Assembly: GCA_000182565.2 (NCBI GenBank)
Contig: KQ257457.1
Length of the DNA stretch: 64,000 bases
Source: Spizellomyces punctatus DAOM BR117
Lineage: Eukaryota
Reading direction: 5' to 3' (one strand)
The notes beneath the pieces are model-generated. The model was given only the letters and a program-made list of their open reading frames with translations. It searched no databases and had not been told where the DNA came from. Of the stretch, positions 1 through 64,000 are shown in pieces. How positions within the stretch are numbered: position 1 is the stretch's first letter; each line of letters starts with the position of its first letter. The translations under genes were made by a program, and so were the position numbers.

Positions 1-119
1 CTTCCCCTCTCAAATTCAGCTGAAAACCTTATTCAGTCATACCAAAAACTCTTGCGCAAACCAAGATCTGCTCAGGTAGCTACTCGGAAACCTTTTCTCT
101 TGTTTCAGAAACAGACTTC

Positions 120-3100
120 ATGAAACTGAGAATGATGCCAGTCGAATGCTCTCCAACACGAGGCTGCTCACCTGTGATCCAGACTCATAGTCAGGGTCCT
201 GTGGAGGACATCGAAGTCCCTCCCGCAACATGCCCGAGGCATTCGGGGACCACTTCCATCGAACTGGAAGCCCCTAACTTGGCCATGATGGCCTCTGAAG
301 TGGCAGCGTTGAAAGAAGACATTGCCCGCTCGACTGCTGCAATGCAGTTGGCAACTCAAAATCTTATGGAACAGCTTCATAGGCTTTCTGAACGTCAGAC
401 AGTGGCGGATGAGTGCCTTGCATGAGCCTTAGAAGCCCTAGCACATCGCCCGCTGCCTGAACAACCTCTCATAGCACGAGCTACAAGAGAGTGGTCCGCA
501 ACCCCATGGGAAACATCGGACACACCAAGGGAGCATACCGAACCAAGTCTTTCAGGTCCGGTGCCTCCAATCCAAGTGCCAGCAGCCCCGTGGGCCAGCA
601 ACACCAAGGTCGATTCCTTGAAAGCAAAGGACATACCCAGGTTTATGGGCAAAAGAAACCAAGACGTTGAAGAATGGCTTAACAAAGTCCAACTTCTTCA
701 AAACATTAGCACAACATTGGATGCCAGGATGGTACAGCTCCTACCAGCCATGATAGCCGAGAAAACTCCTGCTGATGCTTGGTTTTACACTCTGGAAGCC
801 CAGGAAACTCACTTGTGGACTTGGAAAAGGTGGAAAGAAGAACTGCTTCAAGAGTTCCGAGACCCCCTAACCGAGTCCAAGTGCAAAGCTGAATATGTGT
901 GCTGTCATGTGAACTCCAAAGAATTTCACAGCTTTCTCATGTTCATTGACCACAAAACTCATCTCCGGCGCCTCACATATGGCAACTGGGCAAACATAGA
1001 ATGTCCTGCTGACCAGCATTTCGACCTAATAGTCGAACAATTGCCCAGTGACATCCAAATCATGGTCAAATCCTGTAACGTCACAAACCTGACCAAATTA
1101 AAAGACTTCCTGCGCCTTTATTTCAGCTCTGATGACACCAGAAAATGAGACCCTTGCTACAGTGGTGCTGCAGAAGCCCAGAAGAAGTCACAAAAGACCG
1201 GAACCAACAAAGGCCCTAAGCAGATGGCTCAACATAAAACCAGAAACCCCGAAAAGGGTCGCAATGGTCCTCAGAAGATGGTTCTGGACCCCAACAAGGA
1301 ACCACTGGCACCCTGCAAATTCTGTCAGAAAAAGCATTGGAATGTTTTCTGCTGGCAGAACCCGAACTGAAAAGATCCTGAAGATGGAAAGAAGGGACCA
1401 TATGGAGCACCCATGCCCGCAGGTTGGAAACCCAAACAGGAGTCCAAGAAGTCGTACATAGTGGAGCTGGACTCGACATCCGCTACCACCAAGACTCTTT
1501 TTTCGGCTTCGGAACTGGAAAGGACAGCCACTGCTAATCAAGGATTCCACACCATTGGATTCTTTCATTCACCCAAGCACTCGGAATCAACAATTTTGAT
1601 GACTGCACCTCTTTCTGAGGTCACGGAGACTAAGGAAGAGGACCCCCGCATGCCCACGCAGGGCTGGGACCGAGTCTGGGACAACATAGCCATCATCTGG
1701 GGCACCCCGAAAGTGGCTCTGATGATGGGCGACAACCCCCGCGTGCTCAGCTTCTTTGCCAAAGAACCGAAGCAAGGTGCTGGGCACCTTGGGAATGACC
1801 CCTACACAGTCGCGTGGAGTTCCCACCACCTCTACATTGCTGCTGCAACTGAAGCTGACAAGGATTGAATCCTGCGAAAAGTCCAAGAAGACAGTACCCC
1901 TCATTTGATTCTCCTTGCCTGGATAAGGCTCGACAAATGCAAGAAATTCTTGATGTGGAGCTCTGAAGATCCTGTTATCTTTGATTCTTATGCCAACCTG
2001 CAACTGGTGGCATTTCTCCTGACAGGCAATATCATTCACTCAGACTATTATTATCATCGCAGAAACCCCAAATTCCTGCACATTAAAGACCATCCATGTC
2101 TCCAAAGACACGAAGAGAGTGAATGGACGTGCATAGTCATGCTGGCTATCAAACAAGTTGCTCGCCAGAATAAACCAACAAAACCACAAAATGACAAAGC
2201 TAGAGAACACTTTGAGAGTTTGATTAAGGCTATGGAAGCAACAATTAATGACATCGCACCCCATTTCGAGGTCGCGGTGCCTTCTATCAACACCTTCTAC
2301 ATGGTAGATTTAGGCAATGTACTCAAAAGCCAGACCAAGACCCAAATGCAGCCTTGCTGGATGCTAGCCGTCATTGCTCAGCTCTGGGCACCTGTGGTAC
2401 TAGACACAGGAGCCTGTGAGTCTCTGATTTCCGACATGTACCAGGGCCTTCTGTTCTCCGAAACCAATTTGCAGGATGCAGAAACAATGGCTTTCAATGG
2501 CATTGGTGGACGTATCTCATCTACCAAGACAGTATGCCTCAAAACTTCCCTCAGAGGCTGTGGAGGAGAATACCTGACTTTCCATGCCTACTTTTGGGTC
2601 ATTGCATATGGGAAACCTCTCATCATCCTAGCCAATGATGTTCTGGGACATCTGAAACTCCAAACCTTGGTTCAGGTACCCCCATTACCCAGTTTTGCGG
2701 TGACGCTCAAGAATCCGGACATCCTTATCCCTTGCTCCATAATGGATGAGCTGGACACTGATCACATGCATGGCATGCCATACAAGACCAAGCAGGGTGA
2801 ATTCATGAAGGATGTGTCAATGCCACGGCTGACCAAAGCCAAAGCTCAGAAGTCTAGATTAACCATGTTAATCACGGGACAGACATGCGTGGCAGCCCAA
2901 ACTTTTCTCATTGAAAACCCTCTTGAGGCCACCGCTGCTAGCTCAATGGCCCCGTTAGGCCTCAAACTGTCCACTGCAACCCATAATTCAGTTGCGGACC
3001 CCAAAGAGAACATTTCCAAAGAAGAATGGCAGACACTTTGGAACAAATGGAACCTCGACTCTATGGAGAGGGCTCCAGGGGCCTTCGAAGCCCAATTAGA

Positions 3101-6100
3101 AGACGCGGAACATTTCCACGTTGATCTCAAGTGACCCAAACCCGTGGTCTGGGCCCTAATCAACATTCTATGACACTTCCATCAAGCCTTCAGCTATGAG
3201 GGTCATCTCATAGGGAACTACACCAAGATTCCCTATGCGCCTCGATTTATCTCGGCTCCGCCACCCCTTTTGAGGCCATAGTTGTACTCTCCGTTGGAGC
3301 GGACAGCCCTCGAGATGGAACGAGACACCATGATGGGGCTTCAGAGGTGGAAACAAACCACCGAAGTAACCTTTGCCAGCGATCCTGTTATCATTCACTA
3401 TGCAAACAAACCCCTGTGGGTAGCCTTTGACTATCGCCAAGCCAATGACTGCATGGCCTGGGATCCATATCCCTTTCCCATCATGCTCGACATCCTGAAC
3501 TGGATTGTCGCAGTCCCATTCCGATACATATTGGGAGGTGACGCAAACAAAGGATTGTACCAAATTGCCATCACCGATGTGTCGGTACGCAAATGGCTCG
3601 CGATCAGACTCCATGATGGCATCTATGAACCACTCTTTATGCCCTTTGGACCCAAGACTGCCCCTTCGCACTTCTGTCGGGTGATGGACGACACCTTGGG
3701 TCCCTCCAAATGGCGAAATATCAACAACTTCATTGACAATATCCACACATGAGCGGAGACAGCCGCGGAAGCCCTAGATGCCATCATGGACTGGCTCGAC
3801 CACTTTTCCAGAGCCAAACTCACCCTAAGACTCGACAAGTGTCAATGGCTCTTTCACCAGCTCACGGCTCTTGGTTTCGTTGCCTCCTCTCAGGGTCTCG
3901 CTACCGATCCAGACAAGGTTGCAACCATAGTCAATTGGCCATGACCCAAATTAATAGGTGACCTATGGTCCTTTGTGGGTCTCCTAGGGTTCTACGCCCA
4001 ATTCATCCCCTGCTATGTGGAACTCGTCCGACCCCTGCAAGACGCTATCCAAGAGGGCGTTCGCGAATACCGAGACCTTAAAAAGGGTCGCGCTGACCCA
4101 AAGAAAGGCACTGAAAAGCTCAATTCACCATCCATGCTCGACATGGCAGTGGCCCCTACAATCACAGCCACCGGAGCCCGATTTGAGGTTTTGCAACATC
4201 CAAAATCTAGCTCCTCAGACCTACCGGCAGTCAATCTATGCCAATCATCGCTGGTGGACTTGCCCATTGACCCCTTTTGTGTCGGACGCCTTGCTCGCAA
4301 GTGCCCCAACCAAGGTCTGTGCAGATTTATTGCAAAGCATGAAGTTTCATGGACCGATTCCCAAAACTCTGCCTTCGCAGCCGCCAAGCAGGCTCTGACA
4401 ACAGCTCCAGTGCTTGCAGCACCCAGAAAAGGGTTCCCCTACACCCTTCACAGTGACGCTTCCTACACAGTGTTTAATGTCACGCTCGAACAGTTACAGC
4501 CAGATGCTTCTGAATGCCTGCTGTGCTACCATTCCTGAGGCACCACCACCTCGGAAAAGAAGGCCCCCCCTGTCGAACTCGAGGCTGGATGCCTCATTTG
4601 GGGCCTTGGAAAACTCTGCCCATACCTTGAAGGCCTGCCTTTCACAGTCATTACCGATCACCGAGCTCCTTTGTGGCTCGCCAAATACAAAGGCGAGAAC
4701 TGAAAGCTCCTCTGCTGGGCCCTCGATCTTAGTTACTGGTCCGAATGGATGACAATCGTTCACAAACCAGGATGCTTCCACATCATCGCTGATACACTTT
4801 CACAGCTACTTGGCATGGAAACTCTTCTTTGCTCTACCGTGACCAAAATATGGGTGTCAGAATGCAGAAGATGACAGCCGCGCACCCCACCAGCCAGTCC
4901 CGCACCCTCCTCAACACTGGCAGAGGCCATATTTCATTTGGCGTTACAGCCTGCACTCATCACCGCCATCTGCGCTGGCCTCACCGGCCCGCTCCACCCC
5001 ATCGCCCAACAGGCCCGCACCCTTCTATGGGAGACCAGTCCCGACACCTACACTACCACCGACGCATGCTTTCTTCAGGACTGGCAACATGCAGATAACC
5101 TGCTGTGGCACCGTTTTTCAGTCTCCGAAGACCTTTGGCGCCTTTACGTGCCCCCTGCTTGCACCCCCGAGGTGCGCAAGCTTTTTCACAAGGGGGGAGG
5201 ACACTTTGGATTCGAAAGAACCTACGCTAGAGCTGCAGCGCAAGTCTGGTGGCCAAAAATGGCACAAGATTTCAGAAAACACTGCACAGGATGTGAAACC
5301 TGTCAATGCTCAAAAAGAGTACCACAACTGATTCCGGGGTTGCTGAAACCCATACCACCAGCTCCGGGACGCTGGACAGTCATCACGACAGACTTCGTAA
5401 CCAAGCTCCCACTTACGTCCAGAGGGTACAACGCCTTTTGGTTAATAGCATGTAAATGCTCAAAGAGGATCCATGTATGGCCCCTCAAGAGCACCGCGAC
5501 GGCTATTCAGGTCACGGAACTCTTTATAGAGCGCTATGTCCCATTGCACAGCATTCCGGAGACTATTATCTTGGACTGCGACTCCAAATTTATGAGTCAA
5601 TTTTGGCAGGAGGTCTGCAAAAACCTAAAGATTAATCAAGAGCTCACCACAGCCTACCACCCTCAGGGTGATGGACAATCAGAGAGAGACAATGCAATGG
5701 TCTTGCAGGTCCTTACCACAATGGTCAACACCCGATTAGATGACTGGGACACCTTTCTTCCAGTTGCGGAATTCATTATCAACAATACAGTACATGAGGC
5801 GACAAAAATGATGCGGTTCAAGATGGACCTAGGCTATGAGCCCCACAATCCACTGGCAGACATTGTTGAAAGGCCGTCAGAAACCAGAAATGCAGACACG
5901 GAAGAGCTCTGTAAACATCTCAGAGACCTAAACATCCTTATCCGAGATCTGATGATCGAGGCCCACGATTCACAGAAAAGATACTATGATTTATCACAAT
6001 GACATTTGGAGTTCTGGAGAGGAGATAAGGTGCTTCTGAGCATGAAAAACCTAGCAGGGTATGAGTCCAAGATCGCCCTGAAATGGCTGGGACCAGTCAT

Positions 6101-6403
6101 GGTGACTGACTGTAACCTTCTCCATGACAACTACGAGTTAAAACTGCCAGATAAGATGAGATGACTTCATCCATGGTTTCACATATCAAAATTACGTCCG
6201 TACCAGAAGCCTGTCAACAGCGAATTGGAGGAAAAGGTCGCGGAAGCACAAACAGAGAATTCCGACACTACAGAAGGTGAGTTCGAAGTGGAAGCAATAG
6301 TAGACCATCGAACCAGGCATGGAAAGCATCAATTTCGAATATGTTGGGCCAGATATCCACCCCACGAGGATATGTGGGAATCAGAGGAAGCCCTAACAGA
6401 GGC
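120..6403 (+). mobile_element. Degenerate Ty3/Gypsy (chromovirus) LTR retrotransposon internal region: gag-PR-RT-RH-IN-chromodomain, with many stops and frameshifts
   Basis: Gag-like 561..1148 (IPRFMG..DVEEWL); aspartic protease VVLDTGACESLIS (~2395); RT fragments (FDYRQAN, MPFGPKTAPSHF, NFIDNI as a decayed YxDD); RNase H (LHSDAS); integrase 4938..6002 (GHFG..RT, CETCQ, TTDFV, ILDCD, DGQSER); chromodomain FEVEAIVDHR..WARYPPHEDMWE at ~6280-6390. No LTRs recognised. Confidence 0.92.
4938..6002 (+). pseudogene. Gypsy integrase (H2C2 zinc-binding plus rve core), truncated by a premature stop
   Basis: HHCC-like GHFG...CETCQ and DDE core motifs; the SH3-like and chromodomain segments follow in broken frames up to 6403. 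Confidence 0.9.
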
Positions 6404-6673
6404 TGTTTTTTGGCTTCCCGCCTCGTGTTGGGGAACCCCGCAGTCGAGCCAAGTGGCACACGGAGCTGGGCGCCCTCTTTTTCTGGGTTTTTTCATGTCA
6501 GCAACTATTCTGACCGCTGCTTCACCACTGTTGGTGGCCTTGCTGTAGGGGTCCACGATGTGGTTTGTGAGGGGCTGGCCCACCGTGTAAGGTTTCGGAG
6601 CATTGACTCCCAGCCAAAACTCATGCCCTGGAGTCTGCAGCGGCGCATTGGGGTTGGTCCGAAGCTGATGAAC
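6404..6673 (-). mobile_element. Fragment of LTR-element family X internal 3' region; second copy of 44561-44830
   Basis: Near-identical to 44561-44830 and followed by the same junction into the family-Y LTR (GATGAAC|TGTAACA). Confidence 0.85.
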
Positions 6674-7422
6674 TGTAACAGGCTAGCAGGGACAAGAAGA
6701 CAATAGAAAACTAGGGAAGACTTAGTTACTACTTGTTATTTTCCTTTTGAGGGGCCTCAGAGAGGTCCTCTTTTTATAGACAAAGGGGCTGACAAATGCT
6801 ATATCCTAACTACCCAATCAGATCTCGCCCACATCATCCTAAACTATTTGTCAGCCTATTGCACCATTTGCAACCAATTAGAACTCATACATGTCATCCT
6901 AAACTATTTGTCAGCCTATTGCACCATTTGCAACCAATCCGATCTTATACATGTCATCCTAAACTATTTGTCAGCCTATTGCACCATTTATNNNNNNNNN
7001 NNNNNNNNNNNNNNNNNNNNNNNNNNNNNNNNNNNNNNNNNNNNNNNNNNNNNNNNNNNNNNNNNNNNNNNNNNNNNNNNNNNNNNNNNNNTTGGGCCAG
7101 ATATCCACCCCACGAAGGATATGTGGGAATCAGAGGAAGCCCTAACAGAGGCTGTTTTTTTGCTTCCCGCCTCGTGTTGGGGAACCCCGCAGTCGAGCCA
7201 AGTGGCACACGGAGCTGGGCGCCCTCTTTTTCTGGGTTTTTTCATGTCAGCAACTATTCTGACCGCTGCTTCACCACTGTTGGTGGCCTTGCTGTAGGGG
7301 TCCACGATGTGGTTTGTGAGGGGCTGGCCCACCGTGTAAGGTTTCGGAGCATTGACTCCCAGCCAAAACTCATGCCCTGGAGTCTGCAGCGGCGCATTGG
7401 GGTTGGTCCGAAGCTGATGAAC

Positions 7423-7973
7423 TGTAACAGGCTAGCAGGGACAAGAAGACAATAGAAAACTAGGGAAGACTTAGTTACTACTTGTTATTTTCCTTTTGAG
7501 GGGCCTCAGAGAGGTCCTCTTTTTATAGACAAAGGGGCTGACAAATGCTATATCCTAACTACCCAATCAGATCTCGCCCACATCATCCTAAACTATTTGT
7601 CAGCCTATTGCACCATTTGCAACCAATTAGAACTCATACATGTCATCCTAAACTATTTGTCAGCCTATTGCACCATTTGCAACCAATCCGATCTTATACA
7701 TGTCATCCTAAACTATTTGTCAGCCTATTGCACCATTTATAGCCAATCACAAGTGAGACAAGTCATCCTAAATACACTGTGCCACTTGATTGAAAGGGGC
7801 AGATGCCAGTGTGTCAGAATACTCATCTAATTTGGCCAGAAATGGCTAAATCTGCTTATTTATCTAATTCTGGTCAAATGAATGCTGACACCATCAGCAA
7901 AGTCATGTGACCACTAGTTTGGAACCACATCTAACCAGTATAACCATAGCACTGACAGAAGAATTCTGTCACA
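7423..7973 (-). repeat. 3' LTR of Gypsy family Y (551 bp); partial duplicate at 6674-6991
   Basis: TGTAACA...TGTCACA termini; polypurine tract AAAGTGGGGGAG on the minus strand immediately inside; matches the LTR at 44831-45265. Confidence 0.9.
7562..7770. repeat. 60-bp tandem repeat (3 units plus a partial) inside the family-Y LTR
   Basis: Core TCATCCTAAACTATTTGTCAGCCTATTGCACCATTT recurs every 60 nt, each unit with a CCAAT; only one full unit is present in the 44831 LTR. Confidence 0.9.
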
Positions 7974-7989
7974 CTCCCCCACTTTAAGA

Positions 7990-8850
7990 TTAAGCTCCCT
8001 TCTGGGCTAGGAACTCCTTCAAGATTTCTCTGCCATGGGGTAGGAGGTTTTCTTCTGGTTCCCAGGTGTTCTGAGAGGAGGGATAGCCTTTCCACTTGAT
8101 GAGGTAGAGATTCTTCTTCCTTCTGGTCTTGTGGTCAAGAATCTTCTCAACTTCCCAAAACTCTTCTCCTTGCTGGATAATTGGCTCAGGCTCAGGGGGT
8201 ACTGGTCTGGTAGGGAAGTCCTCTGTGGGGTCCAAGTAAGTCTTGAGGAGTCTGACATGGAACACTGGATGAATCTTCATGGTGCTGGGGAGCTCCAGGG
8301 TGTAATTCTGAAATTCATCCTTGGCCTTGATTCTGTAAGGTCCAAGCCAGGGGTGAAGAAGTTTCTGGGCTGGCCTCTGGGCTTCTTCTTCTGGGGTGAT
8401 ACCTTCTCTAGATAGCCAAACTTTGGAGCCTAGGGGGTAGCTTGGGGCCTTGTTGAGAGACTTGTTGGCTTGCTGAACTTGTCTTTCTTGGGCCAGTATC
8501 ATGTTATCCTTGGCTACTTGAAGCAGTTGCTGAATATACTGGTGGAAGTCTGTTGCTTCAAGATCATTGCTTTCTCCTGGTGGTGTTGCTGGGGTCCTGG
8601 GATGCTGGCCATTCTCCAAGTAGAATGGGGTAAAGCCTGTGGTTTCTGAGATACTGTTGTTGTAGGCAAACTCAGCAAAGGGGAGAAGATCTTCCCAATT
8701 CTTCATGTTGTACTGCAGGAAAGCTCTGAGGTAAATCTTCAAAGTCTTGATGGTTCTCTCTGCCTGTCCATTGGTCTGCTGGTGCCTTGCAGTGGCTAGG
8801 AGGGTGTTGCAGCCTAAGAGTTGCATCAAGTTGGACCAGAATGAACTGGT
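7990..8850 (-). mobile_element. Gypsy family Y pol 3' end (integrase C-terminal half plus chromodomain), cut by a Copia insertion at 8850/8851
   Basis: QTNGQAER, WLGPY (GPY/F), IHPVFHV, chromodomain FWEVEKILDH..YLIKWKGYPSSQNTWEPEENL. Confidence 0.93.
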
Positions 8851-11800
8851 TATTGAAACTTAGCGCTTGGAACACTGATTTCCCGTGTAGAAATCACTTC
8901 TCAAAGACCTAGTAATGCCTGTGGCCGCTAGTAAGACTTCTGGGTGCAGTAACTTGTGGGATAACACGCTTGTATTAATCCAGAGATGTTCAAAAGTCCC
9001 CTTTATATAACCCAGTACATTCTCCAGCCTCCCTCCGCCTTTGTTTGCTGTTTACATGCTTCAGCCCACTTGTTTACATGCTCAGCCGTGCTCAGCAGCT
9101 TCAGCCATGCCTTGGCAAACATTACCTGAAGATCTAGATCATCACAAACCTTCCAGACCTTCTAAGACTGCTTACATGATGATTTACCCCTTTAAATCAT
9201 TCACACACGCGTCTGTGATCATTCTGATTACTCTAAGTCCAATTCCCCACGTTGTAACTTAGCCAGATCAGATGTGAACTGTCTAATGACATCCCAGCAT
9301 GATCTCACATGATTTATAGATCATACAGCGTGGTTAAGCCTGAATCTCAACACTCCCACTCAGTGAATCATCTGATTTCCGACAGAGACCCATTTTACCA
9401 CAAAGTTTAAGGTGCTTTGTCTTGGGTAAAGCCTTGGTGAGAATGTCAGCTGTCATTTCTTCTGTCTGACAGTACTTGAGGCTGATGTTCTTGTCTTCTA
9501 CTGCTTGTCTGATGAAGTGGTGCCGCACATCAATGTGTTTGGTCCTTGCATGATGTGTTGGGTTGTTGGCAAGTGCTATGGCGCCCTGATTGTCACCATA
9601 CAATGTTGTAGGACCACTTTGCTGATGTCCTAGTTCGCCTAGAAGTGTTCTGAACCAGATAACTTCCTTGGTAGCTTGACAAAGAGCCATGTACTCTGAC
9701 TCTGTTGATGATAGAGCGACTGTAGGTTGCCTCTTGCTTTGCCAGCTGACTGTGCTGCTGCCAATCTTGACTAAGAAGCCAGTGGTAGACTTCCTGAAGT
9801 CCAAATCACCGCCCCAATCTGCATCAGAGTATGCAGATAGCTCCCACTTGCTCTGAATGCCGCCCAGTTGAAGTCCTAGGTCTGTGGTGCCATTCAGGTA
9901 CCGCATGATCCGTTTGACTGCATCCAGTGCTGATGTCCGGGGTTGGAAAGATACTGGCTAACTGATCCAACTGCTGCTGCTATGTCTGGTCTGGTGCCCA
10001 GCATTGCATAAATGAGACTTCCAACAGCACTTCTGAAAGGAACCCCATTCATTTCTTGCTGTTCTGCCTCAGTTTGTGGTGGCTGGCCTTGGTGAGCTTC
10101 TGGCCATTCTCTAGTGGTGTGGCAACTGGTTTGCTGTTACTCATATTGAATTTCTTCAATGTTTGACCGAGGTACCGCTGTTGGGAGAGCCAGATTGACC
10201 TGTTGGCTCTGTCCCTGACCACTTGAATGCCGAGAAAATGCTCTAACTGGCCCATATCAGCCATCTTGAACCGCTTCTTGAGTTCTTCTTTGAGTTTTAA
10301 CAACTCCTGGTTGTCCTTTGCTGCCAGAATAAGGTCATCCACATACAGGATAAGGTGGACGCCCATCTTCTTGTTGATGTACAGCCCGTGGTCTGATTCA
10401 CACCTTTCAAAGCCAAGTTCTTTGAGTTGCCCATCAATGACTTTGTTCCAGGCTCTTGGAGCTTGCTTTAACCCATACAAACTCTTCTTTAGCTTGCAGA
10501 CAAGTCCATTTGCCGTGGTGAAGCCTTCTGGTTGGTCCATGTAGATGTCCTCCTCAATGGTCCCATTCAAGAATGCTGTCTTGACATCCATTTGGTGAAT
10601 CTCCATGTCCTTCATGGCTGCTAGTGTCAGGACCGTCCTGATGGTTGCAAACTTGACTACTGGGGCAAATGTCTCCTTGTACTCCAGTCCTTCAACTTGG
10701 GAGTATCCTTTGGCTACCAGTCTGGCCTTGTAGCGCTCTACAGAGCCATCTGACTTGAGTTTCAGCTTGAAAACCCACTTGCAGCCAACTGTGGATCTTC
10801 CTGGTGGTAGTTTGACTAAGTCCCATGTCTGATTCTCCATCAGAGAGTCATATTTTGCTTTGACAGCCACCTCCCACTGTTTGGCATCATATCTGGTCCT
10901 AGCTTCAGTCAGAGTGCTGGGTTCTTCCTGTGGAACTTCCCCAATGGTGAAGGCAAATGCCAGATTTGACTGAGTTGGCTTTGCAATCCACCACTCTCCC
11001 AGTGGTTTGTGAAATCTGGCACTCTTCCTGCTGAGTTCTGGCACTTCCTCAGCATCCTGGAAGTCGTCCCCATCATCTTCTGATGCTGAAGAGTTGTCTG
11101 GAGTGATGCTAGATGGTCTCTGAGTCTCTTGAACCGTCCCTAGCCCTTCTTGGTCATCCAAGAACGAAGGCTCCCCTCCTAGAGGCATCTGTAGCTCTTG
11201 GTCTTGCTGTGGTACACTCTGCAGTCGCTGCTGAGTGCTCCACATCAAGTTTTCATCAAAGATGACGTCCCTTGACATGACAACTTGGTTCATTTCAGGT
11301 ACCCACAGTCTGTAGGCCTTACTCTGAGTGCTGTAGCCGACCATGACTGCCTTCTTGGCCTTCTCATCAAGTTTTGACCGCTTTTCCTTTGGAATATGAG
11401 TGTAGGCCATGCAGCCAAACACTCTGAGATGCCGGAGATCTGGTTTACCGCCTGTAAACTCTTGAAATGGTGTTGATTGGTTGCTGAGTGCTGCAGTGGG
11501 GCTCCTGTTCCTGAGATAGACCGCTGTCATGATTGCCTCGCCCCAGAACTTGTAGCTGAGTCCACTGTGGTGCAGCATGCACCTTCCCATTTCCACCAGC
11601 GTTCTGTTCATCCTCTCAGCAACACCATTCTGCTCTGGTGTGTAGGGGGTGCTGAATTGCTGCTGAATTCCCTTCTGCTTGCAGAATTTCTTGAATTCTT
11701 CGCCCACATACTCTCCCCCATTGTCTGATCTGAGAGTTTTGATCTTCTGCCTCGTGAAGTTGGTTGCCCAGGCCTCAAACTCCTTGAATTTGCTGAGAAC

Positions 11801-14277
11801 CTCACTCTTCTCCTTCAGAAGATAAACTGCCGTCATCCTTGACTTGTCATCAATGAATGTGACAAAGTACTTTGCCCCACCATGACTTGGTGTCTTCATG
11901 GGCCCACACACATCACTGTGAACCACCCCCAGCAGTAGAGCTGCTCTAGCTGCTTCTCCCTTTGGAAAGGGACGCCTGGTGATCTTTCCAATGGCACAGG
12001 CTTCACACGGTGATGTTTCTGCGTGATTCTTGACCTCCAGACCGCTTCCCAGCTGGTTCCTAGCCAAGATTTTGATGCTGTTGACGTTCAGGTGTCCTAA
12101 CCTGCGATGCCAGAGGTCCAAACTCATTCCAGAGGCTATGTTTGCATGTTCTCTTGCATGAAACATGTATAGACCGCCACCTAGAGTTCCCTGGATTGCT
12201 TCCTGACCGTCTGAAGTCTTGATACAGCATCCCTTGCTGCCAAACTCAACTTTGGCACCATTTTCAGTGGCTCTTCTTACTGAAAACAAGTTCTTTTCAA
12301 GCTTGGGAACAAACCACACGTCTCTGAGGGTACAGAATCGGTTTCTGCCTGTCTCAAGTGTGATCTGGCCCTTCCTTATTGCCTGAACTGTTCTGTTGTC
12401 CGCCAGATGGACTTGAATTGGTGACATCTCCATGTAATTGGTCATCCAATCCTTCCTGTGTGACATGTGCTGTGAAGCACCCGAGTCCACAATCCACCAG
12501 ACTGCTCCCTGAGAGGTTTTGGTGTCATCTCCCGACTGAGCACAGAATAGGAACTCATTCTGAGTTGCCTGACTGGTGCTGGCTTGATTGGCTTGTTGTT
12601 TGGTGTCCACCAGAAACTTCCTGCAGTCCTTCTTGAAGTGGCCTTTCTTGTTGCAATAGAAGCACTTCCCTGCTATCTTCTTGGTCCCACCATGCTTGCC
12701 AACCTTCTGCCCGCCTTCCCTGCTGAAAAAGGCCTTCCCTTTGCTATCTCCTTCACTCCCAGCTTCCTTCCTGCGTGTTTCTTCATGCAAAAGCCGTGAT
12801 GTGAGGAATTCCAGCGTCAGAGAATCACTCCTGGCCTCCAAAGACACCACCAGCTGTTCATAACTCTCTGGTAGGCTGTAGAGTAGGGTGATGACTTGGT
12901 CTTCTTCACTGACTGGCGCCCCAATGGCCTCCAACTGCTGAGCCATTGTCCTGACCGTGTTTATGTGTCCCAACATGCCCCCAGTGCCGTCTTCCATCTT
13001 CAGAGTGAGAAATTTCCTCCTTAGATAGAGCCTACTGGCAATTCCCTTCCTTTGGTGGACGTCACTGAGCTTTAACCAGGCCTCTTTTGCAGTTACAGCG
13101 GTCTGTACATGCATGAGTTGGGCATCACTCAGTGACAGAGCAATTACAGCCATTGCCCGCTCATCCCTTCTCCTCCAATCCTTCTCAGAGGTTCCCTCCA
13201 TGCTCTGATCCCCCTCAATCACACCCCACAGCCCCTTTTCCTTCAGCAACATCATCATTTTGAACTTCCAGAGGTGGTAGTTCACGCCATTGAACTTTTC
13301 CATCGTGAGTTTGGTGTCCAAGTCCGTGTTTGACATGTCTGAGCTGATTTGGTGAGTGGATGTGCTGTTGGAGAAGAGGCGAAATCGTCCTGGCGTGGTA
13401 GGCGGTCCAAATATGAGGATGGGAAGAAGATAGGTCCGTCAGGAAGATGGTGTGTTCGTCAGAAAAGAGATTTGAAGCAGGACCCTTTTCCTTTAACTTC
13501 TACGTCATTTTGAACTCCCAGAGGTGGTAGTTCACGCCATTGAACTNNNNNNNNNNNNNNNNNNNNNNNNNNNNNNNNNNNNNNNNNNNNNNNNNNNNNN
13601 NNNNNNNNNNNNNNNNNNNNNNNNNNNNNNNNNNNNNNNNNNNNNNNNNNNNNNNNNNNNNNNNNNNNNNNNNNNNNNNNNNNNNNNNNNNNNNNNNNNN
13701 NNNNNNNNNNNNNNNNNNNNNNNNNNNNNNNNNNNNNNNNNNNATAGCTATCAGGGCTCATAACCTATGAAACTTAGCGCTTGGAATACTGATTTCCCGT
13801 GTAGAAATCACTTCTGGAAGGCCTAGTAATGCCTGTGGCCGCTAGTAAGACTTCTGGGTGCAGTAACTTGTGGGATAACACGCTTGTATTAATCCAGAGA
13901 CATGCAAAAGTCCCCTTTATATAACCCAGTACATTCTCCAGCCTCCCTCCGCCTTTGTTTACTGTTTACATGCTTCAGCCCACTTGTTTACATGCTCAGC
14001 CGTGCTCAGCAATGCTCAGCAGCTTCAGCCATGCCTTGGCAAACATTACCTGAAGATCTAGATCACCACAAACCTTCCAGACCTTCTAAGAGCGCTTACA
14101 TGATGATTTACCCCTTTAAATCATTCCCACACGCGTCTGTGATCATTCTGATTACTCTATGTCCAATTCCCCACGTTGTAACTTAGCCAAATCAGATGTG
14201 AACTGTCTAATGACATCCCAGCATGATCTCACATGATTTATAGATCATACAGCGTGGTTTAAGCCTGAATCTCAACA
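8851..14277 (-). mobile_element. Ty1/Copia element copy A (3' LTR 8851-9352; 5' LTR 13766-14277 shared with copy B); frameshifted near the RT/RNase H boundary; N-gap in the leader
   Basis: ORF 10049..13336 has gag CCHC, protease WIVDSGAS, integrase before RT (YVDD); RNase H in 9334..9906 (YSDADW); PBS and PPT present. Confidence 0.93.
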
Positions 14278-17200
14278 CTCCCACTCAGTGAATCATCTGA
14301 TTTCCGACAGAGACCCATTTTACCACAAAGTTTAAGGTGCTTTGTCTTGGGTAAAGCCTTGGTGAGAATGTCAGCTGTCATTTCTTCTGTCTGACAGTAC
14401 TTGAGGCTGATGTTCTTGTCTTCTACTGCTTGTCTGATGAAGTGGTGCCGCACATCAATGTGTTTGGTCCTTGCATGATGTGTTGGGTTGTTGGCAAGTG
14501 CTATGGCGCCCTGATTGTCACCATACAATGTTGTAGGACCACTTTGCTGATGTCCTAGTTCGCCTAGAAGTGTTCTGAACCAGATAACTTCCTTGGTAGC
14601 TTGACAAAGAGCCATGTACTCTGACTCTGTTGATGATAGAGCGACTGTAGGTTGCCTCTTGCTTTGCCAGCTGACTGTGCTGCTGCCAATCTTGACTAAG
14701 AAGCCAGTGGTAGACTTCCTGAAGTCCAAATCACCGCCCCAATCTGCATCAGAGTATGCAGATAGCTCCCACTTGCTCTGAATGCCGCCCAGTTGAAGTC
14801 CTAGGTCTGTGGTGCCATTCAGGTACCGCATGATCCGTTTGACTGCATCCAGTGCTGATGTCCGGGGTTGGAAAGATACTGGCTAACTGATCCAACTGCT
14901 GCTGCTATGTCTGGTCTGGTGCCCAGCATTGCATAAATGAGACTTCCAACAGCACTTCTGAAAGGAACCCCATTCATTTCTTGCTGTTCTGCCTCAGTTT
15001 GTGGTGGCTGGCCTTGGTGAGCTTCTGGCCATTCTCTAGTGGTGTGGCAACTGGTTTGCTGTTACTCATATTGAATTTCTTCAATGTTTGACCGAGGTAC
15101 CGCTGTTGGGAGAGCCAGATTGACCTGTTGGCTCTGTCCCTGACCACTTGAATGCCGAGAAAATGCTCTAACTGGCCCATATCAGCCATCTTGAACCGCT
15201 TCTTGAGTTCTTCTTTGAGTTTTAACAACTCCTGGTTGTCCTTTGCTGCCAGAATAAGGTCATCCACATACAGGATAAGGTGGACGCCCATCTTCTTGTT
15301 GATGTACAGCCCGTGGTCTGATTCACACCTTTCAAAGCCAAGTTCTTTGAGTTGCCCATCAATGACTTTGTTCCAGGCTCTTGGAGCTTGCTTTAACCCA
15401 TACAAACTCTTCTTTAGCTTGCAGACAAGTCCATTTGCCGTGGTGAAGCCTTCTGGTTGGTCCATGTAGATGTCCTCCTCAATGGTCCCATTCAAGAATG
15501 CTGTCTTGACATCCATTTGGTGAATCTCCATGTCCTTCATGGCTGCTAGTGTCAGGACCGTCCTGATGGTTGCAAACTTGACTACTGGGGCAAATGTCTC
15601 CTTGTACTCCAGTCCTTCAACTTGGGAGTATCCTTTGGCTACCAGTCTGGCCTTGTAGCGCTCTACAGAGCCATCTGACTTGAGTTTCAGCTTGAAAACC
15701 CACTTGCAGCCAACTGTGGATCTTCCTGGTGGTAGTTTGACTAAGTCCCATGTCTGATTCTCCATCAGAGAGTCATATTTTGCTTTGACAGCCACCTCCC
15801 ACTGTTTGGCATCATATCTGGTCCTAGCTTCAGTCAGAGTGCTGGGTTCTTCCTGTGGAACTTCCCCAATGGTGAAGGCAAATGCCAGATTTGACTGAGT
15901 TGGCTTTGCAATCCACCACTCTCCCAGTGGTTTGTGAAATCTGGCACTCTTCCTGCTGAGTTCTGGCACTTCCTCAGCATCCTGGAAGTCGTCCCCATCA
16001 TCTTCTGATGCTGAAGAGTTGTCTGGAGTGATGCTAGATGGTCTCTGAGTCTCTTGAACCGTCCCTAGCCCTTCTTGGTCATCCAAGAACGAAGGCTCCC
16101 CTCCTAGAGGCATCTGTAGCTCTTGGTCTTGCTGTGGTACACTCTGCAGTCGCTGCTGAGTGCTCCACATCAAGTTTTCATCAAAGATGACGTCCCTTGA
16201 CATGACAACTTGGTTCATTTCAGGTACCCACAGTCTGTAGGCCTTACTCTGAGTGCTGTAGCCGACCATGACTGCCTTCTTGGCCTTCTCATCAAGTTTT
16301 GACCGCTTTTCTTTTGAAATATGAGTGTAGGCCACGCAGCCAAACACTCTGAGATGCTGGAGAGCTGGTTTACCGCCTGTAAACTCTTGAAATGGTGTTG
16401 ATTGGTTGCTGAGTGCTGCAGTGGGGCTCCTGTTCCTGAGATAGACCGCTGTCATGATTGCCTCGCCCCAGAACTTGTAGCTGAGTCCACTGTGGTGCAG
16501 CATGCACCTTCCCATTTCCACCAGCGTTCTGTTCATCCTCTCAGCAACACCATTCTGCTCTGGTGTGTAGGGTGTGCTGAATTGCTGCTGAATTCCCTTC
16601 TGCTTGCAGAATTTTCTTGAATTCTTCGCCCACATACTCTCCCCCATTGTCTGATCTGAGAGTTTTGATCTTCTGCCCCGTGAAGTTGGTTGCCCAGGCC
16701 TCAAACTCCTTGAATTTGCTGAGAACCTCACTCTTCTCCTTCAGAAGATAAACTGCCGTCATCCTTGACTTGTCATCAATGAATGTGACAAAGTACTTTG
16801 CCCCACCGTGACTTGGTGTCTTCATGGGCCCACACACATCACTGTGAACCACCCCCAGCAGTAGAGCCGCTCTAGCTGCTTCTCCCTTTGGAAAGGGACG
16901 CCTGGTGATCTTTCCAATGGCACAGGCTTCACATGGTGATGTTTCTGTGTGACTCTTGACCTCCAGACCGCTTCCCAGCTGGTTCCTAGCCAAGATTTTG
17001 ATGCTGTTGACGTTCAGGTGTCCTAACCTGCGATGCCAGAGGTCCAAACTCATTCCAGAGGCTATGTTTGCATGTTCTCTTGCATGAAACATGTATAGAC
17101 CGCCGCCTAGAGTTCCCTGGATTGCTTCCTGACCGTCTGAAGTCTTGATACAGCATCCCTTGCTGCCAAACTCAACTTTGGCACCGTTTTCAGTGGCTCT

Positions 17201-18954
17201 TCTTACTGAAAACAAGTTCTTTTCAAGCTTGGGAACAAACCACACGTCTCTGAGGGTACAGAATCGGTTTCTGCCTGTCTCAAGTGTGATCTGGCCCTTC
17301 CCTATTGCCTGAACTGTTCTGTTGTCCGCCAGATGGACTTGAATTGGTGACATCTCCATGTAATTGGTCATCCAATCCTTCCTGTGTGACATGTGCTGTG
17401 AAGCACCCGAGTCCACAATCCACCAGACTGCTCCCTGAGAGGTTTTGGTGTCATCTCCCGACTGAGCATAGAATAGGAACTCATTCTGAGTTGCCTGACT
17501 GGTGCTGGCTTGATTGGCTTGTTGTTTGGTGTCCGCCAGAAACTTCCTGCAGTCCTTCTTGAAGTGACCCTTCTTGTTGCAATAGAAGCACTTCCCTGCT
17601 ATCTTCTTGGTCCCACCATGCTTGCCAACCTTCTGCCCGCCATCCCTGCTGAAAAAGGCCTTCCCTTTGCTATCTCCTTCACTCCCAGCTTCCTTCCTGC
17701 GTGTTTCTTCATGCAAAAGCCATGATGTGAGGAATTCCAGCGTCAGAGAATCACTCCTGGCCTCCAAAGACACCACCAGCTGTTCATAACTCTCTGGTAG
17801 GCTGTAGAGTAGGGTGATGACTTGGTCTTCTTCACTGACTGGCGCCCCAATGGCCTCCAACTGCTGAGCCATTGTCCTGACCGTGTTTATGTGTCCCAAC
17901 ATGCCCCCAGTGCCGTCTTCCATCTTCAGAGTGAGAAATTTCCTCCTTAGATAGAGCCTACTGGCAATTCCCTTCCTTTGGTGGACGTCACTGAGCTTTA
18001 ACCAGGCCTCTTTTGCAGTTACAGCGGTCTGTACATGCATGAGTTGGGCATCACTCAGTGACAGAGCAATTACAGCCATTGCCCGCTCATCCCTTCTCCT
18101 CCAATCCTTCTCAGAGGTTCCCTCCATGCTGTCATCCCCCTCAATCACACCCCACAGCCCCTTTTCCTTCAGCAACATCGTCATTTTGAACTTCCAGAGG
18201 TGGTAGTTCATGCCATTGAACTTTTCCATCGTGAGTTTGGTGTCCAAGTCCGTGTTTGACATGTCTGAGCTGATTTGGTGAGTGGATGTGCTGTTGGAGA
18301 AGAGGTGAAATCGTCCTGGTGTGGTAGGTGGTCCAAATATGAGGTTGGGAAGAAGATAGGTCTGTCAGGAAGATGGTGTGGCCGTCAGAAAAGAGATTTG
18401 AAGCAGGAAAATATCAGTGATAGCTATCAGGGCTCATAACCTATTGAAACTTAGCGCTTGGAATACTGATTTCCCGTGTAGAAATCACTTCTGGAAGGCC
18501 TAGTAATGCCTGTGGCCGCTAGTAAGACTTCTGGGTGCAGTAACTTGTGGGATAACATGCTTGTATTAATCCAGAGACATGCAAAAGTCCCCTTTATATA
18601 ACCCAGTACATTCTCCAGCCTCCCTCCGCCTTTGTTTACTGTTTACATGCTTCAGCCCACTTGTTTACATGCTCAGCCGTGCTCAGCAATGCTCAGCAGC
18701 TTCAGCCATGCCTTGGCAAACATTACCTGAAGATCTAGATCACCACAAACCTTCCAGACCTTCTAAGAGCGCTTACATGATGATTTACCCCTTTAAATCA
18801 TTCCCACACGCGTCTGTGATCATTCTGATTACTCTATGTCCAATTCCCCACGTTGTAACTTAGCCAAATCAGATGTGAACTGTCTAATGACATCCCAGCA
18901 TGATCTCACATGATTTATAGATCATACAGCGTGGTTTAAGCCTGAATCTCAACA
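13766..18954 (-). mobile_element. Ty1/Copia element copy B (LTRs 13766-14277 and 18442-18954), frameshifted
   Basis: Same protein split over 16541..18262, 14974..16731 and 14259..14831; PBS GGTTATGAGCCC (minus strand) next to the 18442 LTR. Confidence 0.92.
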
Positions 18955-19384
18955 CTCCCACTCAGTGAATCATCTGATTTCCGACAGAGACCCATTTTAC
19001 CACAAAATCAGAATGATCACAGATGCGTGTGGGAATGATTTAAAGGGGTAAAATCATCATGTAAGCACTCTTAGAAGGTCTGGAAGGTTTGTGACGATCT
19101 AGATCTTCAGGTAATGTTTGCCAAGGCATGGCTGAAGCTGCTGAGCACTGCTGAGCACTGCTGAGCATGGCTGAAGCATGTAAACAGTAAACAAAGGCGG
19201 AGGGAGGCTGGAGAATGTACTGGGTTATATAAAGGGGACTTTTGCACGTCTCTGAATTAATACAACCGTGTTATCCCACAAGTTACTGCACCCAGAAGTC
19301 TTACTAGCGGCCACAGGCATTACTAGGTCTTCCAGAAGTGATTTCTACACGGGAAATCAGTGTTCCAAGCGCTAAGTTTCAATA

Positions 19385-19396
19385 GGTTATGAGCCC
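19385..19396 (+). promoter_or_regulatory. Copia primer-binding site of the half-tRNA-iMet type
   Basis: GGTTATGAGCCC directly after the LTR, similar to the GGTTATGGGCCC PBS of copia-type elements that prime from the 5' half of initiator tRNA-Met. Confidence 0.8.
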
Positions 19397-19563
19397 TGAT
19401 AGCTATCACTGATATTTTCCTGCTTCAAATCTCTTTTCTGACGGCCACACCATCTTCCTGACGGACCTATCTTCTTCCCAACCTCATATTTGGACCACCT
19501 ACCACACCAGGACGATTTCACCTCTTCTCCAACAGCACATCCACTCACCAAATCAGCTCAGAC

Positions 19564-22500
19564 ATGTCAAACACGGACTTGGACACCAAACTCACGATGG
19601 AAAAGTTCAATGGCATGAACTACCACCTCTGGAAGTTCAAAATGACGATGTTGCTGAAGGAAAAGGGGCTGTGGGGTGTGATTGAGGGGGATGACAGCAT
19701 GGAGGGAACCTCTGAGAAGGATTGGAGGAGAAGGGATGAGCGGGCAATGGCTGTAATTGCTCTGTCACTGAGTGATGCCCAACTCATGCATGTACAGACC
19801 GCTGTAACTGCAAAAGAGGCCTGGTTAAAGCTCAGTGACGTCCACCAAAGGAAGGGAATTGCCAGTAGGCTCTATCTAAGGAGGAAATTTCTCACTCTGA
19901 AGATGGAAGACGGCACTGGGGGCATGTTGGGACACATAAACACGGTCAGGACAATGGCTCAGCAGTTGGAGGCCATTGGGGCGCCAGTCAGTGAAGAAGA
20001 CCAAGTCATCACCCTACTCTACAGCCTACCAGAGAGTTATGAACAGCTGGTGGTGTCTTTGGAGGCCAGGAGTGATTCTCTGACGCTGGAATTCCTCACA
20101 TCATGGCTTTTGCATGAAGAAACACGCAGGAAGGAAGCTGGGAGTGAAGGAGATAGCAAAGGGAAGGCCTTTTTCAGCAGGGATGGCGGGCAGAAGGTTG
20201 GCAAGCATGGTGGGACCAAGAAGATAGCAGGGAAGTGCTTCTATTGCAACAAGAAGGGTCACTTCAAGAAGGACTGCAGGAAGTTTCTGGCGGACACCAA
20301 ACAACAAGCCAATCAAGCCAGCACCAGTCAGGCAACTCAGAATGAGTTCCTATTCTATGCTCAGTCGGGAGATGACACCAAAACCTCTCAGGGAGCAGTC
20401 TGGTGGATTGTGGACTCGGGTGCTTCACAGCACATGTCACACAGGAAGGATTGGATGACCAATTACATGGAGATGTCACCAATTCAAGTCCATCTGGCGG
20501 ACAACAGAACAGTTCAGGCAATAGGGAAGGGCCAGATCACACTTGAGACAGGCAGAAACCGATTCTGTACCCTCAGAGACGTGTGGTTTGTTCCCAAGCT
20601 TGAAAAGAACTTGTTTTCAGTAAGAAGAGCCACTGAAAATGGTGCCAAAGTTGAGTTTGGCAGCAAGGGATGCTGTATCAAGACTTCAGACGGTCAGGAA
20701 GCAATCCAGGGAACTCTAGGTGGCGGTCTATACATGTTTCATGCAAGAGAACATGCAAACATAGCCTCTGGAATGAGTTTGGACCTCTGGCATCGCAGGT
20801 TAGGACACCTGAACGTCAACAGCATCAAAATCTTGGCTAGGAACCAGCTGGGAAGCGGTCTGGAGGTCAAGAATCACGCAGAAACATCACCGTGTGAAGC
20901 CTGTGCCATTGGAAAGATCACCAGGCGTCCCTTTCCAAAGGGAGAAGCAGCTAGAGCAGCTCTACTGCTGGGGGTGGTTCACAGTGATGTGTGTGGGCCC
21001 ATGAAGACACCAAGTCATGGTGGGGCAAAGTACTTTGTCACATTCATTGATGACAAGTCAAGGATGACGGCAGTTTATCTTCTGAAGGAGAAGAGTGAGG
21101 TTCTCAGCAAATTCAAGGAGTTTGAGGCCTGGGCAACCAACTTCACGAGGCAGAAGATCAAAACTCTCAGATCAGACAATGGGGGAGAGTATGTGGGCGA
21201 AGAATTCAAGAAATTCTGCAAGCAGAAGGGAATTCAGCAGCAATTCAGCACCCCCTACACACCAGAGCAGAATGGTGTTGCTGAGAGGATGAACAGAACG
21301 CTGGTGGAAATGGGAAGGTGCATGCTGCACCACAGTGGACTCAGCTACAAGTTCTGGGGCGAGGCAATCATGACAGCGGTCTATCTCAGGAACAGGAGCC
21401 CCACTGCAGCACTCAGCAACCAATCAACACCATTTCAAGAGTTTACAGGCGGTAAACCAGCTCTCCAGCATCTCAGAGTGTTTGGCTGCGTGGCCTACAC
21501 TCATATTTCAAAAGAAAAGCGGTCAAAACTTGATGAGAAGGCCAAGAAGGCAGTCATGGTCGGCTACAGCACTCAGAGTAAGGCCTACAGACTGTGGGTA
21601 CCTGAAATGAACCAAGTTGTCATGTCAAGGGACGTCATCTTTGATGAAAACTTGATGTGGAGCACTCAGCAGCGACTGCAGAGTGTACCACAGCAAGACC
21701 AAGAGCTACAGATGCCTCTGGGAGGGGAGCCTTCGTTCTTGGATGACCAAGAAGGGCTAGGGACGGTTCAAGAGACTCAGAGACCATCTAGCATCACTCC
21801 AGACAACTCTTCAGCATCAGAAGATGATGGGGACGACTTCCAGGATGCTGAGGAAGTGCCAGAACTCAGCAGGAAGAGTGCCAGATTTCACAAACCACTG
21901 GGAGAGTGGTGGATTGCAAAGCCAACTCAGTCAAATCTGGCATTTGCCTTCACCATTGGGGAAGTTCCACAGGAAGAACCCAGCACTCTGACTGAAGCTA
22001 GGACCAGATATGATGCCAAACAGTGGGAGGTGGCTGTCAAAGCAAAATATGACTCTCTGATGGAGAATCAGACATGGGACTTAGTCAAACTACCACCAGG
22101 AAGATCCACAGTTGGCTGCAAGTGGGTTTTCAAGCTGAAACTCAAGTCAGATGGCTCTGTAGAGCGCTACAAGGCCAGACTGGTAGCCAAAGGATACTCC
22201 CAAGTTGAAGGACTGGACTACAAGGAGACATTTGCCCCAGTAGTCAAGTTTGCAACCATCAGGACAGTCCTGACACTAGCAGCCATGAAGGACATGGAGA
22301 TTCACCAAATGGATGTCAAGACAGCATTCTTGAATGGGACCATTGAGGAGGACATCTACATGGACCAACCAGAAGGCTTTGCCACGGCAAATGGGCTTGT
22401 CTGCAAGCTAAAGAAGAGTTTGTATGGGTTAAAGCAAGCTCCAAGAGCCTGGAACAAAGTCATTGACGGGCAACTCAAAGAACTTGGCTTTGAAAGGTGT

Positions 22501-23568
22501 GAATCAGACCACGGGCTGTACATCAACAAGAAGATGGGCATCCACCTTGTCCTGTATGTGGATGACCTTATTCTGGCATCAAAGGACGACCAGGAGTTGT
22601 TAAAACTCAAAGAAGAACTCAAGAAGCGGTTCAAGATGGCTGATATGGGCCAGTTAGAGCATTTTCTCGGCATCCAAGTGGTCAGGGACAGAGTCAACAG
22701 GTCAATCTGGCTCTCCCAACAGCGGTACCTCAGTCAAACATTGAAGAAATTCAATATGAGTAACAGCAAACCAGTTGCCACACCACTAGAGAATGGCCAC
22801 AAGCTCACCAAGGCCATGTCACCACAAACTGAGGCAGAACAGCAAGAAATGAACGGGGTTCCTTTCAGAAGTGCTGTTGGAAGTCTCATTTATGCAATGC
22901 TGGGCACCAGACCAGACATAGCAGCGGCAGTTGGATCAGTTAGCCAGTACCTTTCCAACCCCGGACATCAGCACTGGATAGCAGTCAAACGGATCATGCG
23001 GTACCTGAAGGGCACCACAGACCTAGGACTTCAACTGGGCAGCATTCAGAGCAAGTGGGAGCTATCTGCATACTCTGATGCAGATTGGGGCGGTGATTTG
23101 GACTTCAGGAAGTCTACCACTGGCTTCTTAGTCAAGATTGGCAGCAGCACAGTCAGCTGGCAAAGCAAGAGGCAACCTACAGTCGCTCTATCATCAACAG
23201 AGTCAGAGTACATGGCTCTTTGTCAAGCTACCAAGGAAGTTATCTGGTTCAGAACACTTCTAGGCGAACTAGGACATCAGCAAAGTGGTCCTACAACATT
23301 GTATGGTGACAATCAGGGCGCCATAGCACTTGCCAACAACCCAACACATCATGCAAGGACCAAACACATTGATGTGCGGCACCACTTCATCAGACAAGCA
23401 GTAGAAGACAAGAACATCAGCCTCAAGTACTGTCAGACAGAAGAAATGACAGCTGACATTCTCACCAAGGCTTTACCCAAGACAAAGCACCTTAAACTTT
23501 GTGGCAAAATGGGTCTCTGTCGGAAATCAGATGATTCACTGAGTGGGAGTGTTGAGATTCAGGCTTAA
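19564..23568 (+). CDS. Intact Copia gag-pol polyprotein (1334 aa: gag, CCHC, PR, GAG-pre-integrase, rve IN, RT, RNase H)
   Basis: CFYCNKKGHFKKDC; DSGAS; WHRRLGH..CEAC; HSD/SDNGGE/NGVAE; QMDVKTAFLNG, LYGLKQAPRAW, YVDD; YSDADW, TKHIDVRHHF; no stops. Confidence 0.96.
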   Translation: MSNTDLDTKLTMEKFNGMNYHLWKFKMTMLLKEKGLWGVIEGDDSMEGTSEKDWRRRDERAMAVIALSLSDAQLMHVQTAVTAKEAWLKLSDVHQRKGIASRLYLRRKFLTLKMEDGTGGMLGHINTVRTMAQQLEAIGAPVSEEDQVITLLYSLPESYEQLVVSLEARSDSLTLEFLTSWLLHEETRRKEAGSEGDSKGKAFFSRDGGQKVGKHGGTKKIAGKCFYCNKKGHFKKDCRKFLADTKQQANQASTSQATQNEFLFYAQSGDDTKTSQGAVWWIVDSGASQHMSHRKDWMTNYMEMSPIQVHLADNRTVQAIGKGQITLETGRNRFCTLRDVWFVPKLEKNLFSVRRATENGAKVEFGSKGCCIKTSDGQEAIQGTLGGGLYMFHAREHANIASGMSLDLWHRRLGHLNVNSIKILARNQLGSGLEVKNHAETSPCEACAIGKITRRPFPKGEAARAALLLGVVHSDVCGPMKTPSHGGAKYFVTFIDDKSRMTAVYLLKEKSEVLSKFKEFEAWATNFTRQKIKTLRSDNGGEYVGEEFKKFCKQKGIQQQFSTPYTPEQNGVAERMNRTLVEMGRCMLHHSGLSYKFWGEAIMTAVYLRNRSPTAALSNQSTPFQEFTGGKPALQHLRVFGCVAYTHISKEKRSKLDEKAKKAVMVGYSTQSKAYRLWVPEMNQVVMSRDVIFDENLMWSTQQRLQSVPQQDQELQMPLGGEPSFLDDQEGLGTVQETQRPSSITPDNSSASEDDGDDFQDAEEVPELSRKSARFHKPLGEWWIAKPTQSNLAFAFTIGEVPQEEPSTLTEARTRYDAKQWEVAVKAKYDSLMENQTWDLVKLPPGRSTVGCKWVFKLKLKSDGSVERYKARLVAKGYSQVEGLDYKETFAPVVKFATIRTVLTLAAMKDMEIHQMDVKTAFLNGTIEEDIYMDQPEGFATANGLVCKLKKSLYGLKQAPRAWNKVIDGQLKELGFERCESDHGLYINKKMGIHLVLYVDDLILASKDDQELLKLKEELKKRFKMADMGQLEHFLGIQVVRDRVNRSIWLSQQRYLSQTLKKFNMSNSKPVATPLENGHKLTKAMSPQTEAEQQEMNGVPFRSAVGSLIYAMLGTRPDIAAAVGSVSQYLSNPGHQHWIAVKRIMRYLKGTTDLGLQLGSIQSKWELSAYSDADWGGDLDFRKSTTGFLVKIGSSTVSWQSKRQPTVALSSTESEYMALCQATKEVIWFRTLLGELGHQQSGPTTLYGDNQGAIALANNPTHHARTKHIDVRHHFIRQAVEDKNISLKYCQTEEMTADILTKALPKTKHLKLCGKMGLCRKSDDSLSGSVEIQA

Positions 23569-25756
23569 ACCACGCTGTATGATCTATAAATCATGTGAGA
23601 TCATGCTGGGATGTCATTAGACAGTTCACATCTGATTTGGCTAAGTTACAACGTGGGGAATTGGACATAGAGTAATCAGAATGATCACAGACGCGTGTGG
23701 GAATGATTTAAAGGGGTAAATCATCATGTAAGCGCTCTTAGAAGGTCTGGAAGGTTTGTGGTGATCTAGATCTTCAGGTAATGTTTGCCAAGGCATGGCT
23801 GAAGCTGCTGAGCATTGCTGAGCATGGCTGAGCATGTAAACAAGTGGGCTCAAGCTTGCAAACAGTAAGAAGGAGGCTGGAGAATGTACTGGGTATATGA
23901 TGGGGACTTTGTACACTCCAGGTGTAATACACAAGTATTATTTACTAAGCTACAGTACCAAGAAAGGCTCTCATGGGCCCAGAGTTACACCATGGGCCAC
24001 AGGTAATTCTGGGCCTTCAGGTGTAATTTCTACATGGGAAATCAGTGTTCCAAGCATGAAGTTCAACACTTTGGATCAAAGAATATATATGGAAAAGGGT
24101 AATACATCATTAGAGAAAAGTCAGAGCAGGTAGATATGCCCAGAACCAATATTGCAACCCAAAGCTAGGTTTATTCACAGAACCTAACTGCTTATATCTC
24201 TGCACTAATTGCACAAGTATACAACCCCAAATCCTGCCTGATTTACCCAAATTGATATACCCTGCCCCTTGCCCCATTATACACACTTACTTTAGGATTC
24301 TGTGACTTTTCTCTCATGTACCAAACTACTAAAACTCTACTTTAGACCTGCCTTATTCCATTACAAATCAATCTCTAGTGTGTTTTAGTATAGTATATTT
24401 TAGATTAGTTTGGTTGGCTAGGATGGTATAGTCAATTGGGTCAGTCAGAAAGACTGAGACAGGGTTTATTTCAGAATACTTGCCAGGAGGATNNNNNNNN
24501 NNNNNNNNNNNNNNNNNNNNNNNNNNNNNNNNNNNNNNNNNNNNNNNNNNNNNNNNNNNNNNNNNNNNNNNNNNNNNNNNNNNNNNNNNNNNCGCGTGTG
24601 GGAATGATTTAAAGGGGTAAATCATCATGTAAGCGCTCTTAGAAGGTCTGGAAGGTTTGTGGTGATCTAGATCTTCAGGTAATGTTTGCCAAGGCATGGC
24701 TGAAGCTGCTGAGCATTGCTGAGCATGGCTGAGCATGTAAACAAGTGGGCTCAAGCTTGCAAACAGTAAGAAGGAGGCTGGAGAATGTACTGGGTATATG
24801 ATGGGGACTTTGTACACTCCAGGTGTAATACACAAGTATTATTTACTAAGCTACAGTACCAAGAAAGGCTCTCATGGGCCCAGAGTTACACCATGGGCCA
24901 CAGGTAATTCTGGGCCTTCAGGTGTAATTTCTACATGGGAAATCAGTGTTCCAAGCATGAAGTTCAACACTTTGGATCAAAGAATATATATGGAAAAGGG
25001 TAATACATCATTAGAGAAAAGTCAGAGCAGGTAGATATGCCCAGAACCAATATTGCAACCCAAAGCTAGGTTTATTCACAGAACCTAACTGCTTATATCT
25101 CTGCACTAATTGCACAAGTATACAACCCCAAATCCTGCCTGATTTACCCAAATTGATATACCCTGCCCCTTGCCCCATTATACACACTTACTTTAGGATT
25201 CTGTGACTTTTCTCTCATGTACCAAACTACTAAAACTCTACTTTAGACCTGCCTTATTCCATTACAAATCAATCTCTAGTGTGTTTTAGTATAGTATATT
25301 TTAGATTAGTTTGGTTGGCTAGGATGGTATAGTCAATTGGGTCAGTCAGAAAGACTGAGACAGGGTTTATTTCAGAATACTTGCCAGGAGGATATTATCA
25401 GGTCCAGAGTCAGCATCCTGAAACAGTACCCAGACTGGAACCTGAATTAGGTGTTTGGTGGGATCAAGATAAGGCAACTAGATCAGGATAAAATGAAACC
25501 CACAGCTTCTAGTTATTACTTAACCAGTCAATTCTATTTCTAAAGACTTGTGGTTTAGATCCAGTTTCTAGTGCAACCTTCTATATTTCCTATATTTAAC
25601 CACACAGCACTTCTTAATATAAGAATCTAATAATACATGCATTCCTCCCTGTTTCACCTTAACCTCCCACATCACATAACCAGCAAGTTCAGCTGAACCT
25701 CTATAGTTTTCTAGGTGTACATGTCACAGTATGGACTACATGCTATCTGCTTGTTC

Positions 25757-27319
25757 TCAAGCTTTAGCAATTGCATGCTGCACTATAGTGTCTGTAATAA
25801 TTGCTTCCGGTAGTTTGAATAAGCTCCAACTGCTGTCATGTAGTGTATGGAATGCTGCTCTTGCTCGAGCTACCAATGGGTTGATAGCTGCCGCTGTCGC
25901 TGCAAGGGCAGTTTCCTCGCGATAGGCCATCGGGAATGTCCGGCTCTTTGTGAATGCTGGATGTTTATGACTATTGACATCTCTAATGAAAATTTTCAAA
26001 ATTTGCTGCGGTGCTGCTTCGTACACCCTCGCATATATTTCGATGTCGCTCTCCCCAGAGTCGCCGATGAGGATGAATTGGCGGGAACCAAAGTCCCGTA
26101 AAATCCTACTGATGACGTTGTGCTTATAGGTACTACTGCTCATGTTTTCGCGCTCCCAAACATTTCGCAGATTTAACGAGCCAGGTGGGAATCTGCTCGT
26201 TTTGAAGAAGGCGCTCAGCATGGGATATAGTTGATATGGGCCAGCGCTGACATAATGCACGGACACTTTCTTCGATCGAAGGTAGTTGTACGCATCTGCC
26301 ATCCCAGCCACATCTTTGGCCTCCGAGAACAAGGCTTTGTTGATGGCAGCCATACGCCCTTCGTGGACCGATGATTCCTTGATGGTATCGTCTACATCCT
26401 AATAATGTCGCCTTATTAAAAGGGTAATCATTTTCCAGGTACAAGCAAACATACCGATATTATTGATATCCCCGTGGGAGAAATCAACTCAACTGATCCC
26501 ACAGCGTGCAATGCTACGTAAATTACGGGAGTTGCCATCATCTACTAAGAGCTTGAACAAAACAGACTTGCAACACAACTTACAATGACATCCAACTTTA
26601 AAGGCCGCGATTCGAATCTGGTCATGGTCCGCCACAGATTCATCCTTTTCTTGTCGCCAGGCGTCAACAATCTTTGAAGGCAACTCAATAGTTCCAGAAA
26701 AAAACCCGCTCGTGTCCGTTGTAAGTGTTATTCCTGTCTCAGTCGTTCCCAGGGAAGCACAATCCAGTGCCTTGATCTCGTCCTCCTCTAATGCTTCCTC
26801 ATGATCGATGACCTCCCCTATGTCAACAGCACGGTCAATCCCATTCCGCTTCAAAACCAATGCTGATGGGGCTAGCCCAATAGCGCAAACTCTGATATCC
26901 ACGTTCTTCAGCGAATTTGCTAGAAACATGCCTGCTCGTTCATCATGAAGCGAACGAGATGCAGCATCAACTGTCGAGGGGGCTAGAAATCTCCGAGAAA
27001 GGCTCAAAATGAGTTTGCGGCGGCGACTCTCCGCACGCGTCGCATACACCCAACCCTTTACATTCACCAGCCAAACGGTTCGGGATGGGTTCCCTGATTC
27101 TCCAGATACTTGGGGCACAGGTGTGGCCGGGCATGTAGGCACCGTCGCTGGGTCATGTTCCAGACGGGCATAGGTAGGAAAGAGCAAAATGCGTTCAACG
27201 AGGTCGCTTGAATTTTTTGCATTTGGGAGCTCCGTTCCGACGTTTATTCCCACGTCTGGTGCAGGATTTGATTGGATAAACGAGTCGCGCAGAGGGAACG
27301 AACCTGGCAATGATGACAT
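25757..27319 (-). CDS. APP1: APP1-like phosphatidate phosphatase (multi-exon)
   Basis: Spliced motif GISIIS|DVDDTIK across the intron at ~26399-26454; HYVSAGPYQLY; FILIGDSGESDIEIY; ILKIFIR; N-terminal ILLFPTYA. Confidence 0.85.
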
Positions 27320-27480
27320 CGCATCTCAAACTACTACTTGTGGAGGTGCGCTGGTGACTCTGGTGAGGCGTCGTGATCACGTGTCGCCAAGACAGGTGGT
27401 CATTGCCTTCTGAAGGGAAGGAGAAGCGAAATAACGAAATTCAGTCTTCAATTCCAGCCTCAGAAGCTTCACGGTAGACA

Positions 27481-29483
27481 ATGTATCACCATCCTAGCTA
27501 CAATCAACCTGGCGCCGTTCCTCCACTCCCTCCTCGCAGGGAGTCGGACGGCAGACCACCGTACGTTGCCTTCCCTTCGCCCGGCTCTCAATACGGGCCA
27601 GCACACAGCACCACAGCGCCATATCCCACCCCAGCCTATCCGACTTCAACTTCTTCTCCTTATGGTGAGAGAACGAACTCAAAACTTTCCTTGGATTTGA
27701 TGGTTCTCATTAAGGGTTTGAGAAAGGCTATCCGCACGGCGACTATCGCATCCCTTCCAACAATGTCTCTTATCCGTCGTCAACCCCCACCCATTCTGCT
27801 CATGCGTCGTTTGACTCTACAAAGCTAGCTGAAATTGAAAAGCAACTTCAACAGGAACGTGAAGAGCGACGGAAATTGGAAGATCGCGAAGTTGAACGAA
27901 TCAAGTCGATCTCGCTGCTTGAGAACCAGCTTCGAAGTATGAAGCTTGACATGGACCGTACGGCAGAGCGAGCTGGCATTGTCTCTCAAATTGAATCAAA
28001 ATTGCAGTTTGAGCAGGATGAAAAGCGGAAGCTTCAAGATCGTTTAGCCACTACGGTGCAACTGGAATCCCGCTTGGACCACGAGCAATCCGAGCGCCGG
28101 CGATTGGAGGAACAACTGGCCAGCTATCCTGCTACTATAGCGGAACTGGAGCGCAAGATTACGTTGGAGAAGGCGGATAAAAAGACACTTGAAGAGTGTG
28201 TTGCATCCATGGCTGCGCTGGAACCATTGCTGAAGGCTGAACAGGAAGAAAAGCACCGACTTGAAAAGCGCCTCCCCGAAGTGGAGTCGCAATTACGTGC
28301 GAGTCAGAAAGCTCTCACGGATTTGGGGATTGCCAAAGCAGATATGGAAAGGAATATTGAGAGCAAGAACCGAGAGATTGCTTCGTTGAAGAAGCAACTT
28401 GATCCACATAGTATGGACGAGCAACGGAAGAAGTTGGAAGATGCAAGACTGGAATTGGAACAACTTGTCAAGGCGAAAGATGATGAGATATCGATGTTGA
28501 TCGACAAGCTGAACCACGAAGCGTACGAGCGAACGGCCGTAACAGACCAACTCCACCTGTTGCAAATGCGTTATGAACCTCACCCGCCACCAGTAGGCGA
28601 TGATAGCGTTTACACAAGGTGTGTCCGAAGAACTCGTATACAAGAGAACGCTCCTCGCAGCATTAACCCAGTAAACCTTACTTGCTCTCAGACCACCCCC
28701 AACCCAACCCTTAGCAGTACCCAAAGGTAGCTGTTACCCTTGCACATCATTCTCAATTATCTCTTTATCTTTTTCTGAGGAAGGAACATAGGCGTGGACC
28801 ACGAACTATGGCAGTTGTTTGTCATGGTAGATCCTTACCAGTTGAAGGCGATAAATGCTGTGCAACTCCGAGACATCTTAGTTCACGGTATGCCATATAC
28901 CGGTTGCTACCGCGCGGATTGTTAACCAAGTTGCACATGCAGGGCCTTGGCCAGCACTGGAGTATTCTACAGTTCAGATTTTATATGCAATTTACGACAG
29001 ATCTGGGACAGGTTTCAAATTTGAACAATTCAATGCTCTGTGGGACCTGATTCATGAGTGGCTCGGAGTCTTCCGAGAATTTGATCACCACCAAGACGAA
29101 ACAGAATTTGGGCACGTTGACAGGAAGGATCTTCGAAATGTCTTAAAGAAATGCGGAATTGTCACGCCAGAGCGCTCTCTAACGTCACTCTTAACAAAGG
29201 GATATCAACAAGGTATCGCGTCATTTCAGATACATGTGCTCTGACGTGCGCTGATGCAGAATGGACCTAATGTAGAACATCCACTTGGATGGGATGATTT
29301 CTTACGATGCGCGGCAAGACTCAAGATCATTATGGACATGTTCCAGAAGATTGATATGGATAAGGTACTAGAGCATGCTGTCTTCTCTGAGATGCAGTTT
29401 TTGATTATGCACGAAATGCGCAGGACAACTGGATAACAATATCGCGCGACCAATTTATGGAGCTCGTGATAGGTAGCATTTAA
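27481..29483 (+). CDS. Pro/Tyr-rich N-terminus, long coiled coil and C-terminal penta-EF-hand (peflin/ALG-2-like) domain (multi-exon)
   Basis: Hand-spliced C-terminal exons read DHELWQLFVMVDPYQLKAINAVQLRDILVH/GPWPALEYSTVQILYAIYDRSGTGFKFEQFNALWDLIHEWLGVFREFD.../LGWDDFLRCAARLKIIMDMFQKIDMDK/DNWITISRDQFMELVIGSI*; coiled coil ~27830-28570. Confidence 0.75.
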
Positions 29484-29655
29484 TTCGTGATCGACTTTGG
29501 AGTGTACCAACATGGGGTTACCCTAGCTAGTTATGGACAATGTTCTGTTATATAGTATCGCTGTGAATATGCCTGCACGACCTCATAATTCAGCCCGTAC
29601 GTAAAAAGCAAAAACGCACTTGGTCCGAGTGATGAAACAGAAAAGAAGATCAAAA

Positions 29656-30987
29656 TCACGAATCGGTGGTAGTTTTGAAATGTTCTTCATCCACAGTGCT
29701 GTACAAATGGCCCTCATTGCAAAGCCATAGCATAGCATCCCTGGTATCACGAAGTTCAGTTAGCTGCGCGAACATATTCCTTATGATAATCCAAAATATG
29801 CACACCTGATCTCGGACTCACTTCCGGCTCCTCGTAACCTCTGAGCAACTGCATGAATTGGTGCGCCATCTTGGGTGGCCTGATATTGCTTGACAACTCC
29901 GATGATACTGTTGTGCAAAGGCGTGTATCCGCTTCCACTCCCAGTGACCGGCATCCCGTTAGCGTAATTAACTTGCTGAGGTGCATATGAGGACTGTGCG
30001 TAAGCAGGATTTGGCACACCATTGAGGTGCATATTGCCCATTGAGGAAGAGTCGCTTGTTCTCTACATCGAAATAATGAATATTCTTGACAATTAAGAGT
30101 CGTCCCCAGTTCGGTCTCACCAATGGGCCCTTCGTAAGATATAGGTGGACAAATATGGTTTGCAAATTGTGAAAAGCAATCTCGTCGGCAGAATCGACCG
30201 CGCGGATGTGAAATGCCGTAATGTTTCTCTTGCTGTTGAAGACGCGAAGGTGGCCGGTTATCCGCACATAGGACCCCTCACTGGAAACCAGCGCAATCGT
30301 TAAAGTGGTTCCCGGTCCGTGCATCAAAAATGAAGCTCAATCATTTACTTAAACGAATCTGTGCGTTCCGTTTCGAAGTCGCTATCGTTTTGGTCCAGCC
30401 ATTTTTTAACCTCCATGGTGCTTGTTCCGTCATCAATCAAATAGTTGGTATGTGTCGACTGCTGATTCATGCTGTTGATACGTCCGATGAATGTAATCTA
30501 AAATATCCGGTGGTCGTTCTTGCATGTAGAACGGCAGCAAATTCGAATACTTGGCTTACCTGGGAAACCTCCTCATTATCAAGGGTAAAGGGCCCATCAT
30601 TGTAAGTTTGTTTAGCATCGAGTAGCTGCTTAAGGGTGACCGGGCGAATAGCCTGAGTTCCTCCTCCGCTTCGCTAAAAACTCGCGCTCAGCCGGCAGTC
30701 GTTGAAGGGCATCACGAAGTAACTCGTACCTTGCCGCGACCTCCACTAGGAGAATCCCCCCCTTGAGATCCACCAAAGCCAGGAGATAAAAATCCGCCCC
30801 CACCAGCACCGCCAACCTCGTTATTGTTAGCACCTGTGAAGCCAGAGTATCCACTATATCCCCCAGAGCCACCTGTAGGCCCGCCATAACCTCCAAAACC
30901 TGCATAGCCACTATAACCTACGGTGGCATTAGTCAAGTCCGACATTACATTATCCAGAGAGTTGCATTTACCTCCTCCAGCCATCAT
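29656..30987 (-). CDS. RFA2: Replication protein A 32-kDa subunit (multi-exon)
   Basis: Gly-rich N-terminus with GGGFLSP; IRPVTLKQLL; IDDGT; YVRITGHLRVF..ITAFHIR..EIAFHNL; C-terminal winged helix LCNEGHLYSTVDEEHFKTT. Confidence 0.92.
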
Positions 30988-31665
30988 CTTAGTCAGATTA
31001 CCTTCCGCCGATCAAAGGGTGGACAGACAATGATAGGCAAAGCAACATTGGGCAGTACCTGGTACGGAAGTTCGGACACCCAGTGAGTCATTCCCAATTC
31101 TAATGCATTAAGTGAAGAAATGCACTAGTCACGGATGAACAGCCCCCTAGTCAGGTTACGACCGAGCTCGAATAGTAAACGTATTGGGTCTTTCAGCTAG
31201 TGCCTCATCAATTAAAGGACCACTTTTAAGCACCCCAAGCCATCATACGTTCTGCCTCCTAGTACTGCAAGTATTGAGGAACACAATCCTCATGCAGTGA
31301 ATTGTTTTATTTTCCAAATCTCCAAATTTAACATCTCATTATTTCTGTAAAATGTATCATTCGTCACAAAAATGAATACTCTCCCATATTGTTGCACTGT
31401 CGTTTGCCTTTTCCTCACACGACACTTTAAGTCATTCTCCTCATCGCTCAGAGAACAAAGAGTTTGGATGCCGTCCAAACCCTCGCACCAAAGTCACAGC
31501 TTGGGATCATATTGCAAACTTGCGCAACCTGAGATCTACACAAGGTCTTCGTGTACTTTACGACAGTGTTTGTGCAGAAGTTGAGAAGGCTCAACCCTCA
31601 AGAACTAAAATGGTTTTATTCCATTTTCTCTATTTCCAGCCAGCGCATCCCCCGGATTTACAGCC

Positions 31666-34600
31666 ATGTCAAATAGCACTGAAGAGCTCCCGATGACAAT
31701 AGCTGGATGGAATGTGAATAATAGAACTGATGTCAATCCAGGTAATTAACATCGTGCGATATCCGGCATCAATGGGCCTCCGATATTCCAATGCCTCACC
31801 TGGTCACGTGTTGGTCTGATTTCTCCAAAGCTGGTCCACAACCATCTTCCCACGTCTTGGAACATCTTACATTCCTGCCCATCATGCGTCCAACGCGGGC
31901 CAAGATAACAGATGCAATTTCTGCGATTGAGCGATGCTTCTTACGCAATCAGGACGGAACAAATAGCGTGAAAGATTCTACCGATAGTCTGTCGATCACC
32001 GAGTACGTCAAGGCAACGCGTGCGGTGCAGTTCTTCAGCTCAGCTATTATTGAACCCCTCTTTCTGCAACTGCAATAAATACATAGGATGACAGAGCTAC
32101 TGGAAAGCTTACGTGGAAGCATACAGAGGGTAATCGGTCCGGTGCTGAACAACTTAACCATAAGCCAACAATGACACGAGTTGTTTTTGGAACTAGGCGG
32201 TATCGGTAGAACAGACCAGAAAGCCAGAGTTCGACATTTTTCTTTTAACATTTCAGCGGTGGCTTTTGACGGATATCGCGCGGGATCAAGCTCTACTTTG
32301 TGACTTGCTGCTTCCAATCCTGAACGAGGCATTACCTCCTTCAGCATCAATTACCCCCCAGACTGCCCCTTTTGTAGAGAAAACACTCCAATTTGTGAGA
32401 GACACAATTTTACGGTGCTCTGTTGCTAAGGATTTGATAGGCAAACATATGATCGGACGACTTGTGGCAACAGCCGTGTGTGTTCATGCATCTACCATGT
32501 TGAAGAGACAAGTAGGCAGTAAATGCAGCCCCGACACGTAATCACAGTTTTCCTGATGTCATTCGCCGTTGACTAGGCCTTGGACATCTTAAACTCTCTT
32601 CTGGTGAGGTTTTTCCGGTCGGTCGCTTTTACGACATCGTATCGACTATCAATTGTTGGAAATAGGCTAAGAGCAAGGAAAACAAAGCCCTTCTGACCAG
32701 TCATACCTGCCTCACCGATCTGTACGTGATAATTGCACTTTTTGTAAGGCTTTTAACCGACAGTTTGCTTTTCCCAGAGACAACCTTGTTCATCTATTGA
32801 AGAACGCTGGAGGTTTCTACCATATCACACTTTCCTCGTTTGATTTTTAAAAAGTTAACATATTCATATCATTCAGATGTGGAACTCCAAACTCAGCTGG
32901 TCGAATTGCTGTTCAGGTTTGTAGAGCTCTGTGCCGACAAACTCAGGAAGCGCTACAACCATCACCCTTAAAGAATCTGCCCGAAACCGAAACAAGAACG
33001 GCTCCAGTTTATAGATACTCTGCATTTGCCAAAGATATTTGCTGATATCCGCGGCGATTATTTTCATCAGGTATCGTAATGAGGGACAACCCTTCGCACA
33101 TCTCATGGAAACTGATCTCAACTGACATCGATAAACTACTTTACATAATAAGGATTGCCGAGCGTTCCTTAATCAGCTGAATGCTGGAAATGATGGGGTA
33201 TTGAAGACCCCAAAATCATTCCGCTTGTCTCACGCAGAGTGTGTCCTGGGGGACACAACGTCCTCCCTTACGGTGCGATGTGCCTGGTCGCATAAAGTCG
33301 TATTGCCATCAGACCTTAATCTAATAAGTCCATATTAGCTTAATCCTCCTGATGGAGCAGACAGCCTGTGGCTTGATTTCAACACGTCCAGCCTGTCGAT
33401 CCTCGTGATGATAGCAGGGGTAAGATATATGTTTACGATCTCTAGGAGTGGTGCGGACTGCTAAGTTATTTTTCAAAAGGGGGATATCCTCTCAATCGAA
33501 TTGGCCTTCTCAAAAGTACAGCGGTGGCAAGTTGAGAGTTCCGCAGGTGCCTTTCTACCCATGACCCCAATCAGAATATGATCATTCTCACTGTATCATT
33601 GATGAGTACAGATGCCGTCAGTTTCGTACTGAATCTTTCGGAACCAATTATACTGACAACGTCAGGCTCGCAGAAGGGAAACGAGCCTGTCACTAATAGC
33701 TTCAAGTTCTGTGTCCATCCTGAGCCATTAACGCCACCGACAGGTTTGAGCAGAAGTAGTATAGCATTATAGGAGCTCGGCTGAAATGCCTGTTAAGCAG
33801 TCGCTGCCATTGAAACAATATTTAAGTCACGGAACTTGGTGAGTACTTTCGCATGTACCAACAGTATCGGCTGCACATGAACCATTCGACATTAGCTGCA
33901 GTGTAGGCAGAAAACTTCAGTGCCCGCATCTCGGCCTTTACCGTCTCGATCTGAGGGCTCCATGGACGACTTTGAAATCCTATTCAAGAGAGACCGAGGA
34001 GGTAGCCAGTGCATCAACTCCTCTATGTCACGAATCTCCGGCAAAAGAAGGGGTTTTAATGGTGAGAATAGCCCAGAAAGTACTGACGTACACCCGTTCT
34101 GCGAGCGACATTCGATTCGGCAAATGACCTCATCTCCGTTAAAAGCGAAGGTCTGTCCAAATACACTGAGACGTCAGGCAGGTACAGCAACCTTTCTGAT
34201 TACGGTCGCAGAATGATTCTATAGTATCCTCGATATCGGTTGATAAATATACCGCTTACGATGCTGCAGGTAACGACCTGTGTCACATCCTTGGTTTCTG
34301 TCGAACGCTCATAATCTAGATGAATGTAGTCAACCCTGGACAGCGCGACAAGGGACTCGACCTATCCATGCACGGTAGTTTCCGATATACTCTGGCTCAG
34401 AATGATGCTGGAAGGGTACTGACGATCAGTGTAGTTACCGGTGATGAGGCAGTAGCATCAACCAAACGGCAAAGATGTTATGCAGAACAGCTTCCGAGGG
34501 CCGCCTTTCGTGGTAAGGTGGGCAAAGGCACACCAAGAATGACATTACAGAAAGGTATGAAAGGGTTGATATTGCGCTAGAGTTACCGATTGAATGAGTG

Positions 34601-35320
34601 CTAGAATATACGCCTGGAAGAACCTATCTCCTTCTCTGGCCAGGAGTCTGCGGTGGAGTCGTCCTTAGGGTCTTTGGGCGGGACGAATTCTGATGTCAAC
34701 GCCCTGTGTCCTCCGCTTGATGAACGGCTACAAGCACAGAAGAAAAACATCACAGTTAATGCTGCAAACCAAGGCTTGTTTTCGCGGTTAAATTCTTCAG
34801 CACCAGACGCCATATTTAGTGGCATGGCAGAGGTAATTCACCTACTGACTATTCATGGACCTCCTGTGGGCTACATTACTCTTCCCCTTAATCAGATATA
34901 CCAACGGAAACTTCGTCACAGAGAGACTGCGATACAGGGCGTAGTTTACAGCTCCATCGACCAGATGGCAAGAGAGGCGTCATCTACGAGAGATAGTGTT
35001 TCAGCTAGGTGCTTTCGTGCAACTGTCAGCAAGCAATCCGCAATTGATCCGTCAATGACCCCATGTATTGCCATGTTTACAGGCAAGCAGCTATTAGATC
35101 ACACTTTGCTCATATATGGAACTATGAAGACGTCATGCGAAAGGATTTAAAGAGGTTGATGGACGAGGCAGGAAATGCAGAGGTGCCGTCTGATGAGCTG
35201 AGCGACGAAACCGTCCATGACCTCACACCGTGCCATTTACATGAAGTTGTCTAGCTCATCTCTGATGAACTCCCTTCAACCAGAAGTAATCAATCCCTGA
35301 AACTACTATTCGATGAATGA
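31666..35320 (+). CDS. SYCP2-like meiotic chromosome-axis protein (armadillo-like plus PH-like N-terminal domains, disordered middle, C-terminal helical region); many short exons, start uncertain
   Basis: Hand-spliced exons 32778-33547 read LLKNAG|DVELQTQLVELLFR|..IFADIRGDYFHQ|DCRAFLNQLN..|LNPPDGADSLWLDFNTSSLSI, collinear with SYCP2 motifs as I recall them (DAGDYDLQV..EALCR; FETDCRIFLNLVN; FWIDFN). Confidence 0.65.
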
Positions 35321-35849
35321 TGATAAGATCGTGTGGGAAGTAGCGATCACGTGTTCTTATTTGGGTCGTTTCTGTCGCTTGAAGCAGTAGTCGGACCTGA
35401 CCCTATTGATTTTATTGTGTCTTGTGTGCGTAGTCTGCGGTATCTAAGCCTATTGTCATCATTATGTAGTATCTACGCGGTATACAACCATATTGACAGT
35501 GTATTCCGGATTGCGGCGTTCGTATGGGCAAATCATTCAATAAATCTGATAACAGTGGCCACAGTGTTGCGCTTGGATGGTAATGTGACGGCTTCGCAGC
35601 CTTGCAACATGTTAAAATGTTATTACTCGCTGGACGACACACAAGGACGATGCACAAAGTCCAAAAGTTTCTCAACGGTTCTAAGGCACAATACTATATT
35701 TGCAGCCAGCGACACAATTCCGTCGCGAGGAGTGTACAATATCGCAACAATGAGAGGCACGGTCACGCGCCTGTATGTCCAATTCGCCTTCCAGCAAACA
35801 GAAAATAGGGAGCGCTTCTCCTCGGTCCTGCTCCATCCTTCCAATACAT

Positions 35850-36887
35850 TTAGGTGGAACCGTTTAGCGCATTTGCCAAATTCAGGTTGATGCCGTTAGC
35901 TGACGTGTTTGATTGGGCCAGCTGCGCATCTACTTCCATCGCCTATTTCAGCAGAATGTCGGGTTGGATGTTGTGTGTGATGTGTGGTGTGGGGACGGCT
36001 GTTCTGATGCGGCGTGAACTTACTTCGTCCTGCATATAAGCTTCCATCTCCGCATCAAGTTCGTCCGCGGTTTTGGGCACTTTCTTATGGACGCCGCTAG
36101 CATTGACTCTGCGGCGATTACCTCTGTGGCCACCGCCTACAGACGGTCCTGTGCGTCTATGATTGAATGAGTAACATAAAAGAATGCCTGAAACATGGTG
36201 TGAAAGATAAACTTACCCGAGCCGTCCGCCAGTGCTCCGACGCGGAGCCGCTGAGGGTGTCAAAGCTGGCGCGGCATCAGCCCGCACAATTAGTTCAATT
36301 TTCATCGGCTTATTATCCAAAGTTCGGTTATGATATTCACGAATGGCCGCCTGTGCGTCTTTTGGTCGACTAAAGATCACGTTTGCAACTCCCTTTGACC
36401 TTCCCTGGGCATCATAGTTTAGTTGTGCGGACCGAACGGGGCCTGGAAACCAGAGGTTTACAACGATTCATAACAGTGAAGCAACCAGCGCACAGAATAT
36501 ACCAATCTGACTGAAGAGCTCGTGAACATCATTCTGGGTAACACTCTTGGCCAGGTTTGAAACGACAATCTTGTCAGAGATGTTCGTCGCCGCAGTTGGA
36601 CGGAGAGAAGAGTTTGCGTATGGGCGAGCCCGGTCATCTCGTCCAGAGCGACGAGATGTTCGCATCGCACCTCCACCTCCTCCACGTTTGCCGCGCTGAG
36701 GTTTGTTTTTTACAATCTAAACCGATGCGGAGGAGGCGTTCGCAATCAGCGTTTTGTTTCACATCCCTTTGCAAGTTCTCGAAAGGAGGACGGCGAAGGG
36801 TAGGAGGAAGCCACAAGAGTGGACAGACGAGCTAAGACCTACAATGTCGTCCAGCGACATATCCAATAATCCGCTGTTGGTAGCCAT
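35850..36887 (-). CDS. YRA1: mRNA export adaptor Yra1/ALYREF (THOC4) (multi-exon)
   Basis: N-box LDMSLDDIV; RRM KIVVSNL..DVHELFSQIG..LNYDAQGRSKGVANVIF..LDNKPMKIEL; C-box KTADELDAEMEAY. Confidence 0.9.
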
Positions 36888-37240
36888 AATGTGTTGTCAA
36901 CGACAGGAGGAGAGATTCTGGAAATTATACGAAGGTCTGTCCGTCAGTTGCTTAGTCAACTCGATACGTCTCCGAATCCGAACTCATCGCATGTCGTCCT
37001 AAGGGCAGTACCTTTGAGCACGAACGTCCAGTGTGGGGGATCTCTTCACAGCAACGAGAGTGCAGGACAAACGTTTGTTGCTCGGGACGTGGCACGCGAA
37101 TTCCTTGCAGACACTAGCGATAAAATCATCCAATCAAGACGAGTTGGATGACGTAACGGGAACGAAACAGACTAAGCAATGCAGATGAACCACCAAAGGC
37201 CGTGGGGCAACTCCGCACCATCTTCTGTAAACGTCAGGCT

Positions 37241-39064
37241 ATGTCTACCGCCATCGATCCTTCCCCAGGCTCATCTACTAATATCTCTGATGCCATCCTA
37301 AACGACGTATCAGAAGTTCCATGTTCTGGAGACTCGACAGTCGTGAATGTTTCGGCTTTGGAATATACTGGGAAAATGAATGGCTTCTCCTGGAAGACTT
37401 TTGCAAAGTTTGTTGGGCCGGGGTACATGGTTGCGGTTGGATATCTGGACCCAGGAAACTGGGCAACTGATCTTGCTGGTGAGGATAGGCTTTTAGTTTT
37501 TGTGTCAACGGTAGCATTAGAAGGTCTTGATATCTAACATCGGTCCAGCCGGTTCCCAGTTTGGCTACCGTCTCCTGTTTATCGTTCTTCTATCGAATCT
37601 GATGGCTGTACTTCTGCAGTCTCTCTGCATCAAGCTTGGTATTGTCACAGGACGGGATCTCGCGCAAGCCTGTCGAAGATATTTTCCGGCTAAGCTGAAC
37701 ATTCTTCTTTACATCCTGTGCGAACTGGCCATCATCGCGACGGACATTGCCGAAGTTATTGGAACCGCTATTGCCTTGAAATTATTGTTCAACCTGCCAC
37801 TACCGCTGGGTGTTGTGGTTACCTCATTGGACGTTTTGGTCATTCTGATGGGATGGGACGTCAAGCATATCAGGCTGTTTGAATGGTTCATAATATTTTT
37901 GATGGCTACCTGCGGGGTCTGCTTTGCGATGCTAGTAGGGAAGAGCCATCCAAACTGGCGTACGGTTTTCACAGGCTTTTTACCTACACCCGAAATTTAC
38001 ACGGAGAGTGGCCAGCTTTACATTGCCATGGGAATCATCGGAGCCACAGTATGTTGAAAGTCATATCCATTGGAGGAACCTGCTCACTAACAACATATTA
38101 GGTGATGCCACACAATCTGTACTTACATTCGAGCATCGTTAAATATCGCGCGCCCGGACGCGCAAGTGTGGTCGGGGCTATTCACGAGATAGAAGCTTGT
38201 GAATCGGACAGCGAGGACGAAAGCTATCAGCCGTTGTTGCGCAAATCCAACTTACCTGTTGCGCTACGTATGACCCATTTGGATTCGGTCATTGCCTTAA
38301 CGTTCGCGCTGTCGATCAATTCGGCCATCTTGATTGTCGCTGCGGCGAACTTCTATGGGTCGGAAGACAAGGATGTGGCTGAACTTGAGGATGCATTCGT
38401 GTTGCTCCAAAAATATTTAGGCACATCTGCAGGCATACTGTTTGCTGTCGCGCTGCTATTTTCGGGCCAGAGTTCAACCATCACAGGGACAATGGCGGGT
38501 CAGATCATAATGGAAGGGTTTTTGGGAACAAGTTTCCGACTGCGACCATGGATCCGGCGACTTGTTACTCGCGTCGTAGCCATCATCCCTGCCATGATAG
38601 TCGCTCTCGTGGAGGGCGACAGGGGGGTAAACGATCTGTTGGTCTTCAGTCAAGTCGTATTAAGGTATTCGTTAGAGCGCAGAACTTGAGAGTGACATCC
38701 TAAATGCTTACTTCCATATTATCCATAGTCTACAGTTACCATTTGCAGTTTGGCCACTGGTGTATTTTACGTCCAGCAAGAGAGTCATGACCCTCAAATT
38801 CGAGGGAACAGGGCCAGCAGAGTCATCAGAAACGGATTCGTTAGGTATCGTACCTTTGCAGCTGATAATACCTGGTCAGTGTAGCTTACAGCAGACGTTC
38901 TCGCAGTTGACACACGGTACGGCCCCAAGACCGTCGAAGAGGACGCTTCTGAAGTGTCATATGCCAATGGGGTTACTACCACTGTTCTGGCTGTGGTAGT
39001 TGCGACATTGATAACAATGTTCAATGTTATCCTAATTGTGCAGGTTGCTATGGGAAAATCTTGA
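37241..39064 (+). CDS. NRAMP-family divalent metal transporter (Smf-like; multi-exon)
   Basis: GPGYMVAVGYLDPGNWATD; GATV|MPHNLYLHS; GQSSTITGTMAGQIIMEGF; SQVVL|SLQLPFA. Confidence 0.95.
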
Positions 39065-39486
39065 AAGCGCCAGCAACAGCAGATGTAAACCTTAGTATTG
39101 TACATATGTTAGTCATATAGTTGTGTAGATAGAATAATCAATCGCTGTGCTTCTACGATACTTCAGTATTATTTGGACGATATTTTTAAGGATAGATATA
39201 TCAACCATGGCGCAATGCCGATATCGTCCATCACGCCTCCCTGGTCCCGCGCTGCCCTTGAACGAGCACTGCAGAGCTGGTGTTTCTGGAAAGTACACCG
39301 AATGATCGATTCACATCAGATCCGTTGATTGCATGCGCATCTCGCGACTGCGCGGATGATGCAAACTCTATCTTCAGCTCCTCCATGTTATGATGAAAGA
39401 ATCCGTCACGGTTGCATCGTTGACATCAAAATAGGCTCAAGCTATACATTAGACTACAGGTGCTTTACCAGGCAAGATACTAGAAC

Positions 39487-41737
39487 TTAGAAATAGGCAT
39501 AATGTTGTTGATGTCCCGATCTGCGCTGCCCACCGCCGCGGCCCATTCCACCCGGCATTCCGCCCATTCCAAAAGGAGATCCCCCGAACTGAGCGCCACC
39601 AAAGGGTGATCCTCCATGAGCAAACCCGTGCGGCATTCCACCCATGCCGCCACCGAACAATTGCGAAAGTATATCCATGTCGGGCGGCCCACCGTGTCCA
39701 AAAGGCGAATATCCGTCAGACGCAGAGGCCCCATCTACGTCCATTCCCGAATCAAACATGTGCTTTTTACGTGGATCCGACAGAACTGTGTACGCCTCGC
39801 CGATCTCCTTAAACCTGCTCTCAGCGATCGCTTTCTCCTCGTCTGATAGGCCAGCGCTCTTGTCAGGGTGGCACTGGAGAGCCAACTTCCTGTACGCCTT
39901 TTTCACCTCTACCTCACTTGCACTCCGGGCCACCCCAAGGATCTTATAGTAATCCTTCCGCTTAGACTGTCGTAGGAGATTTCGAGCGGTGTTCAAAGCC
40001 CTCGCTATATCTGACAAGAGAGATAACAAAGAACAAACTAAGCCGCAGTTGCGCCAAGACCAGAGGTCACCATATCCTACCTCCGTCTGTCGGCTTCAGC
40101 TGCTCGGCATTGGTGTAATCACGCACCGCATCCTCGTAATTTTCGAGCTTCATATAGCAATCTGCACGGCGAAGGTACAGTTTGCTAAATAATGCTGAAT
40201 TTGAGGAATTTCGGAGGTCGCCAGGTGAGATTCCTGATGTTTCCGAGCCGGGAAAGGACAGTTTTTCTAACAACTCAATCGCAACCGTGCAGTCACGGGC
40301 AGCCAAATCGTACTGGGATAACTAAGCACCAACGAAAATTAGAGTGTATTTCTATCTGCTTCCCTTTGAGGATCACAACTTACCCTGCTCCTAACAATTG
40401 CACGATTGCTAAGCACTTTCACCTTCATGACGCCTTGTTCGTCATCCGCCTCCAGGCAGCGTTCATAGGCGTCCAAAGCCTCCTGGTACCGCCCTGCTTT
40501 GAAGGCGTCATTACCCTCATTCTTCATGCCGTCCAGTCTTCGGACTTTTTTCAGTAGCTCTTTGGCTCGCTTGTTGTCCGGGTCATACGATAGCGCCTGC
40601 ATTAACAGCTTTGGGATAGCTTCCGGCTTTGTGTCCTGCAAGTACATCACACGGGCACGAATTGTTATTGCCTCCACGTTGGTGGGGTCCGCGGATAGCA
40701 CACCACTTCAAGTTTTGGCAATTTTGGACAACAACGATGAGTCAAAACCTGCAAAGCCAAGGGTAGCAAACCACTGTCACACCCAAACCTACGTGGTAAC
40801 CTTTGCAGCTCCTTCCAAATCTCGACATTCAATCAAACATTCAGCTCGGAGTAGCCGCCACCGCATTGGCATCGTGTCCAAATCTAGCCCACTTAATCGG
40901 GTGCAACTTGAAGAAGATGAGGTTCTCAAAGTTGGATCTAAAGTGATCATCGCCATCTCCAGCTGTGTCAACGCCTGCTTGTGTTGTTTGCTGACTATCA
41001 GCTTGTGCACCTGTGCCATGAACGATCCTATTTTGGCCACTATAGCCAGCTGGCAAGATATTCATTACTATATGTGCAAAGGCTGAGGCTTCTCACAGCA
41101 GTTTTACTCACATCTCGATCTACCGCTCCTGCATTATCCTGCAGATGTGATTTGCCCTTGATGTGGACCTTTACCTGTCGCAACATCCTATCCGCGTCTT
41201 CCAATTGACCGAGGTGTAACTGACACTTTGAGGCCCTCAAATAGGCCTTTACATTATCAATATCCAACTCGATTGCCCTTTTGCAATCCTTTAATGCATC
41301 ACTGTATCGGCGGAGCATCATCAGCGCCGCAGCTCGGTTTGCGTAGTACATGCCAGTTGTTGGTCGAATATCTTTGCTCAAAGGTCAACACGCGCCAGCA
41401 AATGTGTATCAGGTAAACTACACACCAATGGCTTCTGTATACAGGTCCGCTGCTTCCCGATATTCCGCCTTTTTATAGAAGTCATTGGCTCGTGCTTTGA
41501 CCGCCTCCGCACGAACCTCTCTTTCACTATCCTCGCTGATCGTCACCATAAATGAGAGTAGTGGAGGAAGGTCAGAGAACGCCAAAGATAAAGATTTCGT
41601 TGCTAGCTTATCGGGGCATTCTCAGTCTGCCATATATCACTCCCCAGCGCTCAAAGTGACATCTCCCAATACCCCAGTGGATCTGCATATACCCACCTAG
41701 TAAGGTCCACCACATCCTCCATAACGTCGGCAGTCAT
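39487..41737 (-). CDS. TPR-repeat DnaJ co-chaperone (DNAJC7/Tpr2-like; multi-exon)
   Basis: TPR repeats ([38 protein letters not shown]); C-terminal J domain [15 protein letters not shown]-rich tail. Confidence 0.92.
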
Positions 41738-42191
41738 GCTTATAGAATGTGGGATCTTTTGATGAATTGCGAAATAAGCTTGGCCGATCGCGGGCTTATT
41801 CGGAGTTTCGCTTGAAGGGCAAACAGGCTAGTTGCAGGCAGGAAACCGTTTCAATTCGCCATGAAACAGCACGTGACTTGATGGCCAGCTGGTGAGGACC
41901 ACATTGAAGTCACTAGTGTGCAAGCTCGTGCGTGCAACGCACTTGATAGACGACCCAAGAAATAATGAAACGAAGGCTAATGGAGTTATGGAAGCACTTT
42001 TATAAATGCATATATCTTTGGACATCTTGAGATACAGCATGGGGAGAAAGGCTGGGAATGCTTTTGATAGGTAGCCAGGATTGGGGGTACAAATACCACT
42101 ACCCTTGGTAATAAGGGGACAGCAACAGAAAATGCGCCAGTGATTTACAATGCATGGTTATGGTCGTGTGGATGGTCATGTAACAGCTATT

Positions 42192-42266
42192 TAGTGCGGA
42201 GCCGGTGGGTATTGGCACTAGCACCCGCACCAGGGATTGAACCGGCGACAACCGGCTCGGAAAACC
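42192..42266 (-). ncRNA. Fanzor omegaRNA scaffold / transposon right end; the guide would continue into flanking DNA from 42191 downward (AATAGCTGTTACATG...)
   Basis: Minus strand GGTTTTCCGAGCCGGTTGTCGCCGGTTCAATCCCTGGTGCGGGTGCTAGTGCCAATACCCACCGGCTCCGCACTA; enclosing stem GAGCCGGT/ACCGGCTC; starts ~20 nt after the Fanzor stop; nearly identical to the SpuFz1 scaffold as recalled from memory. Confidence 0.85.
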
Positions 42267-42284
42267 TAATCTAACTAGTCTACG

Positions 42285-43532
42285 CTACGCTACCACTGGA
42301 ACACCCCTCCTGAACACCTCTGGTCTACCGTGTCCATCTAACATTGATTGCACGATCATCAGCATGTTGCAGGTGCTCAGCGTGTCCCTGTTCCAGTAGC
42401 GCATCGTCCAGGCTTGCTGACAGTTAGGGTTGGTACAACCCAGCAATCCATGGACTTTTTCAATCTTGCCTTCGCGATGGTGCCAAGGTCTTGCATGAGG
42501 TCATTCTTTGAATTTTTTCTCCACAAACTCAGATGAGGAACAGCAAGGGCAGACAGATGAGGTCTTGTACTCGTCAAGAAGGAAGCAGTTGATCCTGTTG
42601 CACTTAAAGAGGGTGTGCCAACCTTTCATCTTTGATGAGGTCTGAAATCTTGCAGTTCGACCGGCATTGCTCCAATCTCCCATCACAATGGTAAAGTTTT
42701 CACTGTACTTGTTGCATAAGTTGGATATGAGGTTCGATTCACTCTTCTGATGGTTTATAAATGCATGCCACTTCCACCGCGTGTGGGCAGGATGCGAATA
42801 GAAGTCCTTTCAATGATCCCAATCAGTGCACTGAACAAGGAGATAGCACATGAAGTCCATGAGGTTCATTGTCTTGTGACTAGGGATATGTGATTCTATG
42901 AGGTCCATTCCCACTTCCTTCTTCATCTGCTGCCATTCTTTTGCAAATTGACGGCTTCCAGTCTCCACGGCTTGCTGGTTGGTGGTGTAGCGAAATGTCA
43001 TACCACTGTTGTCTTGGCAGTAGAGAATATTGCACTTGTTTGGGTCGATAATGATGACATTCTCTGCTGCTCAACAAGCAGGTAAGTTTTTCTCCATGTA
43101 TTGCACTTTAACTTCATCCTCTAAACTCTTTGCTGACTTTCTCACTCTGCACTTTCCATACTTGTCTGCTCCTGGGTGCTTTAGGTATACAGACACTGAG
43201 GTCCCATCTGTCATGATCGAGCCTTCAAACTGCATACTGCAGCAAGACCGAAAAGCTTTGGTACATAGATTACAGACACACAACCATAAATCGACCTTTT
43301 TGACAGTTTCTGCTTCTCTTCACGCGATGCAAAGGATATGCTGGTAGAGAATGATGGTGTCGATCCGCACATGGCTTTGGATGAGAGACCAACGAAGAGG
43401 GATTGCACTGAACTGTTGAAATCCATGTTGTTCATACAGCCCAGAGAGTTTGCAGTATGCAGGAAAGAATGCGAGAGGGTCTACAGCAATGGAATATGTG
43501 AGTGGCTGGTTGTCAGAAAGGGGAATGTTAAG
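42285..43532 (-). pseudogene. Fanzor1 (eukaryotic TnpB-like RNA-guided RuvC nuclease) pseudogene, C-terminal ~415 codons; 5' part cut off by an LTR insertion
   Basis: One reading frame with four TGA stops (43320, 43071, 42810, 42501): GSIMTDGTSVSV, RuvC-I IIIDPNK, VMGDWS, RuvC-II LLDEYKTSSVCPCC, zinc finger VHGLLGCTNPNC, RuvC-III YWNRD..CNML, RPEVF. Confidence 0.92.
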
Positions 43533-44137
43533 TGTAATGGATTTTTTGTTGGTTAACTACAGTAAAGACAACTTGGGTCTCCTAGCAGGTTAGGTGGGTG
43601 TCCATACTAGGAATCGTAGTCTCCGAATCCTTTCTTTGGGCGTCAGTAGCGAATTGGGGGCAAGAGGCAAGGAGAATCGGTTAGTTGTGAACTGAGCAGG
43701 ATTTAGAGGCTTCAGTGTGGGTGATCAGGCCGTTGAAGCGCTCTGTTGGGTTCCTGTTAACCTAAGATTGGAGTTGAGAAGCTAGTTGTGGGGATTTTAG
43801 TGTTGCTACGGCTTCTGCCCCCCTGCCTTTTTTTCTATTGAATACATCCTTTTTATACAAGATTCTAGGATAAACTGTTAAACTAAACTAAACTAATGGG
43901 TGCCGCTGCACCACAACTGATTTATTGGTGGCGGTACCAATTTCTTCCTTTTTCGCACTGGCTCGGGCCTCCACAGGTTGTATGAGGCATGCTGAAATCT
44001 AATGCACCGATTGCCATTCTCCGAACTGGTTTTTTTGGTTGCGGTAACCTAATCGGTGGAGTTGGTCACGTGATTTGTGCTTCCCGCATCCGATTTGGGC
44101 TTACTCGCGATCTCTCGAAGACATCCTCGTCATTACA
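43533..44137 (-). repeat. 3' LTR of LTR-element family X (605 bp), inserted into the Fanzor ORF
   Basis: Inverted termini TGTAATG...CATTACA; PPT AAAGGGGGGA (minus strand) at 44138-44147. Confidence 0.85.
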
Positions 44138-44194
44138 TCCCCCCTTTGAAGAGCCAATGCACCAGCACTTCGAGCGGGGGTGTTGGGACATCAA

Positions 44195-44830
44195 TTACCA
44201 GGTCAGTACCAGATCTGTGGGGTCCGCTTCATCTGCATTTTGGTTCATGACCCAGATGATACTGGCACGGCCACTGACGTTGCAACAAAACCAGATTTGA
44301 TCTGTTGCAGTACAAATGATGGTACCCGGGGTCACGTCGGGGCCAGTTCTGGTTACGTAGAGGGCCATAAAGGTATCCGTGGCCCTTTTCAGGTTTGTCA
44401 CATGGAAATGGTACTCCACATGCTTGTGATGTCGGGGTCTGGTGAGCCTTGCAGAGGCTTCTGCTGTGTTTGCCATCCTTAGGAGCACCATCCTAGCTGC
44501 TTCAATGACGGCGGACACAAACTCGTGGGCATCATCGTTCAGCCAATCAGTGAACGGAGCTGTTTTTTGGCTTCCCGCCTCGTGTTCGGGAACCCCGCGG
44601 TCGAGCCAAGTGGCGCACGGAGCTGGGCGCCCTCTTTTTCTGGGTTTTTTCACATCAGCAACTATTCTGACCGCTGCTTCACCACTGTCGGTGGCCTTGC
44701 TGTAGGGGTCCACGATGTGGTTTGTGAGGGGCTGGCCCACTGTGTAAGGTTTCGGAGCGTTGACTCCCAGCCAAAACTCATGCCCTGGAGTCTGCAGCGG
44801 CACGTTGGGGTTGGTCCGAAGCTGATGAAC
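44195..44830 (-). CDS. C-terminal part of an unidentified family-X ORF just upstream of the PPT; frame open up to the family-Y insertion
   Basis: 202+ aa open frame containing KKPRKRGRP; no recognisable domain. Confidence 0.45.
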   Translation of the reverse strand, partial: VHQLRTNPNVPLQTPGHEFWLGVNAPKPYTVGQPLTNHIVDPYSKATDSGEAAVRIVADVKKPRKRGRPAPCATWLDRGVPEHEAGSQKTAPFTDWLNDDAHEFVSAVIEAARMVLLRMANTAEASARLTRPRHHKHVEYHFHVTNLKRATDTFMALYVTRTGPDVTPGTIICTATDQIWFCCNVSGRASIIWVMNQNADEADPTDLVLTW

Positions 44831-47045
44831 TGTAACAGGCTAGCAGGGACAAGAAGACAATAGAAAACTAGGGAAGACTTAGTTAGTTACTACTTGTTAT
44901 TTTCCTTTTGAGGGGCCTCAGAGAGGTCCTCTTTTTATAGACAAAGGGGCTGACAAATGCTATATCCTAACTACCCAATCAGATCTCGCCCACATCATCC
45001 TAAACTATTTGTCAGCCTATTGCACCATTTATAGCCAATCACAAGTGAGACAAGTCATCCTAAATACACTGTGCCACTTGATTGAAAGGGGCAGATGCCA
45101 GTGTGTCAGAATACTCATCTAATTTGGCCAGAAATGGCTAAATCTGCTTATTTATCTAATTCTGGTCAAATGAATGCTGACACCATCAGCAAAGTCATGT
45201 GACCACTAGTTTGGAACCACATCTAAGCAGTATAACCATAGCACTGACAGAAGAATTCTGTCACACTCCCCCACTTTAAGATTAAGCTCCCTTCTGGGCT
45301 AGGAACTCCTTCAAGATTTCTCTGCCATGGGGTAGGAGGTTTTCTTCTGGTTCCCAGGTGTTCTGAGAGGAGGGATAGCCTTTCCACTTGATGAGGTAGA
45401 GATTCTTCTTCCTTCTGGTCTTGTGGTCAAGAATCTTCTCAACTTCCCAAAACTCTTCTCCTTGCTGGATAATTGGCTCAGGCTCAGGGGGTACTGGTCT
45501 GGTAGGGAAGTCCTCTGTGGGGTCCAAGTAAGTCTTGAGGAGTCTGACATGGAACACTGGATGAATCTTCATGGTGCTGGGGAGCTCCAGGGTGTAATTC
45601 TGAAATTCATCCTTGGCCTTGATTCTGTAAGGTCCAAGCCAGGGGTGAAGAAGTTTCTGGGCTGGCCTCTGGGCTTCTTCTTCTGGGGTGATACCTTCTC
45701 TAGATAGCCAAACTTTGGAGCCTAGGGGGTAGCTTGGGGCCTTGTTGAGAGACTTGTTGGCTTGCTGAACTTGTCTTTCTTGGGCCAGTATCATGTTATC
45801 CTTGGCTACTTGAAGCAGTTGCTGAATATACTGGTGGAAGTCTGTTGCTTCAAGATCATTGCTTTCTCCTGGTGGTGTTGCTGGGGTCCTGGGATGCTGG
45901 CCATTCTCCAAGTAGAATGGGGTAAAGCCTGTGGTTTCTGAGATACTGTTGTTGTAGGCAAACTCAGCAAAAGGGGAGAAGATCTTCCCAATTCTTCATG
46001 TTGTACTCCAGGAAAGCTCTGAGGTAGATCTTCAAAGTCTTGATGGTTCTCTCTGCCTGTCCATTGGTCTGCTGGTGCCTTGCAGTGGCTAGGAGGGTGT
46101 TGCAGCCTAAGAGTTGCATCAAGTTGGACCAGAACGAACTGGTGAACTTGGTGTCTCTGTCTGATACAATCACTTCTGGGAGGCCATGGTGCTTGAAGAT
46201 ATGCTTCAGGAAGAGCAGGGCCAGGTCCTTGGCTGAGGCTCTGGTGGTACTGGGGATGAAGTGGCCTCTCTTTGACAATCTGTCAACAATGACAAAGATG
46301 GCATTGTGATCAGAGGAAGTCATAGGTAGGTCAGGGATCAGGTCAATGGAGATCTGGCTCCATCTGGTCTTAGGTACTGGGAGGGGCTGCAGCAAGCCTG
46401 CTGGTGGTTGCTGACTAGGTTTGCTTCTCTGGCAGGAATCACAAGACTTGACATACTTCTTAATGTCCTTATACATCCTTGGCCAGTAGTAATGCCTTGC
46501 TAGGGCATCATGGGTCTTGGTGATGCCAAAGTGTCCAGCATATTGAGTGTCATGGGTTTCTTGGAGTAGGCTCAACCTTAGGTCTGGGTCACCAGGAACA
46601 AAGATCCTGTCCTGGAAATAGAGTAACCCATCTTGATGGCTGAGGTATTTGAGCCTTTGTTGCTGGTCTTCTGGTCTCCTGGGGTCATCCAAAGCTTGGA
46701 TGAGCTCTTGAAGTTCTGGGTCTTCTGTGGTACTGGTCTTCAATCTCTCTTGAAGGGTGCTGGTGGTGTGGGTCACAGCATTCAACTCTGCTGTCACCAA
46801 GGCCTTGCACTTGATGCATCTTGGGGCCAGGTCTGGTCTTCTAGACAGGATGTCTGCCACTGTGTGGAGTCTTCCTGGGCCATAGCCAATCTCAAAGTCA
46901 AAAGATTGGAAATTCATGACCCATCTGGCTTGTCTTCTGGTCAAGAAGGGCTGGTTCTGTAGCCACTTGAGGGACTGGTGGTCTGAGATAACTTTGAAGG
47001 GGGGTTCCTTCCAGGTAGGGCCTCCAAACTCTGAGGGCATCATGG
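44831..47045 (-). mobile_element. Gypsy family Y (3' LTR 44831-45265, RNase H end, integrase, chromodomain), cut by Copia at 47045/47046
   Basis: VISDHQSL..RRQARW; HDT..AGHFG..CDSCQ; SIDLI, VSDRD, NGQAER; frameshift near 45970; chromodomain ending at 45282. Confidence 0.93.
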
Positions 47046-49476
47046 TATTGAAACTTAGCGCTTGGAATACTGATTTCCCGTGTTGAAATCACTTCTGGAA
47101 GGCCTAGTAATGCCTGTGGCCGCTAGTAAGACTTCTGGGTGCAGTAACTTGTGGGATAACACGCTTGTATTAATCCAGAGACATGCAAAAGTCCCCTTTA
47201 TATAACCCAGTACATTCTCCAGCCTCCCTCCGCCTTTGTTTACTGTTTACATGCTTCAGCCCACTTGTTTACATGCTCAGCCGTGCTCAGCAATGCTCAG
47301 CAGCTTCAGCCATGCCTTGGCAAACATTACCTGAAGATCTAGATCACCACAAACCTTCCAGACCTTCTAAGAGCGCTTACATGATGATTTACCCCTTTAA
47401 ATCATTCCCACACGCGTCTGTGATCATTCTGATTACTCTATGTCCAATTCCCCACGTTGTAACTTAGCCAAATCAGATGTGAACTGTCTAATGACATCCC
47501 AGCATGATCTCACATGATTTATAGATCATACAGCGTGGTTTAAGCCTGAATCTCAACACTCCCACTCAGTGAATCATCTGATTTCCGACAGAGACCCATT
47601 TTGCCACAAAGTTTAAGGTGCTTTGTCTTGGGTAAAGCCTTGGTGAGAATGTCAGCTGTCATTTCTTCTGTCTGACAGTACTTGAGGCTGATGTTCTTGT
47701 CTTCTACTGCTTGTCTGATGAAGTGGTGCCGCACATCAATGTGTTTGGTCCTTGCATGATGTGTTGGGTTGTTGGCAAGTGCTATGGCGCCCTGATTGTC
47801 ACCATACAATGTTGTAGGACCACTTTGCTGATGTCCTAGTTCGCCTAGAAGTGTTCTGAACCAGATAACTTCCTTGGTAGCTTGACAAAGAGCCATGTAC
47901 TCTGACTCTGTTGATGATAGAGCGACTGTAGGTTGCCTCTTGCTTTGCCAGCTGACTGTGCTGCTGCCAATCTTGACTAAGAAGCCAGTGGTAGACTTCC
48001 TGAAGTCCAAATCACCGCCCCAATCTGCATCAGAGTATGCAGATAGCTCCCACTTGCTCTGAATGCCGCCCAGTTGAAGTCCTAGGTCTGTGGTGCCATT
48101 CAGGTACCGCATGATCCGTTTGACTGCATCCAGTGCTGATGTCCGGGGTTGGAAAGATACTGGCTAACTGATCCAACTGCTGCTGCTATGTCTGGTCTGG
48201 TGCCCAGCATTGCATAAATGAGACTTCCAACAGCACTTCTGAAAGGAACCCCATTCATTTCTTGCTGTTCTGCCTCAGTTTGTGGTGACATGGCCTTGGT
48301 GAGCTTCTGGCCATTCTCTAGTGGTGTGGCAACTGGTTTGCTGTTACTCATATTGAATTTCTTCAATGTTTGACCGAGGTACCGCTGTTGGGAGAGCCAG
48401 ATTGACCTGTTGGCTCTGTCCCTGACCACTTGAATGCCGAGAAAATGCTCTAACTGGCCCATATCAGCCATCTTGAACCGCTTCTTGAGTTCTTCTTTGA
48501 GTTTTAACAACTCCTGGTTGTCCTTTGCTGCCAGAATAAGGTCATCCACATACAGGATAAGGTGGATGCCCATCTTCTTGTTGATGTACAGCCCGTGGTC
48601 TGATTCACACCTTTCAAAGCCAAGTTCTTTGAGTTGCCCATCAATGACTTTGTTCCAGGCTCTTGGAGCTTGCTTTAACCCATACAAACTCTTCTTTAGC
48701 TTGCAGACAAGTCCATTTGCCATGGTGAAGCCTTCTGGTTGGTCCATGTAGATGTCCTCCTCAATGGTCCCATTCAAGAATGCTGTCTTGACATCCATTT
48801 GGTGAATCTCCATGTCCTTCATGGCTGCTAGTGTCAGGACCGTCCTGATGGTTGCAAACTTGACTACTGGGGCAAATGTCTCCTTGTACTCCAGTCCTTC
48901 AACTTGGGAGTATCCTTTGGCTACCAGTCTGGCCTTGTAGCGCTCTACAGAGCCATCTGACTTGAGTTTCAGCTTGAAAACCCACTTGCAGCCAACTGTG
49001 GATCTTCCTGGTGGTAGTTTGACTAAGTCCCATGTCTGATTCTCCATCAGAGAGTCATATTTTGCTTTGACAGCCACCTCCCACTGTTTGGCATCATATC
49101 TGGTCCTAGCTTCAGTCAGAGTGCTGGGTTCTTCCTGTGGAACTTCCCCAATGGTGAAGGCAAACGCCAGATTTGACTGAGTTGGCTTTGCAATCCACCA
49201 CTCTCCCAGTGGTTTGTGAAATCTGGCACTCTTCCTGCTGAGTTCTGGCACTTCCTCAGCATCCTGGAAGTCGTCCCGATCATCTTCTGATGCTGAAGAG
49301 TTGTCTGGAGTGATGCTAGATGGTCTCTGAGTCTCTTGAACCGTCCCTAGCCCTTCTTGGTCATCCAAGAACGAAGGCTCCCCTCCTAGAGGCATCTGTA
49401 GCTCTTGGTCTTGCTGTGGTACACTCTGCAGTCACTGCTGAGTGCTCCACATCAAGTTTTCATCAAAGATGACGTC
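47046..49476 (-). mobile_element. Ty1/Copia copy D (3' LTR 47046-47558, RNase H, RT), interrupted by the viral element
   Basis: Near-identical to copies A/B; Copia sequence stops at ...AAAGATGACGTC, where the other copies continue CCTTGACATG. Confidence 0.93.
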
Positions 49477-49521
49477 TGATACAGTGCAGATAAGCCGTAC
49501 GGCTTATCTGCACTGTATCAG
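49476..49521. repeat. Perfect 46-bp palindrome at the element terminus (44 bp TG...CA if the shared C at 49476 belongs to the target)
   Basis: CTGATACAGTGCAGATAAGCCGT|ACGGCTTATCTGCACTGTATCAG; 23-bp arms, no loop, no mismatch. Confidence 0.97.
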
Positions 49522-49632
49522 CCGGCTTATTTATGATTATAAGCTGGCTTATTATTCTATATACCCGGCTTATTATATATTACATCAGCCCGGCTTATTA
49601 TATTTAAACGCCCACTCCATATTTAAACGCCG
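49501..49632 (+). repeat. Subterminal iteron-like direct repeats
   Basis: GGCTTAT at 49501, 49524, 49546, 49567 and 49592 (spacing 21-25 bp), then two ATATTTAAACGCC copies. Confidence 0.85.
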
Positions 49633-49745
49633 TGTCAATTTAACTCAAACGTGGTTCTAACCACTCGGACCCCATCTCGAACACACCAATTTCGAATAGT
49701 TTTTTCCCTTCATACTTTGCCAGCATTTTTTCCATGATTGCCCCA

Positions 49746-50234
49746 TCATGTGCTTTCGAATCCTCCTTCAGTTACTGATACACACGACACCTTCAGTCTC
49801 AATACATTCCGTTGCATGCGATAGATGGCGGAAATCTGTGTCACCTGGTCTTCCGTGTATCCGGCATTCATTAGCTCCTTCTTGATATCGTTTGTAAGCG
49901 CCCCCAACTTCTCCTCTACTAGCGATGCCACATACATATTCGAGCCATCTTCACCAATGATTGACCGGATACCTAAGTCCACCATCTTCCTTTCAATCGC
50001 CTCCTTACTCCGTCGATTCCCTGTTACTATCTTTTGGTACTTCTCATTGTCAACCGTTAGTTGGTAGAATCTCTTAATGTCAAACAGCTCCTCTCCACTA
50101 GCTCTCCTTATCAATTTCTGAGCCGCAAGGCGACTCAGCGCGCTCGAAGGAGCACTGTCCATGGTTAATCGATGCCGTGTGAATCGCTCATAATCGTAAT
50201 TGTTTTGGTGGGCAGGGGAGGGACATTGAACCAT
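49746..50234 (-). CDS. Hypothetical viral protein (162 aa)
   Basis: Intronless ORF in the viral element; no recognised motif; contains an in-frame double-hairpin element. Confidence 0.55.
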   Translation of the reverse strand: MVQCPSPAHQNNYDYERFTRHRLTMDSAPSSALSRLAAQKLIRRASGEELFDIKRFYQLTVDNEKYQKIVTGNRRSKEAIERKMVDLGIRSIIGEDGSNMYVASLVEEKLGALTNDIKKELMNAGYTEDQVTQISAIYRMQRNVLRLKVSCVSVTEGGFEST

Positions 50235-50639
50235 CGACTTTATGCAAAAACTTGGACTTGCTATTGATAGTTGCTTTTCCCACTTTACATCAGCAGATTA
50301 CTACACGTACGACTCACGTGATGCACCTTCCTAATATGGTAATCAACTATCGATAGATTCACTTTGCAAAGCAATTCATGTGATTTGCCATGTCCCAGAC
50401 ATGTTAGTCCCCCGATCATGACTCAGCTTCAGTTAGCCAATCTTGATCGTAATTCTTTAAATACAGCTTTGGTTTCCGAGGTCGCCTACGGCGAAAGTAA
50501 AGGAACATTCAATGGCCACACTACGCGTCCTCGCTTGAGCCTGCGCTCAGCGCGCTCCGAAGGGAGCGCTGTCCTTCATAAGTGTGGAGTCAGACGGTGT
50601 AAATGAAAGTGAATGGTGACTCGATTCCGCATATACTAA

Positions 50640-51130
50640 AATTAGGGGGGCCTGTTTGGGGGGCCTGTTTTNNNNNNNNNNNNNNNNNNNNNNNNNNNNN
50701 NNNNNNNNNNNNNNNNNNNNNNNNNNNNNNNNNNNNNNNNNNNNNNNNNNNNNNNNNNNNNNNNNNNNNNNGCCTCTCCATATATGATTTAGCAGCTAAT
50801 CCCCGTCGAGTCAACTTATCGAGTGATAAAAAGGGGGGCCTGGGGGGCCTGTTTTTTGGACATTTGGGGTCTACAGAGATGTTCTACTAAAGTAAAAATA
50901 GGAATAATGTGTTTGTTGTTTTTTACTCTGCTTTTTTCATTCCAAACAATCTACTTTCGAAAAAACAGGCCCCCCAAGCCCCCCCTAAAAAACAATGAAT
51001 TATACTACATATATCTACTCCATATATTCTCTCTTTTTTCATAGCTCTCTTCATACATCGAGTAAAAAAAAACAGGCCCCCCACATGCCCCCCACATGCC
51101 CCCCACGCCCCCCTAAAAACAATCAATTAT
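50640..51130. repeat. Direct and inverted G6/C6-tract repeats (GGGGGGCCTGTTT / AAACAGGCCCCCC) downstream of the primase-helicase gene; spans an N-gap
   Basis: G-tract units at ~50644-50671 and ~50833-50857; complementary C-tract units at ~50960-50990 and ~51064-51120. Confidence 0.8.
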
Positions 51131-51145
51131 ATAGTCCCTCTCTTT

Positions 51146-53956
51146 TCACTCACGCAATCGGATTCCTATGTAAAAGCGAGTTCCCTTGATTTTCTTTTCC
51201 TTCAGAACTGAACTAAGTTCCTTGTGAAATTGATTTGCACTAAGTGGTTCTTTGGTGCTCCCGAAGAATTGTATGTAGTAATGTTTGTACAATTCCTTTT
51301 TTTCAACTCGATTGTTCTTCATATCCGTTTGGTAATCTACCAGCATGTACGTCTTCTCCAGCCATTTTGCGGCGCTTAGACTGTTCATCAGGTTCCTCTG
51401 TGTAAATTCCATCACAGCAGGAGGGGTTTCTATTTCGAACGCCGATGGTATCCCAAAGAAAGTGGTATAATATTCGAAAAGCATTAAGATGAATTCGTCC
51501 CTGTAGGCGGGTGAGGAGAACAACCGCTTAAGTGACCTATCTATGATTTTTCTCGAAGTTGGGCTGTCCTCCGTTTCGTCATCCGCGACTTCATCTCCTT
51601 CATCTTCATCTCCTTCCTCCTTATTATCTTCATCAGCATCATCGAAGCAGAATGGATATTCCTGCACCCGAGCGTGCATTGCAAGGGCACGCTCCACTTT
51701 GTCAAACTTGATGTCCTCGTTCGTTTGAACATTAAGGAGACCAGTGATGGGAAATGATATGGGTTTTCCATGCAATGACCGGACCGTTTGTCGGTCATCA
51801 CCGGACGACCAGCGTTTAATGATTTCTGCTATAAAATAGTCACCAGGACTAGTCTCGGAAGTGGATAAGTACCTCTTGCCAAAACAGTTGTACAACTGAG
51901 CGTTGGGAGCATCAACGGTTGCACTTTCCATCGTTAAATTCTTCTTGTCAACCGCATAATAGTATCCCCCAAATGCCTGGTCAATCAAAGTATTTTCTGT
52001 ACCTTTTCCATTGCGACCTCCCCCCTTCAACACCATGAAGATTTCGTCCACAATTTTACCATAGAGGCAGCGACACACTATGTGGAAGCGATAGTTTACC
52101 AGGTCACGAGAGGGAAAGATGCTTTCATAGAAAGAGAGAATATGTTCGCGTATCTCTGGGTTGGTTTTTCTCGGATATGGATAACCACAGGTGAAAAGGA
52201 TGTAATCATCGGGTCGAATATCTCGAAACGTACCTGTGTTCAGTTCATATACGCCATCTGTGAAGGCAAATAGTTCTGGTTTGGAAAGGAAGAGGTCGAT
52301 GCATTTATCGTTTCTCGGTTGCAAACGGTCAACATTTTTGGCCACTTGCACTGAAAAGTTGTTCATTTCAATATCGCGACGGAATGATGCCAAGAGGTCT
52401 TGGAGCAATGAAACATTGGTCTCTTGACCATCATCATCGGCATCCTGGATGAGTCTCTGAAAGTCGGCAATAAGGGTATCGGCGACTTGAAGATTAACAT
52501 CGCTATCTGCAATGTTTTCTTGCTTATACCAGATATTGTCTTTTCCAAGGATAAAGCAGATTCCGCTGGAATGCTTGAAGATAGTGTCTTTCTTGATCTC
52601 CACAAACCATTCAGCGGTGTTCTTGTGGGTGGGAACCAACACTCGCCGAAAATCAAACCTTTTCCATTGCGGAAGGCGACGCAACTCATCAATATCCAAT
52701 TCTTCCCTGGCGTCTCTCTTTCTCTTCTTCGGCTGTTCGGCAATAGGTTCTTCATTCACTTCAGGCGGAACAGTTAGATGGAATTGGTCGAGGAAACTCT
52801 GAGAAAATTCCATGGGCTTCTCGGACAATCGGATGGAGTAACCGGTTTCTGCCAAGATATATTGTTCGCATTCATGCAAGAGGTTGACGTCAAACAATCT
52901 ATCAGTTCCAGGCTTGCGTCTGACCTGAATTCCATCATAAATCAACACATCCACAGAATATTGGATATCGGTGAAAAACTCGTGCATCGACCACATGATA
53001 CAATTTTCGACGGTGTGGTAAACGAGGCTAAGGAACGACCCAGCACGATTCTGCTTCTTACGTGAAGTCCTCAGCCAAATATCAGGAAACTGTTTTTGGA
53101 GAAGCGGCACCAGTTTTTGGTATACGAAGGAGTGAATGGCAGCGACTTGCTTGTTGAAATTGGTGGCCTTTTTTTCACAGTTAACAATTGCTATCATGTC
53201 TTGTTTGTTCATCTTCCATTCACTCAATAATGTGTCACGATTTTCAACGTAATCATCCAAGTGGGGGCAGAATAGGTTATTTGATTTGCTTAGTTCCCTT
53301 AATACAGTGAATTGAGCATTAACCATATCAAGATCATGGTACTCGTGTCCGCAAAGGTAAGCACGGAAAGGGAAGGTACGAGCAGGGGTCCCTTGAAGTG
53401 AACTAGGGTTTACCTTTTCACCGTCGTCATTGTTCAAATGGAAGCAACGACATTGTGCATATAAACGTCCGATGCGTAAATCACGGTTATTCTCTGAAAA
53501 GTTATACTCCACATGGTAGTCGTTGGGGCCAACCCGTCGTTTTTTGAATGAGCGGAAAAATCTTTTGTATTCTTCAGATACGTAGGGAGAGTTCAAGATT
53601 TCCCTCAATCTAGCATCCGACACGAATTCAAACTTTTCGATGGGCAGTTGCATTTGTGCAGATTGAGTGACCGTGGGTATATCACTGTTATCAACAGGAA
53701 AGAGCAGAGGGTCGTGACCAACTTCGTTATTATCCTCGATGTTCTCGTTCGTTTGCTTTTCGGTTTTAATTTTCTTTTTATCAGGTAAGGATGGTGGCGC
53801 CTTGGTTTCAACTCCCTTCTTGTGCTTCTGGGGAGTGAATGTACCATCGGCGTCAACAACAAAAATTTCTTCTTTCGCATCTTCAACAATTAACAAAGGT
53901 ATATTTTTGCGAATCGCAATGACTTTAGGCGCTTTCTTGCTGGATTGAGTTTGCAT
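51146..53956 (-). CDS. TVpol (PolA-family-like primase/polymerase) fused to D5_N and a superfamily 3 helicase (936 aa)
   Basis: IGRLYA..SSLQG..RAYL..YHDLDMVNAQ (motif A), HTVEN, VLIYDG (motif C); D5_N LFAFTDGVYEL..FRDIRPDDY; Walker A GGGRNGKGT, Walker B LSTSE, IIKRWSSGD, motif C LNVQTN. Confidence 0.88.
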   Translation of the reverse strand: MQTQSSKKAPKVIAIRKNIPLLIVEDAKEEIFVVDADGTFTPQKHKKGVETKAPPSLPDKKKIKTEKQTNENIEDNNEVGHDPLLFPVDNSDIPTVTQSAQMQLPIEKFEFVSDARLREILNSPYVSEEYKRFFRSFKKRRVGPNDYHVEYNFSENNRDLRIGRLYAQCRCFHLNNDDGEKVNPSSLQGTPARTFPFRAYLCGHEYHDLDMVNAQFTVLRELSKSNNLFCPHLDDYVENRDTLLSEWKMNKQDMIAIVNCEKKATNFNKQVAAIHSFVYQKLVPLLQKQFPDIWLRTSRKKQNRAGSFLSLVYHTVENCIMWSMHEFFTDIQYSVDVLIYDGIQVRRKPGTDRLFDVNLLHECEQYILAETGYSIRLSEKPMEFSQSFLDQFHLTVPPEVNEEPIAEQPKKRKRDAREELDIDELRRLPQWKRFDFRRVLVPTHKNTAEWFVEIKKDTIFKHSSGICFILGKDNIWYKQENIADSDVNLQVADTLIADFQRLIQDADDDGQETNVSLLQDLLASFRRDIEMNNFSVQVAKNVDRLQPRNDKCIDLFLSKPELFAFTDGVYELNTGTFRDIRPDDYILFTCGYPYPRKTNPEIREHILSFYESIFPSRDLVNYRFHIVCRCLYGKIVDEIFMVLKGGGRNGKGTENTLIDQAFGGYYYAVDKKNLTMESATVDAPNAQLYNCFGKRYLSTSETSPGDYFIAEIIKRWSSGDDRQTVRSLHGKPISFPITGLLNVQTNEDIKFDKVERALAMHARVQEYPFCFDDADEDNKEEGDEDEGDEVADDETEDSPTSRKIIDRSLKRLFSSPAYRDEFILMLFEYYTTFFGIPSAFEIETPPAVMEFTQRNLMNSLSAAKWLEKTYMLVDYQTDMKNNRVEKKELYKHYYIQFFGSTKEPLSANQFHKELSSVLKEKKIKGTRFYIGIRLRE

Positions 53957-54004
53957 ATTGGTTATTTTACTTCCGGGTTTTTTTGTGAACTAACCATTTC
54001 GTAC

Positions 54005-54018
54005 CAATCTTTATATAA
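54005..54018 (-). promoter_or_regulatory. Shared TATA-like promoter motif TTATATAAAGATTG upstream of the primase-helicase gene
   Basis: The identical 14-mer lies at 55898-55911 upstream of the RING gene, at nearly the same distance from the ATG (49 vs 46 nt). Confidence 0.6.
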
Positions 54019-54123
54019 GCATTTGAATGCACATCGGAGCTATTTAGGCAACATCGGTCGCCGATGTAAAATGCGTTTATTTAAACAAGCACGATTTTGG
54101 TACATCAATAATATACAACGAAA

Positions 54124-54327
54124 ATGCCACACTCAAAATTTGATTACACTGGGATATTCGAAAAGTACGGGATTACCCAGACATTCCACGCTCCATCATT
54201 GCGGCAGTTGTCAAAGATGATGGATATCTCAGAGATGACTATGAGAAAGGCCGCAAAAATGAATGGAGAACTGTATCCCCGTGCAATCATACCTTTGAGA
54301 GTCTCGAAGGTTCCAAAGCAGAACTAA
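54124..54327 (+). CDS. Small viral protein, possibly HTH DNA-binding (67 aa)
   Basis: SLRQLSKMMDISEMTMRKAA resembles a helix-turn-helix; AAAATG start context. Confidence 0.5.
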   Translation: MPHSKFDYTGIFEKYGITQTFHAPSLRQLSKMMDISEMTMRKAAKMNGELYPRAIIPLRVSKVPKQN

Positions 54328-54485
54328 GTTCGATCATCCTTATAATCCTCAATCAAACTCTCCCTCATCCGCTTACTCCGCTCTTCAAGGTAGCATTGGA
54401 GACAAAGAGGTCTCCGTTGACAAGGAACCTTATCATACTCTCTGCCACATTTTTTACATTGACGTTTTGCTATGCTAGTTTCCAT
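54324..54485 (-). CDS. Small CxxC...CxxC zinc-ribbon protein (53 aa; below the ORF-track cutoff)
   Basis: METSIAKRQCKKCGREYDKVPCQRRPLCLQCYLEERSKRMRESLIEDYKDDRT*. Confidence 0.55.
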   Translation of the reverse strand: METSIAKRQCKKCGREYDKVPCQRRPLCLQCYLEERSKRMRESLIEDYKDDRT

Positions 54486-54563
54486 TTTTTAGACTTGATC
54501 TGAAAGTGTTTAAGTATGAACGAACTCACTCTAAATTTTTTTGAACCACTGTGTTAACATATC

Positions 54564-54735
54564 AATGGATTTAACAACTCCCGAAACGAAAGTCGAAACA
54601 CTGAAAAAAAGGCTACGTTGGCTGAATGATTTATGGAAGGAGGCAAGGACAACTGAGAAACGCCTCGCCATTCACCAAGAAATCGAGCGAGTTAAGTTCG
54701 AATTAAAGGAACTTGGGTATATGAGATACTTTTAA
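54564..54735 (+). CDS. Small coiled-coil viral protein
   Basis: MDLTTPETKVETLKKRLRWL..EIERVKFELKELGY; amphipathic helical pattern. Confidence 0.45.
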
Positions 54736-54789
54736 ATGGCTCAACGCAATATATGCCGCATTTTTTTTTTATTTTTATAAGGAATAGCC

Positions 54790-55032
54790 ATGTTCTGTAG
54801 TACATCCGGATTGACCAATGTTCTTGTGACACTTTTTGTTGTAGTCGCCATAACTTGTTATGGCTTGACAGAATTGATTAATTGGACAGATGGTTATAAA
54901 CAACGCCTGGTCTATCAGGAAAGATACCAACAGAAAGAAAACCTGCGCGATGCATTGGAAATCTTGGAAGACGAATTTGAATGTTATTGCAAGAACAGAA
55001 ATCCCACATCAGATGACGCGCTAGCCGTGTGA
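54790..55032 (+). CDS. Small single-pass membrane protein (80 aa)
   Basis: N-terminal hydrophobic stretch VLVTLFVVVAITCYGL; its stop codon is the first TGA of a double-hairpin element. Confidence 0.5.
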   Translation: MFCSTSGLTNVLVTLFVVVAITCYGLTELINWTDGYKQRLVYQERYQQKENLRDALEILEDEFECYCKNRNPTSDDALAV

Positions 55033-55396
55033 GCCGCCGCAAGGCGGCGACTCAGCGCGCTCGAAGGAGCGCTGTGAGCGCTGTAAACGAGATTATGATC
55101 AGTAAACATGTCCGGAACATGATAAATCACGTGCATTCTCCTCGGCACGAGACTAAACTGCCTGGCGAGTAACAAGACCGACCGACGAATATCATAGTTA
55201 TTGTTTTTAAATCTGGTTGATTCAGACTGTTCTTTAGGCTTTCTCAGACAGCGCTGAGCCGCCGCAAAGGCGGCGACTCACCCAAAAGAAAGCACAGGTC
55301 ATGGTACTGACCGAACAATAAGAAAGTACCACCACAGCTCCTTCGAGCACATCGAGCTGCGCCGCAAGGCTTCACAGCTTTTAAAATTGATATAAA

Positions 55397-55852
55397 TCAC
55401 AGATACATCAAAGTAAAGTTTGTCAAAGGATGTCTACACATAGGACATCTACGACTATTTTCTTGGTTTGAGTTGTAGTAATCGACGAAACAACGTGCAC
55501 ACATATGATGTCCACACTCAAAGATGATGGGAATGTTATTCGCATCATTGTAGCTTTCGTAGCATATCAAACATTTCAACTCTGCCCCTGCAAATGTCCT
55601 GTTTTCTTCCCGAAGCCTTTGAGCAAGTTCTTCAACCCGTACTCTCAGATCCGGTTCATGCAAATGCAGCTCTTCCATAGGAGGTCTGTTTTCATCTAGA
55701 GCCCAGCGCATAGCACTATATAGTCCCCTGATGGTCATTCCACGAGTTCGTGCGATCAGGCGACAGGAAGTGAGATAGTTCCACTTCTCATCGTCATTCA
55801 GTCTGTTGAAGTGGGCTCTGCCCATGTGATATATCTGCTGAGCAGTAGGCAT
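55397..55852 (-). CDS. RING-finger (C3HC4-type) putative E3 ubiquitin ligase
   Basis: CLIC..ECGHHMCARC..RCPMCR. Confidence 0.88.
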   Translation of the reverse strand: MPTAQQIYHMGRAHFNRLNDDEKWNYLTSCRLIARTRGMTIRGLYSAMRWALDENRPPMEELHLHEPDLRVRVEELAQRLREENRTFAGAELKCLICYESYNDANNIPIIFECGHHMCARCFVDYYNSNQENSRRCPMCRHPLTNFTLMYL

Positions 55853-55950
55853 CGAGATTTTAGAAAAAGAGAGATTTTATTAGACATTTACTTCTGTCAA
55901 TCTTTATATAAACCTGAGTAAGTGCGAATCTATCTATAGCTTCGCCTTTG

Positions 55951-56042
55951 AGCTACGCATACAACATGAAACTACGGATACAACATGAAACTACGGATAC
56001 AACATGAAGCTACGCATACAACATGAAACTACAGATACAACA
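55951..56042 (+). repeat. 19-bp tandem repeat (~4.7 copies) between the divergent RING and recombinase genes
   Basis: Unit CTACG(C/G)ATACAACATGAA(A/G) starting at 55953, 55972, 55991, 56010 and 56029. Confidence 0.92.
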
Positions 56043-56129
56043 GACAGACTATCAATAAAGATGAAATAAATTTCTTATATTAAGTGATAAACCGGCTTAT
56101 ATCCTTTAGAATACAAATCAGCCCTGAAA

Positions 56130-57110
56130 ATGGAACAACACAATACCGAATCTGCTCTCTATGATACTCTATGTAACATCCTTAACAGGATCAACCAGTC
56201 TGCAAAAACCACGAAAAATGACAAGTCGCGCCTAAACCAACTCAAAAGCCATAATCTTCTTTCATTATTCGAAACGCCTCAGATACTTATTTCGACGATT
56301 AAGGAAAAATGGCCGAATGACAATACGAAGAGCAACTATATCAAACTCGTATCGAAACTATGTCGTAATGCTAAAAAGGGGGAAAAGGCAATGATCCTTC
56401 ATCTAGCAGAGGATGCAATGGACGACCTTGATGGTCATTTTACGGACACATTCCACTCTCACTTCAAGAATGTGACATATGAAAAAGTCAAACAATTCAA
56501 AACTCAGGCTGCATCCCAAGAGATGACCCAGGAAGATTTCGCAAATTATGTCCCTTACAGCGAACTCTTAGCAGGATTGAAAGTGGCTCTCACATTCATT
56601 AATGAACAAAATATAGTGGAGCATCAATTTCTAATCGCGCTTGGGATGAACCTGGACGCTGATAAGATTCGTTGTAATGATATTTTCAAAGCGATGATCA
56701 GCGAAGACGCTAATGTTACGGTGAACAATGAAGGGAAAACTGTCTTCATCCGAAAATGCAATAAGACTGGTGAAAAGAATGTCCTTATTCAGATGGGAGA
56801 CACCATTCAACCATACGTTAACATGTTAGCAAATGTTAGAAAGGCCAATGAGCAAACGCGTCTGTTCCTGAAACCTGATGGAAGTATCCCCACCGATGCC
56901 TGGTGTAGTGACGAATTTGCTAACGCTATGGAACGAATCTTTAAAAAGCGTGTAACTCAGAGACGAGTTCGAATTTCAATGGGCATTTATCTTTCTGAAA
57001 AAGACAATGGAGACCATGCGTACCAAAAATCAATCGAGCACAGAATGGGTCACACATACGAAGTCCATCAACGCTATTACAATTTGTTCAAATCATTTAA
57101 TGCAAATTAA
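56130..57110 (+). CDS. Tyrosine recombinase of the PLV/virophage (OLV11-like) type
   Basis: Catalytic order R (KIRCND), K (CNKT), RxxR (QRRVR), H (RMGH), Y (HQRYY); helical N-terminal core-binding region (NTKSNYI). Confidence 0.75.
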   Translation: MEQHNTESALYDTLCNILNRINQSAKTTKNDKSRLNQLKSHNLLSLFETPQILISTIKEKWPNDNTKSNYIKLVSKLCRNAKKGEKAMILHLAEDAMDDLDGHFTDTFHSHFKNVTYEKVKQFKTQAASQEMTQEDFANYVPYSELLAGLKVALTFINEQNIVEHQFLIALGMNLDADKIRCNDIFKAMISEDANVTVNNEGKTVFIRKCNKTGEKNVLIQMGDTIQPYVNMLANVRKANEQTRLFLKPDGSIPTDAWCSDEFANAMERIFKKRVTQRRVRISMGIYLSEKDNGDHAYQKSIEHRMGHTYEVHQRYYNLFKSFNAN

Positions 57111-58426
57111 TGACTGTTCTCAAAATCATTCACACTGTCCCTCGCCCCACGCATAAGTTCACTTCTTGGCTCCCATGTAGCCTGGTCACGGTCATATCCT
57201 CTCCATAAGACGAGGTATTCAACTACTTGTCTTGAACCGACTCGACGTGTCCGCTTATCAAGCAATGCTTCCACTTCATACTCACCTTCTGGTACTTCCT
57301 CTTCATCCCCTTCAATTTCAGGCTCAACTTGTGGAGTTTGTCCATCATCCTCTTTTGGAACCAAACGCAATTGCCAAGCGGGATACACTCCTGGCAGCGG
57401 ATGATCAGAATTGACAGCACTCCTTCGAGCGTGCTGAGTCGCCGCAAGGCGGCTCACAGGCTTAATTTTATAACTGCCCATGTAATTGGGGTGGGGATTT
57501 GGAACAACGGCTGTTATTTCATACTTCTCTTCTGAAAAGTAACCGAGCTTGGCCCGGCGTTTTATATCTGTCCCCTGTCCTGATATATACTTTCTTACAA
57601 CATCGCCCACACTGAATGGAGGTAATACTTTCACCCCTCTTCCTTTCGTGCGCAGCGCACGTTGGGCTTGAGCCGCTCCTTGGATGTCTGCCTCCATCTG
57701 TTGCACAGTACGGAGTTTCTTCCCAGAACCGAAACTTACGGTAGAATTTATGTTCTCCACAATCTGCGGTAACATGGTCACCCAATCTCTGTTTCCCAAG
57801 CGCATCCCCATGAACAACGCTCGCTTTATGGTGCCATTCATCCTTTCGACCTGTCCATTTGTTTGAGGTGAGCCGGCCTTCGAATACCTCCATTCTATGC
57901 CATGTGTTTCTGCATACTGTGAAGTGATACCTTGAAACTCGTTTCCATTGTCGCTTTGAATACCATGGATTTCGACACCATCCTCAATGAGGTTTTGTAA
58001 AAAGTTAACGACACTTTGTTGCCGTGTATCTTTCAAGGCTTTAGCGTAAACGCGTTTAGTTAAAATATCAACCGCAACTGCTACATATTTATAGCCATTG
58101 TATGGGACGCTAATCATTGAAAAAAGATCGAGTTGAAGTTGTCCTGGGCTACTTGATAATATAGGACGGATGCCACCCTTGTTTGTCAATGGTCGAGACC
58201 AGCGTTGCCAGATCGGTTGCTCTTTCAACCATGCTAATAGTGTCCGTTGGGAGATATTGCTCTCAGGATACTTTGCTTTGTAGAGTGCCCAGAGCCTGTC
58301 TCGGCCCATGTACGCATGCTCTCTATAGTAGAGCTGCCTTAAACGCCGCTCATCCTCTGGTGTGATCTCTTTCCAGTAGTTCTTCCTTTGATCCATCTTA
58401 TCAATAAGAATCAGCTTTAAAAACAT
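57107..58426 (-). CDS. Retroviral-type (rve, DDE) integrase with C-terminal chromodomain, Polinton-like; true start possibly the second Met (MDQRK)
   Basis: LQLDL (D), IQSDNGNEF (D), NGQVERMNGTIK (E); SH3-like FSVGDVVR; chromodomain EYEVEALLDKR..EYLVLWRGY..ATWEP; no adjacent RT or gag. Confidence 0.92.
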   Translation of the reverse strand: MFLKLILIDKMDQRKNYWKEITPEDERRLRQLYYREHAYMGRDRLWALYKAKYPESNISQRTLLAWLKEQPIWQRWSRPLTNKGGIRPILSSSPGQLQLDLFSMISVPYNGYKYVAVAVDILTKRVYAKALKDTRQQSVVNFLQNLIEDGVEIHGIQSDNGNEFQGITSQYAETHGIEWRYSKAGSPQTNGQVERMNGTIKRALFMGMRLGNRDWVTMLPQIVENINSTVSFGSGKKLRTVQQMEADIQGAAQAQRALRTKGRGVKVLPPFSVGDVVRKYISGQGTDIKRRAKLGYFSEEKYEITAVVPNPHPNYMGSYKIKPVSRLAATQHARRSAVNSDHPLPGVYPAWQLRLVPKEDDGQTPQVEPEIEGDEEEVPEGEYEVEALLDKRTRRVGSRQVVEYLVLWRGYDRDQATWEPRSELMRGARDSVNDFENSH

Positions 58427-58494
58427 GTATCACCGGGGCAAAACCCATTAACATGTCTCGGACATGTTAACGTCGAAATCGGTGCGCGGGCCGA

Positions 58495-58812
58495 TCAAGC
58501 GGTTTCTTTCCGCATCTCCAAAATGAACAGTTTTTCATTATGTTCATGCCCTAGTAATATGCAATCATTCAAAATTGCCAGATAACCGGTACGGTTGAAG
58601 CATAAATGATCCAATTTGCTCAGGTGGACAATTGACATGATTTTATCAAAAATCGGTTGGTTCTCTTGATTTTTTTTAAGATACAGTATGATTTTTGCCT
58701 TATCACTACCGGTCAACATGCTCTCGCAATATCTCCAAAACTTATCCATGTCGCCTTTGACGGCATCCCTGATATTGAATACCGAATGATAATCTATATC
58801 AACACGTTGCAT
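58495..58812 (-). CDS. Hypothetical viral protein (105 aa)
   Basis: Intronless ORF between the fibre-like and integrase genes, same strand. Confidence 0.5.
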   Translation of the reverse strand: MQRVDIDYHSVFNIRDAVKGDMDKFWRYCESMLTGSDKAKIILYLKKNQENQPIFDKIMSIVHLSKLDHLCFNRTGYLAILNDCILLGHEHNEKLFILEMRKETA

Positions 58813-58883
58813 TGTAAATTTACATAGCTTTACTTTTTTTAATAACAGCGCACTGTTGAACTCCGTTCCAGTGCTAAAGGTTT

Positions 58884-61800
58884 TTAAGGGCCGAGTTCAG
58901 TGATTTTGATGAGGGTAACGTCTGTGGTATTATCGGGAGCAGCCTGATTGATACTAAAATTTGTGAAGTAAGCAACGTTATCGGCCATCCCTGTAACAAT
59001 GAATGCGGCAGTGATTGTACGATTGACCCCCGAATTAAAGTTAAAGTCGCTCGAGTACACGAGAGGCATCGACCCAGCGCTTTGGCCGAGAAATATTGAC
59101 AAAGTACCATTTGAATTTGCTGTGCCATGGAGGTTGAGCGTCCACTCCATAAGTACCTTGCCAGGTGTTGAAACATAGAAGACCTTTGAGGCATTGTTGG
59201 ATTGCCACATGTCTTTAGTCAAAAGTTTGATAACTTGAACATTTCTTAGAAATGTTTGACTGGCAACCCATGGTTGAGTAGCACAAACCTGACCATTGCT
59301 ATAGACAGCACCGTTCGAATACAGATTCCCTCCTGCAACAACATGTGCATTAACCGCAACTCCTCCATTGACAACCAGAGCACCAGTTGTACTCGATAAA
59401 GCTGGAGTGGTGCTTTCAACGACAACATTTCCTGTCGACAATGTGATAGTAATACCCTTTGCTCCCTGTGCTTGCAGTCGCACTGAACCTGCATCATTCC
59501 TCACCATAAACATCGAGGCGCCTCCGTCCACACTCCTATTGTTTCCGTTCAAAAACATAACAGCAGAACCTGCTGCATTCTGGAAGTATTGGATGGCACA
59601 ACTATTGCTACCAGAGTCGACGTTTTTAAGAATAATAGCCCGTAGCCCATTAAGTGGCGAACCAATAGTTAGATTACTGGATGAGATGAGGTCTCCGGTG
59701 TAGGTGTTAACTGAGAATCGGCTATTCCATGTTCCAAAGGTATCACTGGAATAATGACCGAATTCATAATGACGTTGGTCTATGCTATCAGACGAGCTGG
59801 TGAGGTGGATGTGAAGGGCATCTCCGGAGTTGTTGTAGGAGATAGTGTAGTCACCTTTCGTAGAGGGAGTGTCACTTCTCAACTTGAAATATCCACCTGT
59901 AGAGGCGGCTATGAGAACTTTTCCTGTAATGTTTCCACCTGAGAAGATACTTTTAGAAACCCCTATTCCTCCTTTAACCTGTAGAGCACCACTTGATATG
60001 GTTGTTGCCTCGGATGTATCATTAGCAAGAATTGTATTTGCCGACAGATTACTAGAAGATGTTATAACATCTTGTTTCGATGTTTGCAGTGCTGATATGC
60101 TGGGGGCATAGTCGACAATGTTTAAAATACTTCGAATGGAAATATCATTCACAAGGGTAAATCCTTGGACATCATCTCCCATGACAAACATGTTCGACAT
60201 TGGACTCATCGATGCAAGGGAATCGAGTAAAGGACTTGCATTTTGCTTCCCTGAGATGTCGACATTGGTAATGCCTAATATTGTCTTCACCTCTTCAGGA
60301 GTTTTCACCGAGAATGATGTAGCAGAACTCCCAACAATAAATGAATTCGCTGATAATGCAAGACCACTTATAGACGATAATAGTGGACTCGATGCCTGTT
60401 TATTAGCAATGGCCATCCCTACATAACTCTCGGTTGCAAGTTTGAGATTATTGGAGAAAATGTCTCCACCGATGTACAGCATTTTAGCGACACCTAAACC
60501 TCCTGATACCTGCAATGCGCCCGTTATAGTCGACGATGAGTCTGTAGTCGAAGTGATTGCAATGGTTCCATTGGCTTTGAGGATGAATTGATGGGCGCTA
60601 GTTCCATAGTTATAAAACCCGAGGCTCCCATTGGTAAGTATACCTGTTCCATTAGTTGCAGCGTGGTATATACCCCAAGAATTACTCGAAGCAGCATTGT
60701 TACTAATCAGAACGGCCGTAGACGCTGTGGCACTTGAAGGCGCATTGATGACTATGGCAGCCGGCTGCAATCCTCCTCCACCTGCTCCTAGGGTTAGAGT
60801 TTTTCCTATGCCGACTCCACCTGATACCTGGAAAGCACCTGTTGTCATACTAGTTGAATCGGTTGTGTTTGGTATCTGTGTTACGCCTGTATTGGAAACT
60901 CTCAGAACGAAGCCTGTATTGTTATAAGAACTATTTAGACCGAATCCGCCTGCTGATAATGTTCCGTCTCCTGTGCTTCCGGCAACTCTCATGCCCCATG
61001 TAACATTACTCCCAGTATTTACTAAGGACAATGTTGTAGATGCTGTGCCATTTTGAATGGTTATACCCCCGCCAACAGTGGCACTGTTAAATGATAGCGC
61101 AGTCGATGAGGTAATAAGAGGTTGATATGAGGAAAGTATATTCGATGTAGGAACAACTGAGAACCCTGTGGGTGTTCCCATGATGAAAGTGTTAGCCGCC
61201 GGCGTTAAACCGCTGATAGAATCGAGTAACGCAGACGCACTTTGTTTAGTAGCAAGTGCTGTATCTGCGGAGGCCTTGTTATTCTGAACAAGTGTTTGAA
61301 GCGAAGTCAAGGATTGACTAAGAGGACTTGTCATGCCGGTCATTGTAGCGACACTCCATTGTTGCGTAGCCACTTCGACTCCATTTTGAATGATCAGTCC
61401 TTCAACATTTAGATCATGTTCAACAAGTAAGCCACCTGTCAAGAGTCCATTGCCTACATTATCTACTCGAAACACTATATCTGAGGTGCCTTGGACAAAT
61501 ATTCCACCACTCGTTGTTAGAGAATTAACATTCAATGCAGACGATGTAGTAAGAAGAGGTTGGAATCCCCCTAGAATTGTAGAGACAGGTGATACTGTAA
61601 AGCCCCCAGCAGTTCCCATGACGAAGGAATTCGGTGTCGTTGTTAAACCACTGATTGCATCGAGTAAAGGACTGGCATTTTGCTTCGTAGCAATGGATGT
61701 TGTTAGAGAACTTTCAGTAGCCAATTTCACTCCATTTGTGTATACATCCCCTCCAACGTACAGTGATTTAGCGATGCCAACTCCACCTTTCACCTGGAAC

Positions 61801-63992
61801 GAGCCGGATGTTGAGGAAGTAGCATCAGTTGTCGTATTGATAATAACATTCCCAGATGAGAGAATATCCAGATTCGAAGCCGTTGCATTATTTGTACCAA
61901 TACGCAAATTACTAGCGGAGGCTCGAATGATGTAGTCTCCAGCAACTGAATTTGTTACCCATTGACCTGCTGTTGCTGTATATCCGAATGATGCATTGTT
62001 TATTTGAAAGGCGGCAGCCGCTGTAGTAGATATAATAGCATATTTTCCCATGTACACTGTGCCTTGGACTCCTAATCCACCGGCAACCTGTAATGCACCT
62101 GTCGTTGTAGAGGATGCATCATTTGTTGCATCCAGTGTAACGATTCCAGTGTTCGCGAGTATTGTCAGTCCTCTAGCGGTCTGTGCTTGAAGCCGAAGGT
62201 TACCAATATCGTTTCTCAACGTCATTGTGTTAACGCCTCCATCCACACTCCTATTGTTTCCGTTCAAAAACATCACTCCATTACCTCCAGAGGCCGTTAG
62301 ATAAAGAATTGAACAAGCATTCGTCCCTGTATTAGTATTGGTTACAACTAGTGACCGTAGACCGCTAACAGAATTGGCTCCTCCGACGGTTAGGTCACCG
62401 CCAACAAGGCATGAACCATTAGTGTCCACTCTTAGACCTAGAGTAGGCGTGCTAGATGTTCTTGGATAGATAAACATTGGTGAATCCTGAGCACCCAGCC
62501 ATGTAGAGGCGGATGGGTTAAAACCAAGAAACCCTGCCCCATCAACCCCAAGCCATGTTGATTTTGAGCCGTCAAAATTACTTGAAATAAACACCGATGA
62601 TTGTCCTGTTGCAGAGGCTGTAGTTTGCAGACGTGTGCCTGTTATCACTTTGCCTGAAACATTACCTCCAAAAGTAATATTATTCGAAGTTAATGCCGTT
62701 ATCTGGCTTCCAACCCAAGGTTTGATGACTTCGGTATCATAATCCCTTAACATCGAGAGGTTGATCGCGGCTTGGGGGTATTCATATTTGATGGTGCGAT
62801 AGCAACTCGGTACATCAAATAGTAATCGAGTACAGCCTCCAATCGGGTCTGAAGCAATTGCCACATTGCTTCCAGGCTCTAAAGGCGGCATGAAGGTAAC
62901 AGGGTCGACTGGTTCGTAAACTGGATTTCCATCTCCATCGAGTATAGGTTGGCCTTCCGCATCTCGTTGAACCTTACGTTCCCTCTGACCACCGAAAATC
63001 ATTCCCCAAGGAAACGTTGAGACGATTGGGAGGATGGAGTTTACAGCCATGGGAATCGTCAGTGGTGGAGATACCATCGCAGGAAATGGAATAGTAGTCA
63101 GCGGTGTGGCCCCACTAAGAACAACAACATTCCCACCAGGGACATCAGTTTTTAAGATTTCTGCGGCGTCAGACTGTTCCGTATTATCGGTATCCCTTTG
63201 TTTCGATAACGGCGTAGGGTCAATGAGAGTGAAATTGTACAAAGGATAACTGCCGGATATGAGGAGATTTGGGCTGTTACTTACGAATTGTGGAGGAATC
63301 ATGTTGTACTGAATGGTATTACCAACAACGACCACACTTCCGTATGAATTGGTCGAGCCAACATAATTACCTCTTAAGGTATCGCCTACTCGAAGAATCG
63401 TATCACTTCCTGAAAGCGAACATGAAATCAGATCGCCACTAACTTGCACACCATTGATACCTCGGAGGTTGGTTGACAGAATGGCACCATTCTTCTGGAG
63501 TCCAATTCCCGCAGCGATGTTCGAACTGAGAACACCGTTGTTGAGAGTTAAATCGGGCTGTTGGGCTGTGAGAGATAACCTGAAATCATTTTGCACCCTT
63601 TGGATACCATTGGAGGCGGTAAACGTATCGCCTATGGTCCCGCGGCTGAGCATCATTAAGCCAGAGTTGGCATCAACTTTTAGATCGAGTTGAAGGTCAT
63701 TCTGTACTCTCTCGATACCATTGCTACAAGTCAGTACGTCTTTAATGGTATCTGCTTTGACCATTTGGAGACAACTGCCAGCCTCGCATTTGAGAGAGAG
63801 CACCACATCATTGGTCGTTCCCGGTCTAATGGAGACGCCATTAAAGTCCTGAAAAATGTAGCCACCTGTTAACTGGTTTCCTACAATCCGAACTGTTTGG
63901 TTATCAACGAGCACCCCGATTTCACGTCGTCCACTAAACTCTGGTCCGACAGCAATGGCCCCGGTTTGGCTGCCTTGGTAAAAATTGGCCAT
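58884..63992 (-). CDS. Large virion fibre/spike-like protein (1702 aa) with shaft-type and GALQVxGGxGV repeats
   Basis: N-terminal ~15-aa beta-spiral-like repeats (ASNGIQRVQNDFRL, AGIGLQKNGAILS, GINGVQVSGDLIS); six TDxxSxTTG(A/S)(L/F)QVxGG(V/L/I)G-type modules; repeated KQ(N/S/A)xSxLL modules; rich in S/T/G/N. Confidence 0.65.
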   Translation of the reverse strand: MANFYQGSQTGAIAVGPEFSGRREIGVLVDNQTVRIVGNQLTGGYIFQDFNGVSIRPGTTNDVVLSLKCEAGSCLQMVKADTIKDVLTCSNGIERVQNDLQLDLKVDANSGLMMLSRGTIGDTFTASNGIQRVQNDFRLSLTAQQPDLTLNNGVLSSNIAAGIGLQKNGAILSTNLRGINGVQVSGDLISCSLSGSDTILRVGDTLRGNYVGSTNSYGSVVVVGNTIQYNMIPPQFVSNSPNLLISGSYPLYNFTLIDPTPLSKQRDTDNTEQSDAAEILKTDVPGGNVVVLSGATPLTTIPFPAMVSPPLTIPMAVNSILPIVSTFPWGMIFGGQRERKVQRDAEGQPILDGDGNPVYEPVDPVTFMPPLEPGSNVAIASDPIGGCTRLLFDVPSCYRTIKYEYPQAAINLSMLRDYDTEVIKPWVGSQITALTSNNITFGGNVSGKVITGTRLQTTASATGQSSVFISSNFDGSKSTWLGVDGAGFLGFNPSASTWLGAQDSPMFIYPRTSSTPTLGLRVDTNGSCLVGGDLTVGGANSVSGLRSLVVTNTNTGTNACSILYLTASGGNGVMFLNGNNRSVDGGVNTMTLRNDIGNLRLQAQTARGLTILANTGIVTLDATNDASSTTTGALQVAGGLGVQGTVYMGKYAIISTTAAAAFQINNASFGYTATAGQWVTNSVAGDYIIRASASNLRIGTNNATASNLDILSSGNVIINTTTDATSSTSGSFQVKGGVGIAKSLYVGGDVYTNGVKLATESSLTTSIATKQNASPLLDAISGLTTTPNSFVMGTAGGFTVSPVSTILGGFQPLLTTSSALNVNSLTTSGGIFVQGTSDIVFRVDNVGNGLLTGGLLVEHDLNVEGLIIQNGVEVATQQWSVATMTGMTSPLSQSLTSLQTLVQNNKASADTALATKQSASALLDSISGLTPAANTFIMGTPTGFSVVPTSNILSSYQPLITSSTALSFNSATVGGGITIQNGTASTTLSLVNTGSNVTWGMRVAGSTGDGTLSAGGFGLNSSYNNTGFVLRVSNTGVTQIPNTTDSTSMTTGAFQVSGGVGIGKTLTLGAGGGGLQPAAIVINAPSSATASTAVLISNNAASSNSWGIYHAATNGTGILTNGSLGFYNYGTSAHQFILKANGTIAITSTTDSSSTITGALQVSGGLGVAKMLYIGGDIFSNNLKLATESYVGMAIANKQASSPLLSSISGLALSANSFIVGSSATSFSVKTPEEVKTILGITNVDISGKQNASPLLDSLASMSPMSNMFVMGDDVQGFTLVNDISIRSILNIVDYAPSISALQTSKQDVITSSSNLSANTILANDTSEATTISSGALQVKGGIGVSKSIFSGGNITGKVLIAASTGGYFKLRSDTPSTKGDYTISYNNSGDALHIHLTSSSDSIDQRHYEFGHYSSDTFGTWNSRFSVNTYTGDLISSSNLTIGSPLNGLRAIILKNVDSGSNSCAIQYFQNAAGSAVMFLNGNNRSVDGGASMFMVRNDAGSVRLQAQGAKGITITLSTGNVVVESTTPALSSTTGALVVNGGVAVNAHVVAGGNLYSNGAVYSNGQVCATQPWVASQTFLRNVQVIKLLTKDMWQSNNASKVFYVSTPGKVLMEWTLNLHGTANSNGTLSIFLGQSAGSMPLVYSSDFNFNSGVNRTITAAFIVTGMADNVAYFTNFSINQAAPDNTTDVTLIKITELGP

Positions 63993-64000
63993 GTAATCTT

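Follow-up and report, generated by a model that had tools for sequence, protein, structure and literature searches.

Terminal palindrome and phased iterons at the left end of a virus-like element integrated in the chytrid Spizellomyces punctatus

Left boundary and terminal sequence of the element

The DNA analysed here, a continuous stretch of 64 kb from Spizellomyces punctatus (the window), contains four copies of a Copia element, one of which is interrupted by an insert. Alignment of the interrupted copy with the three intact copies from the same window showed that its Copia homology ends exactly at 49476; beyond this point the intact copies continue with CCTTGACATG, and the 27 nt ending in GATGACGTC are present in all of the Copia copies of the window (4/4). 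The interrupted copy is also one half of a Copia inverted-repeat pair (21631-22979 and 48128-49476). This comparison of sequences confirms 49476/49477 as the boundary of an integrated virus-like element inside Copia. The part of the element that lies within the window amounts to 14.5 kb, comprising the left end of one copy, and runs off the window at the right. The features at and around the boundary are as follows.

48100..49476, minus strand: interrupted Copia, with an RVT_2 reverse transcriptase ORF at 48100-49395 (Pfam RVT_2, E 1.9e-79)
49471-49476: candidate target-site copy GACGTC, the last six bases of the interrupted Copia
49477..49520, no strand: terminal perfect palindrome of 44 bp, 5'-TG...CA-3', the very first bases of the element
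49501..49598, plus strand: five direct GGCTTAT iterons, starting at 49501, 49524, 49546, 49567 and 49592
49539-49552: second, small inverted pair ATAAGCTGGCTTAT, within the iteron array
49600..49631, plus strand: ATATTTAAACGCC, a 13-nt sequence in two exact copies that start at 49600 and 49619 (19 bp apart)

The palindrome at 49477-49520 reads TGATACAGTGCAGATAAGCCGT followed directly by ACGGCTTATCTGCACTGTATCA, so that it has no loop; its dyad centre falls between 49498 and 49499, where a central CGTACG lies between inverted ATAAGC and GCTTAT. C49476 and G49521 extend it to 46 bp, still perfect and loop-less, and in this form it is the longest palindrome in the window, the runner-up measuring 18 bp. 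Block shuffling of the sequence (200 shuffles) gave longest palindromes of 12 to 26 bp, the upper value being reached once, and the 26-nt centre of the palindrome, which occurs a single time in the window, found a match in 0/100 shuffles. When 49477-49640 was treated as single-stranded DNA, the predicted fold had an energy of -32.5 kcal/mol (z -6.7), equalled by 0/200 shuffles.

The five direct iterons are spaced by 23, 22, 21 and 25 bp, and a single inverted GGCTTAT lies at 49490 in the outer arm of the palindrome. The palindrome appears to be built from the element's own repeat unit, because its inner arm carries the first GGCTTAT of the phased array. The motif CGGCTTAT has seven matches in the window against 0.57 expected, five of the seven falling inside 49490-49598, and three of the five iterons share the longer form CCGGCTTAT, which has four window matches against 0.21 expected. 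The array is set in AT-rich DNA, with a GC content of 0.36 in 49521-49640; the element has 0.44 and the remaining window 0.48. Palindrome and iterons together are far beyond chance. An earlier note on this DNA had described Copia as stopping at GACGTC and giving way to a loop-less perfect palindrome with TG...CA ends and then, within AT-rich DNA, to GGCTTAT repeats at intervals of roughly two helical turns; this description stands on each point, with a break that is exact against three intact copies and a spacing of 21-25 bp.

Public run X1 was also consulted (Logan contigs, 0.31 of the sampled words). In these contigs the word depth of the element was 0-5 (about 2-fold) and that of Copia 55-76, and the sole informative loose end at 49476 was the continuation of the intact Copia copies. 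One contig carried a variant of the ATATTTAAACGCC stretch in which 49638 is followed by 12 extra letters and then by 49606 again.

Gene content and class of the element

The following features were identified in the remainder of the element; homologues are those of the metagenomic locus L001 described below.

49746..50234, minus strand: ORF of 162 aa beside the terminus, no family
50672..50771: gap in the assembly (100 N), internal to the element
51146..53956, minus strand: D5-type primase-helicase, 936 aa (Pfam D5_N 1.4e-8; PHROG DNA primase 9.2e-30)
55397..55852, minus strand: RING-finger protein, 151 aa (Pfam zf-RING_2 9.7e-9)
56092..56100, plus strand: fourth CCGGCTTAT, the only one outside the terminus in the window, 29 nt upstream of the recombinase start codon
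56130..57110, plus strand: divergent tyrosine recombinase of 326 aa, the catalytic domain (residues 130-326) being Cre/Xer-like
57107..58426, minus strand: 439-aa integrase of the rve type, carrying a chromodomain at its C terminus (Pfam rve 8.9e-12, Chromo 7e-13)
58884..63998, minus strand: fibre-like protein of at least 1702 aa, cut by the window edge (L001 homologue with Peptidase_S74 and adenovirus-fibre N-terminal matches)

The primase-helicase, the tyrosine recombinase and the integrase with its chromodomain are all encoded by long intact ORFs. The primase-helicase is 27% identical to its L001 homologue, and a protein search returned no close S. punctatus homologue of it. D100, D159 and E194 of the integrase are invariant with respect to the L001 homologue, and the fibre-like protein is characterized by repeats of the motif T-D-S-T-S-x-T-T-G-A-x-Q-V-x-G-G. 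A palindromic motif, CTATCGATAG, is found at 50347-50356, 113 nt upstream of the ATG of the 162-aa ORF. The possibility that this ORF encodes a winged-helix protein was considered and dropped, the winged-helix-like matches being of low confidence with a TM of about 0.3. The CCGGCTTAT copy upstream of the recombinase is preceded by a 19-nt tandem repeat of 4.7 copies (55953-56042).

The assignment of the tyrosine recombinase is based on a predicted structure. Residues 130-326 of an AF2 model (pLDDT 69) match Cre/Tre with a Z score of 12.0 (rmsd 3.3-3.7, 171-180 residues aligned), and all of the Foldseek matches listed for the model are tyrosine recombinases (best E 1.7e-3); the fold matches listed by Foldseek and VIA-align comprise Cre, Xer, Tn1549 and lambda-type integrases together with type IB topoisomerases. 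R181, K212, R281, H308 and Y316/Y317 are invariant in 5/5 sequences and would correspond to the conserved R..K..R..H..Y, catalytic roles being assigned by order and spacing rather than residue by residue. The recombinase matched no Pfam family at E values up to 10, Phage_integrase (PF00589) included, and among the 34 scanned of its 58 relatives two PF00589 matches were seen, both below the cut-off of 27.1 bits (P0023, 24.7 bits; P0019, 16.5 bits). The protein is 83% identical to S. punctatus SPPG_08458.

An rve integrase is present, as in Polinton/Maverick elements in the strict sense, and so is a replication gene of the primase-helicase type that stands in for pPolB in Polinton-like viruses (PLVs). 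No pPolB was found with Pfam among the ORFs of the element's 14.5 kb inside the window, and the same part of the element contains no capsid morphogenesis genes (major and minor capsid proteins, A32-type ATPase); neither an HUH Rep nickase nor a poxvirus-type resolvase was detected among its ORFs within the window. Judged by these genes, the insert is better named an integrated PLV of chytrid fungi, with a D5-type primase-helicase, than a Polinton in the strict sense. The earlier note is upheld as regards the viral boundary within Copia, the rve integrase and the claim that the terminus differs from the usual Polinton end.

A metagenome search identified one syntenic locus, L001, of which 16,830 bp of the 20,008-bp record (84%) were examined. 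Its gene order of primase-helicase, recombinase, integrase and fibre is that of the present element, and it has in addition an A32 ATPase (Pox_A32 3.8e-11). In the 16,830/20,008 bp, no protein-primed polymerase was found, no ORF other than those for primase and fibre exceeding 500 aa, and neither a terminal fold-back nor any palindrome of at least 16 bp was seen. The start of the L001 contig is probably not a genome end, because a promoter-like CCTATCGATAGG box at 76-98 faces outward. No capsid protein was identified in the part of L001 examined. A 489-aa ORF of L001 was considered as a candidate MCP and rejected, being proline- and lysine-rich with three relatives and no PDB match; a DUF5901 match in L001 was below threshold.

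Searches of IMG/VR returned no relative with informative ends from which conserved termini could be shown. None of the stretches found with the primase-helicase protein (9), the recombinase alignment (134) or the integrase alignment (157) was confirmed. The 26-nt palindrome centre gave 0 matches in IMG/VR, the 18-nt core gave one, a short hairpin in a 64.5-kb contig, at chance level, and the iteron pair gave 42, about as many as expected by chance on a rough estimate; the two of the 42 that were inspected both code for proline-rich repeats. The primase alignment found one distant locus, L002, whose own primase as query gave seven loci. L002 begins with a TG...CA fold-back and has GCCTACAC iterons before its primase-helicase gene. 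This start was not counted as a parallel terminus, because five relatives with primases 67-69% identical have no contig-end fold-back and positions 1-250 of L002 are unmatched in them.

Comparison with other terminal structures

Self-complementary termini are a solution to the end-replication problem, as in the terminal palindromes of parvoviruses and AAV, the hairpin telomeres of poxviruses and the telRL/TelN system of phage N15, and a hairpin end that is extended into duplex DNA reads as a perfect palindrome. Two features of such systems recur at 49477-49520, namely a perfect palindromic target, as in protelomerase systems, and a terminal palindrome that is, on its predicted fold, able to fold back, as in parvovirus-like rolling-hairpin replicons. 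Unlike the parvovirus, poxvirus and N15 ends, however, the present end would also be a substrate of an rve integrase.

A closer parallel was described in July 2026 in the endogenous virophages and subtype 4 PLVs of Halocafeteria seosinensis, where terminal palindromes adjoin the TSDs, recur inside TIRs in elements checked with long reads and are associated with RVE integrases and with replication genes other than pPolB, and where a hairpin-priming model has been proposed (bioRxiv 10.64898/2026.07.28.741278). The present element resembles these in having a non-pPolB replication gene together with an RVE integrase and a palindrome at its extremity beside the host junction, with no base between it and the Copia break. 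There are also differences. The host is a fungus rather than a stramenopile, the palindrome measures 44 nt compared with 52 nt in the figured subtype, and a single end is seen here whereas the Halocafeteria palindromes lie within TIRs. [quoted passage not shown] By its sequence, then, the element appears to be a fungal case of this recently described kind of terminus.

Other comparisons concern the wider family. S. punctatus itself is the source of a published integrated PLV that has TIRs and TSDs of 5-7 bp, such ends being reported for elements with a tyrosine recombinase or an RVE integrase (Bellas and Sommaruga 2021, PMC7805220), and the present element shares with that group its chytrid host and its integration into the nuclear genome. 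The mid-GC EMALEs of Cafeteria burkhardae likewise have TIRs and short TSDs, but these are mavirus-type virophages of a stramenopile, and neither 'palindrome' nor 'hairpin' occurs in the main text of the report (Hackl et al. 2021, PMC8547959). The PLVs associated with entomopoxviruses possess an 'end module' of TIR, tyrosine recombinase and primase-helicase (PMC11296320). In a similar manner, replication and recombination genes are clustered here at one end beside a terminal repeat; the hosts of the 'end module' are, however, insects and poxviruses, and an rve integrase and a terminal palindrome are not among the features described for it (PMC11296320).

Replication and integration of the ends

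What is observed directly is the boundary with its palindrome and iterons, together with the gene content. The reading of them that we favour, with a probability of roughly 0.55, is that 49477-49640 is the left terminal control region of a young chytrid PLV that was inserted into Copia by its rve integrase and whose 3' ends fold back to prime synthesis. The outer bases of the palindrome, TG...CA, are those used by retroviral-type integrases, and insertion into Copia would have been carried out by the element's own enzyme. Because it encodes a primase-helicase and apparently lacks a protein-primed polymerase, the element would have to complete its ends by other means. Each 3' end of the linear form would finish in ...GTATCA-3'OH and could snap back as a 20-bp stem with a 4-nt loop; priming of DNA synthesis from this fold-back end, in rolling-hairpin style, seems the most likely way. 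The iterons, of which one takes part in an inverted pairing across the dyad, are putative binding sites for the primase-helicase, the recombinase or the integrase, and a virus protein bound to them may mark the left end as an origin, a synapsis site or both. At the right end we would expect an identical palindrome inside a TIR, with the element closing in ...CTGCACTGTATCA and the iterons inverted; the junction predicted in the earlier note would read ...CACTGTATCA, then (G)ACGTC, then CCTTGACATG. Hairpin formation of this kind is a plausible reading, which fits the anatomy of the end and matches the model proposed for Halocafeteria. Several observations count against it: the evidence comes from one end of one copy, and L001 showed neither a terminal fold-back nor a palindrome reaching 16 bp in the part examined; a primase could begin synthesis with no hairpin present, and the palindrome could serve the recombinase instead; and a 100-N gap lies 1.15 kb away while a many-copy Copia adjoins.

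That the palindrome serves the recombinase is the best of the alternatives, although we regard it as unlikely. Here the palindrome would be the recombination site of a Cre/Xer-like enzyme, with inverted arms (ATAAGC each) around the symmetric 6-bp spacer CGTACG and the GGCTTAT copies as accessory sites, and identical sites at the two ends would allow provirus excision and circularization, or dimer resolution, with no need for fold-back priming. The arm-spacer-arm geometry is visible in the sequence, and the Cre-like catalytic domain, with its Z score of 12.0 and its residues invariant in 5/5 sequences, is what such a site would call for; moreover, the position of the isolated CCGGCTTAT copy, 29 nt upstream of the recombinase start codon, may point to an iteron-binding protein that regulates its own gene, but this box is a single 9-mer with a chance of about 1 in 20 within the element. 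The host junction, however, coincides to the base with the TG/CA edges, where an rve integrase and not a crossover in the spacer would be expected to place it, and a fully symmetric site would give recombination no direction. The literature points both ways, PLV recombinases having been suggested to act on ends in dimer resolution at TIRs (PMC11296320) and the second integrase of EMALEs being thought to serve integration into giant-virus genomes (PMC8547959).

We consider it quite unlikely that the free genome has covalently closed hairpin ends with their apex at the dyad centre. The outer 22-nt arm would then have been made at integration, by a nick 22 nt from the apex and unfolding, in the manner of long P-nucleotides or of parvoviral terminal resolution, and in one version the tyrosine recombinase would form the hairpins, acting much as a protelomerase does. 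Resolution or unfolding of a hairpin would leave behind a perfect palindrome with no loop, the palindrome seen here ends at a CA where the rve integrase could nick, as is the rule for integrases, and a tyrosine recombinase is indeed encoded in the element. Known telomere resolvases, however, are much longer than the 326 aa of this protein. The analogy with protelomerases drawn in the earlier note gained no support, the recombinase model matching Cre, Xer and Tn1549 integrases, and no protelomerase was found among the Pfam families at E values up to 10 or among the fold matches listed, which does not amount to an exclusion. The reproducible presence of the Halocafeteria palindromes inside TIRs would also fit an inherited feature better than a scar (bioRxiv 10.64898/2026.07.28.741278).

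A bolder form of the fold-back model, which we likewise think improbable, makes the element a rolling-hairpin dsDNA virus of a fungus whose rve integrase doubles as the terminal-resolution nickase, with the Cre-like recombinase closing, circularizing or excising the genome at the palindrome. In the hairpin form, the CA on the inner side of the palindrome would by symmetry be the one that provides the 3' end for integration, so that one recognition sequence could serve both end replication and insertion, and the recombinase would use the symmetric arms around CGTACG.

Least probable is an artefact of the scaffolded assembly, either a fold-back or a mis-join arising where the repeated Copia ends: there are four N runs in the window, one of them 1.15 kb to the right, the word depth of Copia in run X1 is some 25-fold that of the element, making joins at its edge error-prone, and perfect palindromes break de Bruijn graphs, but the arms of 22-23 nt are below the usual fold-back artefact, the join is made exactly at TG, at the same base where three intact copies diverge, the inner arm is in phase with four further iterons, and the same type of end occurs in long-read-checked elements of another host (bioRxiv 10.64898/2026.07.28.741278).

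The favoured reading, that of an integrated PLV with fold-back ends, bears on a general question, namely how the ends of linear genomes are replicated in PLVs and virophages that have no protein-primed polymerase. Culture and transformation are both possible in S. punctatus, the best known of its chytrid lineage, and the palindrome with its TG/CA edges and iteron array, together with the intact genes, provides a concrete substrate for tests. If the integrase does act as a nickase, this would be a new coupling of linear-DNA end replication to integration in eukaryotic viruses. The association of a terminal palindrome with a non-pPolB replicon and an RVE integrase, reported from one protist, would with this element be extended to the fungi.

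The junction and the viral terminus

Homology of the interrupted Copia retrotransposon to the three intact copies in the window ends right after ...GATGACGTC, at position 49476, past which the intact copies read on with CCTTGACATG. The insertion point is precise, the first bases of the element are TG, and the insert begins with a well-delimited viral terminus and reflects an ordinary integration event. To its right, long intact ORFs extend to the window's end.

Features at the insertion site and in the element
Up to 49476, minus strand: interrupted Copia (Pfam RVT_2, E 1.9e-79)
Adjoining the left terminus: ORF162, 162 aa, no family match
D5-type primase-helicase, 936 aa (D5_N, 1.4e-8; PHROG DNA primase, 9.2e-30)
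Between primase-helicase and 326-aa protein: RING protein
Plus strand: divergent tyrosine recombinase, 326 aa (fold model and invariant residues)
Right of the recombinase: rve integrase with chromodomain
Reaching the window's end: fibre-like protein, at least 1702 aa

The earlier note had placed a loop-less palindrome at the Copia/virus boundary, and this is what was found: from 49477, TGATACAGTGCAGATAAGCCGT followed directly by ACGGCTTATCTGCACTGTATCA forms a perfect palindrome of 44 bp (46 bp once the C before it and the G after it are included). It is the window's longest (the runner-up has 18 bp), the longest palindrome across 200 block shuffles being 12–26 bp, with 26 bp reached only once, and its 26-nt centre occurs a single time in the window. 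The tip is self-complementary and the other strand finishes in CA-3'; single-stranded, it is predicted to form a 20-bp stem with a 4-nt loop, and the predicted fold of 49477–49640 as ssDNA has −32.5 kcal/mol (z −6.7).

The GGCTTAT repeats in AT-rich DNA that had been read behind the palindrome were also recovered, as five direct copies (iterons; 49501, 49524, 49546, 49567 and 49592, with spacings of 23, 22, 21 and 25) in a stretch of 36% GC, compared with 44% for the whole element. The first lies in the palindrome's inner arm and an inverted copy in its outer arm; the tip is thus built from the same repeat unit as the adjoining phased array. Five of the seven window matches to CGGCTTAT (0.57 expected) fall in the terminal region, and two exact 13-nt repeats come after the iterons. 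In the public sequencing run X1, one contig (depth 3.1) passes 49638, carries 12 extra letters and is then back at 49606; it is a subterminal-repeat variant with one extra unit, and could represent the right terminal inverted repeat or a second copy in the same organism.

Elsewhere the window contains ordinary genes of a eukaryote (Nramp, DnaJ, APP1), along with Copia and Ty3-type elements in a nested arrangement. Positions 8850–24900 and 45280–49476 are a nest of young retrotransposons, in which the three full Copia copies are 98–99% identical among themselves and to the interrupted copy and Ty3-type integrase/chromodomain fragments also occur. Besides the N gap near the terminus, three others lie at 6992–7091, 13547–13743 and 24493–24592.

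The tyrosine recombinase and other element sequences

The 326-aa protein has no Pfam match and is, on the evidence of its predicted fold, a divergent tyrosine recombinase. With an AlphaFold model built from a 5-sequence alignment (pLDDT 69), the Foldseek matches listed were tyrosine recombinases only (Tn1549 integrase, Cre, XerA, XerH and lambda Int; best E 1.7e-3), and residues 130–326 aligned with Cre/Tre at Z 12.0 and rmsd 3.3–3.7 over 171–180 residues. R181, K212, R281, H308 and Y316/Y317 are invariant in all five sequences. An exhaustive profile search gave 58 relatives; among the 34 scanned against Pfam (the other 24 being three already aligned and 21 mostly short pieces), two had sub-threshold Phage_integrase matches and one a SAM-like N-domain match. 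The nearest relative is a Spizellomyces punctatus protein (83% identity), and Powellomyces hirtus also has one (34%), which places the host among the chytrids of this group.

Several further repeats were observed. At 55953–56042, 5' of the recombinase gene, a 19-nt unit (CTACGGATACAACATGAAA) makes up a tandem array of 4.7 copies. A GC-rich 22-nt sequence (0 expected) occurs three times, two copies being exact and one having two mismatches: at 50132–50153 (+), antisense within ORF162; at 55049–55070 (+), in the intergenic stretch that precedes the RING gene, where GC-rich hairpin-like repeats surround it (about 55030–55375); and at 57419–57440 (−), in frame inside the integrase gene. The fibre region contains an 18-bp perfect palindrome (60056–60073). 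One contig in record 5 of run X1 differs from the fibre gene (59903–60211) at 27 of 309 bases, its neighbours being identical, which suggests that the organism has, besides this one, a diverged fibre gene or Polinton-like virus (PLV) copy.

A syntenic relative and the naming of the element

The metagenome contig L001 (JGI; 16,830 of 20,008 bp covered by the comparison) has the element's gene order of primase-helicase (27% identity), recombinase (34%), integrase with chromodomain (36%) and fibre (1573 aa, with a Peptidase_S74 chaperone), and then a Pox_A32 packaging ATPase. Given this synteny, the integrated PLV published for S. punctatus (PMC7805220) and the diverse PLVs reported from chytrid genomes (bioRxiv 10.64898/2026.06.19.733378), as far as these two sources describe them, the most fitting name for the element is integrated PLV, not Polinton. 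IMG/VR scans gave no close relative. Since the covered part of L001 contains no ORF above 500 aa except primase and fibre, a protein-primed polymerase appears unlikely in this PLV family.

Neither a palindrome of 16 bp or more nor a terminal fold-back was found in the same part of L001. This contig probably does not begin at the end of the genome, because a CCTATCGATAGG box recurrent in its intergenic regions points outward at 76–98. The window's single CTATCGATAG, 5' of ORF162, likewise points outward. This palindromic motif (50347–50356; 0.03 expected) has four occurrences in L001 intergenic regions (76–98, 3886–3908, 13317–13339 and 15410–15432) and is a candidate promoter or regulator box common to this PLV group.

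Possible function of the palindromic end

Our preferred reading, to which we give somewhat better than even odds (about 0.55), is that the right end would be closed by the same sequence as the left, that the rve integrase would use the CA-3' ends, that the 3' ends would snap back to prime DNA synthesis, and that the iterons would recruit a viral protein. A linear genome with a primase-helicase and apparently no terminal-protein polymerase may thus solve its end-replication problem by fold-back priming.

The palindrome might instead be a symmetric lox-like site of the tyrosine recombinase. A hint in this direction is that CCGGCTTAT has four window matches (0.21 expected), of which the only one away from the terminus, at 56092–56100, follows the 19-nt tandem repeats 29 nt ahead of the recombinase ATG; we regard the lox-like reading as unlikely. 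Quite unlikely, in our estimation, is that the palindrome is a scar left when a covalently closed hairpin end, possibly the product of a protelomerase-like activity, was opened at 22 nt from the apex; neither Pfam nor the fold matches listed gave support for such an activity. An assembly artefact could be suspected in a scaffolded window with a gap of 100 N at a distance of 1.15 kb, but we consider it very unlikely, since the junction falls exactly at TG and the palindrome is in phase with the iterons. Run X1 covers the element about 2-fold, as contigs.

Fold-back priming has also been proposed for the endogenous virophages and PLVs of Halocafeteria seosinensis, whose palindromes would form hairpins priming replication in parvovirus or poxvirus style (bioRxiv 10.64898/2026.07.28.741278). 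As that preprint describes the class, our element fits it on all testable features: its palindrome lies at the extremity adjoining the host junction (left end, one copy), and it has a D5 primase-helicase and an rve integrase. In our literature searches no account beyond that report described palindromic ends for PLVs or virophages, and none did so for fungi; the main text of the EMALE paper (PMC8547959) mentions neither palindromes nor hairpins, and for insect PLVs an end module of TIR, recombinase and primase-helicase is proposed (PMC11296320).

The IMG/VR contig L002 (4,019 bp), a distant primase-helicase relative, starts with a fold-back (arms 1–30 and 59–88, 97% complementary, TG...CA); the AT-rich DNA behind it, within 1–540, contains ten GCCTACAC/GTGTAGGC iterons, and then comes a DUF5906 primase-helicase gene. 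Five relatives, whose primases are 67–69% identical, showed no such start at their contig ends.

The terminal architecture itself has been recognised only very recently, and is now extended to a fungal PLV, which adds the TG/CA edges, the phased iterons and the iteron box at the recombinase gene.

Follow-up and report, generated by a model that had tools for sequence, protein, structure and literature searches.

A probable integrated Polinton-like virus with a TVpol-helicase replicase and two recombinase genes in a Copia retrotransposon of Spizellomyces punctatus

Positions 49477-64000 of the window analysed here, a 64,000-nt stretch of the genome of Spizellomyces punctatus DAOM BR117 (contig KQ257457.1), probably hold roughly the left two thirds of a Polinton-like virus (PLV) genome of about 22 kb that is intact, was integrated recently and belongs to a family found in Spizellomycetales chytrids. 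As shown in Table 1, the element encodes a replicase, a RING-finger protein, a predicted tyrosine recombinase, an rve integrase with a chromodomain and a fibre protein, and the catalytic or signature residues of all five are intact. These five gene calls had been made in a preliminary description drawn from the letters alone, and all of them hold by ORFs, Pfam and fold searches. The same description spoke of at least 14.5 kb of uninterrupted ORFs. The ORFs are as described, but the stretch contains a 100-N gap, is sparse at 49477-51145, where one 162-aa ORF and repeats are the only features, and stops within the fibre gene, leaving that ORF incomplete. In DNA of 42% G+C, ORFs of 936 and over 1700 codons cannot be chance. 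A similar gene arrangement was found in a metagenome contig of 20,008 bases, named L035, of which positions 1-16,830 were examined.

Table 1. Features of the element and its left flank (positions in the window)
Feature	Position	Strand	Evidence and remarks
Copia LTR retrotransposon, 3′ part	47046..49476	-	RVT_2 ORF 48100-49395 (Pfam RVT_2 1.9e-79); truncated at 49476
Left terminus	49477..49520		Begins TG; 44-nt perfect palindrome (22+22), identical to its reverse complement
Subterminal iterons	49490..49598		GGCTTAT, five direct copies at 49501, 49524, 49546, 49567 and 49592, one inverted at 49490
ORF, 162 aa	49746..50234	-	No Pfam or PHROG match; contains one copy of the 40-nt hairpin motif
Assembly gap, 100 N	50672..50771		True size about 10 nt
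Replicase, 936 aa	51146..53956	-	TVpol (family-A-polymerase-like, about residues 95-400), then D5_N, then superfamily-3 helicase
Conserved ORF, 67 aa	54124..54327	+	Divergent from the replicase gene; L035 counterpart at the same relative position
Three small ORFs	54324-54485 (-); 54565-54735 (+); 54790-55032 (+)		ORF list; the first with CxxC...CxxC, the third with a hydrophobic N-terminus
RING-finger protein, 151 aa	55397..55852	-	Pfam zf-RING_2 9.7e-9 and other RING models
Tandem array of 19-nt units	55934..56047		Repeat search; divergent RING/recombinase intergenic region
Divergent tyrosine recombinase (predicted), 326 aa	56130..57110	+	Fold search and conserved residues
rve integrase with C-terminal chromodomain, 439 aa	57107..58426	-	Pfam rve 8.9e-12, Chromo 7e-13
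40-nt double-hairpin motif, three copies	57414..57453; 50122-50162; 55036-55075		Repeat search and folds
ORF, 105 aa	58495..58812	-	No Pfam or PHROG family match
Fibre gene, at least 1704 codons	58884..64000	-	Open at the window end, 5′ end beyond

The truncated Copia copy on the left is the integration target of the element. Homology to three other Copia copies in the window ends at 49476, which fixes the left end exactly at 49476|49477, where the preliminary description had placed it. The truncated copy shares 99.6% identity over 2428 nt with the one at 13768-16194. Because the interrupted copy is so close to its sister, the insertion must be younger than a very recent Copia insertion, as had been supposed. 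The terminal palindrome folds as DNA at -25.7 kcal/mol (z = -10.5), and none of 200 shuffled sequences was as good. The direct GGCTTAT copies beside it, spaced 21-25 nt in a pattern search, are candidate binding sites for the integrase or a replication initiator. G+C content drops from 0.47-0.49 in the flanks to 0.42-0.43 within the element, and no tRNA genes were found. The host contig of the window is a fungal-type scaffold of 1.43 Mb, rich in LTR retrotransposons; all named homologues of the element proteins come from Spizellomycetales, the nearest being S. punctatus proteins at 83-92% identity. The proposed integration in a fungal genome is thus borne out.

No capsid, penton or ATPase gene is visible in the element, as the window breaks off within the fibre gene; the ORFs and Pfam matches of 49477-64000 agree with the earlier statement that neither capsid nor packaging ATPase is to be seen there. 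L035 shows what may follow. Its gene order is that of the element: replicase (-), small conserved ORF (+), recombinase (+), integrase (-), small ORF (-) and fibre (-), with the 3′ ends of the recombinase and integrase genes overlapping in both. The replicase, recombinase and integrase are 25% (1.8e-38), 34% (1e-51) and 33% (5e-65) identical to their L035 counterparts, respectively. Past the fibre gene, L035 encodes a packaging ATPase at 15449-16141 (Pox_A32, 3.8e-11), followed at 16180-16830 by a penton-like protein matching DUF5901 at 2e-5, with 24.1 bits, below the Pfam cut-off of 26.4. The sole PDB match of this protein, P1v1 of 8h2i, was non-significant (E 0.079); we take P1 to be the chlorovirus penton protein. 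No major capsid gene was found in L035 1-16,830, and about 3.2 kb of the contig remains for the rest of the penton gene and a capsid gene. Neither a cysteine protease nor a virophage-type capsid was detected in the window or in L035 1-16,830. The designation Polinton-like virus, also given in the preliminary description, is supported indirectly, by the A32-type ATPase and penton-like gene of L035 and by the adenovirus-fibre motif PF06536 in fibre paralogues, but in this copy no virion gene except the fibre is visible. An endogenous fragment of a giant virus was considered as well and dismissed, given the size and the syntenic contig of 20 kb.

The replicase is of the TVpol-S3H type, since it has both a family-A-polymerase-like domain and a C-terminal superfamily-3 helicase. 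Its AF2 model (pLDDT 91.4, pTM 0.89) was used in a fold search of the PDB, and among the matches listed, to rank 50, all were family A DNA polymerases (best E 5e-4, three at E <= 0.001, TMq 0.40-0.50). Pfam gives no match for the polymerase-like N-terminus and recognises D5_N at 1.4e-8. Further similarity was found to the C962R primase-helicase of ASFV (2.8e-5) and to PHROG DNA primase families, down to 9.2e-30 (phrog_1156). Residues D208, D210, N213, R240, K251, E317, D341 and K380 (full-protein numbering) are invariant in an alignment of 33 sequences, as are G645, G650 and K651 of the Walker A motif in six. PolB matched none of the seven element ORFs (Pfam) and none of 10 L035 ORFs. Compared with a Polinton or Maverick in the strict sense, the element agrees in its rve integrase and departs in its replicase, which is TVpol-D5_N-S3H. 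The TVpol domain was found in 34 IMG/VR contigs of 6.5-30 kb, with 22-35% identity over the polymerase domain; a relative of the L035 ATPase is encoded on three of these contigs, and a penton-like ORF on one. A scan of IMG/VR with the single replicase sequence gave no relatives, and when 11 window proteins were compared with the 34 loci by tblastn, the replicase alone matched.

The 67-aa ORF next to the replicase gene is 44% identical over 39 aa to its L035 counterpart (2.3e-8) and, judged by eye, is possibly a helix-turn-helix protein. No homologues of the three small ORFs of 54324..55032 were found in L035. The RING-finger protein is a putative E3 ubiquitin ligase. Some 55 nt before their start codons, the replicase and RING genes have a TATA-like motif in common, with a similar one at the recombinase gene. 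The 19-nt array is a candidate recombinase site, promoter or origin. In the place of the 105-aa ORF, L035 has a 94-aa ORF without detectable similarity to it.

The 326-aa protein is assigned to the tyrosine recombinases on its predicted fold and catalytic residues. All PDB matches listed for its AF2 model (pLDDT 69.3), to rank 50, were tyrosine recombinases (Tn1549 Int, Cre, XerA, XerH and lambda Int), the matches being weak (E from 1.7e-3 up, TM 0.31-0.41) with a model of pLDDT 69. In 34 family members K212 and R281 are invariant and R182, H308 and Y317 at least 90% conserved, while the histidine of H-x-x-R is not conserved in the family. The sequence itself gave no relevant match in Pfam, PHROGs or PDB sequences; Pfam Phage_integrase was matched by two of the 34 members (best 2.3e-5), and the 34-sequence profile retrieved designed helical repeat proteins only from PDB sequences. 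The family is small, with 58 representatives among 1.84 billion proteins. A Powellomyces hirtus protein is 34% identical to ours. No relatives were found in IMG/VR by profile or among the ORFs of the 34 TVpol-bearing contigs, and the 'OLV11-type' label used in the preliminary description finds no support in these results.

The recombinase gene converges on the integrase gene, and their 3′ ends overlap by 4 nt. The integrase is of the DD35E type, and its residues D100, D159 and E194 are also present in that of L035. We considered whether the integrase could be a fragment of a local Gypsy element and rejected this, since its identity to the Gypsy integrases of the window is 23-25%, as against 33% over all 439 aa, with conserved synteny, to the L035 integrase. 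Compared with the latter, the copy of the 40-nt motif at 57414..57453 forms an in-frame insertion of 14 codons. The integrase pair found no relatives in IMG/VR, nor did a scan with the L035 ATPase. Since no relatives of the recombinase, the integrase or this ATPase were found there, a free-virus form of the lineage is undocumented in our data.

The fibre is 92% identical to the S. punctatus paralogue SPPG_01935 (2035 aa) from residue 333 of the latter on. It contains six repeats of the motif G-[AS]-[LF]-[QV]-V-x-G-G; despite these and a 53-nt DNA repeat, self-BLASTP gave no off-diagonal match at 1e-5. PF06536, the adenovirus-fibre N-terminal motif, was found above cut-off in three of five paralogues scanned (P0020, P0022 and P0023; residues 100-134, 2e-5). 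Similarity to the L035 fibre is weak (4.6e-6); that protein matches PF06536 at 5.5e-4, below cut-off, and ends in Peptidase_S74 (1.8e-10). A search of the ESM Atlas with the fibre and with its last 153 residues placed it nearest to viral clusters, some with C1q (scores 0.89-0.90, 135-153 shared features), and is a lead only. S. punctatus has at least six fibre paralogues of 1279-2139 aa, some of which align over just 18-49% of the query, and other large scaffolds in Spizellomyces genomes carry paralogues with 59-92% identity. In ChIP-seq runs of unknown enrichment, reads were 4-5 times deeper over the fibre segment. The paralogues and the raised depth together point to a multi-copy family in S. 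punctatus. We rejected the depth as a measure of copy number, because enrichment was unknown and there was no single-copy host flank for comparison.

For the coverage check proposed in the preliminary description, independent ChIP-seq runs of 2026 that bear the same species label supply DNA reads over all 30 bins of the element, and in 12 reads of run X17 positions 50671 and 50772 are joined by 10 letters. At the junction of Copia and element no bridging read or contig was listed; reads from other Copia copies dominate there. The expression check gave a partial answer, from one RNA-seq run in which 64 of 26.4 million reads were placed and depth inside the element stayed at or below 0.28. The run is thus nearly silent over the element, and the sample shows no sign of activity.

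If the element is a PLV, its genes suggest how it might work. The rve integrase would join the linear genome to host DNA via TG...CA ends, and its chromodomain may steer insertion to transposon-rich chromatin. The TVpol-helicase would prime and unwind the genome, perhaps from the terminal palindrome and iterons. Circular or concatemeric forms may be the substrate of the tyrosine recombinase, either for resolution or as a second integration route. The fibre would sit on capsid vertices and bind the host, and the TATA-like motifs suggest transcription by the host nuclear machinery. By synteny, the missing right part of about 8 kb is predicted to hold the first ~330 fibre codons, the packaging ATPase, penton and major capsid genes, and the right terminus.

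A different account is a large integrase/recombinase transposon without a capsid, or a provirus that has lost its morphogenesis genes or holds them in broken form; it would have kept a replicase and a fibre-like surface protein but form no virions. The fibre is indeed the sole virion gene visible in 14.5 kb, the RNA run is nearly silent, and the very different lengths of the six S. punctatus paralogues suggest that some copies are decaying. Yet an element that made no virions would hardly be expected to keep a fibre ORF of more than 1700 codons intact and at 92% identity to a paralogue. L035 has its ATPase and penton-like genes directly after the fibre gene, and a major capsid gene is reported for the S. 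punctatus PLV (PMC7805220). We regard this account as improbable. A mavirus-type virophage, dependent on a giant virus of zoosporic fungi and silent until such an infection, would also fit the silence of the one RNA run. In combining a tyrosine recombinase with an rve-chromodomain integrase and a long primase/helicase, the element matches the mid-GC EMALEs known from Cafeteria (PMC8547959), and giant viruses of zoosporic fungi exist (PMC13533422). Against dependence on such a virus stand the lack of a cysteine protease in the window and in L035 1-16,830 and the penton-like protein of L035, whose matches, DUF5901 and P1v1 of 8h2i, are not virophage proteins. No relative was found in IMG/VR, where virophages abound, and the TATA-like motifs, as weak evidence, fit host transcription. 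A virophage is accordingly quite improbable in our judgement.

Contaminating DNA, or an assembly chimera joined to the fungal scaffold at a repeat, has in its favour a flank made of high-copy Copia sequence, a run of 100 N placed 1.2 kb into the element and the absence of a listed read across the junction. However, the break falls inside the Copia body, exactly at the TG terminus and palindrome of the element, reads of the independent ChIP-seq runs under that species label are present in every bin and cross the gap, and fibre paralogues are found on other large Spizellomyces scaffolds. The probability of such a join is in our opinion very small indeed. An integrated PLV continuing beyond the window remains the reading that we prefer.

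This copy is unusually clean: the junction is exact, the enzymes are intact, and the Copia copy that it entered still shares 99.6% identity with its sister. Few DNA viruses are known from fungi, and it is in chytrids that they are now appearing. How such viruses replicate and integrate could be approached through the terminal palindrome and iterons, the convergent recombinase-integrase gene pair, which is conserved, and the recombinase family, which is small and private. Genetic tools exist for Spizellomyces, so induction, excision and particle formation are directly testable in the genus. A bolder proposal, which we put forward as speculative and on balance unlikely, is that a multi-copy family of PLVs in Spizellomyces is active to this day and makes virions bearing adenovirus-like fibres. 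Such viruses would employ the chromodomain integrase for hiding in transposon islands and a private tyrosine-recombinase lineage for handling circular forms. A terminal hairpin and iterons would start TVpol-driven replication, and stress, or a giant virus of zoosporic fungi, might rouse the viruses. If true, this would be the first experimentally tractable dsDNA virus system in a genetically transformable fungus.

The novelty claimed in the preliminary description was overstated, since PLVs of S. punctatus (PMC7805220), MELD viruses of Powellomyces (PMC8502044) and elements with both a tyrosine recombinase and an rve integrase (PMC8547959) have been published. Bellas and Sommaruga (2021, PMC7805220) described one PLV integrated in S. 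punctatus, under the name 'S. punctatus group'. It shares with the present element the host genus, the PLV type and integration in a large contig. The paper states that no E3 ligase was detected in that group, whereas the present copy encodes a RING protein, and one element is reported, in contrast to the multi-copy family indicated here. The published PLV may be the present locus or a paralogue. MELD viruses of Powellomyces, from the same fungal order, have adenovirus-like vertex fibres and non-PolB replicases (Starrett et al. 2021, PMC8502044); the legend of Figure 6 in that paper lists PolA, S3H and YRec for MELD viruses of several hosts. Those Powellomyces genomes are free contigs assembled from reads, unlike the integrated element here. 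The replicase has the same domain order as the TVpol-S3H of PgVV-group PLVs and Sputnik-like virophages (Yutin et al. 2015, PMC4642659), but differs from those TVpol-S3H replicases in the D5_N domain between its polymerase and helicase parts. Mid-GC EMALEs of Cafeteria burkhardae (Hackl et al. 2021, PMC8547959) likewise combine a tyrosine recombinase with an rve-chromodomain integrase and have a long primase/helicase ORF in place of pPolB. They too are integrated, multi-copy and entangled with retrotransposons. EMALEs carry a cysteine protease and a virophage-type capsid, neither of which was found in the window or L035 1-16,830, and the hosts are unrelated. In Cafeteria, retrotransposons lie inside the virus, whereas here the virus lies inside a retrotransposon. 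As PLVs in this host, two-enzyme integration and TVpol-helicase replicases have all been published, the element is a well-preserved new example of known viruses and not a new kind.

ORFs of the element (49.4-64 kb) were called using the standard genetic code. G+C content is 0.47-0.49 in the flank and 0.42-0.43 in the element interior, and no tRNA gene was found. The five gene calls of the preliminary description (replicase, RING protein, tyrosine recombinase, integrase and fibre) were borne out by Pfam, fold searches and homologues.

Features of the putative integrated Polinton-like virus (PLV) in window coordinates
Feature	Coordinates	Strand	Basis
ORF, 162 aa	49746-50234	-	ORF list
Assembly gap, 100 N	50672-50771		
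Replicase ORF, 936 aa	51146-53956	-	ORF list
Four small ORFs, 53-80 aa	between 54.1 and 55.0 kb		ORF list
RING protein, 151 aa	55397-55852	-	zf-RING_2, 9.7e-9
Tyrosine recombinase, 326 aa	56130-57110	+	fold search and conserved residues
Integrase, 439 aa	57107-58426	-	rve and Chromo domains
ORF, 105 aa	58495-58812	-	ORF list
Fibre ORF, at least 1704 codons, stop-free up to window end	58884-64000	-	

The replicase contains a Pfam D5_N domain (1.4e-8) and matches the ASFV C962R primase-helicase (2.8e-5) and PHROG DNA-primase families (E down to 9.2e-30). A Pfam search of its N-terminal 300 residues returned no family. The AlphaFold2 model of this N-terminal region had a pLDDT of 91.4 and a pTM of 0.89, and all matches listed to rank 50 in the PDB fold search were family A DNA polymerases, including apicoplast Pol, M. 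smegmatis Pol1, Klenow, Taq, T7 and Pol nu (best E 5e-4, TMq 0.40-0.50 among the matches listed). Residues D208, D210, N213, R240, K251, E317, D341 and K380 (full-protein numbering) were invariant in an N-terminal alignment of the window protein with 32 relatives, namely 5 database proteins, the metagenome contig L035 and 26 IMG/VR contigs. The fold matches, the invariant residues and the D5_N and primase-helicase matches together uphold the TVpol-S3H reading, a family-A-polymerase-like domain joined to a superfamily-3 helicase.

Sequence searches of Pfam, PHROG and PDB with the recombinase gave no match. Its model, built from 5 sequences, had a pLDDT of 69.3, and the fold matches listed to rank 50 were solely tyrosine recombinases (E from 1.7e-3, none at ≤0.001; TM 0.31-0.41). 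Among 1.84 billion representatives, a profile search detected 58 relatives. In the 34 of these that were aligned, K212 and R281 were invariant and R182, H308 and Y317 were at least 90% conserved; Pfam recognised Phage_integrase in 2/34 and Phage_int_SAM_5 in 1/34. Judged by predicted fold and conserved residues, the protein is a tyrosine recombinase of a small, divergent lineage. No relative was found in IMG/VR, which gave no support for the putative 'OLV11-type' label used previously. The integrase carries rve and Chromo domains with the triad D100, D159 and E194. Derivation from a retrotransposon fragment was rejected, because it is just 23-25% identical to the window's own Gypsy integrases.

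When the left flank was searched against the window by BLASTN, it matched three further Copia copies at 99.6%, 98.6% and 95.9% identity, and in each of them the homology stopped at 49476; side-by-side alignment placed the break exactly at 49476|49477. The element begins with TG. A 44-nt perfect palindrome occupies 49477-49520 (fold z = -10.5 as single-stranded DNA) and is followed by five GGCTTAT iterons spaced 21-25 nt. Since the interrupted Copia copy is still 99.6% identical to its sister, the virus insertion is recent, as had been proposed. The first 49 kb of the window are a transposon island of several Copia copies and Gypsy fragments, and insertion there would fit chromodomain-guided integration. 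Very young Copia elements with 95.9-99.6% identity to the cut copy cluster at 8851-24063, where an uninterrupted 1334-aa gag-pol ORF (19564-23568) also lies; in this genome Copia seems to be active now or to have been so until recently.

Read mapping drew on one RNA run and on two ChIP-seq DNA runs from 2026 that carry the same species label. The DNA runs covered 30/30 bins. The RNA run placed 64 of 26.4 million reads, most of them on the Copia LTR, with a depth of ≤0.28 within the element, which was nearly silent in this one run. None of the reads listed bridged the Copia/element junction. In twelve reads of DNA run X17, only 10 letters separate 50671 from 50772; the 100-N gap is thus a placeholder with almost nothing missing. 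G-run/C-run motifs (families D4 and I4) are repeated in both orientations around it (50620-51115) and could delimit a terminal repeat on its inner side or have caused the assembly break.

X17 depth (two columns summed) was 30-40 at 49.8-51.0 kb, about 14-30 at 50.97-58.9 kb and 62-88 at 58.9-62.3 kb; depth over 58908-62309 was 4-5 times the value for the replicase region, and many fibre sites had intermediate variant frequencies. The raised depth and these variants indicate that other copies share both the fibre segment and the left terminal region. In the latter, the raised depth might also reflect a long terminal inverted repeat. Contigs from run X1 showed an alternative joint (49638 to 50238), skipping 599 nt including the 162-aa ORF, and a loose end before 49617 (region 49606-50238); the left terminus is probably arranged differently in other copies.

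Neither a capsid nor an ATPase gene was found within 49477-64000, and the fibre gene runs past the window end. The recombinase profile, run against metagenomes, retrieved a single contig, L035, of which 16,830 of 20,008 nt were analysed. Its gene order is that of the element: replicase (-; 25% identity over 763 aa, 1.8e-38), a conserved small ORF (+), recombinase (+; 34% identity), integrase (-; 33% identity), whose 3' end overlaps that of the recombinase as in the window, a small ORF (-), and a 1573-aa fibre (-) with an adenovirus-fibre-like N-terminus and a Peptidase_S74 C-terminus. Beyond the fibre lie a 489-aa low-complexity ORF, a Pox_A32 ATPase (3.8e-11) and an ORF matching DUF5901 below the cut-off (2e-5), whose sole PDB match, P1v1 of 8h2i, was non-significant (E 0.079). 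By this synteny, the missing right part should carry morphogenesis genes, and the whole element should be ~22 kb. A 22,002-bp contig with a fibre homologue in Spizellomyces sp. 'palustris' is close to that length. The interpretation as an endogenous PLV is largely upheld, but the virion module is unproven.

The fibre search found seven proteins, one from S. sp. 'palustris' and six from S. punctatus DAOM BR117, the latter 36-92% identical and spread over four contigs. Alignment of the window frame begins at residue 333 of the paralogue SPPG_01935 (2035 aa, 92% identity), placing ~330 codons beyond the window. PF06536 exceeded the Pfam cut-off at residues 100-134 in 3/5 paralogues scanned, and a glycine-rich motif is present six times in the fibre protein. 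For its C-terminus, Atlas gave a weak lead to C1q-bearing viral proteins; a Pfam search of the C-terminal domain (58884-59400) found no match. This domain differs from the Peptidase_S74 intramolecular-chaperone domain (1.8e-10) ending the L035 fibre (8541-13262), and from these sequences receptor-binding tips seem to be exchanged between relatives. The central fibre is nearly identical to SPPG_01935 and the N-terminal third more diverged, a pattern that points to gene conversion or to recombination among copies of the element (58908-62309).

A 40-nt motif of two short hairpins occurs at 50122-50162, 55036-55075 and 57414-57453, with a degenerate copy near 50540-50575. Compared with the L035 integrase, the window's integrase carries the copy at 57414-57453 as an insertion of 14 codons in frame, and one copy has a compensatory change in its second stem. 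It is possibly a small hairpin repeat of mobile or regulatory nature. The replicase and RING genes share a TATA-like motif, TTATATAAAGATTG, ~55 nt upstream of their start codons (about 54010 and about 55905), and a similar stretch precedes the recombinase gene; these motifs hint at host-type nuclear transcription.

The element is very well preserved, and its kind is already known from the literature, so the novelty claimed in the preliminary description was overstated. TVpol-S3H and OLV11-like recombinases were defined in PLVs by Yutin et al. 2015 (PMC4642659). Elements combining a tyrosine recombinase, an rve integrase and a long primase/helicase are described by Hackl et al. 2021 (PMC8547959), and six Powellomyces MELD viruses with adenovirus-like fibres and varied replicases were assembled by Starrett et al. 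2021 (PMC8502044). A 2026 preprint (10.64898/2026.06.19.733378) reports A32 ATPases in many chytrid genomes. Bellas & Sommaruga 2021 (PMC7805220) describe a single integrated PLV of S. punctatus that has a new capsid gene; in the 'S. punctatus group' that they define, E3 ligases were, by their account, not found. Their S. punctatus PLV may be the present element itself or a paralogue of it.

Follow-up and report, generated by a model that had tools for sequence, protein, structure and literature searches.

The dyad motif that makes up the left end of an endogenous Polinton-like virus in a chytrid fungus occurs once more in the visible part of the element, just before the gene for a divergent tyrosine recombinase. 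This suggests that a single protein of the element might read both places. Our leading candidate for that protein is the recombinase itself, which we propose tentatively. The window (the whole stretch of DNA that was analyzed, 64,000 nucleotides) includes the left 14.5 kb of the element. Its features are:

47049-49476, minus strand: truncated copy of a Copia retrotransposon (3' LTR side and RT; RVT_2, E = 1.9e-79), which stops exactly at 49476
49476-49521, no strand: perfect 46-bp palindrome with 23-bp arms and centre GTAC; DNA hairpin of -23.4 kcal/mol
49517-49598, plus strand: four iterons in direct orientation (core YGGCTTATT), with starts at 49524, 49546, 49567 and 49592
49601-49631, plus strand: ATATTTAAACGCC twice in direct orientation, just inward of the iterons, as read from the sequence
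49746-50234, minus strand: ORF of 162 aa with no Pfam match; its Atlas model is of low confidence, with weak matches (TM about 0.3)
50672-50771, no strand: assembly gap (100 N) that separates the terminus from the other parts of the element
51146-53956, minus strand: D5-like primase-helicase, 936 aa (D5_N, E = 1.4e-8)
55397-55852, minus strand: RING-finger protein (zf-RING_2, E = 9.7e-9), divergent from the recombinase gene
55953-56042, plus strand: tandem repeat, 4.7 copies of 19 bp, CTACGGATACAACATGAAA, in the divergent promoter region
56087-56100, plus strand: 14-bp dyad ATAAACC.GGCTTAT, containing CCGGCTTAT (56092-56100)
56111-56120, plus strand: ATACAAATCA, 9 nt before the recombinase ATG, with one exact match in the window
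56130-57110, plus strand: divergent tyrosine recombinase, 326 aa (P0001)
57107-58426, minus strand: rve integrase with a C-terminal chromodomain (rve, E = 8.9e-12; Chromo, E = 7e-13), convergent with the recombinase gene
58884-64000, minus strand: giant ORF of at least 1702 aa, with its listed ATG at 63992

An earlier note on this DNA had placed the motif about 30 bp upstream of the recombinase start. CCGGCTTAT is indeed there, on the plus strand, with 29 nt between it and the ATG at 56130. The note also saw the same core in the terminal palindrome and the iterons. This holds for the iterons, three of which contain the whole 9-mer (at 49522, 49565 and 49590), but not for the arms of the palindrome, which have ACGGCTTAT and share 8 nt with the iterons rather than all 9. 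With the copy at 56092, there are four exact copies of CCGGCTTAT in the window, where 0.21 are expected, and none of 100 shuffles reached four. As the note had remarked, the motif is not repeated elsewhere in the element: in the visible interior (49633-64000), both the 9-mer and the 7-mer GGCTTAT occur just once. To the left of the element (1-49476), GGCTTAT occurs three times and CGGCTTATT once, at 36307.

As a fair test of words, we took the four 9-mers that are repeated at least three times in the terminus, looked for them in the interior, and compared the result to 2000 Markov-1 simulations. One was observed and 0.36 were expected on average (P = 0.25), so one extra copy of the bare 9-mer is not beyond chance. 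In the same test, no terminal 10-mer recurred in the interior of the element. When sites were scored with a 16-nt weight matrix for the iterons, the site at 56092 came only 13th among those of the window, and a random sequence of 64 kb should contain about 9 that score as well; in other words, the flanks of the iterons are not matched at the gene-proximal site.

The dyad form is much rarer. We searched for ATAAGCC facing GGCTTAT, with one half exact, at most one mismatch in the other half, and a spacer of 0-8, and we ran 3000 simulations. The 64-kb window has five such sites (49490-49507, 49517-49530, 49539-49552, 49584-49598 and 56087-56100). Four of the five are in the terminal 156 bp, and the expectation for the interior of the element is 0.012. 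(The definition of the dyad was made with the data already in view, which makes the true P somewhat larger.) Similarly, the pattern ATAARCC N0-4 GGYTTAT has two matches in the window and none in 100 shuffles. The gene-proximal dyad has a spacer of 0, as do two of the iterons, while the half-sites in the palindrome are 4 nt apart. It lies between a AATAAAGAT box at about -77 and the ATG, and it is non-coding, because two in-frame stops precede it. These observations support placing the gene-proximal dyad in the terminal repeat family.

Alternatively, the gene-proximal copy could be a chance match or a piece of an ordinary AT-rich core promoter, and not a site for whatever binds the terminus. 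The word test and the weight matrix would fit this explanation. So would CGGCTTATTAT, an iteron-like word of the same length that lies at 36307, outside the element, and the sharing of GCTTATAT between the gene-proximal site and the D5 promoter, which reads ATGCTTATATAAAGATT. It would leave the rarity of the dyad form to coincidence, however: there is no further copy in the remaining 64 kb, and this one lies within 43 nt of a start codon, in a kind of zone that makes up a few per cent of the element. We consider a chance or core-promoter origin unlikely, but it is second on our list of candidates.

The inner parts of the palindrome's arms are the half-sites ATAAGCC and GGCTTAT, separated by 4 nt. 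The iterons follow at spacings of 22, 21 and 25, with AT-rich sequence between them, and three of the four are themselves imperfect dyads of 14-15 bp (ATCAGCC.GGCTTAT, ATAAGCT.GGCTTAT and ATCAGCC-C-GGCTTAT). We also asked if the palindrome might be a foldback artefact of the assembly, and rejected this because the 23-bp arms are flanked by Copia on one side and by iterons on the other. The copy in the window is an integrated one, and reads from the DNA run (38 nt, depth 3-5) contain no strand-switching joints at the palindrome. The terminal dyad array is very probably bound by a protein. For the single dyad beside the gene, the balance tips only slightly toward binding.

The element's outer boundary is sharp and lies inside Copia, at 49476/49477. 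The truncated Copia copy is 98% identical to a full copy in the window (48128-49476 and 21631-22979). The full copy continues as rc(21601-21630), which is absent from the element junction within the window and appears in the reads as the loose ends of other Copia copies. No listed read record spans 49476/49477. In the DNA run, all 30 bins were covered, at a depth of about 2-7 (about 74 for the bin with part of Copia), so the element is present in that organism at low copy number. About 6% of an RNA run yielded 22 reads, which is too few to place the transcription start.

The element proper opens with 5'-TG at 49477. This start, exactly where Copia is cut off, and the chromodomain of the integrase fit the earlier note's proposal that the rve enzyme handles insertion: it would have inserted the element into the retrotransposon. 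The terminal repeats might also be end-recognition sites for the integrase, and the internal copy might let the integrase regulate the convergent recombinase gene or be there by chance. The repeats do lie at the exact end of the inserted DNA, and the integrase, which is intact, shows conservation (33% identity, E = 3e-70) with its counterpart in the related locus that is described below. Mu and Tn7 ends carry several transposase sites, so multiple sites per end would have precedents. But we know of no retrovirus-like integrase that uses subterminal iterons, and a perfect palindrome at the very tip would be an unusual layout for transposase sites. Furthermore, the region upstream of the integrase gene contains a different palindrome, AACATGTC-N-GACATGTT at 58448-58471, with no GGCTTAT. 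Overall, integrase binding seems an improbable explanation for the repeats.

A palindrome and four direct iterons at 21-25-bp spacing, with AT-rich spacers, at the end of a genome could also be a replication origin, bound by the D5-like primase-helicase in the way that initiators bind iteron origins. The gene-proximal copy would then be a secondary regulatory site or unrelated. Viral SF3 initiators, such as SV40 T antigen and papillomavirus E1, bind short repeats that are arranged as dyads, and the D5_N protein is the only replication protein seen in the window. Also, plasmid origins are described as typically having an AT-rich region and iterons that serve as targets for a replication protein (PMC2777425). 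On the other hand, neither Pfam nor a comparison to Preplasmiviricota clusters identified a DNA-binding domain in the 936-aa primase-helicase. Nor would an origin explain why the sole internal copy lies before the recombinase gene instead of the primase-helicase gene, whose promoter carries TTATATAAAGATT instead. We rank origin binding third, as fairly unlikely. Small ORFs could in principle encode other DNA-binding proteins, and they had no credible Pfam family.

Judged by its modeled fold and by the conservation of its catalytic residues, the ORF at 56130-57110 is a real tyrosine recombinase, as the earlier note had proposed, although a very divergent one. An AlphaFold2 model that was built from 27 sequences (pLDDT 92.3) has two domains: a helical one at the N-terminus for core binding (about 1-126), followed by the catalytic one (about 131-326). 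(This model supersedes one from 5 sequences, which had pLDDT 67.7 and whose Foldseek matches were all recombinases, but weak.) The structural matches include XerA (Z = 14.2), Cre (Z = 12.6, 262 residues, rmsd 4.8) and XerH (Z = 12.0, 284 aa). All 22 matches with Z of at least 8 have the tyrosine recombinase or topoisomerase IB fold, and with Foldseek, all the matches listed have the tyrosine-recombinase fold (the best is XerA, E = 9.7e-4). SroF (Z = 11.6) and MrpR (Z = 9.8), which are repressors with this fold, are among the structural matches. Neither the model nor its matches indicate a third, arm-binding domain.

We assigned the catalytic positions by their order and spacing (31, 69, 27 and 9), as compared to the values for Cre, XerD and lambda Int. 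K212, R281, H308 and Y317 are conserved in at least 90% of the 27 sequences, and R181 (or R180) in most of them. The distance from His to Tyr is 9 residues in Cre, XerD and lambda Int, and it is 9 residues here as well. Given this conservation, we would expect an active enzyme, and such an enzyme needs a DNA site.

At the sequence level, the family is hard to recognize. A Pfam search up to E = 10 found no match to PF00589 in the window's recombinase (we treated the best match, to LBP_M with E = 0.037, as noise). Among the 27 family members, two match PF00589 (best E = 2.3e-5) and two match Phage_int_SAM_5. Neither the single sequence nor a 27-sequence profile matched any solved structure by sequence. 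The family has 35 representatives among 1.84 billion protein clusters, and the closest protein, with 83% identity, is SPPG_08458, from another locus in S. punctatus.

The earlier note correctly read RxxR in place of HxxR (R278-R279-V280-R281), but this is not a sign of a protelomerase. Position 278 is simply not conserved: it is K, M, S, T, V, I, L, D, E or F in relatives. The His at this position is missing from topoisomerase IB and from some recombinases too, so its absence does not disqualify the enzyme. The note's suggestion of kinship to protelomerases did not gain support either. TelA and TelK match the model with Z = 7.5 and 7.3, and TelA appears at rank 40 and lower in Foldseek, while XerA, Cre, XerH, Tn1549 Int and lambda Int span Z = 14.2-11.0.

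These results bear on another explanation, in which the recombinase would act as a telomere resolvase on a free genome whose ends are covalently closed hairpins; it would cut and reseal the 46-bp palindrome, as the junction of a replicated telomere. In favor of this, the palindrome at the genome's end is perfect, centre included, and protelomerases do share the fold. Also, the part of the element that is visible has no protein-primed polymerase, so another route for end replication would be needed. But besides the far better matches to Xer, Cre and Int enzymes and the variable RxxR, the protein has just 326 aa and two domains, and both arms of the palindrome, together with the 5'-TG tip, fit an open duplex end that is used by an integrase better than a closed hairpin. 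We regard a telomere resolvase as very improbable. A broader idea is that Polinton-like viruses with two integrases divide the labor, so that rve inserts the element into chromatin while the tyrosine recombinase processes the palindromic ends and regulates itself through the copy of the end motif in its promoter. We would give this little credence. Processing of the ends could mean resolving replicated end-to-end junctions, or else making and opening hairpin ends.

The reading that we prefer is that the recombinase binds the dyads at its own gene and at the element's ends. The end would be a protein-loading site, with the 46-bp palindrome first and then the four iterons, built from 14-bp dyads of GGCTTAT, and the fifth dyad, 29 nt before the recombinase start codon, would be near the likely start of transcription. 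The recombinase would occupy each dyad as a dimer, and where it does so before its own gene, it would dampen transcription (autoregulation, with the direction of regulation being our inference). At the ends, the recombinase would assemble on the palindrome and the iterons and would recombine two ends or two copies of the genome. The outcome would be a circular genome or the resolution of multimers, comparable to the action of Cre at loxP, which is next to cre, and the recombinase would not make hairpin telomeres. Several lines of evidence point this way: the rarity of the dyad, the shared spacer of 0, the position on the promoter side, a real two-domain tyrosine recombinase with conserved catalytic residues, repressors (SroF and MrpR) with the same fold, and GGCTTA and ATACAAATCA upstream of the related gene (see below). 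Also, in prokaryotic systems, the recombination site is usually beside the recombinase gene (loxP with cre, or attP with int), as it would be here.

There are also arguments against the recombinase. The usual core site of a tyrosine recombinase has two arms of 11-13 bp around a spacer of 6-8 bp, and the 14-bp dyad is shorter than this. The half-sites are 4 nt apart in the palindrome but adjacent in the gene-proximal dyad, and direct iterons spaced at 21-25 bp, with AT-rich DNA beside them, resemble a replication origin no less than a recombinase site. The bare word is not significant (P = 0.25), the flanks are unmatched, and the dyad was defined after the site was seen. The protein lacks an arm-binding domain, and GCTTATAT is in the D5 promoter too. 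A related locus lacks the full dyad, and its upstream alignment gives P = 0.09. Finally, the 100-N gap separates the terminus from the genes, and the right end is outside the window. The recombinase comes first among the candidates, before a chance or promoter match and then the primase-helicase, and it may account for about half of the confidence that we place in binding at each location.

We found one related locus with DNA, from a scan of metagenomes (L001), and it does not include its termini. Scans of viral contigs with the recombinase alignment, and of genome contigs, did not find a related locus. L001 has the same gene order as the window's element. Its protein with D5_N and DUF5906 is 25% identical to our primase-helicase (E = 4e-40), whose N-terminal part also resembles primase-helicase clusters from Preplasmiviricota. 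The window ends within the giant ORF, whose frame is open to the window's edge, so the listed ATG does not fix its true start. This ORF has repeated weak matches (best E = 1e-6) to a syntenic 1573-aa ORF in L001 that carries Peptidase_S74 and an adenovirus fibre N-terminus, so it is probably fibre-like. The visible part of our element does not reach a capsid module (major and minor capsid proteins and an A32-like packaging ATPase). In L001, a Pox_A32 ATPase is present (E = 3.8e-11), while none of the proteins was named as a capsid protein by Pfam. D5_N, rve with Chromo, and the recombinase all lie inside the discrete insertion, as the replication and integration module of a Polinton-like virus.

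In L001, both copies of GGCTTA and the sole GATAARCC are within 62 nt upstream of the recombinase ATG, and ATACAAATCA is 10 nt before that ATG (one exact match in L001). But the full dyad is absent from L001, and GATAAGCC in L001 overlaps with a TTTAAAGAT box, a type of box that other promoters have as well. When the upstream regions of the two recombinase genes were aligned, the score was 20 (P = 0.09), while two unrelated pairs scored 24-25. This lack of significance, with the missing dyad, would suit the chance explanation. Overall, support from L001 for a link between the motif and the recombinase looks ambiguous. We also searched viral contigs for three spaced copies of GGCTTAT and found at least 122 loci; among the matches listed, nearly all are unrelated tandem repeats. 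The most similar among them, in a phage-like contig, has six ATAAGCC-ATTC-GGCTTAT dyads, with HNH and HTH genes and no recombinase nearby, and we consider it unrelated.

The recurrence of the end motif as a dyad before the recombinase gene points to two specific DNA probes, 49476-49632 and 56070-56125, and to three proteins as candidates. The analysis also documents a small family of recombinases that Pfam does not annotate and that does not conserve the His of HxxR. Should the link be due to chance alone, the element would still be an integrated Polinton-like virus of the ordinary sort, but one whose end, a palindrome plus iterons, is unusual. If the two integrases do divide the labor, then no telomere-resolvase-like system would have come before this one in eukaryotic viruses of the Polinton-like class.

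Compared to known systems, the recombinase is most like the simple tyrosine recombinases. It shares their two-domain fold over nearly its full length (XerA, Cre, XerH, lambda Int and Tn1549 Int), and its family conserves R, K, R, H and Y. A recombination site next to the gene is known for Cre and for many phage integrases. Unlike those enzymes, the window's family does not conserve the His of HxxR, and the protein itself has no sequence match to PF00589. Also, simple recombinase sites have two arms and an asymmetric spacer, while the candidate sites here are a 14-bp dyad and a fully symmetric 46-bp palindrome. With protelomerases (TelK, TelA and ResT), the element has in common the superfamily fold and a perfect palindrome at the genome's end, but these enzymes match the model less well (Z = 7.3-7.5) and are much larger proteins, and our analysis turned up no sign of hairpin ends. 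Our literature search found no paper that joins "protelomerase" and "polinton." The iteron origins of D5_N/SF3 primase-helicases (phage P4 alpha and pRN1 ORF904) also combine short repeats, AT-rich DNA and a D5_N replication protein. However, the repeats in the window are dyads at a linear end, with one before a recombinase gene, and no winged-helix domain was detected in the window's primase-helicase.

Polinton-like viruses and endogenous virophages with both an rve integrase and a tyrosine recombinase were already known. The mid-GC EMALEs (endogenous mavirus-like elements) of Cafeteria burkhardae are integrated elements of this kind (Hackl et al. 2021, PMC8547959). As described there, they resemble the part of our element that is visible in encoding both enzymes, in having a long primase/helicase ORF, and in lacking a protein-primed polymerase. 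The role given to their second enzyme is likely integration into giant-virus genomes, and the sections on these enzymes do not mention a terminal dyad or a link to the enzyme's own promoter (PMC8547959). Our element differs in its host, a chytrid fungus, and in having a recombinase family that is too divergent for Pfam. A Polinton-like virus was previously reported from Spizellomyces punctatus, with a 154-bp TIR and pPolB (Bellas & Sommaruga 2021, PMC7805220, supplementary Table S4). Like the element in the window, the published one is Polinton-like and integrated in a chytrid genome, with terminal inverted repeats, but where it is listed with pPolB, ours encodes a D5-like primase-helicase together with a tyrosine recombinase and an rve integrase.

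The earlier note had claimed that the core of the terminal iterons recurs just before the recombinase gene, and it does: CCGGCTTAT lies at 56092-56100 (+), 29 nt from the ATG of the recombinase ORF (56130-57110, +). An exact count over the whole window finds 4 copies; the remaining ones, at 49522, 49565, and 49590, belong to the terminal iterons and account for three of those four. The motif is also as rare within the element as the note had it: the interior (49633-64000) contains the 9-mer once and the 7-mer GGCTTAT once. To the left of the element (1-49476), GGCTTAT occurs 3 times, and an iteron-like word, CGGCTTATTAT, is at 36307.

CCGGCTTAT is expected 0.21 times in the window, and none of 100 shuffles had four copies, but the shuffle count overstates the case, since the motif was itself defined from three of these four. 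We took the four 9-mers with at least 3 occurrences in the terminal 156 bp and sought them in the interior, which gave 1 observed versus 0.36 expected (P = 0.25, 2000 simulations); no 10-mer from the terminus recurred there. With a 16-nt weight matrix for the iterons, the gene-proximal site ranks just 13th in the window, and a random 64 kb would contain about 9 sites that score as well, so its flanks are unlike iteron flanks.

The gene-proximal site is, however, clearly a better match than the bare word implies. It is a small inverted repeat (ATAAACC.GGCTTAT), and the terminal units are likewise inverted repeats. When we searched for facing half-sites (ATAAGCC and GGCTTAT, with up to 1 mismatch allowed in one half only, spacer 0-8), the whole window had five sites.

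Dyads in the window
49490-49507, palindrome core, spacer 4
49517-49530, iteron, spacer 0
49539-49552, iteron, spacer 0
49584-49598, iteron, spacer 1
56087-56100, gene-proximal site, spacer 0

In random sequence with the interior's composition, 0.012 dyads are expected per interior (3000 simulations); because this test was shaped after the data had been seen, the real P is above 0.012. The pattern ATAARCC N0-4 GGYTTAT matches only the palindrome and the gene-proximal site, and it had no matches in 100 shuffles. On balance we favor the view that the gene-proximal dyad is functional and belongs with the terminal dyads in one family.

The terminus begins with a perfect palindrome of 46 bp (49476-49521; 23-bp arms, GTAC at the center), whose single-stranded DNA fold is at -23.4 kcal/mol. 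After it are four direct iterons, spaced 22, 21, and 25 bp apart and interleaved with AT-rich DNA, and ATATTTAAACGCC occurs twice directly inside the iterons. That this array is a protein-loading site is highly probable, and it is the safest of our conclusions. The protein could be the D5-like primase-helicase, as a palindrome, iterons, and AT-rich DNA are the layout that such initiators read (according to PMC2777425), but we consider this unlikely. Only the left end is within the window, and a 100-N assembly gap (50672-50771) separates the terminus from the genes. The gap is flanked by inverted repeats made of G6CC / GGC6 runs (50645-50670, 50833-50860, 50957-50984, and 51067-51114; for example, 50833-50860 versus 50957-50984, 93%). 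These repeats probably caused the gap, and they may represent a structured DNA segment that separates the end from the D5 gene.

A scan for GGCTTAT patterns also turned up an unrelated, phage-like viral contig (L068) with six tandem dyads, ATAAGCC-ATT(C/T)-GGCTTAT, at 2940-3075. The dyads are separated by AT-rich spacers and lie in a 950-nt intergenic region next to genes for HTH and HNH proteins, in an arrangement suggestive of an iteron origin or an operator array. Its half-sites and 4-nt spacer are the same as in the window's palindrome core, which is probably convergence.

Alternatively, the gene-proximal copy might be due to chance or might be part of a core promoter. The site is at most 43 nt from the start codon, and two in-frame stops precede it, which makes it non-coding; it is about 35 nt downstream of a AATAAAGAT box. 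An exact 13-mer, TTATATAAAGATT, lies about 50-70 nt before the ATGs of D5 and RING (54006-54018 and 55899-55911, minus strand) and is probably the element's TATA-like core promoter. The D5 promoter's version, ATGCTTATATAAAG, shares GCTTATAT with the gene-proximal site, so the plain promoter reading stays viable; still, we think that chance or a core promoter is a rather unlikely explanation. Further upstream of the recombinase gene is a 19-bp tandem repeat (55953-56042, 4.7 copies).

The only relative with DNA sequence is L001, a 16.8-kb piece of a metagenome contig that does not include the termini. Its only two copies of GGCTTA precede the recombinase ATG by 42 and 60 nt and are on the opposite strand, and its single GATAARCC is also in this upstream region. 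The 10-mer ATACAAATCA, which occurs once in each sequence, is 10 nt before the recombinase ATG in L001 and 9 nt before it in the window. The full dyad is absent from the 16.8 kb of L001, GATAAGCC in L001 overlaps a TTTAAAGAT box, and an alignment of the two sequences upstream of the recombinase genes scores no higher than those of unrelated pairs (P = 0.09). We regard the support from L001 as weak and ambiguous.

The element carries other repeats as well. A second palindromic motif, AACATGTC-N3-4-GACATGTT, is present three times (50389-50406, 55102-55125, and 58448-58471); its third copy precedes the minus-strand ATG of the integrase (58426) by about 22-45 nt, and the motif may serve as a further operator or promoter element. 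A repeat of about 40 nt with a double stem-loop, GCCGCAAGGCGGC ... GCGCTCGAAGGAGCGC, likewise has three copies (50129-50162, 55030-55075, and 57410-57453), one of them inverted and located within the integrase ORF, where it separates the rve core from the chromodomain. The window has a single CTATCGATAG (50347-50356; 0.03 expected), which is upstream of the 162-aa ORF. This word forms the center of a 20-bp palindrome, GCTACCTATCGATAGGTAGC, with four copies in or near intergenic regions of L001 (76-98, 3886-3908, 13317-13339, and 15410-15432), so the element and its distant relative appear to share a cis motif.

The recombinase (326 aa) had no credible match in Pfam or in sequence searches of solved structures, and it belongs to a small family, with 35 representatives at E up to 0.001 in a set of 1.84 billion clusters. 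We aligned it with 26 of the 35 (27 sequences), leaving out a fusion protein of 690 aa, seven fragments (108-239 aa), and a 476-aa protein that matched in eight stretches. (In the 690-aa protein, P0010, which is a fused or extended form, the recombinase part is residues 356-680.) PF00589 matched 2 of the 27 sequences (best E = 2.3e-5), and a SAM-like N-terminal domain matched 2 of 27. A structure model built from this alignment has a pLDDT of 92.3, and all of the Foldseek matches listed for it are tyrosine-recombinase-fold proteins.

Structural matches to the recombinase model (Z scores from an exhaustive structural aligner, model as query)
XerA, Z 14.2
Cre, Z 12.6, 262 residues, rmsd 4.8
XerH, Z 12.0
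SroF, a recombinase-fold repressor, Z 11.6
Poxvirus topoisomerase IB, Z 11.2, catalytic domain only
Tn1549 Int and lambda Int, Z ~11
TelA and TelK protelomerases, Z 7.5 and 7.3

K212, R281, H308, and Y317 hardly vary across the 27 sequences, and most of the sequences retain R181. This catalytic set argues for a predicted active enzyme, whose DNA site must then exist somewhere. The RxxR that the earlier note reported is present (R278-R279-V280-R281). Position 278 takes at least 11 different residues in the alignment, so RxxR is neither specific to this copy nor a protelomerase mark, and His-II is missing in the family. Telomere resolution by the recombinase is very improbable, as the fold comparison favors other proteins and the 5'-TG end is open.

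Recombination sites are usually beside their own recombinase gene, and the sole internal dyad sits at this one. We tentatively propose the recombinase as the leading candidate binder of the terminal and gene-proximal dyads, which is possible but doubtful. At the ends, it would probably recombine end with end or copy with copy (circularization or multimer resolution). A conserved, active-looking enzyme would need a site, and recombinase-fold repressors exist, including among the structural matches. On the other hand, the dyad is short, the half-site spacing is 4 in the palindrome versus 0-1 in the other dyads, and the recombinase has no arm-binding domain. Binding of the repeats by the rve integrase is quite improbable, since the region upstream of its own gene has a different palindrome.

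To the left of 49477 are nested, near-identical Copia retrotransposons. The copy at 47049-49476 ends abruptly, exactly at 49476, and the element's DNA starts 5'-TG at 49477. The full Copia copy continues as rc(21601-21630), which we found as the loose end of high-depth reads and contigs at 49476. The element's location in a repeat-rich Copia region fits with chromodomain-guided insertion. A cluster of near-identical Copia copies, direct and inverted, spans 8851-24000 (for example, 10084-13482 versus 19418-22816, 3399 nt, 99%), and the Copia-rich region has assembly gaps at 6992-7091, 13547-13743, and 24493-24592.

In a ChIP DNA run with the same organism label, all 30 bins of 49300-58500 were covered at a depth of about 2-7 (about 74 in the bin with part of a Copia), so the element is real and has a low copy number. 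The read listing shows no variant letter at the dyad, and no listed read bridges the 49476/49477 junction. An RNA run had just 22 reads. Small contigs from another sample (runs X1 and X2, 49600-50520) have joints from 49638 to 50238 and from 50303 to 50453, and at 50303 there is also a loose end similar to the 19-bp tandem unit (55953-56042). These features hint at sister copies that are rearranged or carry internal deletions.

The element is an endogenous Polinton-like virus. From 49477, it encodes, in this order, a 162-aa ORF, a D5_N primase-helicase, a RING protein, the recombinase, an rve integrase with a chromodomain (convergent with the recombinase gene), and a giant ORF that runs to the window's edge. 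The recombinase's best protein match is the uncharacterized S. punctatus SPPG_08458 (83% identity), followed by a Powellomyces hirtus protein and two environmental proteins (34%), which makes the host a chytrid. L001 has the same order of D5-like, recombinase, rve+chromo integrase, and fiber-like genes as the window, at 25-34% protein identity, and then an A32-like packaging ATPase.

What is new is a recombinase family that is invisible to Pfam and lacks His-II, an end that combines a palindrome with dyad iterons in a fungal Polinton-like virus, and the recurrence of the same dyad at the recombinase promoter. Among the papers searched, none mentions both protelomerase and polinton, and none of those listed for virophage, tyrosine recombinase, and rve uses the term telomere resolvase. 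The type of element and its dual-enzyme architecture are already known. According to Hackl et al. (PMC8547959), the mid-GC EMALEs of Cafeteria have a primase-helicase, a tyrosine recombinase, and an rve integrase, without pPolB, and the window's element resembles them, with the same trio of enzymes and without pPolB in the part within the window. It is of a different type from the published S. punctatus element, which has pPolB and a 154-bp TIR (Bellas & Sommaruga, PMC7805220).
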